From contig QPGO01000012.1 in assembly GCA_008632985.1 (NCBI GenBank), positions 62,001 to 126,000 of the forward strand: a DNA stretch of 64,000 nt. The letters are read 5' to 3'. The translations under genes and the position numbers were made by a program. Every line of letters begins with the position of its first letter. Within the stretch, counting starts at the first letter, position 1. The stretch comes from Psammoneis japonica (lineage: Eukaryota). Under the pieces are notes generated by a model. The model was not told where the DNA came from. It did not search any database and saw only the letters and a program-made list of their open reading frames with translations. Shown here one piece after another: positions 1-64,000 of the stretch.

Positions 1-1490
1 GGAGGAGATGCGGATATGTTTCTGGACGAAATGAAAGTAAAGCCAACCAAGAGCGAAAATTTTATTCCTCAAATCCCTCTGCATGGCGCTGATGGGCGAC
101 GACGAAAGCGAGTTCTAATGTGAGTGAAGTAACTTATTTTGTTGAGTTTTCTTCTGTTGGATCGTTGGCTAACAAGTAGCGTGCTTTCAACCACCCTGCT
201 ATAGCTTGTGTTCTGGGGGCACTTTGACAATGGCTCCTGATCCAGCAAAGGGTGGTGCTCTCGCGCCGGTACAAGGTGCTCTTTTGAATTATCTGAAAGA
301 AATGACTGAATTAAACAATGATCAAATGCCAGAAGTTGTCGCGCATGAGTACGATCCGTTCCTTGATTCTTCGGATCTTGGTCCCGCAGATTGGAGTTTG
401 CTGGCAAATGACATCAAAGCGAACTATCTACACTTTGATGGATTTGTCGTTTGTATGGGCACGGATACAATGGCCTATACCGCTACAGCACTCGCGTTCC
501 AGTTGGAGAATTTGGGCAAGCCTGTTGTCTTTACTGGGTCACAAATTCCAATGTGCGAACCGTACAACGACGCTCGGCGCAACCTCATTATGGCACTTAT
601 TTTCGCTTCACGGGATACTATAAACGAGGTCTCCATCTTCTTCCACGACAGGTTGCTTAGGGCTTGTCGTTCAACCAAAGTCAATACGCACCGGCTACTG
701 GCCTTTGACTCCCCTAATCTGGATCCATTGGCGAAAATCGGCATCACCATTGACGAGAATGAACATTTGGTGTTACCGCCTGCACGAGGCGCTCTTCGCG
801 TCCACACCCGCATGGACACGCGGCTCCTTACTCTTCGATTGGTTCCCGGATTTGACGATGGCATGATTCGACACATGATCGAAGCCAATGTGGAAAGCAA
901 CAAGTTGAAGGCACTTGTCTTGCAGTTGTATGGAACAGGAAACGTTCCCTCTGTGAAAGAATCATTTATCGAGTTGTTGTCGGACGCGGCTGAAAAGGGT
1001 ATCCTCGTCGTGGCATCGACTCAGTGCTTTACTGGGAGCGTCATGATGGGCCACTATGCGACTGGACAAGCTCTGGAAAGTGCTGGTGTCGTTTCGGCCA
1101 GTGACATGACCGTCGAGGCTATTTCCTGTAAACTCGCATACTTATTCGGGTGAGTGACAATGGTGCGATTGAGTACGGCGCGAACTTTCACCCAACAGAA
1201 AACTCACTTTTACTTCATGACCGTGTTGTGTTCTATGAAACTCTCAGGAGAGGTGATCTCACTCAAGATGAAGTCGCAAAGTTGATGGGTGTGTCGCTAA
1301 GAGGAGAAAGTATGTTGCTCTATAATGGTGCCTGATCCATCGAGTTATTGAAAGACAATCGTAATATCTAACCCACTCCTTTTTTGTCTTTTTCTTGCGG
1401 AAAACAGTGACTCCCCCGGAAGCACTATCGCCGCCACCCCTTTCAAGTGCCTACCAACGCGCTTCTCGAAAGGGAAAGAAATATTACTAG
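1..1490 (+). CDS. L-asparaginase type I (5'-truncated); exons <1-119, 205-1149, 1248-1309, 1408-1490
   Basis: Spliced reading gives RKRVLILCSGGTLTM; also LDSSDL, GFVVCMGTDTMAY, KPVVFTGSQIP, LYGTGNVP and DMTVEAISCKLAYL motifs. GT-AG introns restore the frame to TAG at 1488-1490. Confidence 0.9.
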
Positions 1491-1835
1491 AGAAAGAAAC
1501 AGGCAAATGTCAGGCACTGCTTGATTGTGTCATGCTACGATGTTTCACTATAAGATACACTTTACACCCTATACCTGTATTCGTCATGGAGTTGGACCAA
1601 GCGTCGGTCCATCTGTTGGACTAATGCCAAATGCAGATTCCAACTTATTGATGAACCGCTACGTGCTTTTTATTAGATGACCTTGACTGATGACAACAAC
1701 CTTGTTCCTCCCTGCTCAGGCAGCGCAGCGCGGCCGCGTGGCGCAGTGCAGTCCACCCTTGCTCCATCACCATCACCCCATCAGAGACCCCATCATTGTT
1801 CTCTTGTCAGCATCAACTTCATAATAAGGTCGAAC

Positions 1836-2900
1836 ATGGATTTGCTCGTGAAAGAAGAGAACGAGCCACCCCTGCAACAAGTGGAGTGAAAAGTTAAAAG
1901 AGGTGATGCAGCCCTCGTTTCTCACCAAGAAGGAGAGATGTCGTGGACCTCGGTCCTGCACATTGGCAAACACTTGATCAGCGTGCAGCAGAAAGTGAAC
2001 GCTTTCTTCCAGGATGGTGCAAAAAAGCAAATGCACACAAGTGGTCCTCCAGGGTGTGGAAAAACTTGCTTCTGCCTCCTGTGGGCACGTCTGCTCTCCA
2101 TTCGAGACAGGAGGCGCCTTTTCATCACATCCAGTTTCGAACAAAAGAGGCTTGTTTCATTTGGATTCAGGAAGTGGATGGCTTTCTTTGGTGAATGAAC
2201 AAGTTTTCAACTCAGACAACTTGTTGCGAGCATCAGCAAAGAAAAAGGAACCCCCTTTGATCTCTGTCTCCACGATGGCATCATCAAAAAACTTTTGGCG
2301 TGCATCAGCATGCTCAGCACATTGAACATGGCTGTGGCAAATGAGGAAATCAGGAAAGCCATTCACATCACTTTGCTTGTCCTTTTGCCATCTGCTGGTG
2401 GACAAAATTTGGATTTGATGACCAGCAACATTTTGGAGATGACTTTTGATTCTTGGACCAAGGAAGACCACCAAGAAGCTCCAAGGCCTGCAACGCAAGT
2501 TCATGGCCAAATTGACCAAAAGTGGCACGACAGTTTTGAAACAGACTTTAAACACCACAGCTGAATTTGTTGATTCAGAAAAAAACAATGACTGTGACGA
2601 AGCAATCAATGACAGTGTGGAATCTCAGTGACGACATGCGCACAACAAGGGAAAGCCGCAAAAGTGATGGATGATGCCCCAAGGACTGTGGAAATTCTGA
2701 AAGCCAAGTGCTGTCATGTGGGAGGGAGGGAGTGCACATTTGGTGCTCATGTGTCAGACCAAAGAAGTGAAAACATGACTGGACAAGCTTCCAAAAGATC
2801 CTTGGTCTCACATGGGGCAGCATCTTTGGTCAACACTTTGATGCAGCAGTTGAAAGAGAGGCATGCTCCAGTCAGCAAATGTGTTCTTTTTTGAGCCTGC
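1836..2900 (+). pseudogene. Degenerate P-loop NTPase-like coding sequence (possibly Crinkler/RHS-like)
   Basis: Walker A-like SGPPGCGKT in ORF 1938-2198; frames broken by stops and frameshifts; lies in a TpA/CpG-depleted block. Confidence 0.4.
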
Positions 2901-4277
2901 AACAAGTGCAAAACTGAAATGTGTGAAATCAGTGAGAGCAACAGCAGAGGCAGCAAACAATCCTTCATTGAAAGGTTGGGCACCCATTTGAGCTTTAGCA
3001 AATTGACTTGATTCACTTGAGCCTCAATTCTGTTGAAGTGAGTCCAGCATTTGTCACACAAACAACATGGGATTGTCTTTTTGTTGTTCCCACATGACAA
3101 CTGATTTAGACAGCAAGGCCAGAAAGACAATTGGGACCACAGGAAACTGCAGCACCATCATTGGGTGAATGGAAGAAAAAAGCAACAACCTTGGTTGGTC
3201 AAGAGCAAAATCAACAATGAATCCAAATTTGACTTTGGATTGGCTGGCACTCTGCAAACAGCTGGCACTGGCTGCTGGCTGGCTGGACCTGTCAGGTTGT
3301 TGATCACCACAACAACTGACAGCAACTGCACGGGGTGGCTGTGGCACCATGTGGACCAAGTGACCCAGCATGCCATGGCGCACCACATTTTTGCCACACA
3401 GAACTGCAGGTTGCTGTGGCTGTGCTGGTGCACCTGCTGTGGGTGGCATTGTGCTGGGGCCTGCCGGTGGTGTGGGCACTTGCAGCGGTGGCAACACATC
3501 ACCAGGCTGTTGGATGCCTGCCAGCTGTTGCTCTGCTGCCTGCTGTGGTGTGTTTGCATTGGGAGTTCTTGCAGCATTTGCAAGTGGAGGTGGCTGCTGG
3601 CTTGTGCATTTCCTCCTCCTGCAGGTGGGTGCCACCAGCAATGCTTGATTGCTTTGCATTGTGGTGAGTGCTTCTCTCCCTTGGACACTTGACAACAATG
3701 GCTGGGGGTCTGCTGCACTCCCAAAATGACAGTTTTTAAGCTGTTCAGCTGGCTGTGGTTGTTTTGCTCTTTTAGAAGAATGAGGAGCAAGACATGTGAC
3801 AAACAAACAACTGATCTCCACTCACACAAATGTGGTCTGATTGAGTGGCAGTTTGGATGACTTTGATGGTTTTGCAATGCTCTGCATTGGCCGGCAGAAG
3901 GTCACCTTGCACCTTGTCAAACTGTGCAAGGGTGGTTGCCAACTCCACACCACAGACTTCTGCAGCAACTTCACCCCATGGCCAGCAGTGCTCTTGAGCC
4001 CTCTTCCTCCTGCCACCTGCACCATGTGCATGAGTGCAAGTCAGCACCACATGGGGGCAATGGGTGCTCAATGCTCAGTGCTCCAATGAGCAATGCCATG
4101 GTGACTTGGCTGTGTTTGTGAATTGACCATCACTGGGATGATGATGCAGGGGCAAGAGCACAAATGTGAGGTTGTTGATGTCTCCCAAATTTCTGGCATT
4201 TCATTCCTTTATGACATCAGGTGTGCTTGGTGCTTGGTTCTGCACTGCCAACAAGGTTGCTGCAACCAACTGACCAT

Positions 4278-4366
<89 letters not shown>

Positions 4367-5295
4367 CAACAGCCAAGTTTTGGCCAGTGTGCTGTCTTTG
4401 AAGTTGTTTCTGTCTTCCAACATGCTGCTGTGTTTTTCTTGCTTTGTGTCCAGCTCATCTGGCTGCTTTCTGCTGATGCAGAGTGTGTGCATGCAGCCCT
4501 CTTGTTGTCTCCAAGTCTCCAACTTGTTCTCAGCAGTGATGGCACCCTGTGCATGTTCTCTGTGTGTTGACTTGCAGTCTCGTCACCTTGACCAGATTTT
4601 TGGCTGGGCAAGCCAACACACAAACTTCATTGTGATCACACATGATGCAGCAAACAGAAGTCATTGGATTGCCTGCTGTCCTGGTGGTGTGAGTCTTTGT
4701 TCATGCCAGCCACCACCCTGGAATCTTGCAACTTTAGAGCTGGCTTTCATCAACACAGCATTTTCCTTTCCAGATCAGAGCCAAAGCTTTTGTGCAACCA
4801 TCAACCTGACCCAGGCAACTTCTTTGCCACACAACAGCCAACTTTGCATGGCATCAGATGCTTTTTCTCACTCATCCTGGGCACACCGCCAGACTCAAGC
4901 ACACCAACACCCAAAGGATTCCTTGGGTGCAAAAACTTCTTTTCTGGCCAATGGCAGTGGCTGCTCCCAAGAAGGATGCCATTGTTTTCAGCTGTCCTGC
5001 AAGTGGTGCATTGATGAAGCCTTCCTTGTGCAATGTGCTGGTCACCAAACACCACTCACATCTGGTCAAGTTCCAGCAGAGCTCCATTTTCTGGGGCTAA
5101 CAACAGCACCCAATGACAGTGCTCTTGTGCTTCTTCCATGCAAGTGCACTCTGTTGTGCACCAAACTTTCATTTCACAATCCTTTGTGGGCCATCATGGT
5201 GCAGGTGTGCAAAAAAGGCAGTTGTTGTTCCTGCAACTGATGGAATGCCAGCATTGATCCACAGAAAAATGTCAAAATTCAACAACAAAAAAGCC
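1840..5295. mobile_element. Degenerate repeat-derived block 1 (TpA/CpG-depleted), element class unidentified
   Basis: TA and CG are very rare, TG/CA abundant; overlapping Cys/His/Gln-rich, Tyr-poor ORFs in all frames. Confidence 0.55.
4281..4365. repeat. (AC)n microsatellite, about 42 units
   Basis: Directly visible. Confidence 0.98.
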
Positions 5296-5858
5296 ACTGA
5301 TAACCGAAACAAGAACGCAGACTAGTTTGGCGCACAAAACAGTGGGAAAAAGTATGGCAATCAACTCAAATAACCGAGAGGACAATCACAAGGCCACACC
5401 TGTCAGAGCAGCGACAGCTAAGTTGACAAACACTCAGGAACTCCCTGCAACTAGAACCAGTGAAAACACATGTGCTAGTAGTAGAAAAGAGGGAGTAGAT
5501 CTTGGATGGAGATCTTGACGCAGCCCGAGCTATCCAAAATGATGCCATGCGCAAGCAGTCTGACCGTGCAGGCACTTTGCACCTGGTAGAAGAACGGTAA
5601 TAGAGCTTAGCCAAATGATCCGTCCACCCGCCTTGTTCAACTGACATGCCTCGAAAAAGCCTCTTTTGCTCGCATCATGAGTCGCCCGACGGAGCCGACT
5701 CTCCCACAATTGCCGATTCGACAGAGGCATTGCGCTGACAAGGTGCCTCTAGCGCTGTGCGCAATTTTGAGCTCTTTTTCTTTCACAGGGGCTCGGCTAC
5801 TTTGCATGCGCTGGAAGAACTGTAGACCTTCACCAACTGATTCGTCGATCCGCCTTGA

Positions 5859-6907
5859 TTAACTGATATGCCTCGAAAAAGCCTCTTTTGTTCGCATCAT
5901 CTGCCCTTGCCACCACCTCAAGCATGCCAGTCTACGTTCAGCCAATTCCTCAGGTCGTGACAGCAACTCTACTACCATCCGTCTGGCTTCCTTCCACGTC
6001 TTGGCAAACATCCATGGCGGTGTCTGTCCAAACTGACCAAAAGTTGCATTGATTTCCCACGGTTCACCCTGTACCACAGAAATGGCACCCACAAGAGATG
6101 CTTCGTAGTGCCGCAGGCAATCCAAGTTTCGCCATCCTCTCCCCGACAGGACAAAGGACGTGTTGGCATACACAGAGAATATTTCACTCGGCTTTAGACC
6201 GGACGAAATGAAATTAGGGTCTACACCTTCAAATGCTTGCACCATTTCAGATCGGTTCGATTTTTTCATATTGCCGACAAACGCCCAAGCGAATTGACGC
6301 GGATTTCGATAGGTTCCTCAAGCACTTTGGCAACATAAAGGGAACCCCGCTGTTTGTCAGAGTCAGTCAAGGCTTTCGAATTCAGGTAGCCGGCCATATA
6401 GGGCAAGGGAATCACCATGACATTCCTATGACGTCCCTCAAGATAATGTTTTCTGTATTTTTGGGTACACGCATAGTTTCTCAATACGAGGTCAAATTTC
6501 GTGTACAGTTCAAACGCCTCTGGGATGGAGCAGAATTCATCTGATATATGGTATAATATGGGTGGAAGCAAGTAATTTCCCGGAGTAAAGTTCTTATCAT
6601 TCATCAGGTATTCCAGTTCCTTGTTCTTGAAAAGCACGAGTATCGAATTCGAATCGCACTGTGTTTGGCAACGCGTCGCCCGATAATTGGTGATCTCAAG
6701 AGCATAATCCGCTTCCCACAACGCGCACTCGCCACAGACGTTAGTCTCGTTTCCTTTTTCCTCGTTAGTAGGATACGTCTTCGAGTAGGTCGCTGTATTG
6801 CGACTGTTGTAAAGCAAAGATCCGACGCTGAGGATGGTCAGCACAGCAAGTGCTGCTCGAAACCTCAGCATCAGCAGGGGCAAGCGAGACGTCATCTTTT
6901 TCAGCAT
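5859..6907 (-). CDS. Exostosin/GT47-like type II membrane glycosyltransferase (frameshift near 6300-6320)
   Basis: N-terminal TM segment; YHISDE, VLRNY, IPLPY; in the second frame RQFAWAFVG...R, FVLSGRG, DCLRHYEASLVGAISVV. Confidence 0.6.
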
Positions 6908-7610
6908 TTGCTCGATTCATCAAGCTCGTCCTCCCTTCTACATTCGTGCACCGCGGTGAATGGTGGTTGTGTATCGTAAAGATGTGTCCACTCTTTAGAG
7001 AGTGTCTGCTTTGTTTGGGCGTGCTGTCCCCGAAGCCATGATGCAATGCATTAATGCATCATCCCAATTGTTGTATCATAAGTATACTTTTCGGCATCAG
7101 TTACACGGCGATGCGATGCATGCGATGTATGCCGGCATTTAAAAATTGGCCTGTCCGTCGCTGCTCATGTTACAGTAGTGTCATACGGTACATGCATTAT
7201 GAATTGATTATTTATATTTAACTGTAATTATCCTATGTATATAAGAAAATGTTTAACGTCTCATTCTTTTTGTACCATAGTACTCTTTTTGCAGTACTAA
7301 AGTACTTAAGTCTTGCACATAAAAGCGCTCCCTAAGTAGTTAACGGTCAAACTATACATATAAAATCCTCACAGCGGGAGACCCTGTATATGCTCCCTGT
7401 AGTCACTCAACGCTCGGTTCCGACCTTTTGCGTTGGGTTGCACAATGGCGAGAACAAGCCCTCCTCGTCGTCCACCCTCCTCGCTGGGGTCGTTCTCGCC
7501 ATTGTGCAACCCGCCTCGTCGGTCTCCACCTCGTTGCTTGGACCCTTCTCGTCGGGTTTTATTTTTATGCTAATTTCCGTTCGAGCTGTTGTGAGGTTGT
7601 GAGAGACGCC

Positions 7611-8284
7611 ATGGCGCAGGAAAGTTCTGAAAATACCGATACCGAGGAGCGACTGCATGGCAGACACCAACAAGTTAGTAGTAAAGAGAAATATCGCAAC
7701 ATAAAGTCCAAGAAGAAAAGGAAGAAACACGAATCTCACGACGAACGGAAGCGACGAAAGAAACGAAAGCACAAGAGGAAACGCCATGGCAAAAAAAAAG
7801 TCGTCGTTCGGATGATTCTTCCAGTGATACCACCTCGAGTGACGACGAAGAATTTCGAAGATCCAAAAAGAGGAAACGAAAAAAGAGACGCAAGCAGGAG
7901 AATAGCGAGGAAAACATGGCAATATCAGAAGACGAACCAGCACATGAAGCAAGTTCTGGACAGTGTGCGACAGAAAACGTGACTGATGCGACTGAACCGG
8001 AACGTAAGCCGGATGCGATAGATGCTGTAGACCGGAAAGACCCGGCACCACGGGATCGGAACATGGCCCCAATGACGCGTGAAGAATATGAAGCGCAACA
8101 AAAAATTGTCAGGGAGGTTTACGACGAAGAAACAGGTCGGTATCGACTGGTACGGGGATCAGGGGAAATCATTGAGCGAATTGTCTCTAGAACAGACCAC
8201 AGCCAGATTAATCAAAACGCCACAAGAGGCGATGGGGGGAGCTTTGCTCGCAGTGCTTTTTCGGCGGCTAGTAGGAAACGATAG
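7611..8284 (+). CDS. SR-25/ARL6IP4-like nuclear splicing-associated protein (frameshift in A-run 7791-7799)
   Basis: Lys/Arg/Ser-rich N-terminus; C-terminal MAPMTREEYEAQQKIVREVYDEETGRYRLVRGSGEIIERIVS...INQNATRGDG. Confidence 0.8.
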
Positions 8285-8320
8285 AGAATGGAACAAGAAA
8301 TGATAAAAGCTACAGCAAAA

Positions 8321-11300
8321 TCACTCCCTCATTGTTCCACACATTGCACAAAAGCTCCCACCAGCATTCATATAAGTGCACATCGAACACGGCCAATTAG
8401 TCCACTCGTCCTCATCTGCAGTCGCTTCAATAAGGTCATGGGTAGGTTCCGACTGATCCGTGAAGGTCTGCATACTGATTCGCAAAGCCCGCTGCAGCGC
8501 ATCCTCTTCGAAGCGATCGTAATCATCATAATCGTCCTGCGCAAAGGTCTCATTTTCGCTCGGTTGGGGAGGTGGTTGAACAGGTGCTATTGCTGGGACG
8601 TGAGCATGGCGGCTCTCTGCATTGAAGCGCATTTCATCAAAACTCGACAGAAAGGCCAGCATCAGTGCAAAGAAGTCTCGCCTCCTTTCTGCAGCTTCCT
8701 TGGTAAGACACATGATTTGAGTCTGAGTGGCACGAACGTGAGAGCGAGCCACAAGGTCACTCAGCTGCTCCGTAATCATTTCAAGGCGCGACTGGGCATA
8801 CTCAAACTTCAACTTCTGTCCTTCTAAAAGCCTCATCTCGTCGACCTGATGGCTCTGTAAATGCAGAGTAGCGATGAATGATGAAGAACATTTGAGAACC
8901 AAACTCTCGAACTGCCGCTTTGGTTCTGAGAGAGGGACACACAACTCACATAATAAAATGCTGGAAATCGAAAGAAGGCGAACGCATAGCTATATTGAAG
9001 GTTGTTCCGGCATTCTAGCAACTCGATGAAGGCTGCATGAATGAATGATAGCCCTACATCAACAGCGGATGTCGAGGGTCAGAAAAACCTTCACATTATA
9101 GCAAACTTTGCGCATGGACATGTCAGAATGCCCTCTCCCTTTTGAATAGATTGTGAATTCACTCACCTTTGCCACCAAAATCAAAGTCTTTCGAGCCGCT
9201 AATATCGATAGCAGCCTTGACAACGGGAGCGAGACGACTCGAAACCGTGTCTGCCATAGCTTGCTCCAGCGCCGCACTTTCACAATGAGCTGTCCACCTC
9301 CGGTAATGATGAAGAAAACGTGCCATTATTTTTGACTTTTTCCAAGCAGCTTTGGATGCATGGTTTGCAGTACCATAACCTTGGTTGTTTGTGGAATCTG
9401 CATCATCGTCCTCATCCGCGGACGTTCTGTTTGCCGTTCCATTTTGTGATGCCTCGGGTTCCGTTTCATCGTCGTAAAACTCGTGTTCCTCTGTTTTCCA
9501 TCGATTGCAACGGAAGAAGCCGCCGGTTTCTGTATTGTGGAGCTTCCAGTCCTTTCGACAAATCCAGCAGAACTCGTGGCGACAATGGCGGTTAGAGCAT
9601 GTCATGTGATTGCATCCATCATTCTTCTCTATTGGAACCTTGCAACGAGGACAAGGCCTTGTGTTTGCTTTCATCCACAACCGCTGAGCCACTTCGTCGA
9701 TATTCCCTTCAGTGTCAGCCTCACCATCGTCGACTTCACCAATCTCCTTTTCGATCCGAGCTTTCCAACTGAGGACAGTGTCACACCTAGCCGGAAAATG
9801 CGCCTCTTCTCCACAGTGAAAGCAAAAACGATGAGCTCGTGCAGGCTGGCATAAATCCATGGACAGATATCTTGGGTCGCGGACGCCTTCGTACGTATAC
9901 GGCGTGTCCTCTGTAGCAGTGGCGGTGTATGATTCTTTTCGACATACAGCTCCCGCGAATGTCATTGCATGCCCGACACTGTCAGGCGCAATTGACATGC
10001 TCCTTCCAACTGTACACCGCACAACGCAATCACACCCAGGATGGGGACAGAATCTGAAGTCTCTCGTGGCCATCACGAAATTCTCATCAGCTGCTTGCAC
10101 CAAGGCCTCATATTTTGCGGGATCCGGAGCCAAAGCTTCAAGTTCCGATTCTTGCAGAAACGACGAGCACTCATGGTGTGGACACGCAACGCATACGCCA
10201 CAAGTCTTTGACTGCGCTGCATTGCAATGTAGCTCGCCATGCATCCTGTACAAAATCCATGCTCGCAATCCCGCAAATTCATCCATTCTGGAGAATCAGC
10301 TGCGATTTCACTGAAGCAGATAAGGCACATTCTATACCTGTGATCAATTTCAGGGTTCCTTGCACGGCCGTTAGAATCTAGATCGGCAGTGATACCAGCT
10401 TCGATCAGTGCTGTCTGAGGATTTTCTTTAAAAATATCAACAGCTTCTTGGGACTGCCACCCATGGAAAGCAAGGAAACGTTCAACATGGGCTTCATGGA
10501 TAGGGTACGTTTTGGGACTTGCTTTGTCTCCATGGGATTCCTGATCTGTCTTCTCTTGGCGTGGGAAGCTATCTACAAGCCGAATCTTCGTGTCCCCTGC
10601 TGAATCAGACGGCTCGGATTCAATAACGAAACGTATCGTTTCGCCAGGCTTGACATTTGGAGGACATCGGACGTGAATATCCCTTCCATTAAGCCCGATC
10701 GTGAATCTCTCATCGGTCTCAATTCCGTCTGGAAGTAAGGCGGCCCAGATCTCTGGCTCAATGGTTTCTGCTTCCTTCCCGTCATTCGTCGTGGGCCTAA
10801 TTTCCTCCATTGCGTTGCTTTCTGCGAAGTTCATTGAGCTATCAGGTTTCTCGATCGAGGACGATTCACGTTCCTCAGAGGCGTTGACTGAACAGGCATC
10901 TCCGCTGTCATCTTCGTTCAAATTCATTACAAGAATCGATGTCTTATCGTTATGAAGTTCCTTTGATACCTCTGTGTTGGCAGTAGCTGCGATCAACTTC
11001 ATTTCATTGTTGTCCTCTGTGAGACTCGTATTGGAACCGCCGCCTACCTCACTAAAGGCCTTTTCCATGTTATGAGCTTCCCCGTCATCCAAGTTCGCAT
11101 GACTAAACATCAAGTCATTCATTTGTCTATCCAGGTGTCTGTCGTCCATAATGCGTTTCATGACCGCGAAGACTGCATTTACTCGAAAACGGCGTTCAAC
11201 TCGCACTTCCTCCATACTCCATGTTTCGAAAAGGTCGAAGGGGTGACCGACGTGGTTCTTCAAAACATAATGTAGCACAATTGAGCGCTTGTAGGTGTTT

Positions 11301-13012
11301 GTCTGCGTCTTCGGGTCGTCCTCATGCACTCCCACATCTATATTCATCGCCTCGATCTTTGAATCCTTTATGATGGTGTCCATCATGACGTCTTCCATTC
11401 CATACGGATCAGTACATAAAAGAGCGCGTGCTTCCAGTTGAGAGGCAAGTTCCGAGTGAGTTCGTTCCGCAGCTAGCTCACATGGCGTTTGACCACTATC
11501 ATCAATTAGTGTCAGAATTGCATCAAATGAATTCAGCACTGCCATACAAATCTCGTTACGACCAAGCTCCGCAGCATAGTGCAAAGCAGTACGACCGCTC
11601 ACATCAACTGAGTTGACGGACGGCCCTTCACAAGCCCTTTCACCACCATCGTCAGGATGTGACCATAATAGGAGAGCCATTACGGCATCTACCCGGTCAG
11701 AAGACAACTGATTCAATCTGTCCAAATCTGGCACGGGCGGTGGAGTCTGCTTTACTTCGTTCTCCACCGTCAACTCGCCCGTATCTTGAGATTTACCCAT
11801 TCTTTGAAAGAATCGACCCACTACACGAACAGCCTTCTTGGCTCCTTTAGTACCAGAAGGATCTTCGTCGCTCCTACTGACATCAGATTCATCAGATTGC
11901 GGATCACTTTTTTGAATGCCAACCTCCGAACCCAATGGCTCCTTTTTCTCAGCTGATCGCGACAGGTCTTTACCGTGGCGTTCCACCCGCTGTTTCTCGT
12001 GATAATACTTACCACGGAGAAGTGCTTCTTCCTCCTTTGTCAAGCCTCCGGCCGCCATGTGAAGCGCTGTTCGCATCTGTCCGTTCTTGAGATTGGGGTC
12101 AGCGCCGTGTGTAAGCATAAGTCGAACTAATGAACCGCTCCCTATTCGGGCTGCCTCATGCAGTGGAGTGGTCATAGTCATATCTACACGGTCATCATCA
12201 GAGTCTTCATCTTCCTCGGAGGAGTTTGTCTCCTCCTTTCCAGAACCACCAAAGCGCCCAAAGAACCCAGCAAGTTTTGGCTGCACGGACTTTCGTCGCC
12301 GAACTCTAACATTCCGCGGAACTGGAGGCTTTTCGGAGCCGCTCTCTTCGTTTTTCGTGTATGCATCGGCAAAATGCTTCTTATCATCTTCGGTAAATGG
12401 TTCAGATGGACCTAGCTTCTCCTGTAAGATGCCGACCCGTGACTCAGAAGTCGGAGAAACCTGCTGAATCCGAGCAGCTTCCAATTGTTCGCTTAGCAAC
12501 ATGATTCCATTACCAGTTGACAGGGGGGCAGGTTCATTCATTCTCTTCCAAGACCCGCGTCTGCCACTATCCACATCGTCTTGTTTGCTATAACATTCAA
12601 TGGTCTTGAGGGACTGCCGACTCGACTGCACCATCGAGCCGAATTTCTTCAACCCCGTCTTCGAGTCACGTTTTTCCTGGTAGATACGATTTTTAAATCA
12701 ACAGCATGAGGGAAATACATTTTAATCAAACACAGAAATAGTTTCTTTGATGATAGTTTTACTCACTTTCTTTCGTTTCGCCTTTCGTTCCTCGTTTTCT
12801 CGTCGTTCTGCTTCGCTTTGTTCCTCCTCTTTCGCTAGCCATTCGAGGTACTCCAACCTCGAAGCCGTGTACACCTCTATGGCCGTGTCAATGTCTTCGT
12901 TTTGCAGCGCTCCCCACAAACGTCTTCGTAAGGACTGCAGCATTACATCATCAGACAGGAGGGATTCAACGGTTTCACACGCCGGAGGCTTTTCCGTCAC
13001 TCGCTTCTTCAT
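8321..13012 (-). CDS. Ankyrin-repeat RBR (Ariadne/ANKIB1-like) E3 ubiquitin ligase with C-terminal UIM and RanBP2-type Zn finger; multi-exon, apparent frameshift ~10230
   Basis: TPLHEAA, TALHMAA and TALHYAA ankyrin repeats; RING1 CLICF...CEHGFC; IBR CPHPGC...FCFHC; RING2 TRPCPRCKVPIEKNDGCNHMTC...HEFCWIC; EDALQRALRISM; WPCSMCTYMN...CAMCG. Confidence 0.88.
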
Positions 13013-13758
13013 CGTGCGGGTTTCAAGATTTCTTAGTTTGGCGGATACGAAATTTCAGCCTCTTGCGGTTTGAACCTTTCCAGGATTTCACACCAGATTT
13101 GTCACAGAGAGCCACGCTATTCAAATCCTCGGCTCAGACTCGATAAACTCCTCGTAGGTATCGGTTGCAACAAAGCACGATACGGGTTTGATGTGATCGT
13201 CGAAGCCATTTCTGCGCTCGCTCTCCGTTCCGACTTGCTTTTTTGGAATGCGCGATTATGTAAAATCGATCAAAACCCATTATTCTTCCGTCAGAATCTC
13301 TTTGTATTTTCAACATTTTACTAAGAAACTCAAAATCTGACGGAAAAAAGACGAAACTGTAGCACGAAATTCCGATTCTCTCCCGGGCAAGCACGGATGG
13401 GGAATCGGGAGAGCAAGCTGTGCAGATCTTAGTGCAGATACAGTAAAGGAGGCCATCGCTGTCCACGATTACTGTACGACGGTTCTACTGGAAGCGAGCG
13501 AAACTGAGCTACAGGCCGGAAAGTGCATTTTCTCTATAAATTGACCTGTGCCCTAAGGTTCAGGTGCATGACAACGTCTTTTCTTGCATTTTGAATGCCG
13601 TATCGTATACTGCATGTGGTAAAATCGTATCTAACTCATAAGATGGGTGAATAATTGTTTTAAAATCAAGGCATCAATTAGATACTCGAGATCCTTGCAG
13701 CATTCTCTCCAGAGGTTCTACAACTTCTCCGATTCCGTCAACGAGGGTCATTCAAGGG

Positions 13759-14370
13759 CTATAATCGACAAGAATCTACTGCTGTGACGAGCTGATCTCT
13801 GATTTGCTCGAATTCCAAGTCAAGTTTTGTCATCCATTCCACTCGTTCAGGCCTGCAATCCAAGCCAGCGATCGACTTGGCAATCGCAGCAATCATTCTG
13901 GTCGCTTGTGACTGCAAAAAGAGGAAGCGCATGTCAAATGATCCACGTGGTAGAATCATTTCTTTCTTACCGGCGCCCTCTGCCAAGGCCTGAATAGAAT
14001 CCCCCATTTTTGACTTTTTGGGCTCCGTCAACACGTGTGGAGCCAACTTTCGCAGTTCCTTCAATTCTGATTTTCGCTTCTTTGCAGTCTTGTGAATCAA
14101 AACAATAAGGCGACCCAGTTCATCAGAGGGAGAATGGAGGGTAACATCCCTCAAAACATGAAGATACTTGAGTTGCGTTTCTTGGAACAATATGTGGTCG
14201 AGAAGTTTGTATCCAATAAGAAGCTCGTCGTGGTCGCTGCACATATCAGGAGGAATGGGGACGTTTCCGCTCATGAAATATCCAATAGCAATGCTACAAA
14301 GGAGAGTAACGGCCGCACCAATGAGCCATAGTGGCTTTTGGCTCGATTTCTTTGGCGGTTGCGACGCCAT
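13759..14370 (-). CDS. Hypothetical protein with N-terminal TM anchor
   Basis: Intact 203-aa ORF with normal composition; hydrophobic stretch LWLIGAAVTLLCSIAIGYF. Confidence 0.65.
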   Translation of the reverse strand: MASQPPKKSSQKPLWLIGAAVTLLCSIAIGYFMSGNVPIPPDMCSDHDELLIGYKLLDHILFQETQLKYLHVLRDVTLHSPSDELGRLIVLIHKTAKKRKSELKELRKLAPHVLTEPKKSKMGDSIQALAEGAGKKEMILPRGSFDMRFLFLQSQATRMIAAIAKSIAGLDCRPERVEWMTKLDLEFEQIRDQLVTAVDSCRL

Positions 14371-15016
14371 CGTTGTTGGACGGTTCCTTCAAGCGACGAA
14401 GTGATCGAAGTTAATAGAATAAGTGAAGTGCAATAGTCAGAATGAAGTGGAATTTCGCGCCGCAGATTTTTCCGCACCTTTCAATGCTCTCCGCGCTTTT
14501 CTGTGACGTCGACAAAATAGACGTACGATTGACAGACTGAAACGGTACCGGTAGTTAGTTATACTGTACTGTAGTTAGTTACCGTATTATAATTAGACTA
14601 ATCAAAATTACAGAGTCAACGCAGGCACCCTCTCCTTCTACAGCTACTGTACTCTAGAGAGAGTAGAGAGCTAGCTAGAGTAGAAGTAGTAGAGAGGTTC
14701 CTACTCTAGAGGGCCTAGTAGAGGAAGTGTATTGGCCCGATACGGTAGTTGAGGGCCCTACAAGACAGAGTGTATCATTTCGAAACTCGGTTTTCAAGGC
14801 ATGGTCCTATGTTTTATCCCGCTAATAGCATACCCCCGGTCCGTTATATTGAGATAGTTGGACTGAAATCGTGAAGCCTGAATCAAGCCGGGCTGTTTCC
14901 TGGTGTTAACAGCCGTGTTAATGTTTGCGAGGCGAAGACAAATCGCCACCACAACTTGTAAAACATAAAGAATGAACTTTTCTCTATTTTGACCAATGAT
15001 TCACAGATTCTAATTT

Positions 15017-16060
15017 CTACTCTGTGACGTTCAGTTCTTGCATAAAATCAAGAATAGCCGCATTCACAGCTTCAGGGGCTTCGTCGTGCGGACAGTGGCC
15101 AGCATCGATACTGACACGCTTACTCTGTGGGTATAGTTCTTGAATCTTATCAGCAGCAGCCGGTCGGATCCAGGGATCTTCCTCGCCCCAGCACAGAAGG
15201 ATTGGGCATTCAACATTTTCCAAGACATCATCGACAAACAACCTACTCCCACCATTTTTAGTGATGACTCGGTAAAACACTTCGGCGGCATTAGGGTCTT
15301 GTGATGGAAGCTGGATCGATTCCACAAGTTCAGAATCAACGTTTGCTGCGTTTACAGGGTAAACCTGTTTGAGGACCTGTTCAATTCTTGCTGGTTGCTT
15401 TGTGTACAGGAACGAGGCAGCAATGACAGTGCGTTGGATTGCTTCCTTGATCTTTTCGAAGAACATATTCTTCTTTTCAATCACCTCCTCGATTGGGGCG
15501 TCGGGATCTTTGAAGCGACCGGCTGCATTCAGCAATACACAGCCAGCAACAAGCGACTTGACCTGCTCTGATGCAGCTGTGTACATTGCGGTGAATCCTC
15601 CAATGCTGTTTCCGACCAAGGTTGTCTCCTTTCCAATCACTTCGGTAATGAAATCAACAGTTTGGTCCCTCCATACTTCTGCAGAATAGTCGAGAATGGG
15701 CTTACTGCTCAGACCGAAACCCAGTTTGTCAAACGCGTAAACGTGATAATCCCGCGCAAGTGCAGGAATGTTGTGTCGGTAGTGGTAGGCACTCGCTCCA
15801 AATCCGTGAATCAAAAGCAGCGCCGGCTTGGACGGATCACCCATCTCAAGATAATTGATATCATGACCGTTCCACTTCCACGTTCCATATCCTTTTTCAA
15901 TCCAAGGGAGTCGGTTATTGGCGGTGTAGTCGAAATTCTTGAGCGAAGCAAGCGGAGAAGGCTTGGCGACAGACGTTCCAACGGAACTCAATGCCTCACA
16001 TTGATCGACTACCGCCAAAAGACTGAGGAGTGCACAAGTAACTGCTGTAAAGAATCTCAT
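15017..16060 (-). CDS. Alpha/beta hydrolase, pheophytinase-like family, with signal peptide
   Basis: LLIHGFGAS, DKLGFG, GNSIGG nucleophile elbow, WGEEDPW, AGHCPHDE. Confidence 0.88.
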   Translation of the reverse strand: MRFFTAVTCALLSLLAVVDQCEALSSVGTSVAKPSPLASLKNFDYTANNRLPWIEKGYGTWKWNGHDINYLEMGDPSKPALLLIHGFGASAYHYRHNIPALARDYHVYAFDKLGFGLSSKPILDYSAEVWRDQTVDFITEVIGKETTLVGNSIGGFTAMYTAASEQVKSLVAGCVLLNAAGRFKDPDAPIEEVIEKKNMFFEKIKEAIQRTVIAASFLYTKQPARIEQVLKQVYPVNAANVDSELVESIQLPSQDPNAAEVFYRVITKNGGSRLFVDDVLENVECPILLCWGEEDPWIRPAAADKIQELYPQSKRVSIDAGHCPHDEAPEAVNAAILDFMQELNVTE

Positions 16061-16603
16061 TCTTATAACAACACGACGTAGGATGCAGCAACAAACAAAA
16101 CCGATGTGCTATTGAGACGACAACAAAGAAAATGACAAGAGCTGAGAACACGGAGCTTTGCTGTGATGACAGCTTTTTTGGAATTTTGCCACCTGTTGGT
16201 GGCGGAACTAACACGGTATCGTACGTAGGATCATACCAGCTGCATGTTTGTCCGCACGATTGCGCATTGCGCTGCTATTTGCTGCCACGTCACCAGTTGC
16301 GGGATCAGTCGTGTCAGTCGCGAGCGAGCTGGGAAAAGGTTTCGAACGCATGCTAACGCCGTCATTGTTTTGGGATCTTGATCAGCACCAGTTCATACCA
16401 TAGCGTGTCTTGAGCATGATCCCATCTCTGTTTACAAAGTCTACGTGCTATCTAATAATATGAGCAAATCGAAAGTGAAAGCATTTTTATAGCTGCTTGT
16501 TTTGTCACGTGCACTATGCATTATCCCATGAGTCCTTTCCACCAAACGTTGCGAACTAAGTGCCTCTATTGACCCATTGTAACATTTTTCAAAAACAAAT
16601 CGC

Positions 16604-17687
16604 TTAGGCTCCAATAGCAATTCCGCCATCTACATTGAAGCAATGGCCAGTAATGTAGTCAGCGGCAGGATCGAGAGACAAGAAACGTGCCATGCCTCCA
16701 ACTTCTTCGGGCTTTCCGAGTCGCTTGAGGGGGATGCCTTCCGACACCTTTTCCTGTTAAGGAAGATTGAGAGAGAATGGTTAGAACCATGGTTGACAAT
16801 CCATATGCAAAGCAAAAGCAAGCCGGCGTGCACGAAGCAAAAGCAAACCAGCTTGAACGTACCAAGTAATCATCAGAAAGCTCGGCGGTCATGTCGGTGG
16901 CAATGAACCCAGGGCAGATGCAGTTGACAGTGATGCCACGAGCGGCAAACTCCTTTGCGTTACTCATAGTCAATCCAATGACTCCACCTTTTGCTGCTGC
17001 GTAGTTTGCCTGACCAGGATTTCCGATTTGTCCAACAACGGAAGAAATGTTGATAATGCGGCCAGCGCGCTTCTTTGAAGCAAGCTTGAAAAAGGCTTGA
17101 GTGCAGTAAAAGACACCGGAAAGGTTGATATCAATCACACTTTGCCATTGCGTTGGCTTCATTCGCATCACAAGAGTGTCCTGGGTAATACCAGCGTTGT
17201 TAATCAAGACGTCGCAGGTACCGTACGCATCGACGATTTCGTCAAACATTCCCTTGATTGCTTTAGGATCCGAGGCTATTGCGAAATAGTTGATAAAGTC
17301 ATTAGCATAAAATAAAACGAGAAGGCAGCAATAGTGATTCGCCTTTCAATGATTTTGGTGGAACAACTTACTGTCGGCCTGAACGGCAATAGCATCGCCT
17401 CCCAATGCCTTGATCTCTTCACAAGTCGCCTCGGCACCTTCCTTGGACGAGTCACTGACATAGTTCACTACAACTTTCTGTCCTTCCTTTCCTAGTTCAA
17501 GAGCGATTGACTTTCCTAAGCCACGAGAAGATCCTGTAACGAGAATCACCTTGGCATCGTCCGCGACCATTTGGAGGGAAGACGATGACATTTGCCTCTG
17601 TTGCTTGAAAGCAATCGGGGTAGCCGGCGCAAATGCATAGGACGAAACGGCTGAGAATACAAGGAGAGATGCAGAAATCAGTTTCAT
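16604..17687 (-). CDS. fabG: Plastid 3-oxoacyl-ACP reductase (3 exons)
   Basis: Presequence ...[59 protein letters not shown]. Confidence 0.92.
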
Positions 17688-20039
17688 GGTTGTTCTAATT
17701 ACGGACGAGTGAAATATAAGACCAGAACCAAGGACGACAATGAGAAAAAAATGAAGCCGTAATGTCAAGTGTCGGCGTGTACTGTTACGTGTGCACTTTG
17801 GCGCCACTTTGTGGTGGCCAACGGTTCGAACACGTACTTACCGCGAAATACAGATATGAGTGCATCATTATTTCTTTATAGCAAAAGATATGTGACGTCA
17901 CCAAAGATCTTCGTGTCGTCGTGCGCGCCTCTACCGCGCGCGACCCTCCTCAGAATCAGGAATCCGGATGAGGGAAAACGTGATGGGATGTCCTTCAAAG
18001 ATGACATTCTCCTTGGTGTGTGCTGGACACACATGTGTTGAGGTGTTCGGTGAGCAGCACATTCGCGTTAATGCACAAAATATTTTTGTGTCACTCCTCT
18101 TCTTGTTGTGATCAACAACAACATGCCGCAGAGAGAGGAACCCCCCAGCAGGGCAGCGTGCCCTGCCTCTCTCCAAGCCAAGTGCCCTCCGACAGCATGC
18201 TGAAGCGCCACCCATTTTCATGTGATTTGATGTGGGGAAATTGTCAACGCACACCACCCTCCAGAGCTCTGTCAATTTTCTCATCTGCTGGCCTTTTATG
18301 TGGCAAATTTTTGCACCTGTGTTCCACCCGGCATTTTGCAAAAAAAAAACACCTCTCTTCCTTTTGTCTCACAACGTGTTTGCCAGATGTGGGGGAAAGG
18401 AGGACATTTGCTTGAAAGCTGCCAACCTGGGAGTGATGTCATCCAATCTTGACATTGCTGTCACCAACATTGTGAGCTGTCTGACTTTTGCATCCACTGT
18501 TTTCCTGATGTTTTTGTGTTTTGCTCCAGCTGTCTTTTTCACTCTGTGGCACACAAAAGAGAGCAAGAGATCTTGTTCTTTGCATGGCAGCTCCATTTGT
18601 TTGATTCAAGTTCCAGCTCTCATCACTGGACTGTGACAATTTTGCACCAAAGCAGCATGCAAAGACCTGCTGGCATGATTTTTTTCACTTGTTTTGCAGC
18701 GCACCATTTCACTTCCAAAAGTGTCCATCGTTTCCGTTCTCAAACAATGAAAGCAGCCATTTTGCTGAAAATCTCACATGCCAGGCTGCTGCATGTTCCA
18801 GCATTGGCATGGCAGCACAAATTGCTCATGAACAACTGCCATCTGGTTTGTTGAGAAAGAGGAGTGCACCTTTGTGACAAGCAACACTTGTCCAGGGGTC
18901 AAAGAACTTGCAAATGATTTCCACTGGGTTGGTTGAGCAGACATGAAAATTTGAATTGTGAAACAAAAAGCGTGAATGTGACAAAAGCAAGCACAAAGGA
19001 CAAGCTCCAGCTCCATTGGAGCACGGGACATTGCAGCGGGGAACTGTGCCATCTTGCAACTTGTTGAGCAAATTGCCCAGTGGCTGTGCTGCAAACTGAC
19101 ATGAGCAAGACAAGTCCAAAGCATGCAAAATTGTGCATTTTGAGCTTTGTGCTGAAATGTCAAAAATGTGAAATGCTGCAGCCCCCTGCTGTGAGTTCCC
19201 ACCTGAGGCTGGCTGGAGCTCATTGACCACAAGACATGCAAATGGAGACAAACCACATGGCATTTGAGGTGGTGACCTGTGCTGCAAGAGCAGTGGCACA
19301 GATGCTGCATTTGCCATGCTGCAAATCTTGTGGTGCACAGGAGACATCAAAAAATTGACCAACAGCAGCTTCCTCTGTGCAAGTTTTTTTGGAACATCAA
19401 AGAAGCATGAGGCCAGCCCAAACCAAATTTGTGTTGCACATTGGCACCAATCACAGATTGGCAGCCCCAGCTCAGCCACCTTGATGAGTTGACTGACTCT
19501 TTGAGTCCACTCTGCAGCAAAGTCTTGCTGCCAAAAAATGATGAGCTGTGGCCTGATGCACTCCAGCCCTGGGCAGGTTCTGTGCATGAGCTCTGCAGCA
19601 AAAAGCTGCATTTGGCAATGAGCAAGCAAGCCCACGAACACCAACAGAAAAGGAGGCAATTGTTTTGCAGTCAAGCAAACTTGCCCATGCTTGGAGCATG
19701 TCATTTGTTGTGTGCATCAGAGCACGCAATGCAGTGATCATCACACATCTTCAGACAATTTTTTTGTGGTTTCAAACCTCATCAGTTGTGCAGCTGGCAA
19801 TGACATGTCAACTGTGATGGATTGACATTTTGTGCTGTGGGATCAGACCCCCCCTCCCTGCGAGAAAAATGTTTCGCCATGAAACAGGGACACGTTTTCC
19901 CCATGAGAGTGCCCACCCTCCATCCCTGCAAAACCTGCAATTAAAATCATTTGCGTTGTGCCATGAACATTCTATTTTGTTGTTTGCATTTAAATTGAAT
20001 GACACCAACAGAGACAACACCCCAGAGTCTGCAGCAGCA

Positions 20040-20770
20040 GTTGCAGCTCACTTTCTTTAAGTGCCGCTGCTTGCAGCCACCTTGTTCATTGCCAAAAAAG
20101 TGCAGAATGCGTTGTGAGAGTGCAATGTGGATGAACCAACACCACCAACAGGAACAGCAACACAGACTCATCGGTGCATCCGGTGCTGCCGATTCTGGAG
20201 CAGGCGAGTTTGCAGCAGCTGCTGCAGTTCTCTTTCTTGAAGAGCCACTGCCAGCACTGGCAGCCACCTTGTTCATTGCCGAACGGTGCAGAAAACGTTG
20301 TGGAGCATGGTGAAGATGAGCCAACCACAGCCAATGGAGACGTCAATGTGTGGACTTGCCTGTGCATCCAGTGCCACTGATTCCAGACCAGGTGAAGCAA
20401 CACTGCTCTGATCCACCTTGTTCATTGCAAAGAAGTGCAAAACACTTTGTGAGAGTGCACAGGACAACAACAGCAACCAATTGAAGCTGCAACATGGACT
20501 TGCTGGTGCATCCACCGCAGCCAATTCGGTTGCTTCTGCCGCCAGTTCCCGACCCCGCGAAGCCGATTCAGGACCAGCATGTGAAGCAACATTGCTCTGA
20601 CCCACCTTGTTCATTGCAAAGAAATGCAAAACACTTTGTGAGAGTGTGTGGGACAACAACAGCAACCAATTGAAACCTCGATGTAGACTTGCAGGTGCAT
20701 CCGCCACCGCCGATTCGGGAGCTTCTGCCGCCGGTTCCCGACCCATCGACATGGAGTTGGCAGCTGCTGC
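20040..20770. repeat. Four diverged tandem units (~150-190 bp) sharing CCACCTTGTTCATTGC
   Basis: Core motif at ~20077, ~20264, ~20413 and ~20602. Confidence 0.85.
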
Positions 20771-20895
20771 GGTTGTCGCAGTCAACCCCCCTGCTGCTCT
20801 TGACCACAAACAGCGGAGAAACTTGGGAAGCCTTTAAAAATGAGCCCAACAACTCAGGCAACCTCCAATGGGTTGCCTCCCCACTCTCTGCCTCT

Positions 20896-21190
20896 GCAGT
20901 CTGTCTGGGTTTGGATGTAGAAATTGGAGAAGACGGATGCAACGTAAGTGAACACATCAAAAACAAATGAAGCTCTTTTTGAGCATGCCTTTTTTGAAGA
21001 GTGTCACATGTGGCAAAGCACTTTTCACATGTGTGATTCTGAGAGCTGCAGGAACAAGCACTGCCTGCAGTCTTTCTGGGTCTGGACACAGAAATTGGAG
21101 AAGACGGATGTGTTGTTGGTGAGTGCATCAAAAACCAACGAACCTCTTTTTGCACATGCCTTGTTTGAACAGTGTAATTTGTGGCAACTT
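20896..21190. repeat. Two diverged ~120-bp copies, period ~170 bp
   Basis: GAAATTGGAGAAGACGGATG at ~20920 and ~21091 with alignable flanks. Confidence 0.85.
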
Positions 21191-24122
21191 GTGATGATTC
21201 TGGATGCAAAACTCTGACATGCGCGATTGTGACAATGCTGCAGAAAAGCAAGTTTGTGACGTGCGTGCACACAACACACAACAACACGCCAGCAGCTCAG
21301 CATTCTGGATGTGGTGGATTCGTGACAGCACACTCGCGATCACAAAATTCAAGCTGTGCCCGAATAAAACACCATCTTGACCAACCAGAAGGATGGCAGG
21401 TGTCACCATGCGCTGAGCTGCTGTCATCGGCCAATGGGGTGAAGTCTTTCACCACCATGGCCGGTTGTCGATTTGCAGATTTGCGACCACACGTGGGATC
21501 CACGTGCATCACAACAGCGCACGCTCTTGTTTTTCAAACTTTGGGGAGAGCGTGTGCTGTTGTGAAATGTGCAGAAAATTGCGCATGTAAAACACATGCT
21601 GAAAATGCCACAGACCAACGGGCTGCACAAAAGTGAAGAAAAATGAAGTTGGGTCACGTGCGTGTGTGAAGTGCTGCAGACTGCACACACGCAAAGACAC
21701 ACACACGTGAGTGAGGAGGACAAAGTTAAAACCAAGTTCAAATTGATTGCGGTCAAAAGGAAACCAAACCATGCATGACAAAAAACAGATTTTGTTCCTA
21801 ATTGAATTAAACATTGCATGCATTTGATTGAAGCTTGTGCAAGAAAAGTCAATGAGACATCAGACAAAATGCAAAAAACAGCTTCTTTTTGTCAAGCACT
21901 TTTGCTGGCATTTTTTAAGTTCTCTGCTTGTTGACAATTTCAACAATGCACACTCAAAATTTTACAAAGGAAAGTGGAGACCACTGTGTTGCCGCCTCTG
22001 ATGTGTGTCCAGGTGTTTTCTTCAGATGTCAAAGAAAACACCCATGCCAATCTTGCTGTTCTCAGAAATGGCTGGCTGAAGCACAATGCCTTTGGCGCCT
22101 TTCTTGCGAAACAGGGTGCACCAACAATTGTGCAAAGAAAGAGAGCAGAGAGTGTGGTGTGGAAACGCACAAGCACAACATGCAGTGCATCACAATTAAA
22201 AACTGTTCTGTCACAGTCCAATGCTGCAAGCCCTCACCTGGAGCCAGAGCTCATCACCCATTGCATCTCACTGTTTTGGTTGGTTTTTCTTGGCGCACGA
22301 GTCTTGGGGTATTTCCATTGACTTTGTTCACATTGCGTGCTGGCACACAAGTGTGTGCTGTTTTTAACAACCAAGGTTCTCATGTTAAAAGGACAAAAAG
22401 GAGCTTGCGCACAGGTGGCTGTGGCTCGACATTGTGTGGAGCCCTCTGCCTGCAGATCACACGCACTCTGGCTCCATGTGGGACCCCACACCACTTGACT
22501 GCAACATTGGTGCTTTTTGTCATGTGTCAAACAATGTTTTGCATGTGCATTTCTGTGTGACTTTGGTGACATTTTGTGTCATTTTGTAACGTGGTTGATG
22601 GGTGATCTGTTTGTGAACAACTTTTGTTGTTTTTGCCATGCAAAGCAATTTTTCAACATGTGCAGAGCTGTGTGGGGCACGATTTTCAAAATCTTCAAGT
22701 GTTGCTGAGAGGCACAACTGCCTGTGCTGCAAACATGGTTGTTTTTTCAAGGCCTGTTCCAGCTCCAGGTGATCCGCTTTTCATCACGAGAGAGGCCGAT
22801 TTTTTCTGCGCAATTTGGCACGTCAAAGTCCTTCATTTTTGATCATTTCAAAAATCGAAAGGTGAGTGCACACCCGAAAACACATGTAAAGTGCACACTT
22901 GCCCTTCAATTTGGCAAAAAACGGATTTTGAAAAAGTCAATTGCGCCAAACCCAAAAATGGGCAAATGATGGGAATCGAACCCACTCGGAGCACCTGGAG
23001 CTGGAACAGGCCTCAAATGTCAAAGACAAATGTGTTCACATTGCCAAAAAACACATGAACTGTGGAGCTCACATGCAGAATTCTGCAGGCCCGTGCAACA
23101 TGCAGTCCGATGGGGCTGGAAATCTGTGCAGCCTCCCCTTTTTTATGGCGCGCCTCAACATGAGAGAAAAGTGAGGGAGGTGGCTCAAAAACGGTGCATG
23201 GTGTGTTTTCATTTGCAAAATCAGTTTTCTCAAAGATGGGCACATCATTTTGCAGACAACCAGCGCTGGTTTCTTGTTGAGTGACTTGTCACATGTTGCC
23301 GTTGCAAGTGGACTTGTGTGCAGCAAGAGCACCAACGCGGTTGACGCGGGTGGCGGGCACCAGGGTCTTGCCAGGGTGGCCAAAAATGTCGTCATTCTCT
23401 TTGCACGATCGCACCAAAATTTCAAATTTGTCATTTCCACCTGTTTCTCGCGTAAGAAGGTATCCGATGATACTACGGTCGTTCCGGAGAAACTCCGAAC
23501 ACGACAGAACAACAATTTGATATTTTCTTTTTCGACATTTCCGTTCCCTTCACCTCTCTTCAACAATCCATACTACTTTGTTATCTGTTTTTACGACCAC
23601 AACATGACAAAATTGACCCTAATTGTAATGTGTCGAATTAAGCCCGATACTTTTTGGTCATCAGCTCTGTTAAGCGATGAATGTCACTTTTTCTAACAGG
23701 AGTCATTCATTATAATGACTGTCAATTTTTGTCCATGTCAAACTATGCACGCATTAATTGCCACGTCGTATCTAACCCATCGGATATCTTGGGTGACGAG
23801 GAAGGACATTGCTACAGATGTCATCTGTGTTATTTTCTACTGGTTTTCTCAGTATTGAAGAAATCACGGTCATTATTCGGCCTTCGAAATTCTCTGGGGG
23901 GTCCCCTTTTCGTGAGAATACGACGGAGGAGACATTCTAACCACAAACATTACGACAACACCCACCATCACTTCCAGAGCGGACAAACACAAAAGGATTA
24001 AAAGCACGAATAGCTCAAAAACTATTGATACAGGTAGGCACATCCGATTGACAACTTTCATTGATTTCCAGTGAGAGGATTGACACTCACGATTTTGTCT
24101 TCGGTCCAGCAGAATAGAAACG

Positions 24123-25005
24123 ATGAATCCTGTTTTTCACGCCATCGAGGCTGAGGCGGCACTGGACGCCATTGACTACCCAAGCGATGACTTTCACCGT
24201 GATGATGTGCAGTCCTTTCACGTTATTGAAAACGGCGAGATTGACACATACCCAGAGCGCATGGATGAAGAGATTGGTCTATTCTTGAATGCCCTACCAT
24301 GGAAAAGAAGGACGACGACGCTACGGATCCTATGGAAGTAATCGACGATATCAGCCAAGCGATGAGTCGGTTCTCAACGAAGACATTGATTCCCTCCTTG
24401 AAATGGTCAAGACTAGCGAAGACGTGTCTATGGAAGATTCTAGATCCTCAAACGTTTCTGTTGGTGCCTTTGCACATCACGAAGAAATCGTTCACGATGT
24501 TACAACGAAGATGCTAGCTTCAACGCGGATCCTATCAGTATTCACGTTCCTCCAGTTTCACTACTTAAACAGGAAATTTCTACGAAGAATCAAGAGACTT
24601 TAAGCCGCATCTTCGAGACAGAATGCGCACGTTTTCGCATGGCAGACGTGCACCGTGTATCTTGGACAATTCTGTTGATGAGGAGCTCCTTTCACCACCA
24701 AGGCCTACTCGTGCACCTCAAAGCTACCCCCTCATGAATCCTCATACAAAATGATATCTCCTACTCCTCCCAAGACCGTGGATCCAAAGGTGATGATGGA
24801 TCGACTGAAGCAATTCATGAAGAGATCGGAAGCGACACAGAGTGCGCTGCAAGACTGGGACAAACAGAATGGATTGCCAAAGAGCCATTCTCCCACCATG
24901 GTAAACTCATCACGATCGAGAAAGCAGCTTCAAGAAGGTATCATCCTACGAAAGTGGAACGCAGCTCCTCTTATTGATATCGAAGGAAAAGACCTACTAA
25001 AGTAG
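24123..25005 (+). CDS. Hypothetical protein (apparent frameshifts) with conserved-looking C-terminal domain
   Basis: Acidic N-terminal ORF pieces; C-terminal LKQFMKRSEATQSALQDWDKQNGLPKSHSPTMVNSSRSRKQL resembles a motif I recognise from diatom hypothetical proteins. Confidence 0.5.
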
Positions 25006-25201
25006 GCTTTTCGCCAGATGATGTACACTTTAATTTTACATCTACGAGGACGAACGACGATGCAAACAATCTATGAACGGTACCCTTAACGCCGCAGCTT
25101 TACATGTTAAATACATCTAAATTCGCATTATATGACACATTTGAAACAAATCAACTGTAACAAGCGTGGTTCACACAACGAGACTAGCCTTTCGTCAGTC
25201 T

Positions 25202-26632
25202 TCATTTGTATACTGAAGGATGCTCTTGTACATGGCGCTCCCACTCGCTATCCGAAAGTGTTTCACTCCATGGTAAGCCCATCTTCCCTTGTTGGTAGTC
25301 GCTATATGCCTGGTTAATCTCATCCGGGTAGTTCATCACCATTGAACCTTGTGCCGCTGTAGGTTCGTTGAGAGGCACACCAGTCAAGAGCAGAAAGTCC
25401 GCTCCATTCTCTTCAGAAGTTACTTCGAGGAGCGATCCAAATGCAGTCAAAAAGCCAGTGTAGTGAGGTGGAATGCGAGTTTCACCAACAGTTGCGGATC
25501 CCGTTCGCATATAGATGATGGCTGTAGTGTGACTCGAGGGAAGCGTATGTGACCAAACGGCATTTTTGCCCCTCATCTTGACATGCAGAATGCATACGTC
25601 AGACATGCTTGGGCTAGACGACTCCATATCGCCATGTTGTCCCACCAACACGATTGTTTCAGTGTTTATAGAGCCGTCGCTTGCCTTGGTGAAAACAGTC
25701 GGTGTATCCTCTGGCCCGCCAAGGAGCTTCGTGAAGGGAGTATCGAGTTTCTTCATGGCGGGGACATTGAGCCAAAGTTGGTACAGTTCTTGGGATGAGG
25801 GCTGGAGAAATTCTAGACCACCCGTTTTATCGGGTGCAATGTCATACATTTCTTCGTGACATAAACCGGCGCCTACAAAAGACGAAATCGGTGCATGAGT
25901 AGAAGCTTGATTGATGAATTCTAGAACTACAACACTTGCAACTTGCAACAACTCACCCGTGTACAACCACTGTGTATGCTTTCCCTCATGCCTCGGCTCT
26001 GCTCCATAAACTTGTTTGATACCCATGGAATCACGATGGAGAAAGCCGCCTTTGAGAAAGTAAGTAAGTGTGACAAAACCTCGATGAGGATGCGCCGGGA
26101 AGCCTTCGGGGAAGAACGTTCTTTGGAGAAAGCGCAAAGGATCCCACGGTGCAAACGAATGGCGATGATGTACCAGCATGATAAAGGGGGATGTTTGGTT
26201 CGGATCCCAAAAGTTGGGACACACACGACCACCAATGGCGTCCTCCAGCTTTGCTCCGATTTCTTCTCCAAAGATCTTTGATACAAGGAAAATGAAGACG
26301 CCGTTCCAAACCGGCCAGACTGGAAGCCTTGCGAACTTTTCGAGTCGTTTCACCTCTCTTCTTGATGATTCAGAAGGCAATACGTTCTCTATGGAATTCG
26401 CTTGTAGGACCATGTCCTCATTTGAAGAGGATGTCGACTGATATCTTGTTAGCATTGTTCGACTGAGGGTTGGAGGTAATCGACTAAACAGTCGCTTGGG
26501 ACGACCTGCAACTAAATTGTTGAAGCTCTGGGACAACGGCAACAGCAATAAGGCCACCATACACAATCTCATGAAAAATCGAGACTGACAATTTTTGAAG
26601 CTCCACATTGTGAACAACATATTAACAGACAA
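25202..26632 (-). CDS. Pirin-family protein, probably plastid-targeted; in-frame intron ~25876-25957; start may be the downstream Met (MRLCM)
   Basis: GFPAHPHRGFVTLTY, HRDSMG, GAGLCHEEM, YQLWLNVPA, GSMVMN. Confidence 0.88.
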   Translation of the reverse strand: MSVNMLFTMWSFKNCQSRFFMRLCMVALLLLPLSQSFNNLVAGRPKRLFSRLPPTLSRTMLTRYQSTSSSNEDMVLQANSIENVLPSESSRREVKRLEKFARLPVWPVWNGVFIFLVSKIFGEEIGAKLEDAIGGRVCPNFWDPNQTSPFIMLVHHRHSFAPWDPLRFLQRTFFPEGFPAHPHRGFVTLTYFLKGGFLHRDSMGIKQVYGAEPRHEGKHTQWLYTGELLQVASVVVLEFINQASTHAPISSFVGAGLCHEEMYDIAPDKTGGLEFLQPSSQELYQLWLNVPAMKKLDTPFTKLLGGPEDTPTVFTKASDGSINTETIVLVGQHGDMESSSPSMSDVCILHVKMRGKNAVWSHTLPSSHTTAIIYMRTGSATVGETRIPPHYTGFLTAFGSLLEVTSEENGADFLLLTGVPLNEPTAAQGSMVMNYPDEINQAYSDYQQGKMGLPWSETLSDSEWERHVQEHPSVYK

Positions 26633-27135
26633 CCTTTAGCACAGAGATTGGCAACACAAGAAACACAGGGACCGGTGACAAAAAATGAGAATGAAGAATG
26701 AATCCAAAATGCATGAGCCCTTGCGCTCTTGCACGCTTTCCCCGCGCTTTTTTGCGCACCCAAACCGCGCGTTGACCGACCTCACAGACCTCATCCCTCC
26801 GTCCGCTTGTCCGTCCGTCCCTCTTCATTGCGCATTGCATCGATCTCCCTCTCCTATTCATACCGGTACTGGTAGACTAGTAGGATAGAGCTGCCGTCCC
26901 TGCAGTAAGCCGTGCGAGAACGACTGTACAGCTACTGTTACTGCGTCTGAGGAACACTATAGAAGTGGAGAGAATGGAAGAGACAAAACCTAGAAAAGAA
27001 GAAGAGGCGAGATCAAGACAGGGAAAAGAACGACGAAGTCTTGATTGGAAGACATTCAGCTACAGCAGGTACTCCAGTTATCTAAATCTAGTGTTTCTCG
27101 TGCATCTATCGCACAAAACGATGCCCGAAAGTTTT

Positions 27136-27858
27136 TCAATCCAGCGTTGTCTCTGTTCTCCTCCTGCGCATTTCTTGATGACTAGAAGCAACCTCTTGAG
27201 AGTTTTCTTCCTCCTGCAATCCAGCATAAGAACCTTGTTGGCCATGTTCTGCAACATTCGCCGCCATGAGGAACTCTCTGCATTCCTCTCGTTGAGTGAT
27301 AATCTTTTCTTGCTTACATTCTAATTCATGAACATGTCTCCTCATGGATTCCACATTGGCCATGAGATCCTTTTGCGTTTCAATGACTTTTTCCAATGCC
27401 TCTTCATCCTTACACAACTTGGCCCACTTTGCACCATTCTGTGTTGTCGGTTCATGTGATTCTTTTTCAATATTCTCCTCATCTAAAAAATTCTCTTGCT
27501 CATGCTCGTTCAAGGCGTTTGTTTCGCCTGACAACTCTTGGCTGAGATTTTGCTTCTTGTCTAGTTTTATTAATTCATCTCGTTGGTGCTGTAGCGTGCG
27601 GCGATACGATTTGATTCGTAAGGATATAAACGTTTCTGACTTTTCAAACTTTTCTAGCTCATCTCGCGCTGCTTGCAAGGAAGCTGTGATTTGCTGCAGT
27701 TCATCCTCTTGTTCTTGCGCAGAAGGAGCTCCTGAAATAGACAGAGACGACTCGATTTCTTGTGCCAGAGAGGAACGCACGCTGGGATCTAGACCGGCTG
27801 TTTTCCTACTGACCCTGTCGCGGCGGCGATTCTGAATAGCAGATATGAACGATTTCAT
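27136..27858 (-). CDS. Hypothetical coiled-coil protein
   Basis: 240-aa E/K/Q/L-rich ORF with heptad-like pattern. Confidence 0.65.
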   Translation of the reverse strand: MKSFISAIQNRRRDRVSRKTAGLDPSVRSSLAQEIESSLSISGAPSAQEQEDELQQITASLQAARDELEKFEKSETFISLRIKSYRRTLQHQRDELIKLDKKQNLSQELSGETNALNEHEQENFLDEENIEKESHEPTTQNGAKWAKLCKDEEALEKVIETQKDLMANVESMRRHVHELECKQEKIITQREECREFLMAANVAEHGQQGSYAGLQEEENSQEVASSHQEMRRRRTETTLD

Positions 27859-28156
27859 TGTTAGAACTGACGCGATTGTTTTCTTTTGTCACTGTCCCTC
27901 TTCGTTCCGGAGCGGCGGACTGCAATTCTCGCCCGTCATTGTGCTTGGCCTTGTGCCAATCCCGGGCCACTCTCCATGAGGCGACCCGGGTGTGCGAAGC
28001 GCGCGCGGTGTACGGTCGACGCATAGATTCACGATGGAGAGTGATCCCGGGCGCGCCGTGACGTCATAAACTGCCTGGGTTCAACTCCCTCCATCCGTCC
28101 GTCACTCGGTATCCATAACTGCCTCCGATCGAAAATCGAAAACAGAGAGCTCAACC

Positions 28157-29614
28157 ATGATGACGAGAGCCGCCACCATTGGGCGGCGACTGACTCGTAA
28201 CCTGCTCCGCCAGCCTATTCGAGGTCAACTTCCTATCTTTTATCTTATTGGATCGCATTTTGTCATTCAACGCGGCCGTAGCAATGCGCTGAACTCAGTC
28301 GTTACTTCGAGGTGCTTTTCAACCGCAAATAAGAAAGATACAGACAACATTCTTGAGGGATACGATTTGACCAATCCAGAGTGCAATGTCACCTCCAACA
28401 TTGCATCTCGATTGGAACGAATCTTCACTTACAACCCAATCACCCGCTAAATACCATCAAGACGATCATTCAAGAACATTTCAACAAGGACCAAGAGTTT
28501 GTTTCGATTGACGACTTTTCTCCCATTGTTTCTTGCGAGGAAAATTTCGATTCACTGCGAATTCCACCCGACCATGTCAGTCGTTCAAAATCCGACACAT
28601 ACTACATTGATCAAAATACAGTGCTAAGGACACATACAAGTGCTCATCAAACTCAACTCTTGCGTGAAAAACATGATCGATTTCTCGTTACTGGTGATGT
28701 TTATCGAAGAGATGAAATTGATAGCTCTCATTATCCCGTATTCCATCAAATGGAGTAAGTATCACAGGGTTTTGGACTTGGAGTGTTTGAATGTTTCAAG
28801 TCATGTAACGTTTCTAATTTCTTGTAATTACGTGTTTTCAGGGGCGTCAAAATGTTTACAGAAAAAGAATTAGCAGATGCTGGGGCCTCCACTGAGCTCG
28901 ATCAGATCGCCTTGGTCGAACAAGATTTGAAGCAGAGCTTGGAAGGCATGGCTAGAGCACTCTTTGGCGATGTGGTATGTATGCAGAATCTACACAATCC
29001 TTTCTGTGTTGTCGTCGCTTACAGTTGCACTTTTTTGTCTGTAGGAAATGCGGTGGGTCGATGAGTATTTTCCCTTTACCGATCCATCGTTTGAGCTTGA
29101 AATTTTCTTCAAAGACGAATGGATGGAAGTCTTAGGCTGTGGGGTTGTTCATGAGTACATTTTGAAAAACTCAAACCGATCCGGTGAAAAAGGGTGGGCC
29201 TTTGGACTTGGGTTGGAAAGGCTAGCCATGGTACTCTTTTCGATACCCGACATTCGATTGTTTTGGTCGACGGATGAACGATTTCACAATCAATTCAATT
29301 CTTCCAAGGAAAGGATTATCACATTTCGACCTTATAGCAAGTATCCACCCTGCTTCAAGGATATTTCCTTTTGGATATGTCCAGAATTTCATCCCAATGA
29401 TTTGCACGAAATTGTGAGAACTGTGGCTGGTGATTTGGTGGAAAAGGTGGAACTGATTGATACTTTTCAGCATCCAAAGACACGACGGACCAGCAACTGT
29501 TTTCGTATCTCATATCGGTCCATGGATCGTTCGTTGACCAATGAAGAAATTGATGAGTTGCAAAACCAAGTTCGTGATATCACGGTGCAATCACTTGGCG
29601 TTGAACTCCGCTAG
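28157..29614 (+). CDS. Organellar monomeric phenylalanyl-tRNA synthetase (FARS2-type); 3 exons, apparent frameshift ~28410
   Basis: [67 protein letters not shown]-terminal FDX-ACB domain. Confidence 0.93.
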
Positions 29615-29691
29615 GATGAAAGTGTAGCAGTAGTCTACATTATCGTGACAATCTTTTTCTATTCCCGCAAAGATCTTGTTTGACTTCCATT

Positions 29692-31428
29692 CTATAACTT
29701 CATGGCTTCCATAATTCTATCCACGTCAAAACGAAAGTCCCCAAATTGCTCAGTTGGTTCACTTTGGGGGAGACTGTCCACCCACCGCCGAATACCCTCT
29801 GTATTCTTCCCTCCCTCGATACCTCTGTATCTCTTGCTGACACTTCCTCGCTTCGTAGTTTTTTCCGTCGTCTTGCTCTTTTCCTTTTGACTCTTGGCGG
29901 TTATTGCAGCATCTGTCATGAACACGTCCGATTCAGTCAAGTTCTCGGTGGATCCACCTTGTAACACGCTCAAGAGAGCTGCACCAGCGGCAGTTGCATC
30001 GATGGGTTGAACTTGCTTCTTCTTTTTCTTGCCTTTTTCAGCTTCTTTTGCCTTTGTCTTTTCTGCGGCCTCCTCCTTTAGAGCGTCCGCCACGACATCG
30101 CCCCAAGGAGTTTCACCGCCCTGAGAAAAGAAGGGCTGGAATCCAGACTCGTCGTCGTCCGCGGGAGCATCGTCACGGCGAAATAAAGGTTGGAGCTTAC
30201 TTTCCGTTGGCGCTGGCGCCAACTTTGTGACACCTGAATTCATGAAAGAGCCACCGACCACATGAAAAGCATGTGGGTCCAGCCCTCCATCAAACCCTTT
30301 CTCCGCAAACTGGTGAGGATTTCCATCATACGTGACTTTGCGTCCAGACAGCTGCTCATTAACCTTGAACATATCTTCTTCGGTCCATCCATCGACTTCA
30401 CCCGCCGACGCAAGGCCTGTCTCTGTGAGTGGGTCATCATGACGGACCTTACCACGGCTATTGTTGCGGCTTCGAGGCTTCTTGGCACTCCCACTCCGAC
30501 TAGTACTGCGTTTACGCCCAGGAGTATCACCGCCCTTTTTCTTCTTTCCTGGGGTTGCAGAACGCGTATTCTGTTTGATCCAGCGTCGTAACTGCTTCAT
30601 AAAGGGCAAAACGGCGAAGCTCTTCTTCGGCAACTTATCAAGCTCATGCCACTCCACAGCGGAAACCTCCTTGCGAGCTACAGGTGCAAAGGGGAAATCT
30701 TCCGGAACGCCTCGGCACACAAAACAAGTTCGGCGTTTACCAGAATCCTCCATAAAGACCAGACTATCCTGATCTTGGAGTGGTTTCCATGAAAGTGGCT
30801 TGCCCTCGTCCAGCAACTGCTTTGTCAAGCCCATAAGGCAATTAGGGTCAAAACCGGTCTCTTCATACGTTTCTCTGGCTGCCGCGTCAATTCCTCTCTC
30901 GTTCTGATTGATCTTCCCGGCAGGCATGGTCCAACTCTCCCCATTCCATACCTGGCAAAGAACAATCTTCTTGCAGGGCTTGTCTAGCAAAATAGCGCCA
31001 TACGTTGATATCTTGCGCTTATAAGCTGAAAATTCACCCCACATTCGATCAAAGTCTCCCTGCATCGGCTGCAGCAGGGGCGAGTAGTCAAACATTTTCA
31101 AAGCAAACGCCCTGACATTTTTAAAACGGGGCAAGGCGACTTTGCTACCATCACACCAAAAGTCATCGTAAAACCACCACGCTTGCTCGAGCTGAAAAAA
31201 GATACGGTCGCTCGTGCTGAGCTCCTCCGCGGGCAAGTTCAGGATGAAGCGTGTGTGGACGTCATCCAAGGCCTCTTCGTACGCGGCGTTGACTTCCTCT
31301 GCTGTCGCTCCACAAGTCACATCGGCACAGGATGACGCAGGGATAGTTCCCGTAGGAGGTGAGGATGGTGAGAACATGGTGGTGGTTGGGTAGAGACCGT
31401 TGGGAGGGCAATGGGGCTTTTGTAACAA
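29692..31428 (-). CDS. DCP2: mRNA decapping enzyme (Box A + Nudix); start codon uncertain
   Basis: LDDVHTRFILNLP, FQLEQAWWFYDDF, YKRKISTYGAILL, Nudix box GKINQNERGIDAAARETYEETG. Confidence 0.92.
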   Translation of the reverse strand: MLQKPHCPPNGLYPTTTMFSPSSPPTGTIPASSCADVTCGATAEEVNAAYEEALDDVHTRFILNLPAEELSTSDRIFFQLEQAWWFYDDFWCDGSKVALPRFKNVRAFALKMFDYSPLLQPMQGDFDRMWGEFSAYKRKISTYGAILLDKPCKKIVLCQVWNGESWTMPAGKINQNERGIDAAARETYEETGFDPNCLMGLTKQLLDEGKPLSWKPLQDQDSLVFMEDSGKRRTCFVCRGVPEDFPFAPVARKEVSAVEWHELDKLPKKSFAVLPFMKQLRRWIKQNTRSATPGKKKKGGDTPGRKRSTSRSGSAKKPRSRNNSRGKVRHDDPLTETGLASAGEVDGWTEEDMFKVNEQLSGRKVTYDGNPHQFAEKGFDGGLDPHAFHVVGGSFMNSGVTKLAPAPTESKLQPLFRRDDAPADDDESGFQPFFSQGGETPWGDVVADALKEEAAEKTKAKEAEKGKKKKKQVQPIDATAAGAALLSVLQGGSTENLTESDVFMTDAAITAKSQKEKSKTTEKTTKRGSVSKRYRGIEGGKNTEGIRRWVDSLPQSEPTEQFGDFRFDVDRIMEAMKL

Positions 31429-31598
31429 GCGTTTTGTCTCTCGTCAACAACATGACCTTGAACCTGCTGCTTGTGCCTTGTGCGTGCTTTGCTTGTTTCG
31501 ATGCATGAGACACCCCTGATCAGCACGCGAAAATCATGGTGCGTGCGTTAACCGTTACGACCGTTTTTTTTTAATTTGTGCAAAGCAAACGCCGGAGA

Positions 31599-32672
31599 TA
31601 CTACAAATGGAGTGGCGTACTTTCAAAAATTCGGTGCGCATACCTGATCTACACAAAATATACGTACGTAAAAATGTACTACAAAATTCTTAGAGATGTT
31701 TATTATTTGAATTCACTTCACACACAAACATCACGGCAACGACGCCGCGACTTCGGCAATGGACGCACACAACAACGACAGCGGACTGGGAGGTTATGAT
31801 GCACCGAGACAACAACTGATATGATAAGAAATGAGATATCAATGTCAAATGACAATGATCGAGTTGTTTTGGGAGCTGGTTGAGCCATTGGTGACGAAGG
31901 GTTTTTGGCACGTACAACTTGGTACTGAAATCACGTAGAGGTTTTGGCCGCGGTGGGACTGTTGTTTTTCACTTTTTTTGGGGTGTATTTTGTGTTTTCT
32001 CGGTCGATCGCATTGATGAAGCACTGAAGTGAGCACGCGACAACAGATTTTGACGAAAAGTTGGATTTTCATTCATTATGGAGGATTAGCACGGGGTTTT
32101 TAACACGGTGAAGCACGGGGGGACGATTTTTTCACCAGATTTGCAAGATCCTGTATCCCATCCAATTCGCATGCGTAATATTAGTGGATTGATGTATTTT
32201 TTATACGCAAGAAGCGCAATAACGTCGATATACCCGACATGATAGACTTCCCGTGCTGTTGTCGTAATGAAGTGAAATCTTGTTGTGTTCGGTGCGTAGA
32301 GTCTAGTACTATTTGTCCGTATGTAGACGAGTACTGCGCACCGCACTTTTGGAAAGTACGCCACTCCATTGCAAGACAATTGCGCGATTCACGTGCCCGA
32401 AGGTGGAATATCGTTGCCCGAAGCAACATTCTCCCTTCGCGCAGATGTCAATTCTACGTATGATGTGTGGTATCAAAATTTTCATTTTGGTCGTCTAAAT
32501 CGTCCCAGTCATTTCATCAAATGACCTTGTGGTACTCTCCTACGTGATCTACGCAAATCGGAGCTTCGGGCTGGCTGGTACATTTTCTACTGGCTCTACG
32601 TGCGCGAAGCTCGAATTTCAACAATCACCCTTCGGGCACGTGAATCGCGCAATTGTCTTGCAATTCGTAGTA
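31599..32672. mobile_element. Non-coding foldback/MITE-like element with abutting inverted-repeat pairs
   Basis: IR pair 31606-31650/32322-32370; perfect 36-bp IR 32368-32403/32629-32664; 10/12 outer TIR. Confidence 0.5.
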
Positions 32673-32689
32673 CTGTACATGGATGATAG

Positions 32690-33020
32690 ACCACGATTGA
32701 GAACAGAAAGAAGAAAAATGTGAGACCACACACAAGACAGCAGATGGCAAGTGTAGAAGAGATGCGATTGAGTTGGCGTTGTGCTCTTGCAAAAAAGAAA
32801 GGGGTGTGCGGGAAGAAGCGCGTGTGAGCGTCAAGCTTGCACACACCAAGTGCTCGCAAAAAGATGTGTTGCGGGAAACGAGAGTGGCGAAGAGATCAAC
32901 CGACAGCAACAATCTGGAGAAAAACAATTGAGAACTGAAAGAAGAAAGAGCCAACCCCACAAGACAGCAGGTGGCGCACGTGCAAAAGAGAGAGAGATGC
33001 ACGATCAAGTTGGGATGCTG
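32690..33020 (+). repeat. Dispersed repeat (two partial tandem copies); related copy at ~43900-44060
   Basis: Shared AACAATTGAGAACTGAAAGAAG and flanking GGAAAC(G/A)AGAGTGG(C/T)GAAGA. Confidence 0.75.
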
Positions 33021-33314
33021 CGCTCACAAAGAAGAGCATCGAGCAGGGGAGAAGCGCATCTTTAGCCGATCAACAATGTCCTCGGCCGGTGACGGTCGGC
33101 TTCAGTCATTACTCTCGCCAGTTATTTACAGTGAAGAAATGAGACATGAAACCGATGCTATCAGATCGCACAAACATTTCTATTCTAAAGCTGTGAGTGC
33201 ATGACACAACATGAATGCCAGAAGCACACTGATGCACGGAAGCGGCATCGTTTTTTCCGCTTTTTTCCTGGTGCATGCAGTGCATTGTGCATCCACAGAA
33301 TTACCGTACGCTAG

Positions 33315-34856
33315 CTAATAAAGGGCAGCAGCGCACATCATGATTACCCACATGAACATGCTGAGAGATGCAATGGGACATTGTTTCTTGCTGAAATTTC
33401 TATCCGCAGCATCAGATTCTGAATTGAGGCTATTGAACGATGCGTCTTGAGTTGGAACAGTGGTGGTAGGCGCCTCGGTTGCCGACGGTTTGTAGGTAGT
33501 CGGATCGATAGTGGTAGGTTTCTGGGAGAATGATGTTTCTTGAGTCGGAACAGTAGTGATGGGCTCTTCGGTTGTCGTCGGTTCAGGGGTCTTAGGATCG
33601 ACAGTGATAGGAGCAACACTACTAGTGGGGTTCTGGGATGTCGGATCGATAGTGGTAGGTTTCTGGGAGAATGATGTTTCTTGAGTCGGAACAGTAGTGA
33701 TAGGCTCTTCGGTTGTAGTCGGTTCAGGGGTCTTAGGATCGACAGTGATCGAAACAACACTAGTTGGGTTCTCGGATGTCGGATCGATAGTGGTAGGTTT
33801 TTGGGAGAATGATGTTTCTTGAGTCGGAACAGTAGTGATAGGCTCTTCGGTTGTCGTCGGTTCAGGGGTCTTAGGATCGACAGTGATAGGAGCAACACTA
33901 CTAGTGGGGTTCTGGGATGTCGGATAGGGAGTGGTTGGCGTTGGAGTAAAACTATTGCTCCAAATGCAGTTGCCGCTACAATCGCGACCAACGACCACGT
34001 TGGTGCTGCCGTCCAGAACGCCGCTACTATCGAGGGCACCTTGGCAATTGAAGGCGGTGCCGCCATCTTCGCAAATCTCACAGAAGCAGTATTGATCACC
34101 AATCTTCATCACACAAGAATGAAACATCAACGAAGGCTCCCAAGACGAGTAGGTCCAGTAGCATACATCCCTGCCAAGCACCGTCGGTCGGCACTTTTCG
34201 CACAATTCGACCGAGTTGGTCCAGACATATTCGTTGGGCGAAACCTCCACGTACATGTCATCTGGCCCATAACATTCTCGGTAACCTTCTTGCACAGGCA
34301 TGATTGCGTCGTAGAAATGTTCAGTGGGGTCGGGTGGATCTTGAAAGTAGGTACATCCCGCCTGCATATTGCAGATGCAATCATCGTTGGACAAGTCAGA
34401 ACAGGGCGTCGGAGTGCCGTCACAGAGCCCATCGAACCAGTAGTCTCCAGGAGTGAATTTGCAGCCCAAGATTGACTCACAGACTGACTTCTCGCCCCCC
34501 GAACAGAGAGCAGGAGCCGTCCCCATGCATTGTGCTGGGGATTTTGGAGCTCCCGTGCAAAAGAATCCCGTGGAAGACCATTCCTGATTGGGTCCAAAGG
34601 TGCAACCATCTTGCTTATGACATCCCAAGCTGTCATCCGAAAAGAAGTCACAGGGGGTAGGGTTTCCCTCGCAGCTACCATAATAAGTGTTGCTGGGGGT
34701 CGCTGGGAGCCAGATACATCCGTCGACAGCTTCACAGATAGATTTGACATGGCCACAGCACCCAGCTGGGTCTCCCGTACAAAGTGCATGTACCGAGACG
34801 GGTACCAAGTTAATACTCATCGTTAGCAGACAGATGAATTCTTTTGAAAAGATCAT
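33315..34856 (-). CDS. Secreted Cys-rich protein with Thr/Pro mucin-like stalk and probable GPI-anchor signal
   Basis: Signal peptide; duplicated Cys module; three 46-47-aa T/P repeats; hydrophobic C-terminus. Confidence 0.8.
   Translation of the reverse strand: MIFSKEFICLLTMSINLVPVSVHALCTGDPAGCCGHVKSICEAVDGCIWLPATPSNTYYGSCEGNPTPCDFFSDDSLGCHKQDGCTFGPNQEWSSTGFFCTGAPKSPAQCMGTAPALCSGGEKSVCESILGCKFTPGDYWFDGLCDGTPTPCSDLSNDDCICNMQAGCTYFQDPPDPTEHFYDAIMPVQEGYRECYGPDDMYVEVSPNEYVWTNSVELCEKCRPTVLGRDVCYWTYSSWEPSLMFHSCVMKIGDQYCFCEICEDGGTAFNCQGALDSSGVLDGSTNVVVGRDCSGNCIWSNSFTPTPTTPYPTSQNPTSSVAPITVDPKTPEPTTTEEPITTVPTQETSFSQKPTTIDPTSENPTSVVSITVDPKTPEPTTTEEPITTVPTQETSFSQKPTTIDPTSQNPTSSVAPITVDPKTPEPTTTEEPITTVPTQETSFSQKPTTIDPTTYKPSATEAPTTTVPTQDASFNSLNSESDAADRNFSKKQCPIASLSMFMWVIMMCAAALY
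33500..33925 (-). repeat. Three near-identical coding tandem repeats (~138-141 bp)
   Basis: ITVDPKTPEPTTTEEPITTVPTQETSFSQKPTTIDPT x3. Confidence 0.95.
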
Positions 34857-35954
34857 GGTTTTCCCATCAAAGAGGAGTGCATTTACTTTAGGTGTTCACT
34901 TGTCCGTTGATCGTGGTACAACTTTAAACCAGCACTTACTTGTCGTTTGAATGCTTAGAGACTGAGAAACGTAATGCAATTCACATTCCTTTCGAGGCGC
35001 ATTCTATTTTTTGCAGGATCAGATTTATCGTATGTGGGGGTAGTTTAGAGAGAAGGCTTCTCGTTCGTTGGTGAATTTGAGAACGGCGCGAACTTCGAGG
35101 AGATTCCTTGTGCGCGATGGAAAAATTCCATTTCAGCAGTCACGAATTCCTTCGATGACCCGCAGACACAAACATCCGCAATGAGAGCCCCGAGCGAGTT
35201 CCAATCCAGAAGAATGCCACTTGCGCAAGTGATGTCATGTCCCACACTTGAGTGGCATGCATCACGCCGAGCCATCCATCTCATTGCACTCTCACACCTG
35301 AGCATTGTGTGGCATGGGCTGAGAAGCACACACAGCAAGAAGAGAGCCAAGGTGTGCTGAGCTGGCTGAGAAGCACACGCTGAAAACATCTGCAGAGAGA
35401 CCAAAATGCAGCACAGGCATGGTTGGAATTTTTTCCTCATGTCAACTGAGCATTTCCCATGACATGGATGGCAGCCATTGGCACACAAGAGGTGTCCGCC
35501 TGGACACAAGAAGCACTGCACGTGCGCCAGAGCAGCGGCCCACTTGCAAAAACTCAGGCTTTGGTGTCACTGTTGGGCACAGCCAAAAAATGGACTTTGC
35601 TCCCAGACCAAATGTGCACAGTGGAAGTCATTGGACTTGATTTCCACATTTGGACAGGCAGCATGGGTGGCAGCACTGCATTTGGCGGCTCTGGTTGTCG
35701 GGCTGGCGCTGTTGTGCGCGGGCGTTCTTCATCACAGCTGCTCTGCCTCAAAGGTCAGGCACGCTGCACTTTGGCCTTTTTTGCCATTGGTGCCACCAGC
35801 ATGAGAGGACAATTTGAGCTCAGCTGACAATTTCAGTGACACACAAGCAGGCCAGCAACAAGTGCTCAGCAGCAACCTCTCAACGAAAATGGAGACAACA
35901 GCAACCACTGGACCCACAGCAGCAAGACAACAAAACCGGTTGATCTGGAGAAGC

Positions 35955-36124
35955 TTGCAGACTAGCAGTGTCGGGACAATCTAATGGACATCCAGGACAG
36001 ATGATAATCGTGTGCTAGATGAGAAAGAAAAGTGAGCAAAGGAGAGATCATCGGATCTCTCCATGCTGTCTGTGCCAGTCTGTCCGACACAAGGGAGTGT
36101 GCTCCCCATCTCGGATGTCTGTCA
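35955..36124 (-). repeat. 3' LTR
   Basis: Colinear with 42862-43031 (19 mismatches in 170 by my count); preceded on the minus strand by a polypurine tract. Confidence 0.95.
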
Positions 36125-36133
36125 CCCTCCCCT
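36125..36133 (-). other. Polypurine tract AGGGGAGGG
   Basis: Abuts the 3' LTR. Confidence 0.85.
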
Positions 36134-39100
36134 GATGAGCAATGCAATGCTCAACAAGAAAGAAAGAGACGATCCGAACAAAAAGAGAGGACCAGAGTGG
36201 CAAAGAACAAAACAAATAAAAAAGAGACACACCCAAGACTCAATCCACAACAAACCCGATGACAATCAACGGCAATGTCCCATCAAACGGTGGGCATGGC
36301 GGGAACGAAGCATCCAACCCACAGCCTTGGTCAGTGCATCAGCAGGGTCAATGACACCCGGGACATGTCAAGTGACAATCTTGCCTGCGTCATGCCAGTC
36401 TTGGATGGCAAAATGTTGAGTGTCAATGTGGCGGGATCGCTCCGCAGGCACCTTGTCATTGATCATCTGGATGGCAGAGGAGCCATCAATGTGCGAGGGA
36501 GTGGGGTCACGTTGAGGAAAGCCCAATTCTTCCAGAATCATGCGGAGGTGCAGGGTCTGTTTCGCTCCAGCAACAGCTGCGAGGAACTCAGCTTCTGTGG
36601 AACTGGCAGCAGCAATTGTCTGCGTGCGGCAACGACGATCAATTGCATCACTGGCAAGGACATGCGCGTGTCCAGCAGTGGAACGGCGACGCCACAGTTC
36701 ATTGGCATGTGCCGCATCAATGAAACCAAGAAGTTGGAAAAGGTCATCAGCACGAGGGAAGTCTGGGAGAGATGGGTCATCCTCAAGCCATTCGAAATCG
36801 CGAGGAGGCAGACCGGGATCGCGCTTGGACTTCTTGTGCGTCAGTCCCCAATGTTTGGTGCACCGCAAATGCTTGGCCACATGCTTGAGTGAATCACAAT
36901 GAAGCTCAGCCGGGGCCTTGGAAAACTTGGACAAGGTGACAATGGGATGGCCAATGTCCAAATGACAGCAGGAGCAGGCAAAGACCAACTCACCCAGAAG
37001 AGAATGGCAAGAGAAACCCTGGGACTCAGCGAGAGTGTCACACTCAGGAGCACCCTCTTCAGGACCTTCAGCAGCACACAGATCAGGGACACAATCAACC
37101 AAAATAGGTGCAGCCTTGAAGTCAGAGTCAGATTCATTTGCAGTGGGAGCATCCCAACCATGGGTCTTGAAAACACGATCAAGGCAGCTGGCAACGTTGA
37201 CAGCAATTGAATCGTCATTTTGAATGACATCCTCACCATTGAATTCAGTGACCAAGCCCAAACACTTGAAGGGAGGAGCATCCTCATTCTCCATCTGGAG
37301 AGCCTTGCCAATGTGGTCACAGATCTCTTTTGCAATCTTTTTGGAGGGACAAGCAAGAGCAAAATCATCGACCTGTCAAAGGAGAAGGACCTTGACACCA
37401 TCATGTTCACCAGAATGGATGCACTTGTCATGAGCAGTGTTGCGGAAAAGAAGTTTCGCACCCGTTGGAATCGAATTGATGTGCTTTTCCCAAAGGACAC
37501 CAGCTTCAGGGTGACCTTGAAGAGCACGCTTGAGTGGGAGAACACAGTGGCGGGGCACTTTCTTGCCAAATCTCTTTTCACACCATGCAGCATGTGCATC
37601 ATCAACAGCAACAAAAACCGGCTGTGAAGGACCAGGAGAATGAGCGCAGGCATCTCAAGCATCACCACCAAAGACACGATGCAACACAGCTGCACTGAGA
37701 GCAAAAAACATCTTTTTGATGGAGCGTTCCACACACGACGAATGGGTGGAAGTCAACTTGTGCAAGGCCGGCATTGCTGACTTGGAACCATCACCACATT
37801 GCCGAGAACAAAGTTGTCCATCTGGCTTTGCCATGCAATCCCAATGTGGCCGCATGACGTTCACACCAGGGGGACATGGTTGTGGAGGACCATGCATGCC
37901 AAGGGCACAAAATTGATCCAATTGATGCTGCTCGCCTTCTTCCCATTCAGGCCATGTGTCAAGTTTACAAAGCTTGGCACGGGTGAGGCGGTAAAGAGCA
38001 GCTTCCTCCGGAGTGAGAGAGCAGGAGCTAATCGCATTGAGGTGTGCATGGAATGCGTCCACAGGGATGGCCTCATCCGAAAAATCATCATCAGGACAGA
38101 GAAGGGTCACAACAGATCGCACATCTTCCAAAGTGAGTTCGGGAACATGGGAGTCATCCTCCATGGAGTCAGGTTCAAATGACTCCGCTTCCTCAAATGC
38201 CTTGTTAAGGGTGCGGGAATCCAATCGTCGTTCCGGTGCAAAAGCAATCTCAAAGGTCGGGATTTCATCATGAAAGACCTGAGACAAGGCCTCTTCAGCA
38301 TCCGATGGGGTAAAAACTTCACGCTTGTTGACAGAGACAATGCATGCACCCACAATCTTGTTGCAAGCAGCATGGAGGGAAGAGAATGAGGATGCCGCAG
38401 GACTGTGCTGCTTGATTTCCAACACATGGACATGGTCCATTGGTGCACACTGGGAAAATCCAAAACCACAGGTGGGGTCCTTTGGGGGGCGTTTCATGGT
38501 GCATGCAACAGTCGTTGCAAAAGGATTCAATGAAGAGGCAAACACAGGAACAGTGGTGTCCTGTGTTTCAGCTGGAAAAGGCTGACCATTTTCCGCACGC
38601 TGCAAACGGATGGCATTGGGAGGAAGTTGATCCAAAAATGGATCATTCATGCCTTCATTGCAGTGCACATGTTTGGCCGTCTTGACTTTGTCAGTCTCAG
38701 GATCCCACCACATGACATTCTTCAGGGTGTTTGGAAGGCAACCAAGGAATGCGCCCTTTTTGGAATTGGTCCGGAAGGTGGCAGAACGAGCAGTGGACCG
38801 TTTGGACCACACTCGACATCCGAAAGTCTTGAGAGCAGCAAAATCTTCGACCTTTCCGGTGGCAAGAGTGATGGGTGCCGCATCTTGATCTTTCGCAGGA
38901 GTGGCATTCTTGATGCGGAGGTGATGGTAAAATGCACAGGGCCAGAATCGAAACAGAAGGTTGGCGCCAATTAAAATTGCACGAATCGCGTTTTCAACGG
39001 TTGAATGTGAGCATTCAACAGGTCCACATTGGTTGGATGCGCCAGCGCCAGAAGGACAGATGTCACACTGGAATTCTCATTCAAAGAGGTCACGAACTTT

Positions 39101-42100
39101 GGGGGTTTTGCATGATTCCCCACCTTGGTCCACAAACACATGTTTGTCACAACAATTTGGTGAATGTCGATCCAAGAATCGGCAAAGCCACTTGAGAGGA
39201 CTGGCTTTGGAAACCCTTGCCACTCCATGGAGCATCCGTGTGTGATGATCGTAGACAGTGATCCAACACATTTCACCATCACATCCAAGATGATCAACCT
39301 TGCGGTCTTCATTCTTGGAAGTCTGGCCAGCAAAAGCAAAATCTACAGTGAGACCTTGGTGTGGCTGGGTTGCCTTCCGAGTCATGTTCGGTCCAGCAGG
39401 AGTCTTGACTTGCTTGGCTTGGAAACACACAGGACATGTGTCAAGGACAGGATTGGCATGTTGGAACTTTGGGATGCCCTTGACATGCTTGTGAGCATTG
39501 TGCAAGCAGTGATCACTGGGATGTCCAAGGTGTTGATGCCACAGAAGACGTTCAGTCTCAACTTTGAGAGAGCGGACAGGAGCAGAGGTAGACAACGGAG
39601 GGGAGACATGGGGAGCCAAGTCACACTGCATCAAAAACAGCTCAGCATCCATCAACAAGGGATCAGATGGACTTTGTTGGACATTGACAAAAAAGACTGC
39701 ACGTTGACATGCATCATCAACATCATCAACCAAGGACAAGTCAGGGGTCTTTGATGTTGAAGGGACACAAGACGCAGACAGAGGAACCAGGGGTTGTGTG
39801 AAGACCTTGCCATGTCAAAGTGTGCCATGGACAACTGCCTCTTGAGCATCAGTGGAAGCAGTGCAAGCACAAGTGCCATCGGCGCATGTCTTCTCAAGGA
39901 GCTCGGAGCGAATGGACTGAGGTTTGAAACCAGAAGCCCACGCAAAACCACATTCATCAATCAAAGTGGAACGCAGGCTGGGATGGCAAACGGTGCGTGC
40001 AAGAAGAAAACCTTCAGGATTGTCTGCAGGCACCTGCAGACAACCAAAGCCATGAGGGACCACATCAGAGCCTTCAGCAGCAGGAAGCATCTTCAAAGGA
40101 CAAGGGTTGTCCAGTCCAAAGGGAGCATGGGCATGGAGGAGGTTCTTGTCCCCTGTGCAGGACACCCAAGCACCAGCATCAATCTGTGCACGATGTGTCG
40201 TTGAATCACGAAGTGCGTGATTGATGGGAATGACTGGAGCAGTCAAGGATGCAAAAGTCGTAGGTGACTCCGGGGGAGAAAAAATTGGGGAGATGCGTGT
40301 GGCACTGAGAGGCGACAAATGCTGGGTGTTGGTCACATCAAGATGCTCAAATTCTTGGTCTTGATCAGTGGACAATGGGACATCAGCATCCAGTGTAGAA
40401 AGGTCTGGTTCCCTCCCCTGATTGTGATTGCCAGGGTCATCATCAGGAATCGTCTTGGGATCTGGAGTGCCAGCCTTCGTCGAGCCCGAAAGAAGGTCAG
40501 CAAATGATGCAGGTGAAAGAGGAACATCAGCGGAAGGCAACGAGTCGGTTGGACCCACTTTCAAAGTTGCCCCGCTTGCAGGAGTTTTCGGATTGGAGGA
40601 GGATGGGTGGCATTGTTCATCCGAACATGACAATGGCCCCAGAAAAAATCCTTCTTGGACGTGTCAGACTTGAGTGCATCACGAGCACGCTGATCACATT
40701 GGAGGAACTGGGAGAACCGAACAAGATGAGTGCGCAGGTGCTCAGCATTGTTCAACACAGGACACTCATGGAACAAGTGGTTGTCACCACAAACAACACA
40801 TGGACGATTCTGTGCAATGGCAGGAGAGGACTTGATCCTGCAGATGCAGGCCTTGTAGATGCCATGGAGGGCCTGTGCATCATCATCTGCAGGGACATCT
40901 ACAGCAGCAAGTTCACTCACAAAATGCTCCATGGTTTCCGCAGGTTCTTCCGCAGCAGGAGGTTCAGGTTCCTTGGGAGGCTCCTCAATCGCTGGAGGCA
41001 GAGGAGAGACTTCATCTTTGGGAAGTGAGTCAAGACCTTGGATGGGAGCTGCGAGAGAAGGAGCAGGCGAAGTGTGAAGACGATGTGGAGGACATTTGGG
41101 AGGGTCCTTGACACGAAGAGCAGGACCATCCAGTTCCTTGAGAATCTCACTGACAGTTTCAACAATCTTCTTCTGGGTGAACTTGTGTTGTTGGTTCTTG
41201 TCTTCCTGGGCATCCGCTGTTTTACAGTGAAGGTGCTTGCCACAGCGGGTGTTGCTGAGAAAAATGTTGAGCTCACCAGGGTTGTCAAGAGAGGCATCAA
41301 CATTGGAGATGACAGCTCGTAGCTGGAGACAGTCTCTGAATGGAGCACAGTGGCTAAGGACCGCAAGATTGTTTTGGTGCGGGCAGCTCTTGATCAACTC
41401 ATGTGGACGCTTCGTCCAAATCGGCAGGATGTTAAAGAGAATCATCTTGACAGCAGCACATCCATCACCATGGCATTGACGAACAATGTCAGGGTGCTTG
41501 GAGTCTGCCGGAAAAATTCCAACTTTCTGAATGTGCTGGAAGACAGTCAGTTTCATTCGGTCAAGTGCTGCTGTCATCCAGAGAGGGAGATCATCGGTTG
41601 GGTCATTGCCACAGGTGAAACCCCAATTTCCACCATCCTTGATAAAACACCACAGAGGGTGCATGTGTGTGCCACAAGCCGAGGCTTGTTGGGCTGCAGC
41701 AGTGTGCCATGCACGAATTCCTTGAGGAGAGATGTCATCACAAGTGAGGGGGTCACGAAGGAAAGACTTTGCATCCCAGTCAGTGCGATGAACGAAGAGA
41801 GAACCATCAGCAAGGATGAGACGCTCAGTGCCATCCTCGTGATGAAGGTTTCCAGACTTGCAGGGTGCCAGAGATTTTCTGAGTGCTGCTTTCCCGGCTT
41901 CCTTGCATTGACAGCGGGCTGGCACATCCTTTGGGGAAGTCCTTTTGGATTAAAGGTGTGTGATGCGCTGGCAGCAGTCAAGGAAGAAGCCGTGCCAGCA
42001 GCAGTCATGGCAGACGGTGCAGGAGATGACACCGTGGGAGCAGAGTTCTTCAATGCATTTGTCACAGCTTGCTCAAACTGTTTTGGACCAGGCAAATGAG

Positions 42101-42851
42101 TGGCTGAGGCCTTGGCAAAGTCTTCAGGAGCAGGACCTGCAGCAGCAACCGGTGGAGGTGCAGAACTTGAAGCAGCTGGTGGGTCTGGATGCGGATCATC
42201 GGAGACATCATCCCAGAAATCACAACACCAAAAACGAGGGCTGAAATGGAAACGTAGAGTCCCAACACACACATGCATGGCATCGTCGTTCTCTGAGATC
42301 GCCTTGATCACAGTCTTCTGAAGAGCACTGAGGTTCAGACAAACTGGGGGGCCTTGAGGGGTGGCCACAAAGAGAGGAGCCTTCTCAATGATCAGTCCGA
42401 TTCATGCAAGATCTTTGGTTAAGATGGCTTCAGGGATGATGAGATTGTGAACGATTTTGTGTCGGAGGACAGCAACAGCGTCGCTCTTGAGGCCTTGAGG
42501 GGCAAATCCATCCAAAAGATCTTCAGGAGCAGGGATCTCGTCCAAACAAAGGGCATTCAGGAAAGCATGGGCATCGGGCAAGCGATCATGTGGGCTGAAT
42601 TCAACCCGTGTCGTCTTGATCTTGGTCAAATCGATGGTGTTTTGATTTTTGTTCACCATGGTTGTGCAGGAAAAAAATCAAATTCCTGCACAGAGCTCTG
42701 GCATGTGTTCTACGGTGGTCGTTTGATCACAAATCGAGAGGTGAAAAAACAGCTGTGACAATGATGATAATTTCAATGAAGAAAGGGTTGACAAATCACA
42801 CAGCAGGAGTTGCAACAGAGGAGCACAGAGGAAGAGGAACAGCACACTGCT

Positions 42852-42861
42852 GCTCACAACC
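42852..42861 (-). other. Primer-binding site, half-tRNA-iMet (Ty5/copia) type: GGTTGTGAGC
   Basis: Immediately follows the 5' LTR; one mismatch to GGTTATGAGC. Confidence 0.75.
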
Positions 42862-43031
42862 TTGCGGACCAGCAGCATCGGGACAATCTGGCTGATGTCT
42901 AGGACAGATGACAACCATGCACTAGATGAGAAAGAAAAGTGAGCAAAGGAGAGATCATCGGATCTCTCCATGCTGTCTGTGCCAGTCTGTCCAACACAAG
43001 GGAGTGCACTCCCCATCTCGGATGTCTGTCA
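42862..43031 (-). repeat. 5' LTR
   Basis: Colinear with 35955-36124; followed on the minus strand by the PBS. Confidence 0.95.
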
Positions 43032-45589
43032 GAAGCCTCTCCAAGCTTCAGCAAAAAGTCTGGAAAGAGCTCATTTTCTTGACAAGCCCCATGGCTTTGT
43101 GAGCAACAAGTGTCCCAGAGGACCCCAAGCAAGTGGCTGGGAAAAGTGGCATTTTTGCTTGCAGTTGTTGACTGAACAATGAAATTTTTTTGTGGAACTC
43201 TGATGAACCAGATCTGTCTGACAGCAATTGGCGCTGTTTTTTGAACAATTCAGCAGGATTTGTGTCACCAATGTAAAAACAAATCCATGAAATTCTGCTG
43301 TGTGGAGTGTCCAAATGATTTGAGTGACATTGAATGGAGTCATGCAAATGATTGTTCACATTTGTTGAAAATGGATTGACAAGCACATGAAAGTCATCAG
43401 AGTGATGTGCTCTGCTCCATTTTACAATGTCCAGGGAAGAAAAGAGGGGAGTTTGATCTTCAAGCATCCACAAAGTCAGTGCTCCTGGATCTTAAAGACT
43501 GGCTGACATTTGGGTTGTGCTCACATGTCTGCTGAGTGAGGTGGCGCATCCTTCTGTTGGCCAACACAGCCAAGCCACAGAGTTGGCCACCAGCAGCATT
43601 GCTGCCCCCCCCCCCCCCCCTGGCAGGACTCAGCTGCACTGATGCATGGAGAACAAGAGTTTGTGGTTCTTTCTACAGGAGCAGTGCCAATGCCACACAA
43701 CCTGCTTGTGTTTTGCATTTTTTGCTCTCTTGCTTTTATGAAACAGCAGTCAGTTGGAGAGCACCTCTGTCCCCTGTGACCACATGGGCAAAAAATCATG
43801 TGTGCATCAACTGTTGTGACTGTTGCCACAAGCAACTTTTCATGCAGTGCTCTGTGCACACAAACCATGTGTTTGGGCCCTGGCAATTGTGGTGTGGATG
43901 TGCTGTTGTGGGAAACAAGAGTGGTGAAGAAGAGATGACTCAAAAGCAAATCAAATGCCAGAGACCAACAATTGAGAACTGAAAGAAGCAAAACAGACCA
44001 GACAAGGCAGCTGATGGCAAGTGGCTGGTGCAAAAGAGACAAGCTTGAGTTGGTGTGATCTCCACAAAGATGGCAGGCCACATCAGGGTCAAAAATTGCG
44101 TGCCAAGTTCTTGCAAAATTGAGTGTCAGTGGCAAGCAAATGTTGCTGTTTTCAAAGTGAAAAACATGTTTGGAGTTGCAAGTGAGTGCACTTTTCCATT
44201 GCTGAACAGAGCAGCAGCAGGTGCAACATGCGACAGCTCTTGTTTGGTTTCTTGCCCCAGTGTGCTGCAGAGAAGAACCACAAGTCAGCCAAAATGCACA
44301 AGAAAAGCCACAAGGTGACAACAATGAACAGAGCTGAGCAGCACACATGTCCACAACATGGGTTTTCTCACCCAGGGTTTCACTTTCACAGACACGTGTG
44401 CAGCACTCCACATGTCCCTGCCTCTCAGCACCCTCATTGCCCAGTGTGTGCTGGCTGTGAGAAAGCAACCTCATTTTGCCTTGCCTGCCATGGATTTTGC
44501 TGCCACCCAATTTTGTTAAAGTGGAGCTCATTTGCAGATGTTGTTTTGATTTCAGCCTTTTTTCTTCAAAGCAACACAGAGGACATGCACTTTGCAAAGA
44601 AGGCCCAGTTGTGCACTGTGCACCACACCACTGCAAAGCTCAGGCACTCCTCTTCTGCACAGCATGAAGCCCACTTTGTGGGGATGGAGGTTGCACATTG
44701 TGTGACTTCTTCACAGTGTCACCATGCATGACTTGCTTTGAGCAGACTGTGACTGGGCTGCCCTTCACAAGCACTGAGCACTTGCCTGTCTTGGCAGCAA
44801 TGTTCCTGCTGTTGTTCTTGGCTTCTCCATCTTGGCAGCAGTTCTTGGAACTTGGAAGAAAGAGTGAGGTGGGGGCTTTCTGCACAGTTTGACATGTCTA
44901 GCCCTTCACAAACACTGGCTTCCTCATGGCTTGGATGACCTGCTTTTTTTGCTGCTGGCACCCCAAGGAAGGCCCAAGTGGTGGCTGCTGCCTCCCTTGT
45001 TGTTGCTGCTGTCCAAAACACACTTCTTCTTCTCCTGTTGCAACTGCTTCACAGCCTCCTTTGCTTTGTCTGCTGCCTTCTTCTCAGACCTTTTATCATG
45101 GCCTTCTTGTGCAAGCTCCCAACACTGCTTTGGTTTGCAACATTGAAGAGAAAATGTCACTCAGTCATGCACAATTGCCCTCTGTTGCTCACTGCCTTCT
45201 CTTCTGTTGAAGCCAGCACTTTCTCCACACTGTTGAAGCCAGCACACTCCCCTCAGAGCTTTCTGAGGTTGGTTGTGGCACAAGTCATGAGAAATCAGAC
45301 CTCAAGATGGAGCTTGCACATGTGGCAGGAAACCTGGAGATGAAGCTCTGGGAAGAGAGCTGCAAGGGTGGGTGCTGGTGTGAGCAGCAAGAAGCAGACT
45401 TGCTCTCTGCCCGTCAATGTGCAGCACAACACATTGACAAAAAAAGACTTGTGGTGGCTTGTTCTGGGTGCTCACAGTGTGCAACACTGCCTCCATGTGC
45501 AACCACATCGACCACAGAAGCAGCTCACAAGCAAAGCTGTTGGTTTTCTTCAATCTGTTCTGAAGTTTCCTCCACCTCCTTCTCTTTGG

Positions 45590-46400
45590 TGTTGCCTTTC
45601 ACTCCATGCCTCCTTCCATCTTTGTTGAGGCTCCATCCCATCATTGTGCACTGTGTCAGGTTGGGGCAGCAACAGGGCATTGTCAAGTCATGCGGCAGAC
45701 CAGCAAAGCATTGGAGTGCAAAAGGGAATGAAATGGTGTGCTGTCCAAACATTTCATGACAACACAAAGCAACTCATGACAGCTTCAATCATGCACCATT
45801 GAAGTCAGCAAGCAACACATGATCAAATCAACCAAGTGACTCCATGTTGCAGTTGTTTGTCTCAGCAATGCTGAGCACACTTGAGATCAAGGTTTTGAAG
45901 TTGATGCAGAATTGTGCAGCAGGTGCTGGCATCACACAGAGCTTGTTTTCTGGTTTGCAGTCAACAATTGTGTGCAGCAAAATGTGTGTTTGTGCATTTG
46001 CTCCATGCCTTCTTCCACCTTTGTTGCTGCACCCTCTGATTGCTGTGTTTGCTTGGAGCAGCAACAGGGCATTGTTGAGTCATGTGGTGGGCTGGCAAAG
46101 CATTGGAGCAAGTGCAAGAGGGAGAGAAACACTGTGTTGTCTGTGAACATTTTATGATGCACAAAGCAACTTCATGATCATTTCAACCACATGCCACTGA
46201 AATCAGCAAACAATGCATGATCAAATCAACCAAGTGACTCCATGTTGCAGTTGTTTGTCTCAGCAACACTGAGCATGCTTTGCTTCAAGATTTTGAAATT
46301 GATGCAGAATTGTGCAGGCACTGGCATCATGCAGAGTTTGTTTGCCAGTCTGCAGCTGACAATTGTGTGCTGCAAAATGTGTGTTTTTGCATGTGGAAGC
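45590..46400. repeat. Tandem duplication, period ~398 bp
   Basis: CATGATCAAATCAACCAAGTGACTCCATGTTGCAGTTGTTTGTCTCAGCAA at ~45818 and ~46216. Confidence 0.9.
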
Positions 46401-49400
46401 TCCTGTTGCACAACATCCATGTCTTGAACAATGGCGCACTGCTCATTTGCTGTTTGTTTGGGTGCCCAAACAGTGGCACCACAACCCAACCCCCCTGGCA
46501 ACACAAAGTCATCAGGGTTGACACTTTTTGCTGTGGCATTGCAGACATGGGGCAACTGCAGTTAGATGTGGGGGGTGTTTTTCCAGTGGGATTGCTTCTG
46601 CCCTGCAAGCCTGCACTTGGCAAGAGGCAATCTAATTGCACTGAGATGGTGTGATTTTGTCTGGCAGTCAAGCTGACAAGAGACATTTGCTCAACTCACT
46701 TAAATGACAAAATTTTGGACTCAAGTGATCCAGCTAAAAATCCAAGGAAGGGTTTGATGGACAGACCAGCACCAATCACTTTCGTGCAATCCATTGTTGA
46801 AACTTTAAAGCAAGCCTGGTTTTTCTTTTAAAATGAGTTTCAGTCATCTGTCAAAACTGCTCCATGATGTGATTGTTTCTGTGGTGATCCCATTTTCCCA
46901 TTTTTGCTCTTTTCTGTTTTGCATTTTGGTTGTTCATTTTTGTTCTCTGGTGGACTTGTTTCCAATCTTCTTTTGCTCACATGGCTTTCATGAAGGTTGC
47001 CTGGAAACTGACAGAATGGATTTTTTGTTGATGGCACATCTCTTCTGCACAGTGTGAGTCCAGGCAGAAGGGAGCTGGACCCAGCAATCATGAGCCCCCT
47101 CACTTGAATTTCATGCTCAAGCTCATGTTCTTGCTTTTTGCCACAGCACAGGACCCCCTTGGTGCACTTTGAGCAAGAAGGGGGCCAACAAAATGGCTGT
47201 CAGAAGCTGTTTTGTGGCCTGACTCTGAAGCTCCATCAAAAACATGTTCCAAGCTGGCCATGCAAGACTGTGCATGAGCTGTGGTGCCTCTGTTTGCGGT
47301 GATGACAACCTGACTTTGCAGCCAGTGCACAGGGCAGAACAGCATTTTCTTTCTTTTCAGACCATGTTTCTTGCACAAAAGTGAGAAGAACGTTGCAGTT
47401 GTTGCCCTGTGATCTTTTTTTTGTGTGGTGCACAATCTGCGCATGTGACAAGGCATGCCCTCAACATCAGTGCCCTGATCTCCTAAAACTTTTCTCAAGC
47501 TTCCAGCTTGTGCATCCCTGCAGCTGTCATTTTGCCATTTCACAGTCTCTTTTGCAAGCTCTGGCAAACATGGTCCTTGCTGAATCTGTGCCCCCCCCCC
47601 CCACCTCCCCGCCAAGTCTGACAAAACATTTTTGTCTCTCCAAACTGCACACAACCCAGCAAGTTGTCCACACAAATCAAATTTGCTGTTGTTTGCCAGC
47701 TGCACCCAATTGGAAGAAACCCTTGCAGAAAACAACAGGTGAGCTGCTGCAACTCCAGGGCTCCAGGGATGATTTTGCACTGAAGTGCACCAAGTGTGCG
47801 CTGTTGATGAATTGTGCCCTTTTTGCATTGGCAAACAATGTTTCATCAACAATCAACAGTGCAGGTCAGGACCAATGTCTCTCTGCTCATTTGCAGTCCA
47901 GGAAGAATGCAAAGTTTCCAGCTTTGTTTTTTGTTTTTTGGGTCCTGGGGTTTGTGCACAAAGCACTGTGCACCATCTCACCAAGCACGTGCTGCTTTGC
48001 AACAACACTGTGCCTGGCAATTTCTTGCTCAATCAAATTGCAAAACCTTGGTGCACCATGTGTGCAACAACATTGTTGCTGACATGCCTGTTCCTGGTTC
48101 CACCCACCCAGGCAAAAAGCATGGGTGTCAGTGTTTGGAGTTTTTTCTGCCAGGAGATGCAAACCCTTGAGCTTGCACAAATCTAACTGCCGCTCAGCAA
48201 GAGCACTTCACGCACAGGACGTGGGGTGATCCTGCATGTGCAACTGGTTGGCACATGCTGAAGTGCAAGCTTGGCAACAACACGTGCTGGAAAGCTTGCT
48301 TCTGCTTTTTTTTGCCCCTCTCCAGCCCATGCACTCTTGACATGTGTCAGAGCTGGGCTGGTCTGACAGCATGTGCTGCTGTGCTGGTCAATTTAATTTT
48401 CTTGCAGAAGAGGCTTCCAGCAAAGAGTTTGTGCACCTCAAAATGTCTTGGCTTTTGCCATCATGTCTGCAACTGCCAGCGTGTTTAACAGCATTGTGCC
48501 AGTGACAGAGATGCCACCAAAGGTGCTGAGAAGGGGACTTCTTTGACTTGTGTCTGCATTGTTTGATGATGCTCTTTGCATTTTTGTTCATTTGCATCAC
48601 ATGTTTTCTGTGTTGCACTCCACACAAGCTGCAAATTTGCTTGAAGATGTTCCAGGTTTTGGTTGGTTCATTTCTTTTTCACAGGCAAGTGGGGTCTGTG
48701 ATCATTGTTTCAATTGAGTTTTGTCACAAAACTCCTGTGTCACAGTTTGCAAACCAAGACAATGGCACTGAAGGCAGCTCTCTGTTTGATCATGACCACC
48801 AAGGGTCTCATTGCAGCAGCACATCCTCTTGCTGTGTTGTGGCCCAAATTTTTGGCACACCCACAATGTGTCAAATTTTGTGAGGCAAGATTTTGGAAAC
48901 AAGCACATGCTTGGTTTTCTGCTGTGTTCATTTTTGGTCCTGCAGGGTGTGAACTGGGCTTGTTCACTCTCCAAGCACAAAACCGCAAGTCAGCAAAAGT
49001 GCAACAAGCACCCGGCAATTTTCTGTCTCTCCACCCTCAACTGTTGCAGCAGTTTGATGCTGTGCCTGTGCCATGTCAACTGGCCTGCTGAGGAACATGG
49101 GTCTCTCTACTTGGTTCAAGCTGGAATGAAATTTCTGCGTCATTGCCAGCAGAATTGTCCTTTGTGAGATTGGCGCTGTGCTGGTCTCCTCTGGCACTTT
49201 GGAGCCACCACTGGCAGTTGTGCCAACAATGCCAGAGACGCCAGTGGTGCCAAAGGGGGTGCTCTGTAGTGCCAGTGCTCAGGAGAAAGGGAGACATCAT
49301 GGTGACTTCTCTCTTTTTGCACCTGCCACCCAGCTGCCAGTGCATTTCCTGTGTCAATTTCTGTGCAAGATGCTTCAGCACCACTTCTGCAATTTGATTG

Positions 49401-49560
49401 CAGTTTCTCACTCATTGCTTCATTTCCCACCCTTTCTTTCCAGTTTTGCAAATTTTCCTTCCTTGCCTTGTTTCTGTGGATTGTCAAAATTCATCCAGAG
49501 CAAAACAAAAACTTCCCTTTGCTGTTTCTTTTCACATGTCACTGTGAAGGGAAATCCCCC

Positions 49561-49592
<32 letters not shown>

Positions 49593-49897
49593 GTTTTTAT
49601 GGCAAACTCTGTGCACCAGATTCCTTTGACAACACTTCAGTTGCACCACATTTCTGGAGCAATGCAACCTTTTTGAACAAGATCCCAAAGATGGGCACAT
49701 GTCCTTTTTTCAACATTTTGTTTTTGGTGTCTCCCAAGCCACTGGGGGGTGTGGTTGTTGGGATTTTTCCATTCTTTGAGCACAGTCAGCTGTGTGAAAA
49801 ACACCCAGCAGATTTCCTGTCTTGACTTGAAACACAAAACAGATGGATCATTCAATCAAAAATTCCTGCCGCACTGTTTGGTGTGCTGGGGGTGTGG

Positions 49898-49985
49898 GTC
49901 AATCTGGGGCTTGGGTCTGGACATGACAGCTGTTTGGTGTGCTGGGGTGTGTGTCAATCTGGGGCTTGGGTCTGGACATGACAGC
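49898..49985. repeat. Two copies of GTCAATCTGGGGCTTGGGTCTGGACATGACAGC
   Basis: Directly visible. Confidence 0.9.
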
Positions 49986-52665
49986 ACTTGAAACATTGCA
50001 GACTTTTAATTTTGATGGTCCAAGTTGGTGTGGGTGACAGAAAATGATTGAATGGTTGACACTTTTCTCCCCCAGTTGACACGAGGTCTTTTGTCTTTTC
50101 TTCTGCCTGCTCTGCAAAATGGCAGAAATTGTTGAGAGAATGCAAGGAGCCACAATGTCACCTGCACCATTTCCACATGACATCCTTTGTTGTGTTGCAG
50201 AATTGTCTGTCTTTTGCATCATGGGCAAGTCAAACTCTCTGCATGTCAACAGCAGCAAATGCATTGTTGACTTCTGTCATGAGGTCAGACAGCATTTCAT
50301 CATTGGATCCATCTGTGATCTCTTTTTTGACACAGTTTTGCCATTCTTTTTTCTTTCCCTCATCAGGATTGACCAGTGAAATCCTCTTTTCACCAAGTGG
50401 CTCAGGCACTCTGAGAGCACTCAAAAACTGTTTGGCAGCTGTGTGTGCATTTCTTTGCAGTTTCATGCCAAAGCAAGAGTCAAGTCATTCATTTTTGGTG
50501 TGAGCCATTTTGTGACTTCAAGTGACACAACCCCTCAATTTCATGTGTGTTGTCAGGACAAAAGCTCCAAAACACCAAAGATGTGGTTTTCTGATGACTC
50601 ATTTTCCCAGCCAAGCAGCTGCCATCATTGACATTTTCTTCCAAAAACATGTGCCCCCTTGAGACAGTTTTCATGCCACCATGTGGTGCCAAGTGTTGTG
50701 GCACACTGACAGAGCAACAACCTCAATGGCGTCTCTGTGAGACACACTGAGACCAGCATGTGAACATGCTGGTGAAAATGCACATCACACCATTGCTTTG
50801 ACCAAAGAGCCCACCAGCCTCAGAGACCCCCCATTGGGCCAGGGTGGCCAGCTTCTTCTTGTGAGATTCTTGCTTTGTCAAATTTGTCAGAGTGTCCTCA
50901 TCAACTGACCCACTGGACTTCATAAACAGCCCACTGCTGATGAGCTGTCTGGGGGCAACATTCCCAAACCTCTGAATTTGCAAGGTTGTGAGCACTTGCA
51001 AACACATGCCTGCTGGGCTGGGAGCTGGAGCTCTGTGTCAACAACTCCACAGTGTGCTGCTGCACACCACAGAACAGGGAAGTTAAAAATCAAATTACCC
51101 TCAGCACTTTGTTTGGCATGAGGCAAAATCTCTGACAATTTGGTTGGAGAGGAAAATCAGCTTCCTTTTCACATTGCTTTTTAAAAAGCAACAAAAGGCC
51201 ACTGTCGCACACATCAACCAGCAGCTGTTGCCCCCTCATGCTGCTGTTGAGCAGCAAGTGACAATGTGGTCATTGCTAACGGCTACAATTTGAGCAGTAA
51301 AACAGAAGACCATGCAAAGACGACGCACAAAAAAAAGATTCATTTTTTGCCTTCATCTTTGACGTCTACTCTAGAGGGACTAGGTCTAGGACTACCGGTA
51401 CAGTCAGCTTTCTCACGATGAAGTTTATTTGCCACGTTGGAATCTTTTTACTTGCTTGCGCTCTTTGTGAAGCGCTTGAAGCGACAGGTGAGCGAAATCC
51501 TTTGATCTTTGATGATGCCGTGTTGCGAAAAGGACGCAATGGCGCCTTCTTGCCTTAATTATTTGTGTCTTCTTTGAAAACGCCTGTTTGACATGTCTTT
51601 CGTACCTCCCTTGCCCTTGTAGTAGATACAACGTCAATGGGACCGAAGGATGGCGATTCCTCCTCTACGATGAATTTGCGAGTAAGTTTCTTTTTGAAAA
51701 AGAACCAATGGTGTTGTTCCAAGCCTCCATCTGTCTTTCTTTTGTATTTCCTCCATACTCACGACACCACCTCCTTTACACTGTGCTCTATTGTTTCTGC
51801 TGTGCTTCTTGCTGCATGCTATTTTGTAGCGCGCACTCAGCAGCGACAGCAGTGGCAGAGATAGCAGCAGCAGCAGCGACATCAGCAGCAGCGATGTGGT
51901 AAGCACTGTAAGTAGTCAGCCAAGCCATTCTCCGATTGTACATTGTCTCTCAATCCTGCAACCAACACTTTCCGCCTTTCTGTCTTCTGTTCTCTTCTAA
52001 CACAGGGGCGAAACTTCAACACCGTGAGTAACAGCACTTTAAGCCAGTTTGGACTCATGCGTCAGAACTGAATCTCGTCGCTCACTCTCTCTTCTTTCCT
52101 ACTTAAACACCTAGCCATGCTCTGGGGATTCAGATTGTGATGAAAGGTTTGACTTTTGCAGGGATGGAAGATGGTGAGGTTTGAATGCTGCTCGTCTATT
52201 TTGCCAATTCTTTTGCAACAGGGATGTCTCATCGTTAAGGAACAATCTCACATTTTAATGTGTCATCTTTTCTAGCGTATGGAAGTATTTCAGCGGATCT
52301 CGTTGTGACCGTGATGCTCAGTGCCGGAGCGGTTGGTGCGATCTAAACTATACTCAAAGGAACATATGTTCGGATCCATTGTCCTCCGGTGCATTCTGTA
52401 CCAGGAATGAGCAGTGCCGAAGTGGCCGATGCAACACGAACATCCTAGTCTTACAATGTGTCTAGGTATATCCTGGTGTTCCAAGAAATGGAGAAGTTTT
52501 GTGGTTGTGCATATTTTGGTCGAAAAAGTATTAAATGTTGTTGCAGTCTAGCACTATTATGTTCATCCAGTAGAGCCTTGTCCGGCTTGCCATCCCTCCG
52601 TTCCTACCAATGAGTATATTAGCCGGCGAAAAGAGATGAAGGTTCATCAAGCATTGTGTTTGGTA

Positions 52666-52995
52666 CAGATGAAACCATGCGTTCGTCGAGGTCGGCATTG
52701 CCATCATCAGTTCAACCTAGTCGCCAAAACAAAGTGCGACAACTAGTTTTGTATCAAGGTGATTTCTGCTCTGCCTCGTCCTTGGCGCCCAGTGAATTGG
52801 GAGAGCATGGGCAATGCAGTGTTGGAAGCAGATGAAACCAAGCGTTCGTCGAGGTCGACATTGCCATCATCAGTTCAGCCTAATCGCCAAAACAAAGTGC
52901 GGCAACACGTTTTGTATCAAGGTTATCTCTGCTCTGCCTCGTCCTTGGCTCCCGGTGAAGTGGGAGAGCATGGATATTGCAGTGTTGGGAGCAGT
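52666..52995. repeat. Tandem duplication, period ~163 bp, normal dinucleotide content
   Basis: CAGATGAAACCA..GCGTTCGTCGAGGTCG at 52666 and 52829. Confidence 0.92.
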
Positions 52996-53087
52996 CTCAG
53001 CCTACAAGTTTCTCTAGCTACTCGTACAGAGATAGAAAGTAAGAGAAACATTTGCGTTGATTTTAGAGATCGGGCGAGCTCTACTGC

Positions 53088-53741
53088 TTAATTCGGAAGC
53101 GAAGCCTTCTCCGCGAACCGTGAAAGTGTCGTTTCTTCTTGATTGTCACAATGATGGTTCATGAGTTCCTCCATGAGTACATTTACTTGGCGTTTTATTT
53201 CCATGCTGACCCGTCGGTATGCTCCATCACCTTCACCGTCTCTGGCACAAGCCGTGGGGGCGTCGACGTTCCATTCGCGAACCTGTTTGGATTTGTTGGC
53301 AAGCGTATGTTTGATATCATCACCACAACTACACAAAATAACCAGTTGATCAATCATGAGCGTATCCGTCGTTTGCTTTTTCGTAGATGATTCCGTCGGC
53401 TCATCTTGAAGCTTGAAGAGTACTTCGTCGATTGTCTTGGGCGCAAAGGACGAAATGTCGACACCATCCAATGCCATGGCTTGAACTGCCTTGCTCTTGA
53501 CCGTCTTGCGTTGTTTAGGTGTCGAACATGGATCGCAGCAACAAGGCTCTTCCGTAGTAGTGACGCCATTAAATACAGAGGATGAATCCAACGCGACAGA
53601 GGCAATCACAAGTTGGTCCAGCAACGCTTGGTGACGACTGTTCGTCTTGCGTTGTTCTTGACGAACCCACTCTCTCGCCCATCCTTCTGCCATTTGAGAG
53701 CGACAGCTGTTGGAGCGGCATGCAAAGATTATCAATTTCAT
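53088..53741 (-). CDS. LMW-PTP/ArsC-family protein (thioredoxin-type arsenate reductase-like)
   Basis: MKLIIFACRSNSCRSQMAEGWA (CX5R P-loop), AVQAMALDGVDIS, LVILCSC, WNVDAP. Confidence 0.8.
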   Translation of the reverse strand: MKLIIFACRSNSCRSQMAEGWAREWVRQEQRKTNSRHQALLDQLVIASVALDSSSVFNGVTTTEEPCCCDPCSTPKQRKTVKSKAVQAMALDGVDISSFAPKTIDEVLFKLQDEPTESSTKKQTTDTLMIDQLVILCSCGDDIKHTLANKSKQVREWNVDAPTACARDGEGDGAYRRVSMEIKRQVNVLMEELMNHHCDNQEETTLSRFAEKASLPN

Positions 53742-54317
53742 TATATAATATGCAGACAAAATAGTAGTGATTTTTTGTCCCCGCGATGATTTCTCAGAAA
53801 AAGTTGAACAGTCAGCTCCTATTGTCGTGATGGACTTGGCAAAAACAACAAACGAACGACTTTGAAAGGCTTCACCACACAATAGTCGACATCGAATGCG
53901 TAATAAAAAACTATGTTCCCGCAACCTTGCCCCCCCCTGTCTTGAAAACTGCGTGAGCTTGAAGCTGTTTTGACACCAAAGGTCGATAAAGATGAATGAG
54001 CGCCAAAACGGCGTGAGGAGGAGTCGGAAGCAGCATCGGCAGCAAATGTTCAATCATTAAAATACATTCAGGGCTGAATACCAAGGAATATTACGGCTGA
54101 CGCACGCGCGACTCACTCTATCTGCGCCACAATAAAATGAAACCGCCCCACTTCTCGCGCGCAAAATCGGAAACCTGCTCACGCGGCTCTCAGCAAGCTC
54201 TGAGATGGCAATACCATAACCTCACTGGTGGCGTCGCAGCTGGAAGAGAAGGTGCACATAACAACTTCTCAGTAGTCTATCAACAACGCTACTTTATCGT
54301 GAGTTTGTTCGAACCGT

Positions 54318-54467
54318 ATGACATTCAATCGACTTGAGGGCGACGGCCCTACAACCAAGCGGCTTGTGCTTTCAGCGCTTCTCTCGACGGCTCTCATTGG
54401 AAGCACGCCGACAGAAGCGTTTTCTTCACCATCCGACACTGTTTTGGCGGTTGCAACAGCATGGAAA

Positions 54468-54499
<32 letters not shown>

Positions 54500-55881
54500 T
54501 CCCAGTATGAGTCGCCTTTATTCCACAGCAGAAGAAAAAAAGGCAGAAACACGCTTGTATCGAGAGGATTTACCCGACTATGGAAAGACCTCTGTGGAGA
54601 TTGACAAGATCAAATTGGAAAAGAAGCAAAAGGCTTGGCGTCGCAAGGACTTGTACGGCACAACGTTGGTAGATCAAACCATGGCGGAACTCGAGACAGA
54701 TGCAGAGTTTCAAGAAACAGCCAAGAAACTAAAAGAAGTGGGAGCACAACAAATGTCTAAAGAAGAGCGTACAAAGCGCCGCCGAGCGCTGGATTCGTTG
54801 GGAGTTCCAGACTTTAATGTCTTTCTCAATCAAAAACTAAACAACAAGGATGAGCCTCTCGAGTTGGTACGAAAGGCACCCGAGGTCTTACAAATCAATA
54901 TTGGCCTTTATTGCAATCAGGCTTGCGCTCATTGTCACGTCGAAAGCAGTCCACTACGAACGGAAATGATGTCTGCCGAGGTGGCAGCGCAGTGCTTGAA
55001 ACTCTTGGAAAAGACCCCGTCCATCACAACGCTGGACATTACGGGCGGCGCACCGGAATTGAACGACAACTTTCGATACTTGGTCAAAATGGCACGCCAA
55101 CTTCGTCCCGACATTGACATTATTGATCGATGCAACCTGACCGTGTTGCAAGAACCGGGCCAGGAGGATCTGGTGGACTTTCTCAAGGAAAATCGCATTC
55201 ACGTCATTGCATCCCTGCCTTGCTATTCTTCCGAAAACGTCGATACGCAACGTGGCCACGGTGTCTTTGAACGATCCATTTCGGCGCTCTTGGCGCTCAA
55301 TGAGGCGGGGTACGGGACGGAGGAGAAGGGCCTGGAGCTTGATTTGGTGTACAATCCGTTGGGTGCCTTTTTGCCTCCACCGCAACAAGATTTGCAACAA
55401 AAGTACAAGGAAGTTCTTGCAGAGAACTTTGGAATCTTGTTTGATCATCTCTTTACCATGACAAACATGCCGGTGAAGCGGTTTACGGACTTTTTGTATC
55501 GTCGTGATGAGCTCAAGGATTACATGGATTTACTCGTTAGAAATTTCAACGCCGATACGACCAAGAGCCTAATGTGCCTCAACACCGTCAGTGTTGGTCA
55601 TGACGGGAAGGTACGTCTTTTTGTTTTCTGTGTTTGTGATGGTGTTTTGACTATCTTACAAAACTAGTCTTTATTTTTCGCTTGCAAAGATTTTCGACTG
55701 CGACTTTAATCAACAGCTGGGATACGGGGTTGGTGCCAATGACAAGATCCATCAAGATGGCATCACTGTGTTTGATTTGTCGTCACTTGACGACCTGGCT
55801 GCGTACGGCATTCGAAATGATAACCACTGCTTTGGCTGTACGGCAGGCATGGGCTCGAGCTGACAGGGAACCACGGCGTAG
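54318..55881 (+). CDS. arsS: ArsS-type radical SAM protein (arsenosugar-biosynthesis family), predicted selenoprotein; exons 54318-55610 and 55690-55881, UGA(Sec) at 55861-55863
   Basis: LQINIGLYCNQACAHCHVESSP (CX3CX2C), DITGGAPEL, ASLPCY, LVYNPLG, TNMPVKRF, LMC...SVGHDGK|IFDCDFNQ, HCFGCTAGMGSS-UGA-QGTTA-stop. N-terminal signal with TEAF motif. Confidence 0.88.
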
Positions 55882-55973
55882 TGAGCTGACAGAGTGTCAG
55901 TAAACACGTCGTGGTTGTATTCAGTCAAAAGAAAAAGGGCGTATCATGTTGTGTGTGGCAGCAAATGCGATAT

Positions 55974-56035
55974 GTGGAGCGAATGACTTGTCTGTTAGTG
56001 GTAATACATTCCACGTAGACAATGAGAGATTCCAC
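55974..56035 (+). promoter_or_regulatory. Eukaryotic SECIS element (type I-like)
   Basis: Helix I GTGGA/TCCAC; core ATGAC (55983-87)/TGAG (56023-26); helix II TTGTCT/AGACAA plus GTGG/CCAC; apical loop TAATACATT contains AA. Confidence 0.8.
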
Positions 56036-56793
56036 GGTCGTTGTTGCGCAACGAAGCATGCATGACGAGGAAGATGGTTAGCTGGGGCATGAAGGTGTAC
56101 AAGTAGTAGCTGTGCACATTACTCTAGATAATTGTTGAAATGAAGCAGATAATGCCAAAACACTTTTATGTAGACACCATGCACTCGATGGATTCTCGAC
56201 AAGCAATGTGCAAATGCCGGCGGAAATATCCGGTTCTGGTGCTGCCCAGTTTTCACGCCGAAAACGTTTTTGCTTGCTTTCCGTTTTCTTGGGGTTCACT
56301 CTTCCCCCCAACCATCAATGGCACAAATCAATCGATTGCACGTCGACAATGCAGCACATTTACAATGAGGTTCCAAAGTCCTCCCAATTCATGAGTCTCA
56401 GTAATGATGATGAATTCGACGACCACCGGCACTGGGCTTTCATGGACAGAGGTGCTCGCGGCGGTGTCGTCCATTCCGACAATGGTCTTTCTACAAACAC
56501 TGATGCCACTTCGCATCTTTGAGCAACAACTCTATTGATCAAGAACAACCAGAAGAGCTCGTCTAGAGTGGAACTAACAATAACCTTGAACAACCGAATC
56601 CCCAAGAGGAGAGGAGGCAGGCCATGTTGACAAATTGTAGTTCGTCTCAGATCGGTAAATCTCGAGGCACTCATTTCCTTTTTAAAAATGCCGAGACGGC
56701 ACTAAATGTGAAATGGGGCTTCTATAGCGTGGAATGGACGTTCGTGAAGAGAGGCCGATGCATACACAAAAAATCGAAACTTTTTGCATCAAG

Positions 56794-59700
56794 CTAAATT
56801 AGGTGTCCAAAGACGCATCGAAAGCCTAGAGCTACATCCGATGTATCGTGCAGCGGGGTAAAAGATTTGCTGTTGCTTTGGATTTTCTTCATAGCATCCC
56901 GGTAGAGCCTGTCGAATACCGGTAGAGGGGCCGTAGGGCACCAGAAGTGATACCCTTTGCACGGCTTGGCTACGGAAGGAAAGAACGCATGGAAAGCCGT
57001 TGTGCATTGATACTTCGCGAGATAGAGAACCGTCCTGTAGCAGTCAAGTTCGCCTTGAGCAAAAGAAAACTCATCTGATAAATGCTCCTGCCTTTTCATC
57101 ATTTCTCGCCGCTCGTTGTTGCAACGAAGCACACACTCAACAACTGGTTTGAAATCTCGTTTGTCACACGCTTCAACAAGCGTGACAAGAATTGAAGAGA
57201 GATGAGGATTTTCCCAGTCACCCTGAGAAAACCCCTGCAAGTTGAAGCTATTTAGCAAAGAAAAATCATCAAAGAGCTCTGCCAACCTCTTATCGATGTC
57301 ATCGTCACGTTTGCTTGGGGCCAGAACCGACGAGAGGCTTTTCGCAGCTGTAGAGCAACCGCGCTCCGCGACAGACCTATCCCAAGCCACAAAGGCGCAC
57401 ATATGCTTTGGCTGCTCGTGCTCTGCAGTTTTTCGTTCCAGCTGTATTGGCAAAGGGAGTGGAAGCGAAAATCGAGCGCAATACCATACGAAATTGAAGA
57501 AGAGAACAGGGTCGAGCTTGCGAAGAGTTTCTCTTTCCAAGACAGCTTCGCCGCGTTCGTTGACATGACGTTCCAAGGCGGTCCTCATGGCGGACGGGTT
57601 GAGATAAGTGACAAATTTAGCGGAATTGTCTTCACCGGCAGCTCCAGTGTCAATAACAGGGGCGATCTGGGGCGGAAGATATTGCAGCTCGCCGGACGGC
57701 AGGCCAAGGCGATGCGATGGGTCAGGGTCTCGGTTGACACCTCGCCCGAACATAGATCGTTTTGCCAAAAACGCTTCGTGTGAATCCTTATCGCGCACAG
57801 ACGCAGAATGAGCTGATGCTCCGTTCCGTGATGAGTGGGATGCCAGCTTTTTCTGTAGAGAACTTTCTGCGTTCGACTTGGCATTGCCAGGTTTCTCTAC
57901 TTTTTCTCCGGGCCTTAACGCGACGGCCTGCTCAAACGTCATTCTCTGTATCCAATTTTTGCAATGATTGAAGAGCCACAGCGAGGGCAACTCACAGCCC
58001 CGGGGACATCGAGCTCCCCTCCAACCACATCCCAACCACTTTGGACTTCCTCGTCCAAAGGGATATACGAACAGCTTTCACACTTGCTGGTTCGAGACCA
58101 TAGAGCTATCATTTCCACATCGTCTGCGGCAATCACGCGAGTTCCTTTCACATTGGTTTTCTCCAGGGGAACGAAAGAAGAAGCAAACGCTACGGGCACC
58201 CATGATTTTTGCTGAGAGCGTTTCTTTGCTTTATCAGTCGACGACGCGTGTGACTCTCGCTGACGCCACTGACGTCCGGAGTCTTCTAGAATCTCCAAAG
58301 CTCTGTCTAACGAGTTAAGTACGTTCTCGACACCTTCGTACTCTTTGCCACTAAAAAAACTTCCAACGTCTGTGTGCGCATCGTCGTTGGGCTTCCCAAT
58401 GGATCTCTTCGAAAAGCCTTCAGCGATCGCTCGAGTATATTGGCCTAGGGTCACGGCACTAGGAAATATTCCATCGGATCTTAGCAACCCAAACAGCTTG
58501 ACTAGCTCAGCCCTCCTGTCGCTGCGAGTCCTTCCACAAGCCACCATTAGTGCTCGATATGCCGCTTCGTCTGGAACAACGCGTTGTCGATTCCTGAGGA
58601 TGCGAAGCGCGCCAAGCGCACGCAAAAGGTATCGACTTTGCTGTTCTTGTGATAAGTTCGGTTGAGCAACTTGTGACGGAATGCACATCAGCCAGCATCC
58701 AAAGAAATGCGAACCCATAAGCTTCGGCAGTTGCCACATGCATCGTCTCTGATTGTTGAGACCACGGTAGGACGTCGCTATTTTTCTTCGCCGATTTGCC
58801 TCTTCCACTTCGCCTTCGCTTCGAGATAGCAATGGCGCCGGAGCCTCTGAGACTTCTACGAGCAACGATTCCGGCTTGTCGGAAAGAAAAGGCTACCATT
58901 TAGCTTTCCCGGGAAACAAGGATTGCCGTCGACGAAATACACGAACTGAGACCCTGGCGAAAGACCTTTCTTCGACGGCACCGTCACGACATCCCCGAAA
59001 GGATTTACCGCAAATTCTTCGTTCTCTTCAGATACGAAGCTATCATTCTTCAAAATTGGAGCAACGTCTTCAACATCAGGACCGGTTGCCATCGCGGCGC
59101 TACCCCTTCCTTCCGCATCTTCGGTTCGATTCTCATCGTGATGGTAGGGCTCGGTGGAGCATTGGTCGACCAACAAGCTATACAGCATTCGAGGTTGACC
59201 GGCTTCCGAAGAGAATATTGTCTCAACATCTCCTCCAAGTCTTCCGTAGGGTACTGGTGACGCGTGGTACTCGGTGAGTGACTCGTCAAACAGCAGGCAG
59301 TGCACATCACTAGCCTCGGTACGACGCTGAATGAAAGATTGAAAAAGCTGTGTTGTCACCAACGATCCGAGAAAAGGCGCTTTATCACGAGGAGCCGACG
59401 ACAGAAATCCTTGGGTGTCGAACCTTTAGGGAACGTAAGACACAACAAATGAGGAATGACGCGGGCTTCTTCGTTGTCGTTTCGTTCCTCTTTCTTACCA
59501 TTCATTCCCACTTATGAGAAAGTCAGCATCTGGGACAACCAGGTACCGATCATAGCCGGCGAGTACCGAACAAAAGAAACGGAGAAAAGAATCTCTCACA
59601 CATCTATCATCTAGCGGGTCGTTGCCTCTGTCTCCGCCAACGCCATAGTCGTCCACAACATGTGCTGGGAGAGACGCATCAAATGCAGGGTCGATTTGCG

Positions 59701-62700
59701 AATCGAGAGGCTCCTGGCCGGGGACGATACCAGCATCTCGACACAATGTCTCGATCTCAGATACAAGCTGCGAACGAGGTCCAGAAGGAATGATGCCCCA
59801 GCATTGCTTAAGGACCTCGTATCTGTCGCCACTGCAGTCGATTTCGCCTGTGTCAAGATCAACAATTGTGCTGTCTTCTGGGAGGTCTCGTCGTACCATT
59901 GCTGCAAGGCCATCCTGGGTTCCGTCATCGTGTATCCCACGAAAATGGCCCCAGGGAAATCTAAGCACGACATGAACGGCTGAGTAAGACGAGGAACGTA
60001 AGGAGCGCAGAGATCAAAGGGGAAAAGCAACGAGCGAAGCAGCTCGCACCCGTCCAAAACCAAGGATGGCCGCGTGGACATAATTATAACCTTAGTTGCC
60101 GCAAAGAAGATCGAAAAAAAGAGTTAGATTCGAAGTGCAAGGAAACTTTTATTGGAAACATGTCTGAATGTACCTTGCGCTCCAAAGCGAGAAACCTAGT
60201 ACTATTGTGACGATAGTCGGAACATCGAGGCACGCCATTAAGCGATGAAAAGGCAGGTCTACCAGCGGCAAATCTTTGGAAGGTGGAAACTGAAGAACCA
60301 TGGGACCGCCGGTGGAACCACTTAATGTGGGTAATGGAACAAGGATGGATGGTCCACCAGGCTTAGGCACTGGGACAGTCAGTAGCAGATGCGATATCCA
60401 CCTTTCGAGTGGCAGGTCTGATGACGACCCCGACAGTATGTGTAAATGGGAGAGAAACCTACGGAAGGCCGTCCAAAATGGATAGCGGCTTACCAAGCAA
60501 ATAGTCTTGTTTTCAAAGGTTGTCATATCGTCAAAGGCGACAAGGTTGAAACTCTCACTAATCGACGTGTCGTCATCTGTAGACGACGTGTCGGACATGG
60601 CCTTTGAAGCGTCGCTGAATCCTGCACCTTTCTTAGCTGATTCTTCATGTGTAAAACATGTGGATACGCTGGAGCTGTTTGGAGTAGATGGGGGTTGAAC
60701 ATGTCGTCGATTACGCGTTTTTCTGGCGCGTTTTTCGCAGAACCTACGATGTGGGATGGATGTGCGGCATCGTTTCTCAGACATTTTGGTCAGCTGTGCC
60801 TTCTTGGCGGATGTGAGAGGCTCCATGAAAGATACGCACGAAACTAGCAAGAAATGGAAGCACACACAGCATTGAAAGTGAGCACAAGATAAATAAACCA
60901 AACAAAAACAGACTGTACGTACCATGTATGCTATCTCCACGCTCATTCTTGACAACAAATCCGTAGTACTCTGCCAAAGGACAATCGCAAAATTGAGATC
61001 TATACAACCTGCACCCTGTTGGATAACAAAACATGGGAAGCTCCTCCTCTGGAAGGGGTAATCCCTTGTAATTCTTCAACGGGAACCGATCCAAGACGCG
61101 CGTCGCGAATGGAGCATCGGCAAACCCCAACGGGATATTCTTCCTCACCAGGACTATGGGTGTTCCCAATGGCTGAATAGGAAAGCGGCTAATGGCAGGA
61201 TCCAGCTGCGGAGCATTGTTGATTGCTTGAGGAACACCAATGGGAACACCCGTTCGTGTCCACGAAGTCTTCCCGACAATGCTGAAACCCTCATCCTCAT
61301 CGTCCTCTTCTTCTTCTTCTCTTGGTAAAACCGCACCTCCGGAATGATCAGAGAAGGTAACCGCCATTTCTGTCATGGCCGGGTCTTCGTGATATCGTTC
61401 TTCGTCCCCGACACGCTGACGACGCAGAGCGAGGGCCGGTATGTAGAGAAAGTCCTCCTCCAGATCCAAGTCATCTACTTCTGGAAGACGCTCCGGTAGC
61501 AGTTTGGGTATGTACACTTCTGGATCCAGCAAGCCATGTTCATTCTCGTGAGAGAAAAAGATGGATGGCAAATGACTATCCCGTCCTCGCCGCGGAGTAG
61601 TGGCAGTAAAGGCCGTATTCACAACAAAGGCGTTATCGTCCACATCATATGCTTCGACTCCCACTCCCGAGTCGTCACTGAATGATGCATCAGTGTATCC
61701 CAGGCCACCTAGACCGTCTCCGTGAGACAGTAGAACCGTTTTCTTTGAAACCGAATGCGCACTCAACTCATCTGGATTTGGGAATTTCAGCAACTCATAG
61801 TCACTTGGAATGGACCACTCGTCGAAACCTTTTGGCAGAGTAAGAAATTCTTGGAGTGGCAAAAACACAGCATCTGCACCAGCAGCATGCTGAAGCGGTG
61901 ACGATACTTCTTCATTAGAGTCGGGAGACGAGACTTGTTGACCGCGACTAGCAGCAGCGTCCTTTTTATCTATCGCTTCACGATATTTTTCCATAAGTTT
62001 GTAAGTGCCAGTTTCAGCGGCTCGTGCCGCTGTTGCAAAGCCGCGTTTCAGACTAGTAGCTGTGCTCGCGCTGTTATAAGTACCGCCTGACGCAACAGAA
62101 GCCCCATCGTCCGATTTCGTTTTTGATGTTTTTGTCGTGATTGGAACTGCTGCTTCACTGCTAGATGAAAAGCAAAGTGTGGATTTATGAATTCGTACAT
62201 ATCTCAGAGACAAGTCGGCCACCGCCGGACGATCCGTTTCACTTGGATTTCTTCTTCGATATCCCAAGTGAAAGCGCACCGCGTTTCGGTATTCGTGTGG
62301 CTGATCCTTGAAACGATCTTCCACGAGATGACGCAGTGTGTTTGTCATTTTCTTTCCAAGTCCTCTCAATGGAGCACTCTCAACACTATGTCTGCTTTTT
62401 GCCGATCGCTTGGAGTCATTGTCTGTCATTGAAGAAAAAGAAGCTCTCTTAGATAGTTGTCCTCGCAATCCATTAACTGGATCAAGATTGGCATCAAACA
62501 CTTGCTGTTTTGACCAAACCTCGGTGTTTCGGGTATCCGCGTCGGATGCTGACGTGGATGATATCGCCGATTCATTGACACTCGGATAACCACTCGTGGA
62601 CATGGATACAGCTGTGACAGGATCAATGTCTCCTCCTCGTGAAGCGGGACACGTGAGATGCAATATTTGAAATCCCTCCGCCTCGGCATTACTTGTGGGT

Positions 62701-63113
62701 GAAGTGACGGATGCATCTGGATTTGTTGTTGTTGTTGCGTCTGAATTGCTGGGAGAAGTCGTGGAGGAGTATCTATTGGAAGGAACTTCTATTGGAGGAG
62801 GCACAGCTGATTTTTGCGGGTGAGGTACATGCTTTGAAGATGCAACCGATGCCTGATCGTCCGCGTTTGCTGATGTTTCTGGAGTCGATGCAAAAATGGC
62901 AACGTCCACAATTTCACGATAAAATCGTTCCATAAGAGCGGCTTCGTCTTCGACAGCAACGTCTTCTTCATCTTCTTCATTTTCGTCCTTTTCTGGGCTA
63001 TCATTTGCCGGCTGACTCTCATCAACAAGAACATTCTGTTTCTGGGTGTGCTTCCAAATGAGCTCGTCGCCCACTCCCAAGATTGCGAAATAGTCAGCAA
63101 CACCGCCCGTCAT
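56794..63113 (-). CDS. DENN-domain Rab GEF with PPR-like repeats (DENND4-like); multi-exon with several apparent 1-bp frameshifts
   Basis: VADYFAILG, RFPLKNY...LPMFCYPTG, KTICLVSRYPFW, LLFPF...YVPRL, VDLDTG, TQLFQSFI, VVPDEAAYRALMVACG, PSAVTLGQY. Confidence 0.85.
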
Positions 63114-63753
63114 TGTCTAAGTATTGTCGCTTTCAGAAGAAGTGTCGAAACTAAGAATAGCTAGTGATTGTTATTGTCTGCGGTGACGACAAGATGAGTT
63201 CACAATTCACAAACAACGCCATGGCCCAATCTGAATCTGAAATCGAAAATCGAAAAAAGAGGCTCTCCAACCTCCGGGTTCCTACGCATGGTATTTTGCG
63301 CAAGATATCAGATATCCAAGATGAACCCGGAGGTGGAGTTCGATCATATATATTTATTAGGCCCTTAAGGTAATCAAATATACAACTTTCCCTCCGACAA
63401 CATTCGTGCTAGGGCCCTAAACTGAAAACGGCACCATGACGCACTTGCTGATGCACGAGTGCCCGTTGCCGCTGACTCATTCGTTGAGAAACGAGAAGGC
63501 AATCATGCATTCTCAAAGAAGACATAAAAAGAGTTGGAAATATCAACACAGAGCAGAAACGATTTGAAATTTCCACGTGTCCCTGTCGTGAATCTCGCCG
63601 CGTGTCGTTTTTTTGGAAGACGAAGTCTTTCGAAGACACAATTTGATTCTCTGTACTACTACTGAAAGGTCACCAGACGGGCTCATAATTTTCTCAATAG
63701 AGAACATTGCATTAGAATTCGATCCAGAGAAAGCAAGCAGTAGCACGTAAAGA

Positions 63754-64000
63754 ATGAAACTCAACCTTGCGGCAGCAGCAGCAGCAGCGACGGCAGCAAT
63801 TCTCCCGTCCACCACTCTTGGTTACACTCCGGGCGGTGTCTATAGCTTTCGTCGCCCACCTTCTTGCTCCCCTTCTTCGGTTCGTAAGCAACGACAAATG
63901 GTGGATCGTGCGTTCAACGAACTAGCGTCCGAATTTGGTGGTGGCTGTTCTCCTCCTCCAAGAATGTCTTCGGAACAAGTCCGTCGGCAGCAGCAAGAGT
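63754..64000 (+). CDS. 5' part of a gene with signal-peptide-like N-terminus (runs off window; possibly a small heat-shock protein)
   Basis: Open frame MKLNLAAAAAAATAAILPSTTLGY...QMVDRAFNELASEF; product assignment is a guess. Confidence 0.5.
   Translation, partial: MKLNLAAAAAAATAAILPSTTLGYTPGGVYSFRRPPSCSPSSVRKQRQMVDRAFNELASEFGGGCSPPPRMSSEQVRRQQQE

Follow-up and report, generated by a model that had tools for sequence, protein, structure and literature searches.

TpA-depleted domains in the genome of the diatom Psammoneis japonica and their probable origin by DNA-level conversion of TpA to TpG/CpA

Results

The window, i.e. the whole stretch of DNA analyzed, comprises 64,000 nt of Psammoneis japonica (assembly GCA_008632985.1, contig QPGO01000012.1, positions 62,001 to 126,000 of the forward strand) and contains three blocks in which the dinucleotide TA is almost missing. 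The observed/expected (o/e) ratio of TA was 0.01-0.12 in every 1-kb bin of 2001-5000, 18001-23000 and 35001-51000, compared to 0.37-0.85 in the rest of the window, apart from mixed values in the three edge bins (5001, 23001 and 51001). TG and CA reached 1.3-2.2 inside the blocks and approximately 0.8-1.4 outside, AT ranged from 0.54 to 1.19 within them, and AA and TT were likewise ordinary. An earlier note on this DNA had described a near-absence of TA together with an excess of TG/CA and common AT, AA and TT, which was confirmed by the bins and counts; the block positions given there are close to the refined limits of 1896-5098 (tract 1), 18082-23453 (tract 2) and 35047-50923. Within the tracts, 89 TA were found in 24,452 bp (3.6 per kb), in the flanks 1480 in 39,548 bp (37.4 per kb). 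The three blocks together showed 86 TA against 913 expected at the flank frequency, a deficit far beyond chance. Normal use of TA outside the blocks and fairly sharp borders, both claimed previously, are evident from the flank density and from border widths of about 200-300 bp. At the right border of tract 2, the final TA of the tract lies at 23144, and from 23453 onward one TA occurs per 10-50 bp. The process is confined to domains with borders of this width.

In the flanks, the DNA not covered by long ORFs (17.6 kb comprising intergenic sequence, introns and short exons) revealed a TA o/e of 0.58 versus 0.05 in the tracts. Hence, the depletion is not the neutral state of this genome, and a genome-wide neutral equilibrium was rejected as its cause. 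TG and CA were raised to 1.7-1.8 in the tracts, and over the blocks the loss of TA and CG (1773) roughly equalled the gain of TG and CA (1846), a balance that held block by block. CpG was depleted in all tracts as well, with o/e values of 0.03-0.6: strongly in tract 1 (TA 7 observed/120 expected, CG 25/178) and moderately in tract 2 (TA 24/201, CG 118/298). At both borders of tract 2, CpG is still dense where TA is already absent. Since the degree of CpG depletion differs greatly among the tracts, the losses of TpA and CpG are uncoupled.

The third block harbors a Ty1/Copia LTR retrotransposon on the minus strand (35955-43031), which shows the LTRs, the 5-bp target-site duplication and the gag-protease-integrase-RT-RNase H order of this group; transposon DNA is thus among the delimited domains, as the earlier note had proposed. 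The duplicated target site GAAGC is located at 35950-35954 and 43032-43036. It encloses the 3′ LTR (35955-36124) and the 5′ LTR (42862-43031) of the minus-strand element, which are 170 bp each and can be aligned to each other. The polyprotein frame (protease-integrase-RT-RNase H; 36275-40564, minus strand) matched full-length diatom-type Copia polyproteins in one tblastn HSP with 47-49% identity, integrase preceding RT, and gave Pfam matches to gag_pre-integrs and SH3_retrovirus. It runs for 4.3 kb without any frameshift and contains five in-frame TGA stops, from which it follows that the element is not under selection. With single-copy DNA at a depth of about 60, read contigs with at least 90% identity to the element sum to 1100-1800 internally and to 3500-4500 on the LTRs; by depth, the family is multicopy.

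The direction of change can be read from this element. At 26 alignment columns with Tyr in at least 80% of 25 homologous polyproteins, no Tyr codon (TAY) was retained: twelve columns have Cys (TGY) and ten His (CAY), the remainder being one Arg (CGT), two Phe and one Asp. By contrast, Trp was kept at 15 of 15, Gly at 48 of 52 and Arg at 27 of 53 conserved columns (p = 2e-15 in a Fisher test comparing Tyr with the remaining conserved columns). The Tyr content of the ORF is 0.2%, while 70 database homologs, none of them a hypermutated copy, contain 1.9-5.0%. Among 122 inferred single-base changes, A>G occurred 26 times at TpA and eight times elsewhere, T>C 15 times at TpA and five times elsewhere. 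The two LTRs differ at 19 of 170 positions, with 18 transitions and only one transversion, and 15 of the mismatches sit in 11 YR/YR dinucleotide differences (four TG/CA swaps, four cases of TA versus TG or CA, three of CG versus CA). These changes therefore arose after insertion. The Copia ancestor had TA, and TpA was lost after integration, at the DNA level. While the direction was polarised for the Copia element, the ancestral state of the other 17 kb is assumed by analogy and from the mass balance. In the element, TA amounts to 32 of 264 expected, CG to 209 of 393, which, together with the Arg residues still kept, indicates that CpG and TpA losses proceeded at different rates. Judged from these sequence comparisons, the process appears to be much faster than ordinary substitution and also faster than CpG decay. 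Pure CpG decay does not describe the tracts, as the loss of TpA exceeds that of CpG.

The ratio of Cys to His (12:10) indicates that both strands were mutated. Strand runs in the TG/CA outcomes were absent in seven of seven copy pairs, and strand-coordinated mutation clusters were rejected on these grounds. Either strand is struck with equal chance, independently from site to site. In the window, the base following TpA matters. A two-strand model with per-strand survival of 0.78 for TAA, 0.32 for TAG, 0.18 for TAC and 0.09 for TAT fitted the 16 contexts (chi2 19.6, 12 df), in contrast to a uniform survival (chi2 167.8, 15 df). The preferred targets are TAT and TAC, followed by TAG, whereas TAA is nearly spared, so that TTAA survives.

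Graded versions of the same signature were detected at 80 related Copia loci from unrelated metagenomes, which were assigned to diatoms only by named protein relatives (Nitzschia, Fistulifera, Cylindrotheca). Across these loci, Tyr retention tracks the TA o/e (Spearman 0.70, p 5e-13). In five pairs of a normal and a depleted copy, hand-picked with the others from 1480 HSP pairs (15 in all) and belonging to families of 79-86% identity with much background divergence, TA of the normal copy facing TG/CA of the depleted one outnumbered the reverse by 100 to 14, 83 to 13, 95 to 13, 92 to 18 and 51 to 9. A>G/T>C differences outside TpA were symmetric in the same pairs (164 to 154, 100 to 116, 228 to 199, 145 to 144, 81 to 69). 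The excess in the depleted copies is thus A:T>G:C and confined to TpA; had such changes been equally frequent in other contexts, the earlier note would have had to be abandoned. Its second reservation, that intact relatives might be equally free of TA, did not apply either, because copies of related families keep their TA. Even a pair of mostly TA-normal copies (L079/L080) was asymmetric (16 to 6). In six pooled pairs, 123 of 354 TAC, 138 of 379 TAT, 43 of 212 TAA and 68 of 395 TAG sites were changed. TAC and TAT were thus changed about twice as often as TAA and TAG, but the least-changed context was TAG here and TAA in the window. Taken together, the Tyr to Cys/His replacements, the LTR differences, the mass balance and the asymmetry restricted to TpA support the proposal of the note that a process other than 5mC deamination converts TpA to TpG/CpA on both strands of the DNA.

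The DNA to the left of the element (35047-35949, about 0.9 kb) has no TA at all (0 of 34 expected), while its CpG is only mildly depleted (31/50). Its depth of about 52 is close to the single-copy value, a Pfam match within it was not found, and it represents a spread of the TpA process past the Copia element. Farther to the left lies a border zone (34676-35046; within the 5′ part of the host ORF 33315-34895, minus strand) in which alleles differ at TpA. Compared with the window, a contig of sequencing run X1 that covers 34381-35987 has A>G at 34677, 34682, 34685, 34804 and 34815 as well as T>C at 35041. Each of these six differences lies at a TpA site of the window, of which the zone holds 23, and in the host ORF they cause Y72H, Y71H, V31A and two synonymous changes. 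The second allele thus carries six more TpA to TpG/CpA changes than the window, reaching the neighboring host gene. The second haplotype may also differ in structure, since X1 contains a joint 35897>43433 and X2 has loose ends at 35897.

Runs X1 to X3, for which no platform is recorded, stem from one sample of one study, maybe from the culture used for the assembly; they exclude an assembly error, yet they are not independent data. Word-assembled X1 contigs with an even depth of about 60 span 43005-51277 and are equally TA-free, with 20 differences in approximately 7400 bases. Their different border allele shows that the X1 contigs do not simply reproduce the assembly. In these contigs, the concern that reads might show TA at these sites did not come true. 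Contigs placed on the region revealed 261 transition places and 30 transversion places. The tracts were almost uncovered in X2 and uncovered in X3, which has no bearing on expression.

To the right of the element, an old relic block follows (43037-50923, depth 60-70), in which TA and CpG are both nearly gone (TA 23/295, CG 29/438, counted for 43032-50923). It contains a tandem repeat of about 395 bp (45598-46392), whose units share 82-84% identity in four letters, rising to 92% in a purine/pyrimidine alphabet; tract 2 has internal repeats, D3 and D6, of about 170-190 bp. Pfam searches with 131 ORFs of at least 80 aa gave chance-level matches only (best E 0.003, all under the curated cut-offs), and scans of 13 and 18 long ORFs detected nothing in the non-Copia tracts. 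A relaxed tblastn with ten Copia polyproteins gave a best E of 0.095 outside the element. The 372-aa ORF at 43524-44639 (minus strand) had no match among 1.84 billion representatives. For the 341-aa ORF at 4215-5237, nine weak matches were obtained (E 1.7e-6 to 1e-3): five lacked a BLASTP alignment and four covered at most 8% of the query. When the window was compared with itself in the purine/pyrimidine alphabet, known repeats rose in identity, but similarity between tracts did not emerge. Recognizable repeat DNA thus accounts for 7.1 kb (the Copia element) of the 24.4 kb of tract, the remaining 17 kb or so having single-copy depth. The domains are delimited, and a mobile origin is established for the 7.1 kb only. 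The old relics may once have been repeats.

Discussion

The tracts are very probably silenced domains of a diatom nuclear genome in which a process acting on DNA turns the A:T pair of 5′-TA-3′ into G:C. As the TA step is palindromic, TG or CA would result, according to the strand struck. Such domains would comprise young Ty1/Copia DNA, older unrecognizable relics and, next to these, a few hundred bases that belong to the host. What marks them may be silent chromatin or 5mC and not homology between repeats. As the 64-kb window itself shows neither an enzyme nor a modified base or chromatin mark, we infer both the reaction and the signal that directs it to its targets. The simplest reaction would be a deamination of adenine to hypoxanthine at TpA, with about an even chance of being correct. 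Some other reaction is possible if doubtful, and a mispairing with G of thymine that is oxidised or modified at TpA is unlikely. The outcome would be an irreversible inactivation, in which every Tyr codon and many Ile, Leu and Val codons are lost, together with TATA-like and AATAAA-like signals.

For Bigelowiella natans, Mettrop et al. (bioRxiv 10.64898/2026.01.13.699255) have described a hypermutation of TpA in integrated DNA of NCLDVs and virophages, and the statement of the earlier note that no system of this kind is known is outdated, as this 2026 preprint reports the same TpA to TpG/CpA change. In mutation-accumulation lines, two viral regions showed 231 mutations, of which 230 were A>G/T>C, all at TpA, at a rate about 1000 times the background; the main target was single-copy, the lines were propagated clonally, and an ADAT2 homolog was proposed as the enzyme. 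Both processes share A:T>G:C at TpA, giving TpG or CpA by strand, and the confinement to delimited regions, which in B. natans are foreign, silent DNA. By analogy, the diatom tracts would be the work of the same kind of process. There are also differences. B. natans is a chlorarachniophyte (Rhizaria), while the host studied here is a diatom (Stramenopila). The signature is saturated in the diatom (TA o/e 0.05), unlike in the NCLDV region (Rho 0.45). In the diatom, the direction of change was read from an LTR retrotransposon whose LTRs diverged after insertion, and spread into an adjoining flank and a host gene was seen. A preference at position +1 (TAY > TAG >> TAA) was measured here, whereas the main text of the preprint gives none. 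The rate was measured directly in B. natans; in the diatom, a high rate is suggested indirectly by the saturated loss of TpA in an element with an intact 4.3-kb frame and a single transversion in 170 bp of LTR.

The tracts resemble RIP of ascomycete fungi in the irreversible killing of mobile DNA by point mutations with a dinucleotide signature, in the restriction to transitions with few indels, in sharp domains and in leakage into neighboring sequence. RIP deaminates or methylates cytosine, senses duplication, acts before meiosis and leaks into flanking sequence. It makes TpA from CpA/TpG, whereas the diatom process destroys TpA; the cytosine target and the TpA gain, with C>T at CpA and a drop in CpA/TpG, are contradicted by the low TA and the raised TG/CA values. 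It is nevertheless conceivable that a strict RIP-like defence senses duplicated DNA by pairing at a sexual stage and mutates it in bursts. The multicopy state of the Copia family, the leakage into the flank and a mutation that exactly reverses the product of RIP would agree with this. However, 17 of the 24 kb of tract have single-copy depth and no repeat partner within the window, even when compared in the purine/pyrimidine alphabet, and the absence of strand coordination argues for many independent events and not for few bursts. The single-copy main target and the clonal lines of B. natans, as given in the preprint (10.64898/2026.01.13.699255), also speak against this explanation, which is improbable. 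The description as repeat-targeted and RIP-like in the earlier note was not borne out, given the small share of recognizable repeats and the single-copy depth of the rest, for which no homology was detected.

Of the known activities, 5mC deamination likewise acts on either strand of a palindromic YpR step and yields TG/CA, and CpG decay co-occurs in the tracts, but it cannot remove TpA. ADAR and ADAT enzymes (TadA family) as well as TadA-derived adenine base editors produce A>G and prefer a 5′ T/U; the pyrimidine after the target A resembles the UAC context of the tRNA substrate of TadA. The natural substrate of ADAR and ADAT is RNA, though, while here chromosomal DNA was changed on both strands after integration. 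This raises the question of whether transcripts or dsRNA were edited (A to I, ADAR- or ADAT-type) before reverse transcription, the edited copies entering the genome. The usual 5′ preference of these enzymes, also stated in 10.64898/2026.01.13.699255, and the fact that the best-characterised target is a retrotransposon would fit. Yet LTRs are identical at integration and differ here at 11 YR sites, which largely refutes this scenario and led to its rejection. Moreover, the coding-strand outcomes fall on both strands without runs, and a single-copy-depth flank and the host ORF of one allele are affected. Editing of RNA is accordingly very unlikely.

Modified bases cause systematic miscalls in long reads, and the platforms of the assembly and of X1 to X3 are not on record. 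An artefact of sequencing, base calling or assembly, in which TA is really present but misread owing to a base modification at TpA in heterochromatin, has nevertheless a very small probability, because the X1 contigs are TA-free with a different border allele, unrelated metagenome assemblies share the graded Tyr to Cys/His signature, and each site shows a stable, protein-consistent TG or CA call and no mixture. Least probable of all is a native composition or selection (a TA-poor source, or avoidance of TA due to a TA-cutting nuclease or TA/TTAA-targeting transposons), which the homolog-free 17 kb with their indirectly deduced ancestral state might suggest but which was rejected in view of the Tyr codons of the Copia ancestor and the balance of losses and gains in every block, the relic tandem units, too, differing mostly by transitions.

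To our knowledge, point-mutational genome defence has so far been treated as a speciality of fungi (RIP). A literature search retrieved no report of the TpA signature in diatoms, and the available parts of PMC4504042, PMC2806351 and 10.1101/2025.10.24.684338 do not mention it. DNA hypermutation of the A:T>G:C type is known from one experimental report, from a chlorarachniophyte and without identification of the enzyme, to which the diatom adds a second lineage. Saturated in P. japonica and graded in environmental Copia copies, the process may be widespread in an ecologically dominant group. It targets retrotransposons as well as viral inserts, and neighboring host genes can be damaged. Tentatively, a natural, chromatin-guided DNA base editor might exist in diatoms and, more broadly, across much of SAR, where it would act on double-stranded chromosomal DNA at 5′-TA(Y)-3′ and permanently alter silenced transposons and viral insertions. 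Should the reaction be adenine deamination, the editor would be a natural adenine deaminase of DNA serving genome defence. The enzyme sought would have to act after integration, on either strand independently, prefer TAT and TAC and spare TTAA. As lineages with and without the signature exist, a comparative hunt for the gene is practical, and phylogenetic profiling could start from the graded environmental copies and the preference at position +1. The loss of TAA and TAG stops also creates long spurious ORFs in the tracts, on which homology-based annotation of transposons fails.

Dinucleotide composition of the tracts

In a scan of the window for all 16 dinucleotides in 1-kb bins, TA showed observed/expected ratios of 0.01-0.12 in all bins of 2001-5000, 18001-23000 and 35001-51000, compared to 0.37-0.85 outside these bins. 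In the TA-poor bins, TG and CA were raised to 1.3-2.2; AT, AA and TT were ordinary. The limits of the tracts were set from the spacing between consecutive TAs (tract 1, 1896-5098; tract 2, 18082-23453; third tract, 35047-50923), and their borders are 200-300 bp wide. The tracts contain 89 TAs in 24,452 bp versus 1480 in 39,548 bp of flanking DNA; from the flank frequencies 913 were expected in the tracts and 86 were counted. Thus, the TA depletion with TG/CA excess in three blocks that had been described in an earlier note was confirmed by the scan, the TA spacing and the counts. The joint loss of TA and CG (1773) equals the gain of TG and CA (1846), which holds block by block. Since the G:C gained from TA offsets the G:C lost from CG, base composition is nearly unchanged. 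Flanking DNA outside long ORFs (17.6 kb) revealed a TA observed/expected ratio of 0.58, no lower than that of the ORFs (0.51), and the depletion is therefore regional and not the neutral equilibrium of the genome. All three tracts have lost TAA and TAG, TGA being the only stop codon left. Consequently, many long ORFs of up to 473 aa occur on both strands, which gene callers could take for genes.

The third tract harbors a Ty1/Copia element on the minus strand (35955-43031) with LTRs at 35955-36124 and 42862-43031 and an intact target-site duplication of 5 bp (GAAGC). Its polyprotein frame (40564-36275) is aligned in a single HSP without frameshift, with 47-49% identity to full-length Copia polyproteins; those with a named source belong to Nitzschia, Fistulifera and Cylindrotheca. 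The frame contains five in-frame stops, every one of them TGA. For the remaining 17 kb of the tracts, neither a credible Pfam match among 131 ORFs nor Copia similarity was detected, and the longest ORF of this DNA had no match among 1.84 billion representatives. Comparison of the tracts with each other gave no similarity even when transitions were made invisible.

Direction of the substitutions

The Copia frame was compared with homologs at 26 columns in which at least 80% of 25 homologs possess Tyr. None of these Tyr residues is present in the window element, where the columns are occupied by Cys (12, TGT/TGC), His (10, CAT/CAC), Phe (2), Arg (1, CGT) and Asp (1). By contrast, conserved Trp was kept at 15 of 15 and Gly at 48 of 52 columns (Fisher p 2e-15). 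The Tyr share of the ORF is 0.2% versus 1.9-5.0% across all 70 homologs. Conserved Arg was retained at 27 of 53 columns (5 Cys, 6 His, one TGA and one Trp were found among the others), so that CpG decay is present but partial. The conserved columns allowed 122 single-base changes to be inferred. Of these, A>G occurred 26 times at TpA vs 8 times elsewhere and T>C 15 vs 5 times; there were 20 CpG transitions, 14 other C>T/G>A changes and 34 transversions, which partly represent ordinary divergence between families. From the Tyr losses and the context of the changes it follows that the Copia ancestor had TA, which was converted to TG or CA. The core of the earlier interpretation stands.

Metagenome contigs were scanned for Copia alignments, yielding 80 loci with TA observed/expected ratios of 0.15 to 0.81. 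Tyr retention at the conserved columns tracks this ratio (Spearman 0.70, p 5e-13, n=80). Locus L077 has 2 Tyr, 10 Cys and 8 His at 21 Tyr columns and L041 has 4 Tyr, 16 Cys and 5 His at 26; L003 has Tyr at all 25, without any Cys or His. In 15 pairs of related copies, chosen by hand from 1480 HSP pairs, TA in the TA-normal copy facing TG or CA in the depleted copy far exceeded the reverse; in contexts other than TpA, A>G and T>C were symmetric. For the normal/depleted pairs, forward v reverse counts at TpA and (in brackets) outside it were 100 v 14 (164 v 154) for L048/L041, 83 v 13 (100 v 116) for L054/L074, 95 v 13 (228 v 199) for L054/L077, 92 v 18 (145 v 144) for L012/L041, 51 v 9 (81 v 69) for L016/L046 and 27 v 4 (46 v 36) for L054/L031. 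Two pairs of TA-normal copies were balanced at TpA (6 v 5 and 12 v 11); a further pair, L079/L080, gave 16 v 6. In the partly mutated loci L041/L043 and L007, codons that once encoded Tyr now read Cys more often than His (16:5 and 13:5), possibly a strand bias in individual copies which the window element (12:10) does not share.

Sequence context

The 89 TAs that survive in the tracts form a biased set. TTAA still has 66% of its flank density, and not a single TA survived in ATAC, ATAT or GTAC. A model in which the two adenines of each TpA step are mutated independently, each according to its own 3' neighbour, gave per-strand survival values of 0.78 (TAA), 0.32 (TAG), 0.18 (TAC) and 0.09 (TAT), with a chi2 of 19.6 (12 df) compared to 167.8 (15 df) for uniform survival. 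With T taken as the reference base, this amounts to a preference for a preceding purine. When six metagenomic pairs were pooled and resolved by strand, the fractions changed were 123/354 (TAC), 138/379 (TAT), 43/212 (TAA) and 68/395 (TAG). A pyrimidine 3' of A is favoured here too, but TAA and TAG rank in a different order from the window.

Timing and strand

The two LTRs of a retrotransposon are identical at integration. Over 170 positions, those of the Copia element show 19 mismatches, of which 18 are transitions. Fifteen lie within 11 differences of one YR dinucleotide against another (TG vs CA, 4; TA vs TG or CA, 4; CG vs CA, 3). By the usual criteria, the intact target-site duplication and unshifted frame make this a young element, yet only 32 of 264 expected TAs remain, a loss of 88%. 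Thus, the process acted after insertion on chromosomal DNA and far faster than background substitution. RNA editing of transcripts fails the LTR test, and the Cys:His ratio of 12:10 at former Tyr codons indicates that both strands were affected, which excludes editing of the sense transcript. Along a copy, TG and CA outcomes did not form runs in any of 7 pairs (probability of as few runs, 0.43-0.997), so that many independent events over many cell cycles fit better than a single strand-wide burst.

Reads and alleles at the left border

Reads came from three coded runs (X1, X2, X3) of one sample and one study, without a recorded platform. As the assembly itself may derive from this sample, they do not constitute independent support. 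X1 contigs of even depth (~60) cover 43005-51277 with 20 differences in ~7400 bases and are likewise TA-free. Across the contigs, differing places comprised 261 transitions and 30 transversions. One X1 contig (34381-35987) differs from the window by five A>G and one T>C between 34677 and 35041. In the window, each of the six lies at a TpA, and this zone contains 23 such steps in total; an X2 contig carries the letters of the window there. The mean depth of the X1 contig is 52 vs ~60, as would be expected from two alleles with half depth around 14 differences. Some of the changes lie in the 5' part of a Cys-rich host ORF (33315-34895, minus strand), read as Y72H, Y71H, V31A and two synonymous changes. 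Hence, the tract edge is allele-specific and the process extends into a host gene. This ORF has no Pfam domain, an apparently hydrophobic N-terminus and three tandem coding repeats of 138-141 bp (33487-33938, 78-94% identity). An X1 contig joins 35897 to 43433, omitting 7535 bp (the element, one copy of the target-site duplication and 453 bp more), and loose ends are present in X2 at 35897. At the Copia site there may thus be a second haplotype with a different structure.

CpG loss and targeting

Every tract is CpG-poor, to an unequal degree. Observed/expected CG counts were 29/438 in the relic block (43032-50923), 209/393 in Copia (35951-43031) and 31/50 in the 0.9-kb left flank (35047-35950). 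At both borders of tract 2, TA is already lost where CpG is still dense. Copia probably inserted next to a relic that was old and had long been silenced; the newly silenced domain, reaching ~0.9 kb into the adjoining flank, would then have lost TA rapidly, and 5mC decay would follow more slowly. Decay of 5mC co-occurs with TA loss in the tracts, yet it is a separate process.

The earlier note had considered the mutation to be repeat-targeted. Summed contig depth was 1100-1800 in the Copia interior and 3500-4500 in the LTRs, so the family comprises tens of copies. However, the relic block and the left flank have single-copy depth. As this applies to most of the tract length, the label cannot be upheld and silent chromatin is favoured over repeat homology as the candidate targeting signal, even though the relics could be former repeats.

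Comparison with known systems

The earlier note knew of no described system with this signature. A precedent exists, however, since a recent preprint describes such a system in Bigelowiella natans (10.64898/2026.01.13.699255). In mutation-accumulation lines, 231 of 302 nuclear mutations fell within two integrated viral regions; 230 of these 231 were A>G or T>C, exclusively in TpA, with a rate of ~6e-7 per site per generation and in some lines only. Reverse transcriptase and DDE domains are enriched among TpA-poor CDS, and an ADAT2 homolog was put forward as candidate enzyme (10.64898/2026.01.13.699255). Diatoms and stramenopiles are not mentioned in the main text, which also gives no extended sequence context. 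There too, the viral region is single-copy and transcriptionally silent (10.64898/2026.01.13.699255), so that silent chromatin is again the better candidate. The portion of the literature searched contained no report of a TpA signature in diatoms. With the diatom, the hypermutation known from that one preprint is extended to a second lineage, where it is saturated and centred on a retrotransposon. The diatom case adds mechanistic constraints: action after integration, a strand choice that is independent at each site, a pace exceeding CpG decay, a preference for TAT and TAC over TAG with TAA far less affected, and spillover into host sequence. Fungal RIP, to which the process had been likened, is a functional analogue with opposite chemistry.

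Flanking genes

The flanks contain intron-poor eukaryotic genes (asparaginase, an ankyrin/IBR protein, Dcp2, pirin, DENN and others). The Dcp2 ORF matches diatom proteins, the best ones, unnamed, with 61% identity; named matches are from Fragilaria, Seminavis, Mayamaea, Fistulifera and Thalassiosira. A radical-SAM protein with DUF3641 (54303-55667, plus strand), the architecture of the arsenosugar synthase ArsS, lies head-to-head with an ORF (53088-54053, minus strand) containing the start of a low-molecular-weight phosphatase/ArsC-like domain. The pair may form a diatom arsenic-handling unit. An X2 contig over 51334-51908 skips 51486-51620 and 51682-51829 like a spliced transcript, from a run not recorded as RNA; if it is spliced, these are two short introns just beyond the right tract border. 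The TA-normal flank also contains a 163-bp tandem duplication (52656-52981, 88% identity) and a pair of 78-bp repeats 222 bp apart (5601-5900, 86%).

Follow-up and report, generated by a model that had tools for sequence, protein, structure and literature searches.

The two long terminal repeats (LTRs) of a Copia insertion in the window, that is, in the whole stretch of 64,000 nucleotides that was analysed, differ from each other mainly at TA, CG, CA and TG dinucleotides. This raises the question whether the changes were made in an RNA or cDNA intermediate before integration or in the chromosome afterwards, and which process could have made them.

The insertion is oriented on the minus strand and is bounded by the pentamer GAAGC, read directly on both sides at 35950..35954 and 43032..43036; this 5-bp duplication supports one insertion event. 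In the orientation of the element the 5' LTR (42862..43031, TA observed/expected ratio, o/e, 0.20, CG o/e 0.36) and the 3' LTR (35955..36124, TA o/e 0.37, CG o/e 0.49) are 170 nt long each. Directly upstream of the 3' LTR lies a polypurine-tract-like run (plus strand CCCTCCCCT, 36125..36133, minus-strand feature), the role of which is assigned by position only. Translation, Pfam and Copia relatives define a Copia-type pol frame (36371..40663, minus strand) with the integrase followed by the RT/RNase H region, the only interruptions being in-frame TGA codons at 39815-17, 39077-79, 37655-57 and 37376-78. Its Pfam matches, gag_pre-integrs (residues 84-135) and SH3_retrovirus (320-387), both fall into the 5' part, and neither RVT_2 nor another RT domain was detected by Pfam in the pol of the element. 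With TGA translated as X, pol matches full-length Copia polyproteins, best of all P0147 (48% identity over residues 2-1147), which has the domain order gag_pre-integrs, SH3_retrovirus and RVT_2. The 3' part of the element's pol aligns to the RVT_2-bearing part of P0147, where RVT_2 itself reaches 28.1 bits, under the cut-off of 31.6. Upstream of pol an open frame (40564..41949, minus strand) with a motif similar to a Cys-His knuckle was assigned as gag-like by position only and gave no Pfam match. The nearest named relative of the element is a Pseudo-nitzschia protein. Direct LTRs, a short target-site duplication and an integrase encoded upstream of the reverse transcriptase, the latter placed by alignment to P0147, are the features of Ty1/Copia membership present here. 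We read the LTR pair as the ends of a single Ty1/Copia-type insertion in a diatom chromosome, old and oriented on the minus strand; the copy is dead, with four in-frame TGA codons in the pol frame and not a single conserved Tyr remaining.

Aligned without gaps, the segments 35955-36124 and 42862-43031 yielded exactly the 19 differences in 170 nt that had been claimed in the original prediction, and the classes of difference described there as well as its example sites were found again at their coordinates. The identity of the pair is 88.8%, with 18 transitions and one transversion (ungapped alignment over 170 nt and repeat search). Four differences are double swaps of TG and CA (offsets 14-15, 34-35, 58-59 and 145-146), which occur in both directions with TG in either copy; three are CG versus CA (offsets 4, 55 and 131); four are TA versus CA or TG, namely three TA versus CA (offsets 8, 38 and 50) and one TA versus TG (offset 28, within a 4-nt cluster); and four are of other kinds (35984, 35985, 35986 and 36008). 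Three CG are common to both LTRs, next to the three single CG losses. According to 200,000 simulations per placement scheme, four or more TG/CA swaps among 19 randomly placed differences with 18 transitions are expected with P = 0.9-1.2e-4, and with P = 1.5-2.7e-3 if 16 differences are confined to the first 60 nt to match the observed clustering. Isolated single differences are of the type "CG/TA versus CA/TG" in six of seven cases (P=0.045). These single-site classes are weak evidence, because 47% of the LTR positions fall in a YR dinucleotide, and taken alone they are barely above chance.

Clustering of the LTR differences, a feature absent from the original prediction, was also seen: 16 of the 19 lie within offsets 4-59 (P=1.7e-5).

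The surroundings of the element are as unusual as the LTRs. Three sharply bordered islands purged of TA and CG make up 24.8 of the 64 kb, and the Copia element is located inside one of them (35047..51083), TA being dense through 35046 and resuming at 51084. The second island comprises 1896..5300 (TA o/e 0.04 and CG o/e 0.11 for 2001-5200), the third, which contains tandem repeats, 17933..23452 (TA o/e 0.07 and CG o/e 0.37 for 18001-23000). In total, 90 TA and 411 CG were counted in the 24,836 nt of the islands versus 1478 TA and 2197 CG in 39,164 nt of gene-bearing DNA. Expressed as o/e, TA amounts to 0.04-0.07 in islands versus 0.52-0.58 in gene regions and CG to 0.07-0.47 versus 0.96-1.01, while CA/TG are roughly doubled in the islands (1.5-2.0). 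The TA borders are sharp to within roughly 130-310 nt. The stop-codon triplets of the islands occur at 2.0 (TAA), 0.85 (TAG) and 23.3 (TGA) per kb. Island GC lies between 0.47 and 0.52, near that of the genes, and biased gene conversion was rejected on this ground.

Within the island of the element there is no TA at all from 35047 to 35962. The interior of the element has a TA o/e of 0.06 (26 TA in 6737 nt) and a CG o/e of 0.47, the right flank (43032-51000) one of 0.04 and 0.07, respectively, and the non-element flanks (35047-35954 and 43032-51083) are TA-purged as thoroughly as the element itself. A tandem duplication in the same island (45602..46395, 78% identity), which is unrelated to the element, carries the swap signature of the LTRs with 16 CA/TG swaps, 38 TG/TG and 37 CA/CA steps and with zero shared CG and zero shared TA. 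Only one of the three islands is identifiable as mobile DNA: the 94 ORFs of the other two gave no Pfam match, an Rfam search of the 64-kb window returned nothing, and tblastn with 170 Copia relatives as queries found no relics in the window outside the element.

Loss of TA in the islands depends on its neighbours. Tetranucleotides of the form RTAY account for two of the 90 surviving TA in islands versus 428 of 1478 in genes, and TTAA for 26 of 90 versus 60 of 1478; for CG, by comparison, RCGY are the best-surviving contexts in islands. All four LTR swaps have a purine on the 5' and a pyrimidine on the 3' side, versus four of 21 conserved TG/CA steps (P=0.0055), and across three repeat pairs such flanks surround ten of 14 swaps versus 22 of 102 conserved steps (P=3e-4). 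When a simple decay model is fitted to the counts from the LTRs, about 2.9 of the four swaps fall to TA ancestors. Context and rates thus suggest TA rather than CG as the ancestor of most of these swaps; one or more of the four may be CG-derived.

The direction of change can be read from conserved codons. For this, the pol of the element was aligned with 25 full-length Copia relatives, and a column was regarded as conserved for Tyr when at least 60% of the relatives have this residue. None of the 21 Tyr columns is kept in the element; they are now occupied by Cys (10), His (7), Trp (2), Ser (1) and Phe (1), and the codons are TGY in ten and CAY in seven cases (17/21). Conserved residues other than Tyr are retained in 292 of 392 columns, a contrast with a P of 2e-12. 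A smaller set of relatives agrees (Tyr kept 0/10, Cys 4, His 4). TAY has become TGY or CAY, i.e., A has changed to G on either strand, and from the ratio of ten Cys to seven His it follows that both strands were affected. Arg is conserved in 32 columns; in 16 of these the element still has CGN, and in six the codon was lost in the manner of CpG decay, from CGN to CAY (four), TGC and TGA. The decay of CpG in the element is slower than the loss of TA, with six of 22 CGN Arg codons lost versus all 21 Tyr codons. The TGA concerned lies at 37376-78, where 24 of 24 relatives have Arg, and an alternative genetic code for TGA was rejected for this reason.

The family of the element is abundant, with matches in 3669 contigs of run X1 at 80% likeness or more, and these contigs define 2038 variable places, of which 1604 are transitions. 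The family majority base was read at the 40 best-supported of the 2038 places, two of which lie in the LTRs. Among these best 40, the combination of TA in the family and TG in this copy was found once only, TA in the copy with CA in the family three times, and 11 transitions involve CG, so that part of the internal TA loss may be older than the insertion. A scan with a 20-nt LTR core gave one chance match of 22-23 nt each in the metagenome and genome collections and no match in the viral collection. Searches for related loci based on P0147 found none in viral contigs and two from other hosts in genome contigs; the purge is absent from one of these (L003), and the TA-poor ends of the other (L004) are satellite arrays.

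We consider post-integration hypermutation of TpA to TpG or CpA at the DNA level, together with a slower decay of CpG, as the probable explanation of these findings (probability roughly 0.78). After integration, the element and the surrounding repeat island would have been exposed to a region-specific mutation of double-stranded chromosomal DNA. TpA would be converted to TpG or CpA, which corresponds to A>G on one or the other strand, with a preference for TA before a pyrimidine or G and with TAA largely spared, and CpG in the same islands would decay more slowly to TpG/CpA. A palindromic step lost on opposite strands in the two LTRs would then leave TG in one and CA in the other, and a step lost in one LTR only would leave TA/CA, TA/TG or CG/CA. 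The purged non-element flanks with their sharp borders support the original prediction, which had placed the changes after insertion, in chromosomal DNA and on both strands instead of explaining them by RNA or cDNA editing; further support comes from the change of conserved Tyr to Cys (10) and His (7), which is A>G on either strand, and from the 16 TG/CA swaps in the unrelated duplication. The agent is presumably an enzyme directed against silenced or foreign DNA, most probably an adenine deaminase acting on DNA as has been proposed for Bigelowiella natans, and the loss of CpG would be due to 5-methylcytosine (5mC), which the CpG methylation of diatom repeats would lead one to expect. Several observations count against this explanation: the LTRs are richer in TA than the interior of the element (six in 340 nt versus 26 in 6737 nt, P=0.004), their differences crowd into one third of the LTR, three of 14 swaps with unchanged flanks have Y_R flanks and fit better to a CG intermediate, and relative to the family majority the right LTR carries A>G and T>C changes at 42891 and 42915, both outside TpA.

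Since TpA is palindromic, a T>C change on one strand is indistinguishable from A>G on the other, and the same footprint could arise from thymine chemistry, in which the T of TpA is modified, for instance hydroxylated as in the 5hmU/base J pathways, and pairs with G. Modified thymine is present in some protists. Our literature search turned up no evidence of such a base in diatoms, the sparing of TAA can be stated for either strand and does not discriminate, and the sole report of the signature favours, as a hypothesis, an ADAT2-like adenine deaminase; we regard this explanation as unlikely. Slightly less likely still is CpG decay on its own, according to which swaps and CG/CA differences derive from methylated CpG and the TA/CA differences from unrelated C>T changes at CpA that created TA. 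It would suit the low CG o/e of the element (0.47) and its flank (0.07), the three single CG/CA differences of the LTRs, the six conserved Arg codons lost by CpG-type changes, one of them to a stop (CGA>TGA), the three sites among the best 40 of 2038 with TA in the copy and CA in the family, and the CpG methylation of diatom repeats, which the accessible text of PMC5124317 describes as a binary pattern of islands up to 30 kb. However, a loss of about one third per LTR leads to an expectation of about 0.4 CpG-derived swaps where four were seen, the fitted decay model gives P=0.06 for all four being CG-derived, and the contexts of the swaps are RYRY, which are the most favourable for the survival of CG and the least favourable for that of TA. 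Decay of CpG accounts neither for the disappearance of all 21 conserved Tyr codons, mainly to TGY/CAY, nor for the TA o/e of 0.04-0.07.

Editing before integration, whether ADAR-like on the RNA or by deamination of the cDNA, would have produced the TA-poor sequence and left the LTR differences as later noise. ADAR-type enzymes prefer a 5' U (accessible text of 10.64898/2026.01.13.699255), and the family is abundant with mostly transitional variation (1604 of 2038 places). Yet both LTRs are made from one template, so that edits would be common to both, while here the non-element flanks are equally purged, the same swaps recur in the unrelated duplication, and the strands are hit almost equally (Cys 10 versus His 7). 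Flanks, duplication and strand symmetry refute such editing as the main cause; a contribution in addition to the chromosomal process is possible, and as an explanation of the whole it is highly improbable. The least credible explanation is that no special process acted, the islands being poor in TA and CG by origin or selection and the swaps effects of alignment or chance. Nothing but the small size of the LTR sample speaks in its favour; against it stand Cys or His at 17 of 21 conserved Tyr columns, an ungapped alignment with a swap excess of P about 1e-4, the sharp borders of the islands and the specific context dependence.

TpA-directed hypermutation of foreign DNA is known from one report found in our literature search, which concerns a rhizarian alga and in its accessible text leaves the mechanism unproven. 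A diatom with this footprint, and there at saturation, would make the process a candidate for a widespread eukaryotic genome defence. With an LTR retrotransposon as target, the two LTRs date the damage to the time after integration, and a mechanism is constrained to act on both strands, within borders of roughly 130-310 nt, with TAA spared, and alongside CpG decay but faster than it. There are also consequences for annotation: because TAA and TAG are lost, purged islands are full of long spurious ORFs, and transposable elements inside them escape profile searches. In diatom genomes both effects will bias the annotation of genes and repeats.

Among known systems, the element itself resembles other diatom Ty1/Copia elements, known under the name "CoDi", in its LTR pair, the 5-bp target duplication and the integrase before RT; it differs in being dead and in an RT no longer detectable by Pfam. 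With ADAR/APOBEC editing it has deaminase-type transitions in a retroelement in common, including the 5' U preference attributed to ADAR; the changes are nevertheless post-integration, affect both strands and reach flanking non-element DNA, and edits shared by the LTRs, one-stranded and limited to the element were not what was found. Repeat-induced point mutation (RIP) of ascomycete fungi is likewise a region-limited transition hypermutation of repeats, which converts CpA to TpA and raises TA. The likeness lies in the defence-like restriction to repeats and regions, the destroyed coding capacity and the dinucleotide footprint. The direction is opposite: TA is erased here instead of rising with falling CA/TG, and the indices of the element (TpA/ApT 0.074, (CpA+TpG)/(ApC+GpT) 1.81) are the opposite of those of RIP-affected sequence by the usual thresholds, so that RIP was rejected. 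The 5mC-driven decay of CpG to be expected from diatom methylomes (PMC5124317) matches the CG part of the pattern, as CG is depleted and TG/CA are raised in the repeat islands beside CG-normal genes and the islands are binary in both; it accounts for this part only and is the slower process in this element.

The closest counterpart is the chlorarachniophyte Bigelowiella natans. According to the accessible text of a bioRxiv preprint of 2026 (10.64898/2026.01.13.699255), nearly all de novo mutations in two regions of integrated viral DNA (230 of 231) are A>G or T>C, the GC-biased de novo mutations are all at TpA, reverse transcriptase and DDE domains are over-represented among TpA-poor coding sequences, and an ADAT2-like adenine deaminase is hypothesized as the agent. 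Common to both organisms are the conversion of TpA to TpG/CpA, its occurrence on both strands, its confinement to delimited foreign or mobile DNA, and the gain of CpA and TpG with the loss of TpA; in the diatom, TA as the starting state is evident from the Tyr codons and probable for the LTR sites. The hosts are a stramenopile here versus a rhizarian there, and the targets an LTR retrotransposon and unidentifiable repeat islands versus giant-virus and virophage inserts. The purge is near saturation in the diatom (TA o/e 0.04-0.07) versus a Rho of 0.45 in the NCLDV region of B. natans; CpG is depleted in the same diatom islands, while the term "CpG" occurs 0 times in the main text of the preprint; and the preference for the 3' neighbour is visible in the standing sequence of the diatom islands, whereas in B. 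natans de novo mutations were observed. With somewhat less than even odds, we tentatively suggest that diatoms possess a RIP-like defence in which a TpA adenine deaminase acts on both strands, favours TA with a pyrimidine or G on its 3' side, spares TAA, and works across silenced, CpG-methylated islands until Tyr codons and TAA/TAG vanish. LTR pairs like the present one could then serve as a natural rate meter, and the defence would be the same system as that of Bigelowiella, hence old and widespread in SAR.

The alignment of 35955-36124 with 42862-43031 is gapless over 170 nt and contains 19 differences, of which 18 are transitions and one is a transversion. Because the pentamer GAAGC is common to both outer edges (35950-54 and 43032-36, directly outside the repeats), the two repeats are the LTRs of one insertion; a third LTR copy was not found within the 64-kb window. 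The Copia element lies on the minus strand, with a purine run, read in the sequence, at 36125-33 adjoining the LTR 35955-36124. The pol frame extends on the minus strand from 40663 to 36371 and is open apart from in-frame stops, and all six stops inside or bounding it are TGA. A gag_pre-integrs and an integrase SH3 domain were matched on the element by Pfam. For the protein search the frame was translated through three TGA codons, each as X, which gave 16,497 matches with E values up to 0.001. The best match, P0147 (48% identity over residues 2-1147), has the domain order of Ty1/Copia elements, namely gag_pre-integrs, SH3_retrovirus and RVT_2. One of the Copia relatives carries the label Pseudo-nitzschia.

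The difference classes of the original prediction were recovered with identical counts: four double swaps between TG and CA, three sites with CG in one LTR and CA in the other, four TA versus CA/TG sites (three TA/CA and one TA/TG inside a 4-nt cluster) and four differences of other kinds. Since pyrimidine-purine steps cover 47% of the LTR positions, about half of all transitions would score as "CG/TA versus CA/TG", and the single-site classes are weak evidence (6 of 7 isolated single differences are of this type, P = 0.045). The real anomaly of the LTR pair is the double swaps, for which the probability of at least four is about 1e-4 with 19 differences placed at random and 1.5-2.7e-3 with the crowding into the first 60 nt preserved. 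Sixteen of the 19 differences lie at offsets 4-59 from the plus-strand start (P = 1.7e-5), corresponding to a divergence of 27% in the first 60 nt (35955-36014) versus 2.7% in the other 110 nt (36015-36124). TA per nt is also higher in the LTRs than in the element interior (P = 0.004). These patterns could stem from partial inter-LTR gene conversion or from TA having been unevenly spread in the ancestral LTR. The right LTR contains a perfect 14-nt palindrome (43000-43013) with one swap site within its centre; in the left LTR the matching palindrome is disrupted at its swap site.

Dinucleotide composition in 1-kb bins has a bimodal distribution across the window, which consists of gene-bearing stretches (CG o/e 0.96-1.01, TA o/e 0.52-0.58) and three purged islands of 24.8 kb in all, with a TA o/e of 0.04-0.07, a CG o/e of 0.07-0.47 and a CA/TG o/e of 1.5-2.0. 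Island 1 covers about 1896-5300 (TA o/e 0.04, CG 0.11), island 2 about 17933-23452 (TA 0.07, CG 0.37), and island 3, which holds the Copia element, about 35047-51083. Both TA borders of island 3 are sharp: TA is dense to 35046 and then absent up to position 35963 within the LTR, and on the right only scattered TAs occur as far as 50923, with TA dense again beyond 51083. There are 26 TA in the 6737 nt of the Copia interior and 24 TA in 7969 nt of the non-element right flank, with CG nearly absent from the latter. As TA is equally depleted inside and outside the element but CG is only half lost inside, TA loss is the faster of the two processes. Island 3 also holds a tandem duplication (45602-46395) whose copies, some 400 nt long, share 78% identity. 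Between them there are 16 CA/TG swaps and 75 conserved CA or TG, and no CG or TA is common to both copies; the swap signature is therefore not peculiar to the LTRs. Within 1896-5300, 17933-23452 and 43032-51083, none of 94 ORFs of at least 90 aa had a Pfam match and no Copia relic was detected by tblastn. With TAA and TAG almost eliminated from the islands (2.0 and 0.85 per kb, versus 23.3 per kb for TGA), all six frames contain long open stretches, and these are likely to be annotated as spurious genes.

Among the host genes, Dcp2 (29692-31443, minus strand; protein similarity and Pfam) shares 63-70% identity with its ten best matches, the named ones being Fragilaria (66%, 65%), Ditylum, Seminavis, Thalassiosira, Nitzschia, Mayamaea and Fistulifera. 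These similarities identify the host as a diatom. Pfam-bearing ORFs of at least 220 aa within 3000-45000 encode ankyrin, IBR, hydrolase, pirin and Dcp2 proteins. All those at 9-32 kb are on the minus strand and apparently uninterrupted, so that the host looks intron-poor here.

As pairwise differences cannot order TA versus CA/TG, protein conservation was used to determine the direction of change. In an alignment of the element pol with 25 full-length relatives, 21 columns had Tyr in at least 60% of the relatives. The element kept Tyr in none of them and has Cys in ten, His in seven, Trp in two, Ser in one and Phe in one, whereas other conserved residues were retained in 292 of 392 columns (P = 2e-12). 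A separate alignment of 19 sequences gave the same picture (Tyr retained 0/10, Cys 4, His 4). The codons at the 21 columns include ten TGY and seven CAY; TA was therefore the starting state, changed by A>G on either strand in near-equal numbers. Of 32 conserved Arg columns, 16 are still CGN and six were lost in CpG fashion (four CAY, one TGC, one TGA), and the TGA at 37376-78 aligns with Arg in 24 of 24 relatives. Both palindromic steps thus decay toward CA/TG in the element, TA loss being about complete and CG loss about one quarter as judged from conserved Tyr and Arg columns. Six of 170 public Copia relatives (P0017, P0289, P0262, P0171, P0256, P0275) contain less than 1% Tyr, against a median of 3.5%, together with elevated Cys+His; similarly purged Copia copies are therefore present in other public data sets. 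A Copia relic is also present in L004, a contig from a bacterial MAG bin, whose TA-poor ends (1-850, 12195-13260) are short-period satellite arrays and were rejected as purged sequence.

The surviving TAs follow a context. TTAA accounts for 26 of 90 surviving island TAs versus 60 of 1478 in gene regions, and RTAY for 2 of 90 versus 428 of 1478. These counts are consistent with a rule that leaves the A of T-A-A mostly untouched, affects T-A-Y most strongly and T-A-G less, and lets a TA survive only when it is spared on both strands. The six TAs left in the LTRs (four CTAG, CTAA, ATAA) are in more resistant contexts, and RCGY are the best-surviving CG contexts in the islands. A 5' purine and 3' pyrimidine flank all four LTR swaps versus 4 of 21 conserved TG/CA (P = 0.0055), and over three repeat pairs 10 of 14 swaps versus 22 of 102 conserved TG/CA (P = 3e-4). 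A simple decay model fitted to the LTR counts (CG: three shared, three single losses; TA: one shared, four single losses) expects about 2.9 of the four swaps to be TA-derived, with P = 0.06 for all four and P = 0.42 for none being CG-derived. From flanks and model we infer that most LTR swaps are TA-derived.

The family is abundant in sequencing run X1, where 3669 contigs align at at least 80% likeness and 1604 of 2038 variable places are transitions. The copy was compared with the family at the 40 best-supported of these places. Eleven are transitions between CG and TG or CA, six in one direction and five in the other; three have CA in the family and TA in the copy, and at one the family carries TA and the copy TG. 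A full swap is found at 36652-53 (copy TG, all 11 covering contigs CA; C_G flank). At the two of the 40 that fall within the LTRs, 42891 and 42915, the left LTR has the family letter and the right LTR differs by a non-TpA change, A>G or T>C. These 40 places do not favour the TA-first reading, and part of the internal purge may predate the insertion. Such an outcome is predicted if the ancestral TA sites have become polymorphic among copies and hence never reach near-unanimous support.

The LTR differences are best read as a local sign of a TpA purge that ran across the island after integration, with CpG decay proceeding more slowly, a reading supported by the data. It agrees with, and widens, the original prediction that the changes arose after insertion, in chromosomal DNA and on both strands, which is borne out by the LTR differences, the Cys/His split and the purged flanking DNA. 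Editing of the RNA or cDNA by ADAR or APOBEC before integration, dismissed in that prediction as well, is excluded as the main cause, since the two LTRs of one insertion differ, both strands are affected and the DNA flanking the element is also purged. The Tyr codons cannot have been lost through CpG decay alone, which predicts about 0.4 swaps versus the four seen. RIP was ruled out by direction (TpA/ApT 0.074, (CpA+TpG)/(ApC+GpT) 1.81). This leaves a region-targeted process on chromosomal DNA turning TpA into TpG/CpA. Adenine deamination is favoured as the agent because the only precedent proposes it; a thymine modification mispairing with G would leave the same sequence.

This kind of process is already known from one very recent preprint on a host of another supergroup. 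Of 302 nuclear mutations recorded in Bigelowiella natans mutation-accumulation lines, 231 lay within two integrated viral regions, and 230 of these 231 were A>G or T>C; these GC-biased mutations were all at TpA, with a rate of about 6e-7 per site per generation. Reverse transcriptase and DDE domains were over-represented among TpA-poor CDS, and an ADAT2-like deaminase was put forward as a candidate agent (bioRxiv 10.64898/2026.01.13.699255). The words CpG, diatom and retrotransposon do not occur in the main text of that preprint, and our literature search found no diatom report of TpA-type hypermutation. New here are the host lineage, the target class and the added constraints on the mechanism. 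For the CG landscape, the binary pattern of the window matches the methylome described for Cyclotella cryptica, in which CpG methylation is concentrated in repeat islands of up to 30 kb and gene regions are unmethylated (PMC5124317).

Follow-up and report, generated by a model that had tools for sequence, protein, structure and literature searches.

How can the Pol protein of a retrotransposon lose nearly all of its tyrosines while its reading frame remains long and collinear with those of its relatives? This question is raised by a minus-strand locus in the window, i.e., the entire 64,000 bp stretch of Psammoneis japonica DNA that was analyzed. What lies here (approximately 35955–43031) is a full-length, dead diatom LTR retrotransposon of the Ty1/Copia type; it has LTRs, is flanked by a target duplication of 5 bp and sits nested within an older, degraded block. 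Its parts, in window positions, are as follows:

35950..35954, no strand: target-site duplication GAAGC, left copy
35955..36124, minus strand: 3' LTR, ~170 bp; the start is 35955 or 35956 (uncertain by 1 nt)
36125..36133, minus strand: putative polypurine tract, CCCTCCCCT on the plus strand, beside the 3' LTR; function suggested by position
36266..40663, minus strand: pol frame, 1466 codons, in the order protease-integrase-RT-RNase H
36266–36268, minus strand: likely natural pol stop
39815–39817, 39077–39079, 37655–37657, 37376–37378 and 36368–36370, minus strand: premature in-frame TGA codons of pol
36368..37375, minus strand: Tyr-free RT/RNase H open frame, 335 aa from stop to stop, 308 aa from the first ATG at 37294
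40561..41949, minus strand: gag open frame, 462 aa, in a frame different from that of pol
42862..43031, minus strand: 5' LTR, from direct-repeat comparison
43032..43036, no strand: target-site duplication GAAGC, right copy, the same five bases beyond the other LTR

The LTRs were delimited from a direct repeat (35951–36124 and 42858–43031) of 89% identity and from an ungapped comparison at offset 6907. The gag frame shares 31% identity with the N-terminal region of a Fistulifera protein (P0030), and the closest named relatives of the element are proteins from Nitzschia, Cylindrotheca and Fistulifera. Like the diatom Copia lineages (CoDi), the element is of the Ty1/Copia type. A tblastn comparison with a related protein (P0002) aligns the pol frame in a single segment (residues 1–1427) with no frameshift, and such a long collinear frame fits a burst of point mutations rather than slow decay. 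Translation of the frame reveals four premature in-frame TGA codons and one more close to the frame end. Pfam detects gag_pre-integrs (residues 367–418) and SH3_retrovirus (603–670); RVT_2 (1041–1167) scores only 15.8 bits, with a cutoff of 31.6, and no integrase-core match is found in the pol frame.

The original prediction held that Copia Pol has systematically exchanged Tyr for Cys or His and that its RT/RNase H open frame contains no Tyr at all, and both statements are borne out. The open frame 36368–37375 (308 aa from the ATG) has 0 Tyr, and the complete pol frame (P0001) encodes 3 Tyr among 1466 residues (0.2%), with 4.3% Cys, compared to 2.4–4.5% Tyr (3.3–4.5% in most) and 1.1–2.1% Cys in the 44 relatives tabulated. 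The composition of the relatives predicts ~50 Tyr per 1466 residues, and chance is excluded as the source of the deficit. In a MAFFT alignment of the element with the 44 relatives, Tyr is present in at least 70% of the relatives in 32 columns, none of which retains Tyr in the element; the replacements are Cys (16), His (10), Phe (3), Pro, Trp and Arg (1 each), so that 26 of the 32 columns read Cys or His. Other residues serve as controls in the same alignment, with Trp kept in 15/15 columns, Glu in 23/24 and Gly in 53/57. Tyr is gone from six columns where every relative that has a residue has Tyr (44/44 in five of these) as well as from columns where 42–43 of 43–44 relatives hold it, and the three Tyr that are present all occupy columns where the relatives have none. 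As for the possibility that intact relatives carry the same Cys or His, no relative shares the residue of the element in 24 of the 26 columns; a single relative does so in one column and seven do so in another. Five of the six motifs originally listed are recovered by the comparison, namely GFSCHSLLGEL (GFsYRtLLGEL in the relatives), DIGHPI (DIGYAv), AKHLRCTK (AkYLRrTk), RRSTAGH (RRSTTGY) and, for the change of Arg to His, LWHQHLGH (LWHQRLGH); the sixth, RHIDTQHF, is not a case of Tyr loss because the relatives mostly have His there too. Arg is kept in 28 of 54 columns and is replaced by His in 6, Cys in 4, Trp in 1 and TGA in 1.

These changes had been ascribed to two rules, TAY to TGY or CAY (the TpA rule) and CGN to TGN or CAN (the CpG rule), with the direction fixed by protein conservation. 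Codon-level polarization against conserved columns (702 columns, 199 changed, 144 of them reachable in one step) finds these to be the dominant classes: the 5' neighbor is T in 33 of the 41 A>G changes and C in 11 of the 21 G>A changes, and the 3' neighbor is A in 15 of the 20 T>C changes and G in 8 of the 11 C>T changes. The relatives that serve as the ancestor in this analysis are only ~50% identical to the element at the protein level, and 36 unambiguous single-step changes are transversions, so that ordinary divergence is mixed in; related DNA pairs (see below) independently give the same direction. Among the amino acids, Tyr alone has TpA in the preferred context in every one of its codons (TAY), and hence an ancestral Tyr becomes Cys (TGY) or His (CAY). 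Because the TpA process makes no stops, the frame remains long and collinear while the protein is ruined by dozens of missense changes. The accompanying claim that inactivation proceeds by missense and not by nonsense holds for the TpA rule, under which no stop can arise and TAA and TAG are destroyed, but not for the CpG rule, which added in-frame TGA codons: one TGA stands in place of a residue that is Arg in 43 of 44 relatives, and two others occupy columns where Arg is the commonest residue.

Across the window, three sharply bounded TpA-poor blocks (24,803 bp) contain 88 TA (3.5 per kb), compared to 1,481 TA in the remaining 39,197 bp (37.8 per kb); within the blocks, TG and CA are enriched (rho 1.3–2.2), and the edges are sharp to within ~200 bp. 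The element has 3 TpA per kb versus 24–47 per kb in related pol DNA, and the TpA rho of its pol is 0.05 versus 0.41–0.76 in five related pol loci (median of 0.65 across 85 related loci). The loss of CpG is weaker and occurs in the same blocks; the Copia element (7076 bp) contains 32 TA and 209 CG, and the zones at the block edges have no TA and near-normal CpG. The 88 residual TA include 44 YTAR sites and 1 RTAY site. On the sense strand of the element, there are 773 TG and 629 CA. Runs of TG or CA outcomes coordinated by strand, such as a processive single-strand enzyme might leave, are absent (z ranges from -2.9 to +0.6 for the blocks of the window and from 0 to -1.3 for the three related pairs discussed below), which weighs against the explanation preferred below. 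Three regions around the element bear on the time and reach of the process:

34677..35041, no strand: six TpA sites in unique host flank that another version of the locus (run X1) has as TpG or CpA
35047..35949, no strand: flank outside the LTR, 904 bp, 0 TpA, 31 CpG, at single-copy read depth (~52), as in host flank
43037..51083, no strand: older block, the target of the Copia insertion, poor in TpA and CpG (24 TA and 29 CG in 8047 bp)

The process acted on integrated DNA and also beyond the element. The LTRs differ from each other by four double TG-versus-CA, three TA-versus-CA, three CG-versus-CA, one other T/C and one complex 4-nt difference, and an LTR pair that differs mostly at TA- and CG-derived steps indicates mutation after integration. 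The residual TA (4 and 2 per ~170-bp LTR) exceed the density in the interior (~3 per kb), and part of the interior mutation could predate the insertion given that the LTRs keep more TpA. Two interpretations are given for the TpA-free flank: the TpA process spread into it, or it is itself an older insert. In the older block, no Pfam match is found among ORFs of at least 110 aa and no coding domain is recognizable. A contig from run X1 that spans 34500–35987 departs from the window sequence at six TpA sites of the host flank (five A>G on one strand and one T>C), with no non-TpA difference among those listed for 34500–35046; an X2 contig over 34500–34915 is identical to the window. The six sites, placed inside the host ORF 33315–34895, have the effects Y71H, Y72H and V31A along with two synonymous changes. 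Runs X1 and X2 are from a single sample, and the window may have been assembled from them; the two flank versions, the direction of which is unpolarized by an outgroup, could be alleles, strains or a paralogue. The element family is multi-copy (summed word depth ~950–2200 versus ~52 in the flanks). Among the contig-versus-window differences at classed places, 249 of 274 are transitions; 40 of the 274 are listed singly, of which 25 belong to the TA/CG-to-TG/CA classes and 15 do not.

Avoidance of UpA and CpG is common among RNA viruses, and an active lineage might likewise have evolved away from both dinucleotides, with Cys and His as functional replacements, a scheme with which the long frame collinear with the relatives agrees. 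This scheme is already contradicted by the four to five premature in-frame TGA and by the flank data. It is also at odds with the Tyr losses at near-invariant columns, the reduced RT score and the missing integrase-core match, the equal depletion in the non-coding LTR, flank and unrecognizable neighboring blocks, and the partly converted copies found beside normal ones (see below), and its probability is practically nil.

The copies might instead have been born mutated, if sense/antisense dsRNA was hyper-edited from A to I and then reverse-transcribed. The multi-copy family is compatible with such RNA editing, as is the 5' U/T context of A-to-G changes, which is the preference of fungal ADAT-based mRNA editing, and sense TG modestly exceeds CA in the element and in three environmental copies (39:30, 45:32 and 49:31). 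A similar 5' preference of ADAR is quoted in a preprint on Bigelowiella natans (Mettrop et al., bioRxiv 10.64898/2026.01.13.699255, 2026). However, the LTRs, identical at integration, now differ mainly by rule-type changes, including the four TG-versus-CA pairs, the 904 bp beyond the LTR lack TA at single-copy depth, and the two versions of unique host flank differ at TpA sites. Furthermore, the triplet that suits ADAR best, TAG, is mutated least often, and context can account for the strand bias because in-frame TA on the sense strand is always TAY. Editing prior to integration is thus highly doubtful.

Some long-read data contain systematic base-calling errors at methylated motifs, which would favor an artefact of assembly or base calling where heterochromatin carries modified bases. 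Against this, 625 of the 2613 X1 contigs match the stretch at 99% identity or higher and a 1602-nt single-copy X1 contig carries the same TA-free flank, although X1 may be the assembly's own data. The footprint is also present in metagenome contigs assembled independently in several projects and is reported for Illumina-sequenced mutation-accumulation lines of B. natans (Mettrop et al., 2026), so that an artefact is very improbable.

The footprint recurs in relatives. Five or six of the 85 related environmental Copia loci, for which a diatom origin is assumed by homology only, display one-directional TA to TG/CA change along with loss of Tyr to Cys or His, and partly converted copies occur beside normal ones at 86–91% DNA identity. 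In L070 versus L050, 39 TA read TG, 30 read CA and 35 are kept, with 4 reverse changes; the respective numbers are 46, 32, 12 and 0 in L083 versus L048 and 50, 31, 24 and 4 in L063 versus L040. The TA to TG/CA changes of the DNA pairs number 74, 79 and 82, with 4, 0 and 4 in the opposite direction. In the same three pairs, CpG-to-TG/CA changes between the copies are 27 versus 23, 41 versus 45, and 34 versus 22. Tyr columns that are kept, read Cys or read His number 2, 16 and 5 of 29 in L083, 6, 9 and 8 of 32 in L070, 6, 14 and 11 of 44 in L063, and 9, 22 and 5 of 50 in L047; the respective numbers in the control loci are 33, 1 and 3 of 51 (L050) and 24, 1 and 1 of 36 (L040). Because TpA change is one-directional and copy-specific whereas CpG change is symmetric, CpG decay is a separate process, and the original treatment of both rules as one process has to be abandoned. 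A single enzyme system, either an ADAT2-like enzyme acting on A and C or a RID/DNMT4-like methyltransferase coupled to an adenine activity, would make CpG loss a part of the hypermutation instead of passive decay of methylated CpG. The coincidence of the two losses in the same blocks is compatible with this, and so are the reported deamination of both A and C in DNA by ADAT2 enzymes (cited in Mettrop et al., 2026) and the presence in many diatoms of DNMT4, which is related to RID, the enzyme of fungal RIP (PMC9998398). Apart from the asymmetry in the three pairs, however, complete loss of TpA goes together with largely intact CpG (in the Copia element, in the flank and at the block edges), and the Bigelowiella process is described as having no G/C>A/T component (Mettrop et al., 2026). 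A single system therefore appears unlikely.

The mutator prefers T-A-Y: in the related loci, the mutated fractions are 94/187 for TAC, 70/161 for TAT, 30/98 for TAA and 32/148 for TAG, and 51% of YTAR sites are kept compared to 12% of RTAY sites. The footprint is strand-symmetric (16 Tyr to Cys, 10 Tyr to His, with both TG and CA gained), so that sequence alone cannot tell which base of the T:A pair is struck. Accordingly, T in TpA could be the target of a TET/JBP-type enzyme that oxidizes or otherwise modifies it in silenced DNA, by chemistry of the 5-hydroxymethyluracil or base-J kind; mispairing of the modified T with G, or error-prone repair, would yield T>C at TpA and, by strand symmetry, the same TG/CA footprint. 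In dinoflagellate DNA, 5-hydroxymethyluracil preferentially replaces T in TpA, but we know of no report of modified T bases in diatom DNA. Moreover, the T-A-Y preference parallels the tRNA substrate of TadA, U-A-C, whereas we know of no parallel for the complementary R-T-A. Thymine modification is accordingly unlikely as well.

The observations are best explained by hypermutation of the Copia element by an adenine-deaminase-type defense that acts at TpA, with CpG decay apart (probability of roughly 0.7). After integration, a near-saturating, locally targeted transition process converted the palindromic TpA of the element and of the DNA around it to TpG or CpA, i.e., A to G on either strand with a preference for T-A-pyrimidine. 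A separate, slower decay of CpG to TpG or CpA, as expected for methylated transposons, proceeded alongside and turned part of the Arg CGN codons into His, Cys, Trp or stop. The chemistry would be enzymatic: a TadA/ADAT2-like enzyme would deaminate adenine in DNA to hypoxanthine, which is read as G, and might target silenced or foreign DNA as a genome defense. The descriptive part of this explanation is close to certain; the adenine-deaminase defense, the chemistry of which is deduced from the type and context of the transitions, is somewhat favored.

Among known systems, RIP of ascomycete fungi similarly operates at the DNA level, after integration and by transitions only, riddles transposons without indels, mutates copies independently, spills over into the unique DNA beside them and has a dinucleotide footprint. 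However, RIP changes C to T mainly at CpA, creating TpA and many stops, whereas here TpA is destroyed and the main process makes no stops. RIP depends on duplication and on a premeiotic stage; single-copy flanks are struck here, as is a single-copy viral insert in Bigelowiella (Mettrop et al., 2026). ADAR and APOBEC editing fixed by retrotransposition in animals also produces deaminase-type transition clusters in LTR retroelements, but there the editing targets RNA or cDNA, precedes integration and is strand-specific, whereas the changes in the diatom followed integration and fall on both strands, in the LTR pair and in unique flanks, with TAG least favored. Decay of methylated CpG, compatible with DNMT5-dependent CpG methylation of diatom transposons (PMC9998398), shares the CpG to TpG/CpA loss in the same blocks and its symmetry between related copies, and would account only for the changes of Arg to His, Cys or stop, not for the loss of Tyr. 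A literature search found no report of TpA hypermutation in diatoms, and the CoDi paper (Maumus et al. 2009, PMC2806351), searched by term, yields nothing relevant on transitions, hypermutation, RIP or dinucleotides.

The closest precedent comes from B. natans, in which the integrated DNA of giant viruses and virophages is hypermutated at TpA; mutation-accumulation lines display TpA-only A/T to G/C hypermutation of integrated viral DNA (Mettrop et al., 2026). As described in the preprint, the only change is TpA to TpG or CpA on both strands, leaving TpA-poor domains rich in CpA and TpG, as in the diatom; the process is restricted to integrated foreign DNA, and TpA-poor coding sequences are enriched for reverse transcriptase and DDE domains. 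The main text of the preprint does not mention CpG, trinucleotides or diatoms, and its passages on strands do not address flank spreading or context beyond TpA. The hosts differ, Bigelowiella being a chlorarachniophyte (Rhizaria) and Psammoneis a diatom (Stramenopiles), and so do the targets and the extent: mainly single-copy viral inserts, ~2-fold depleted (TpA rho 0.45), in Bigelowiella versus LTR retrotransposons and unrecognizable blocks, depleted 10–30-fold, here. De novo events were measured in Bigelowiella, whereas here they are only deduced. The preprint proposes a genome defense with an ADAT2-like adenine deaminase, and the diatom element points to this kind of DNA-editing genome defense, reported once so far, in an unrelated alga.

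The Copia element of the window lies on the minus strand (~35955-43031), within the third of three TpA-poor blocks, and shows the Ty1/Copia hallmark of an LTR pair with a short target-site duplication. The blocks and the parts of the element are as follows.

Blocks of the window and parts of the Copia element
1896-5300: block A, 8 TA in 3405 bp, CpG-poor
18082-23452: second block, 24 TA in 5371 bp, CpG-poor
35047-51083: third block, containing the Copia element
35955-36124, minus-strand element: low-coordinate LTR, ~170-bp direct repeat, 89% identical to its partner
Directly inside the low-coordinate LTR: polypurine run
36266-40663: pol frame, product P0001, 1466 codons
40561-41949: gag frame, between the LTRs
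42862-43031, minus-strand element: high-coordinate LTR, ~170-bp direct repeat, 89% identical to its partner
Outer side of both LTRs: five-base target-site duplication GAAGC, the same copy on each side

A Pfam search with P0001 recovers the Ty1/Copia domain order, with gag_pre-integrs (367-418) and SH3_retrovirus (603-670) before RVT_2 (1041-1167); the RVT_2 score is 15.8 bits, under the cutoff of 31.6, and the integrase core has no Pfam match in P0001. The relatives of P0001 are Copia polyproteins of ~1400 aa, the named ones coming from Nitzschia inconspicua, Cylindrotheca fusiformis and Fistulifera solaris (45-53% identity). Relatives bearing PF13976, PF07727 and PF25597 align collinearly with the pol frame over 1427 residues, and the frame contains no frameshift, since P0002, the polyprotein of a relative, aligns to it as a single tblastn segment (residues 1-1427). 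The coding capacity of an autonomous element is lost, with four to five premature TGA codons and none of 32 conserved tyrosines kept, so that this is a dead copy. A tblastn search with eight Copia relatives as queries finds no further Copia in the window, and a metagenome search for close copies with P0001 alone yielded 27 pattern matches, none of them confirmed. In the diatom host, the frames next to the element encode ordinary eukaryotic proteins, among them a Dcp2-like protein with closest matches at ~60% identity, and at 56-66% in Fragilaria crotonensis. One contig from the sequencing run X1 joins 35897 to 43433 and was considered as an empty-site allele; this was rejected because its ends are off the LTR borders, the joint omitting, besides Copia, ~60 and ~400 bp of the flanks, and because a contig of run X2 shares only 57 nt (35841-35897) at this place. 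The joint is probably a short repeat common to another locus.

The product of the pol frame is nearly devoid of tyrosine. Of the 1466 residues of P0001, 3 are Tyr (0.2%) and 4.3% are Cys, compared with 2.4-4.5% Tyr and 1.1-2.1% Cys in the 44 tabulated relatives, and the Tyr-free ORF of the original prediction extends over 36368-37375, with 0 Tyr in 335 residues. At the 32 alignment columns with Tyr in at least 70% of the 44 relatives, the element has 16 Cys, 10 His, 3 Phe and 3 other residues, and its three remaining tyrosines occupy non-Tyr columns. Control columns of the same alignment are largely kept (Trp 15/15, Glu 23/24, Gly 53/57). Intact relatives with Cys or His at the same positions would speak against replacement in the element; the residue of the element is absent from every relative in 24 of the 26 Cys/His columns. 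Five of the six motifs originally cited as instances of Tyr loss are as described, and the sixth, RHIDTQHF, is not one, given that the relatives mostly have His there. Conserved Arg columns are kept in 28 of 54 cases, with six changed to His, four to Cys, one to Trp and one to TGA. The replacement of Tyr by Cys and His was correctly recognized, and it is the protein-level shadow of a process that converts TA to TG or CA.

Codon changes were polarised column by column, which addresses the same point as back-mutation in silico. Among the 702 conserved columns used, 199 are changed, 144 of these being reachable in one step, and the polarisation identifies the two rules proposed from the sequence, TA to TG/CA and CG to TG/CA, as the two main classes of change. 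There are 41 A>G changes (33 with a 5' T), 20 T>C (15 with a 3' A), 11 C>T (8 with a 3' G) and 21 G>A (11 with a 5' C), along with 36 transversions that have no rule context. The premature TGA at 37376-37378 falls on a column with Arg in 43 of the 44 relatives, and two others fall on columns where Arg is the commonest residue. The TpA rule itself is unable to create a stop codon; therefore, the pol frame has remained long and collinear, and many long false frames occur throughout the blocks in all six phases, because TGA is the sole stop left in TA-free sequence. Open frames of 100-470 aa are present on all six phases of 35047-51083, an annotation trap of the kind that misleads gene finders. 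Pfam-based transposon annotation misses such copies as well: RVT_2 is under the cutoff, and among 55 ORFs of at least 110 aa in 1896-5300, 18082-23452, 35047-35950 and 43037-51083, none has a Pfam match (E<=0.01).

Dinucleotide rho values computed in one-kilobase bins place these changes in the three blocks, which are sharply bounded and sit among normal host genes. Within the blocks, rho is 0.01-0.12 for TpA, 0.03-0.61 for CpG and 1.3-2.2 for TG and CA, compared with 0.37-0.85 for TpA and about 0.8-1.2 for CpG outside; in counts, the blocks hold 88 TA in 24,803 bp and the remaining window 1,481 in 39,197 bp. At the block edges, TpA drops sharply, within ~200 bp, and CpG more gradually, and the TA-free domain is broader than the CpG-poor core. 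The edge zones 35047-35950, 23145-23452 and 1896-2100 have no TpA and a near-normal or only moderately reduced CpG content. Block A starts with a frame, P0242, that bears the P-loop motif GPPGCGKT (from about 1836) and has only sub-threshold P-loop matches in Pfam; given this frame, the TpA process may also affect non-Copia inserts. A ~395-bp tandem duplication at 45651-46395, 82-84% identical, lies inside an older TA/CpG-free block, and many of the visible differences between its copies are transitions.

The same footprint recurs in related environmental Copia loci. Five related elements located on misbinned MAG contigs have a TpA rho of 0.41-0.76 and a CpG rho of 0.83-1.23 in their pol DNA, compared with 0.05 and 0.48 for pol of the window element. 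Scanning metagenome contigs with a profile confirmed 423 relatives; 80 were retained, for 85 loci overall with a median TpA rho of 0.65; the depleted ones are L083 (0.10), L070 (0.24), L063 (0.28), L047 (0.28), L049 (0.32) and L009 (0.36). Three depleted loci were paired with normal partners at 86-91% DNA identity, and the fate of each TA of the partner was scored; the Tyr footprint was scored on the Tyr columns of P0002.

Fate of the TA of the normal partner in the depleted copy
L070 (depleted), L050 (normal): to TG 39, to CA 30, kept 35, reverse 4
L083 (depleted), L048 (normal): to TG 46, to CA 32, kept 12, reverse 0
L063 (depleted), L040 (normal): to TG 50, to CA 31, kept 24, reverse 4

Tyr columns of P0002 in related loci (kept / Cys / His)
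L083: 2 / 16 / 5 of 29
L070: 6 / 9 / 8 of 32
L063: 6 / 14 / 11 of 44
L047: 9 / 22 / 5 of 50
L050 (normal): 33 / 1 / 3 of 51
L040 (normal): 24 / 1 / 1 of 36
L006 (normal): 36 / 0 / 1 of 48

L048, the partner of L083, shows a partial effect too (11/8/2 of 30). Changes of CpG to TG/CA are distributed symmetrically within each pair (27 v 23, 41 v 45 and 34 v 22), whereas the TpA changes are one-directional; therefore, the TpA process is copy-specific and independent of CpG decay. L047 and L049, located on long contigs of two metagenome records, represent the same partly TpA-depleted copy (99.95% identical over 6170 nt), which means that this population stably inherits the depleted state. Several of the eukaryotic Copia loci (L001, L004 and L005 in one MAG, L002, L003) are on contigs assigned to bacterial MAGs, labeled Alphaproteobacteria, Lamprobacter and Afifella, which looks like binning contamination by algal DNA.

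The changes depend on the base that follows the adenine. In the three pairs, 94 of 187 adenines changed in TAC, 70 of 161 in TAT, 30 of 98 in TAA and 32 of 148 in TAG, and TA retention is 51% in YTAR vs 12% in RTAY. The 88 residual TA of the window blocks comprise 44 YTAR, 26 RTAR, 17 YTAY and a single RTAY, with TTAAA alone accounting for 16. The strand-symmetrised ratio of blocks to background is 0.03 for TAT, 0.06 for TAC, 0.09 for TAG and 0.23 for TAA, and the most enriched products in the blocks are TGC and TGT. On the sense strand, TG modestly exceeds CA in the related loci, as it does in the window element (773 v 629); this excess can come from context alone, because an in-frame sense TA is always TAY. 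Strand-coordinated runs of TG vs CA were not found in the window blocks (z from -2.9 to +0.6, similar to background segments) or in the three pairs (z from 0 to -1.3).

Four observations show that the TpA mutation hit DNA that was already integrated. On the premise that both LTRs are identical at integration, their differences comprise four double TG-vs-CA, three TA-vs-CA, three CG-vs-CA, one other T/C and one complex 4-nt difference, and a TG-vs-CA pair implies that the two LTRs were altered on opposite strands at a palindromic TA or CG. The flank at 35047-35950, 904 bp outside the low-coordinate LTR and of single-copy read depth, contains 0 TA and 31 CG. Farther out, a 1602-nt single-copy X1 contig covering 34500-35987 has six differences from the window in the host flank, each at a TpA of the window (five A>G on the same strand, one T>C), with no other difference listed over 34500-35046; over 34500-34915, an X2 contig matches the window exactly. 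Finally, the Copia family is multi-copy, with a summed depth of ~950-2200 vs ~52 in the flanks (about 20-40x single-copy), and 249 of 274 contig-vs-window differences are transitions in all four directions, the outcome expected if every copy was converted independently; of these differences, only 40 are itemised, 25 of them in the TA/CG-to-TG/CA classes. The runs X1-X3 come from one sample and may be the source data of the assembly itself, and the LTRs retain more TA (4 and 2) than the interior, so that some of the interior change may predate this insertion. The spread amounts to about 0.9 kb of flank plus the six polymorphic sites farther out, whose effects in the host frame 33315-34895 are Y71H, Y72H, V31A and two silent changes. 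This frame (minus strand, 526 aa) adjoins the TA-free block; its N-terminal half is rich in Cys, and it carries Pro/Thr-rich tandem repeats with a 141-nt period (33487-33938).

These data bear on several alternatives. RNA editing before integration would produce copies that are born mutated. ADAR-type editing favours a 3' G. ADAR-type hyper-editing fixed by retrotransposition was rejected, given that the LTR pair and the unique flanks are affected and that TAG is the least mutated context, and RNA editing before integration is improbable on the same grounds. An assembly or base-calling artefact is contradicted by specific results and highly improbable, and adaptive avoidance of TpA and CpG by the element lineage, likewise contradicted, appears even less credible.

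What is observed, then, is a one-directional, TpA-specific, T-A-Y-preferring transition process that acts on the integrated DNA of some copies and reaches past the element. The one precedent found comes from mutation-accumulation lines of Bigelowiella natans: according to the accessible part of the preprint of Mettrop et al. (2026), 230 of 231 mutations in two integrated viral regions are A>G or T>C, each of these changes is on TpA, the rates are ~1000x background, and an ADAT2-like deaminase is proposed (bioRxiv 10.64898/2026.01.13.699255). The type of transition together with this precedent suggests that an enzyme deaminates adenine in DNA and that its target is silenced or foreign DNA, a reading to which we assign a probability of roughly 0.55. 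Deaminated adenine would be hypoxanthine, read as G, and deamination on the opposite strand would yield T>C. Modification of thymine, which predicts the same footprint at the sequence level, seems unlikely, albeit less so than RNA editing.

Should this reading be right, the group ranking second in abundance among marine primary producers would carry a DNA-editing defence against mobile DNA, with a signature opposite to that of fungal RIP and reported only once so far, in an unrelated alga. The T-A-Y preference and the environmental pairs provide a concrete handle for finding the enzyme, which, as a natural DNA adenine deaminase, would be of interest to base-editing research. Dating by LTR divergence is invalid for such elements, the LTRs here being 12% apart with about two thirds of the differing bases of the rule type, and spread into flanking genes is a source of clustered Tyr-to-His/Cys and other changes in host proteins.

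Among known systems, fungal RIP is similar in logic, namely copy-by-copy point mutation of integrated mobile DNA with leakage. RIP is restricted to duplicated sequence; here the Copia family is at ~20-40x single-copy depth, but the TA-free flanks are single-copy, judged from matches of at least 90% likeness. The chemistry differs: RIP consists of C>T at CpA or other CpN and raises TpA, whereas here TpA is destroyed rather than made and TG/CA is enriched rather than depleted, so that the defining chemistry of RIP fails. The CpG component, with loss in the blocks and symmetric changes between related copies, has the features of methylated-CpG decay. In many diatoms, CpG methylation of transposons depends on DNMT5, and DNMT4, a relative of RID of unknown function, is also present, according to the accessible part of PMC9998398; these facts are relevant to the CpG part only. 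No report of TpA-directed hypermutation in diatoms was found in the literature searched, including the accessible parts of PMC2806351 and 10.1101/2025.10.24.684338, and the words 'diatom', 'CpG' and 'trinucleotide' are absent from the accessible text of the Bigelowiella preprint (bioRxiv 10.64898/2026.01.13.699255). The process described here is rated as a variant of a very recently described kind. As in Bigelowiella, the changes are from A/T to G/C at TpA, giving TpG or CpA, and are confined to integrated foreign or mobile DNA; in Bigelowiella, however, the de novo rate was measured in real time, whereas here the sole hint of ongoing change is the two flank versions in one sample. It is conceivable, at somewhat less than an even chance, that diatoms have an active genome defence, akin to RIP but with another chemistry, that deaminates adenine at T-A-pyrimidine in silenced transposons and other inserts, apart from CpG decay, spreads into host genes with Tyr-to-His or Cys changes, and is the same system as in the rhizarian Bigelowiella; DNA adenine editing would then be an ancient form of immunity in the SAR supergroup. 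The signature itself matches that of Bigelowiella and extends it to diatoms, LTR retrotransposons, near-saturation, flanking host genes and a defined +1 context.

Follow-up and report, generated by a model that had tools for sequence, protein, structure and literature searches.

The gene described here lies on the forward strand of the window, by which we mean the whole 64,000-nucleotide stretch of the Psammoneis japonica contig QPGO01000012.1 that was analysed. Table 1 lists its features. Beginning from the earliest in-frame ATG, two exons encode a protein whose reading frame is intact apart from a single TGA, and all of the coordinates for the gene, splice, TGA and TAG were reproduced from the sequence. 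The 3' end of exon 1 codes for ...VGHDGK, and exon 2 continues with IFDCDFNQQ... as far as HCFGCTAGMGSS, followed by TGA, QGTTA and TAG. The splice is supported by the family profile TIGR04167, which aligns over positions 3-247 in exon 1 and 248-302 in exon 2 such that the two segments abut. The joined sequence DGK-IFDCDF is also found gapless in many orthologous loci and in transcript-derived proteins. Among the loci counted, namely those with both flanking motifs recognised, L030 and L019 have an intron at this very position, and many others show an uninterrupted junction. The original prediction had proposed this same gene model, including the intron, the in-frame TGA and the QGTTA-TAG ending, and it is borne out by the sequence, by the continuity of the profile and by the orthologues.

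Table 1. Features of the ArsS locus in window coordinates.
Feature	Coordinates	Strand	Content or basis
ArsS gene exon 1	54318..55610	+	431 codons; presequence, conserved N-terminal extension, radical SAM core, first part of DUF3641
Putative bipartite plastid presequence	54318..54419	+	hydrophobic residues 16-28, then TEA-F (junction A34-F35)
CxxxCxxC radical SAM cluster motif	54912..54935	+	CNQACAHC = C199, C203, C206
Intron	55611..55689	+	79 nt, GT..AG, phase 0
Exon 2	55690..55881	+	remainder of DUF3641, ...HCFGCTAGMGSS-U-QGTTA, TAG
In-frame TGA (Sec codon)	55861..55863	+	TGA/TGC/TGT codon comparison among loci; synonymous variation 3' of the TGA
True stop TAG	55879..55881	+	final stops of Sec forms are TAA or TAG
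SECIS element	55969..56041	+	orthologue-trained covariance model; structure by folding and scan; covariation

Upstream of the gene, a divergent ORF encodes an ArsC/LMW-PTP-like (arsenate reductase-like) protein. A tblastn search of 80 loci with 2.5-kb flanks found nothing resembling it near the orthologues, and a search for arsenic-related Pfam families in the other 13 neighbouring ORFs found none. A conserved arsenic gene cluster was rejected on these grounds.

On exon 1 alone, TIGR04167 scores 344.9 bits (E 3.8e-103; profile 3-247 of 303), above its curated equivalog cutoff of 300 bits. Exon 2 contributes a further match of 50.6 bits (E 1.6e-13; profile 248-302 of 303), and this alignment crosses the TGA to reach residue 61 of 63. 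The family is named 'arsenosugar biosynthesis radical SAM (seleno)protein ArsS' in NCBIfam and was originally called rSAM_SeCys. From Pfam, Radical_SAM (PF04055) matches residues 193-333 (E 2.8e-11) and DUF3641 (PF12345) spans the splice, with profile positions 1-80 in exon 1 (residues 352-431) and 81-134 in exon 2. The cluster cysteines C199, C203 and C206 are invariant in both protein alignments of homologues, and the C-terminal domain holds an invariant HCxGC motif just N-terminal to the selenocysteine (Sec) position. The family's C-terminal motif, CTAGxGSS(C/U)xG, is present and reads HCFGCTAGMGSS-TGA-QG. The membership in the ArsS family that had been proposed beforehand, as a radical SAM enzyme with DUF3641, is supported by a score above the cutoff and by matches to both domains.

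Sought by sequence, no solved structure of ArsS was found. For a diatom orthologue of the Cys form, the AF2 model averages a pLDDT of 80.8, with the last five residues below 50; the Sec of the diatom protein lies at the beginning of this C-terminal tail, which is of low confidence and probably flexible. The best PDB matches of the model in Foldseek are SkfB (6efn), BlsE (7vob), CteB (5why), EpeE (8ai2), SuiB, anSME (4k37) and MoaA (1tv7). Its closest folds are thus twitch/SPASM enzymes (E 5e-9 to 4e-6, TMq 0.39-0.46, only 12-18% identity), which likewise combine a radical SAM core with a Cys-rich C-terminal domain. To our knowledge, none of these twitch/SPASM enzymes is a selenoprotein.

The profile does not cover an N-terminal extension of some 100 residues, which is conserved, is specific to eukaryotes and has no family match. 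At the very N-terminus, the features suggest a destination for the protein. Diatom bipartite plastid presequences carry an ASAFAP-type motif, in which a signal peptide is followed by F or W at position +1. The hydrophobic maximum of the diatom protein falls at residue 16, and many orthologue N-termini have a signal-peptide-like stretch followed by an A-F or A-W junction, near-textbook forms (ASAF.., SAFAP) included. Plastid targeting of ArsS, which had been suggested from the N-terminal signal, is plausible on these motifs. The hydrophobic stretch could instead anchor the protein in a membrane or serve as an ER/secretory signal, with no plastid targeting, a reading to which the non-textbook motif TEA-FSSP lends some weight, along with the presence of F at +1 in 20 of 36 orthologue N-termini as scored by a crude regex taking the first match. 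We regard this alternative as the less probable of the two, although it deserves serious consideration; against it stand the recurrence of the hydrophobic stretch with A-F or A-W in many orthologues and the long Ser/Arg/Ala-rich N-termini of the green-alga-like Cys forms, which we read as transit-peptide-like.

The central question concerns the TGA in exon 2. Of 80 related algal loci examined, 68 contain the C-terminal motif. The codon that follows it is TGA in 32 of these loci, TGC in 28 and TGT in 8, and neither TAA nor TAG occurs at this position in any of the 68. The orthologues thus uphold the expectation that the TGA occupies the Cys/Sec position of the family. Beyond it, the codons for Q-G-T/A-T-A vary synonymously (CAG/CAA, GGA/GGG/GGT/GGC, ACC/ACA/ACG and GCG/GCT/GCA/GCC), which supports coding selection on the predicted peptide after the TGA. 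The final stop also separates the two forms: TGA is used in 0/33 Sec forms, all 33 of which end in TAA or TAG, versus 12/36 Cys forms (Fisher p 1.8e-4, for loci that do not count as independent events because they are related to one another). Nearby, TGA serves as an ordinary stop, ending five of the eight neighbouring long ORFs of the window.

A hairpin begins 93 nt past the TAG. Helix I consists of six pairs (55974-55979 with 56030-56035), and the quartet strands are ATGA at 55983-55986 and GA at 56024-56025. Helix II has eight pairs (55988-55995 with 56015-56022), a 2-nt bulge and four further pairs (55998-56001 with 56011-56014), and is capped by a 9-nt apical loop with AA at 56003-56004. 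Like the canonical eukaryotic SECIS and the SECISearch pattern ATGA...AA...GA, the hairpin has a helix I and a helix II with an internal loop between them, whose 5' strand carries (G)AATGAC and whose 3' strand carries (G/A)ATGA, and some unpaired A's close to its apex. The conserved blocks of the orthologue hairpins are G.GAATGACT on the 5' side and GATGA on the 3' side. Where the diatom hairpin departs from the canonical element is in its 9-nt loop, its bulged helix II and the position of the AA, 16 nt 3' of the ATGA, with a single bulged A at +11. The usual distance from quartet to AA in canonical eukaryotic SECIS elements is about 10-13 nt. Orthologues with an unpaired AA have it 9-16 nt from the ATGA, mostly 9-14, and in a few others the first AA falls within helix II or far downstream. 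The original prediction had described a hairpin with all of the canonical parts; the ATGA/GA quartet and the two helices are present as described, but the 'apical AA' is weaker, lying at the long end of the range.

The stability of the hairpin does not exceed chance (z = -1.51, with 17 of 200 shuffles folding equally well or better), and the case for it therefore rests on comparison. A covariance model, R1, was built from nine orthologue 3'UTR hairpins with the window sequence excluded. Thirteen hairpins were initially taken, of which L017, L018, L022 and L032 were left out for 3' arms misaligned by MAFFT; ten pairs of the structure were set by hand, RNAalifold alone having recovered five helix II pairs. 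The best match of R1 in the window (128 kb searched) is the element in Table 1, at 19.7 bits and E 0.0038, followed by a next match at E 0.44, the E-value of the best match being modest and rough. The model also matches Sec loci on which it was not trained, L004 at E 2.7e-5 and L017 at E 5.9e-5. Across 14 sequences, 89.8% of cells are paired compared with 64.7% in shuffles (0 of 500 reaching the observed value), in an alignment, A5, that was fitted to the same structure it tests. Compensatory changes occur in nine of the ten pairs and in both helices, and slid controls are 36-60% paired. With a simple scan, a candidate ATGA..GA hairpin is found in 25/33 Sec-form 3' regions versus 5/36 Cys-form regions. 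The R1 matches and the covariation support the conservation of a SECIS-type hairpin among orthologues.

The Rfam SECIS models are blind to this hairpin: when 55700-56500 was scanned with Rfam at E<=10, the output was weak snoRNA-like noise without a SECIS match. They likewise gave no match in any of 20 Sec-form orthologous loci. Because Sec-form orthologues are missed as well, the blank result reflects an insensitivity of the models and says little against a SECIS. Screens that depend on the Rfam SECIS models to find selenoproteins in stramenopile genomes will under-call, since the models miss the whole set of diatom SECIS elements encountered here.

Public annotation treats the TGA as a stop. 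The 120 best homologues listed fall into three sets: 73 terminate precisely at ...GSS, 5 continue into GSSCQG(T/A/S)T. and 42 run through the intron and are missing the final exon. Those ending at ...GSS include records named 'unnamed protein product' and 'DUF3641 domain-containing protein'. Truncation by standard gene callers had been foreseen, and the 73 homologues show it to be common practice among those listed. The public diatom models are six residues short and lose the very Sec/Cys residue behind the name rSAM_SeCys. Taken at face value, such models, together with the lack of a SECIS match in Rfam, would make the TGA a real stop, with a protein ending at ...GMGSS and a conserved downstream sequence acting as an untranslated regulatory element. 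That outcome is very improbable given that 36 loci have Cys at exactly the same codon, that the five codons which follow vary at the third position with Q-G-T/A-T-A kept, that a Sec form never uses TGA as its final stop, that the alignment to TIGR04167 continues across the TGA and that forms with TGA come with a covarying ATGA/GA hairpin. A pseudogene or sequencing error, turning a Cys codon into TGA in one genome only, has nothing beyond the bare TGA to recommend it and can be set aside as next to impossible, since the orthologue data already contradict it: the same TGA occurs in 32 environmental loci and is implied in 73 truncated homologues, and the frame is otherwise intact.

Almost certainly, what looks like a TGA stop is decoded as selenocysteine with the aid of the conserved 3'UTR hairpin, and the Sec form of ArsS is real in this eukaryote and cut short in public annotation. 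With high confidence, the locus can be described as a gene of the diatom nucleus whose product, an ArsS-type radical SAM enzyme, is made as a selenoprotein by means of the UGA and the 3'UTR SECIS. This corrects the usual annotation in a family of enzymes for which selenoproteins are already on record. No tRNA gene was found in the window; Sec-tRNA and selenoproteins are present in diatoms, according to an earlier report (PMC2375036).

In bacteria, ArsS is a catalogued selenoprotein family. A prokaryotic selenoprotein list enters the TIGR04167 family as 'Radical SAM domain protein' with the motif GxxU and treats 'Fe-S oxidoreductase-like (GlpC)' as a distinct family (PMC13188914). The diatom and prokaryotic forms are alike in the Radical_SAM plus DUF3641 layout, the CxxxCxxC motif and the CTAGxGSS(C/U)xG ending with either Sec or Cys. 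They differ in that the diatom gene is nuclear, intron-containing and eukaryotic, and in the presequence and conserved N-terminal extension that the diatom protein adds. Whereas the bacterial hairpin directly follows the UGA, Sec insertion in the diatom must use a 3'UTR SECIS about 100 nt past the stop. The Cys-form ArsS proteins of green and other algae (L040-L056 and some other loci being green-alga-like) belong to the same clade, share the N-terminal extension (...RRRALD...) and are 49-57% identical to the diatom form. In place of TGA they have TGC or TGT, they use TGA freely as a final stop and 31 of the 36 have no SECIS-like hairpin downstream.

The Sec form of algae may itself have been catalogued before. 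The algal selenoprotein family FeSoxR (FeS oxidoreductase) could, as we would guess, be the ArsS family under an older COG-style name, in which case the algal Sec form may already be on record. It is entered as an Fe-S-domain selenoprotein family in 'The algal selenoproteomes', where neither 'radical' nor 'arsen' occurs in the main text (PMC7539508). The earlier caveat that related algal selenoproteins may have been catalogued probably applies.

In the mechanism we propose, the ribosome would decode the UGA as selenocysteine, with SBP2, eEFSec and Sec-tRNA of the eukaryotic Sec machinery brought in by the kink-turn SECIS that lies some 100 nt into the 3'UTR. The resulting C-terminus would read ...CTAGMGSS-U-QGTTA and end at the TAG. 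As a member of its family, the enzyme is expected to cleave SAM with the [4Fe-4S] cluster held by CxxxCxxC, and the 5'-deoxyadenosyl group would then be attached to dimethylarsenite in the first committed step of arsenosugar synthesis. The ArsS of another study is known to adenosylate dimethylarsenite, which yields DDMAA (PMC13598754). With low confidence, the Sec selenolate might bind the trivalent arsenic substrate, or be positioned directly at, or beside, an auxiliary cluster. Arsenosugar synthesis as the function, the part played by Sec and the plastid location are all inferred from homology and motifs.

A genuine ArsS-family selenoprotein might also act on a different substrate in diatoms, such as another metalloid or a selenium compound, and make no arsenosugars. 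The sole source for the function is an equivalog HMM whose training set was prokaryotic, the N-terminal extension is peculiar to eukaryotes and without a family match, and neither arsM nor the usual transferase partners are present among the 14 neighbouring ORFs. We nevertheless consider this unlikely, since the score exceeds the equivalog cutoff with all catalytic and C-terminal motifs kept, and marine algae are the classic producers of arsenosugars. The divergent ArsC-like gene upstream is a weak hint in the same direction, being not conserved there.

Returning to an arsenosugar role, we tentatively suggest a wider scheme: diatoms, along with several further lineages of marine algae, would use a selenoenzyme for the step that commits arsenic to arsenosugars. 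The tail Sec would capture dimethylarsenite through an As-Se bond and present it to the radical SAM site, with repeated switches between Sec (diatom-like) and Cys (green-alga-like and a few diatoms). If algal ArsS is a selenoenzyme, arsenosugar production would therefore depend on the supply of selenium. A search of the open literature turned up no explicit statement that ties the selenium and arsenic cycles of the sea together in this way. A selenocysteine in the algal enzyme expected to begin arsenosugar synthesis itself suggests a testable selenium dependence of arsenic detoxification or organification for one major group of primary producers in the sea.

The gene structure put forward in the original prediction holds in every coordinate in the window sequence (see the table below), and so does its assignment to the ArsS family. 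In a TIGR04167 profile search, exon 1 covers profile positions 3-247 with 344.9 bits, above the cutoff of 300, and exon 2 covers positions 248-302 of 303. Positions 247 and 248 meet at the splice, so the profile passes from one exon to the other with no gap or overlap, and it stays matched across the TGA. The Pfam matches, Radical_SAM and DUF3641, are likewise divided cleanly at the intron, and the CxxxCxxC cysteines (C199, C203 and C206) are invariant in orthologue alignments. Alignments and a motif search found DGK-IFDCDF unbroken in many orthologous loci and proteins derived from transcripts, while the motif search placed an intron at the same site in two loci, L030 and L019. Among the matches listed, the closest homologues are diatom proteins with 75-86% identity (MMETSP, Cylindrotheca, Ditylum and Attheya); with the introns and a DENN-domain gene, they mark the window as eukaryotic.

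Features of the ArsS locus and its neighbours in the window
Feature	Position	Strand	Remarks
ArsC/LMW-phosphatase-like ORF	53088-53741	-	divergent, upstream of ArsS
ArsS start ATG	54318	+	first in-frame ATG downstream of an in-frame stop
ArsS exon 1	ends 55610	+	431 codons; C-terminal end ...VSVGHDGK
ArsS intron	55611-55689	+	79 nt, GT..AG
ArsS exon 2	from 55690	+	reads IFDCDFNQQ...NDNHCFGCTAGMGSS, then TGA, QGTTA, TAG
In-frame TGA	55861-55863	+	between NDNHCFGCTAGMGSS and QGTTA
Final stop TAG	55879-55881	+	directly after QGTTA
SECIS-type hairpin	55974-56035	+	fold of window sequence
SECIS helix I	55974-79 with 56030-35	+	
SECIS internal loop	ATGA 55983-86; GA 56024-25	+	
SECIS helix II	55988-95 with 56015-22; 55998-56001 with 56011-14	+	2-nt bulge between the two parts
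SECIS apical loop	AA at 56003-04	+	9 nt
uDENN + DENN gene	60149-63116	-	two long ORFs that probably belong to a single spliced gene; unrelated to ArsS

The gene is very probably a selenocysteine-containing ArsS. Among 80 related loci taken from metagenome contigs, 68 contain the motif C..C..G.GSS, and the codon that follows is TGA in 32 (Sec forms), TGC in 28 and TGT in 8 (Cys forms), which puts the TGA at the Cys/Sec position as predicted; TAA or TAG, which the original prediction named as a refuting result, occurs there in none of the 68. The peptide past the TGA reads Q-G-(T/A/V)-T-(A/...), with TGATA in two loci, and its codons vary chiefly at third positions (CAG/CAA, GGA/GGG/GGT/GGC, ACC/ACA/ACG, GCG/GCT/GCA/GCC), the pattern of translated sequence. 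These comparisons show that the TGA takes the Cys/Sec place of an ArsS at equivalog level and that coding conservation extends past the UGA. With the window counted in, the final stop is TAA or TAG in all 33 Sec forms but TGA in 12 of the 36 Cys forms (Fisher p 1.8e-4, a value that overstates independence because the loci are related), as if Sec-form genes avoided placing another UGA so soon after the Sec codon. A variant genetic code is ruled out as the explanation of the in-frame TGA, since TGA is an ordinary stop in the window, where it ends five of eight long neighbouring ORFs.

The candidate SECIS has the ATGA/GA quartet, two helices and apical AA that were predicted; one deviation is that the unpaired AA lies 16 nt from the ATGA, among the longest distances in the orthologue range. 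Its stability is not unusual (z -1.51; 17 of 200 shuffles fold equally well). The Rfam SECIS families gave no match at E<=10 in window positions 55700-56500, a result that is uninformative because the same search was blank on 20 Sec-form orthologous loci. More broadly, the SECIS families of Rfam release 15 miss the window element and all loci tried (among L002-L038), even at E<=5-10.

A simple scan of our own found an ATGA..GA hairpin candidate 3' of 25 of 33 Sec forms. Only five of the 36 Cys forms had one, and in four of these it was the same GC-rich site, located over 550 nt downstream. The diatom-type candidates have a common 5' block, G.GAATGACT, and a common 3' block, GATGA. A covariance model (R1) trained on nine orthologue hairpins, the window excluded, was run on both strands of the full window; its best match was at positions 55969-56041 (19.7 bits, E 0.0038), and the next matches had E >= 0.44. 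Over the 80 loci it recovered untrained Sec forms (L004, 2.7e-5; L017, 5.9e-5; L018, 0.071), more weakly L032 and L033 (E 0.23) and L012 (E 0.24), and in Cys-form loci made only two matches, both on the minus strand (E 0.33 and 0.64). R1 thus finds other SECIS elements that Rfam misses. In a 14-sequence hairpin alignment, which had been fitted to the model structure beforehand, 89.8% of cells pair versus 64.7% in shuffles (the observed value was reached in 0 of 500) and 36-60% in a slid-partner control, with two-sided changes in 9 of 10 pairs. Comparison shows that orthologues conserve this 3'UTR hairpin with its ATGA and GA, and that its pairs covary; such evidence for a SECIS is good.

Gene callers do truncate the protein, as anticipated: 73 of the best 120 protein homologues stop exactly at ...GSS, 42 are intron read-through models past ...DGK without the last exon, and 5 continue as ...GSSCQG(T/A/S)T.. 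The 3' end of orthologue public models is mostly wrong. Sec and Cys forms both occur among diatom-like sequences; a Cylindrotheca closterium record stops at GSS and a C. fusiformis record continues with Cys.

At the N-terminus, a hydrophobic stretch (residues 16-28) precedes TEA-F, and many orthologues have a like layout with A-F or A-W, some near-textbook. Diatom plastid presequences follow an ASAFAP-type motif rule, and plastid targeting of ArsS is plausible. Nine consecutive glutamine codons (CAG repeats, 54469-54497), missing from the orthologue consensus, lie between the putative presequence and the conserved part of the protein. A conserved extension of about 100 residues (54555-54866, residues about 80-183; LPDYG..WRRKDL..MSKEER..RRRALD..GVP.F), helical in the AF2 model, falls beyond the TIGR04167 and Pfam matches and, in alignments, occurs both in diatom Sec forms and in green-alga-like Cys forms.

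Diatoms possess Sec-tRNA and selenoproteins (PMC2375036), and the UGA would be recoded via the eukaryotic SECIS pathway. The enzyme would have ArsS activity, using radical SAM chemistry to adenosylate dimethylarsenite and so form DDMAA (PMC13598754; bioRxiv 10.1101/2024.02.01.577332). A sequence search found no ArsS structure; the solved folds nearest to an AF2 model of P0010, a Cys-form diatom orthologue in protein alignment A6 (mean pLDDT 80.8), are twitch/SPASM-type radical SAM enzymes. Over the final three residue blocks the model confidence drops from 85 through 70 to 43, suggesting that the Sec position begins a probably flexible tail. As a tentative working guess, a mobile selenolate might bind the trivalent arsenic substrate or sit beside an auxiliary cluster. 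Sec in arsenic-handling enzymes has precedent in the selenoproteins recorded among prokaryotic arsenite methyltransferases (PMC13188914).

The NCBIfam title of TIGR04167, 'arsenosugar biosynthesis radical SAM (seleno)protein ArsS', already says '(seleno)protein', and the family was known to include selenoproteins. ArsS is not among the 16 Thalassiosira selenoproteins listed in 2007 (PMC2375036). 'The algal selenoproteomes' (PMC7539508) includes a family 'FeSoxR (FeS oxidoreductase)', possibly an earlier name for this family; the paper's main text contains neither 'radical' nor 'arsen'. Literature searches returned no relevant report on a radical SAM selenoprotein with diatom, algae or SECIS, and none combining arsS, arsenosugar and algae. 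With the original observation confirmed and its interpretation supported, the finding is a correct and useful re-annotation whose modestly new angle is an algal arsenosugar-committing enzyme that would depend on selenium in diatom-like lineages and on Cys in those resembling green algae.

The start codons of the ArsC-like ORF (ATG 53741) and of ArsS are 577 bp apart; the 2.5-kb flanks of the 80 orthologous loci contain no such neighbour. The ORF has an LMW-phosphatase/ArsC-type P-loop (C..NSCRSQMAEGW) and a long insertion, and scores 25.4 bits with Pfam LMWPc and 49.5 bits with TIGR02691, arsenate reductase (thioredoxin), far under the cutoff of 174. In the PDB it matches arsenate reductase 1jl3 best (E 1.6e-6), and it could be an arsenate reductase adjoining ArsS.
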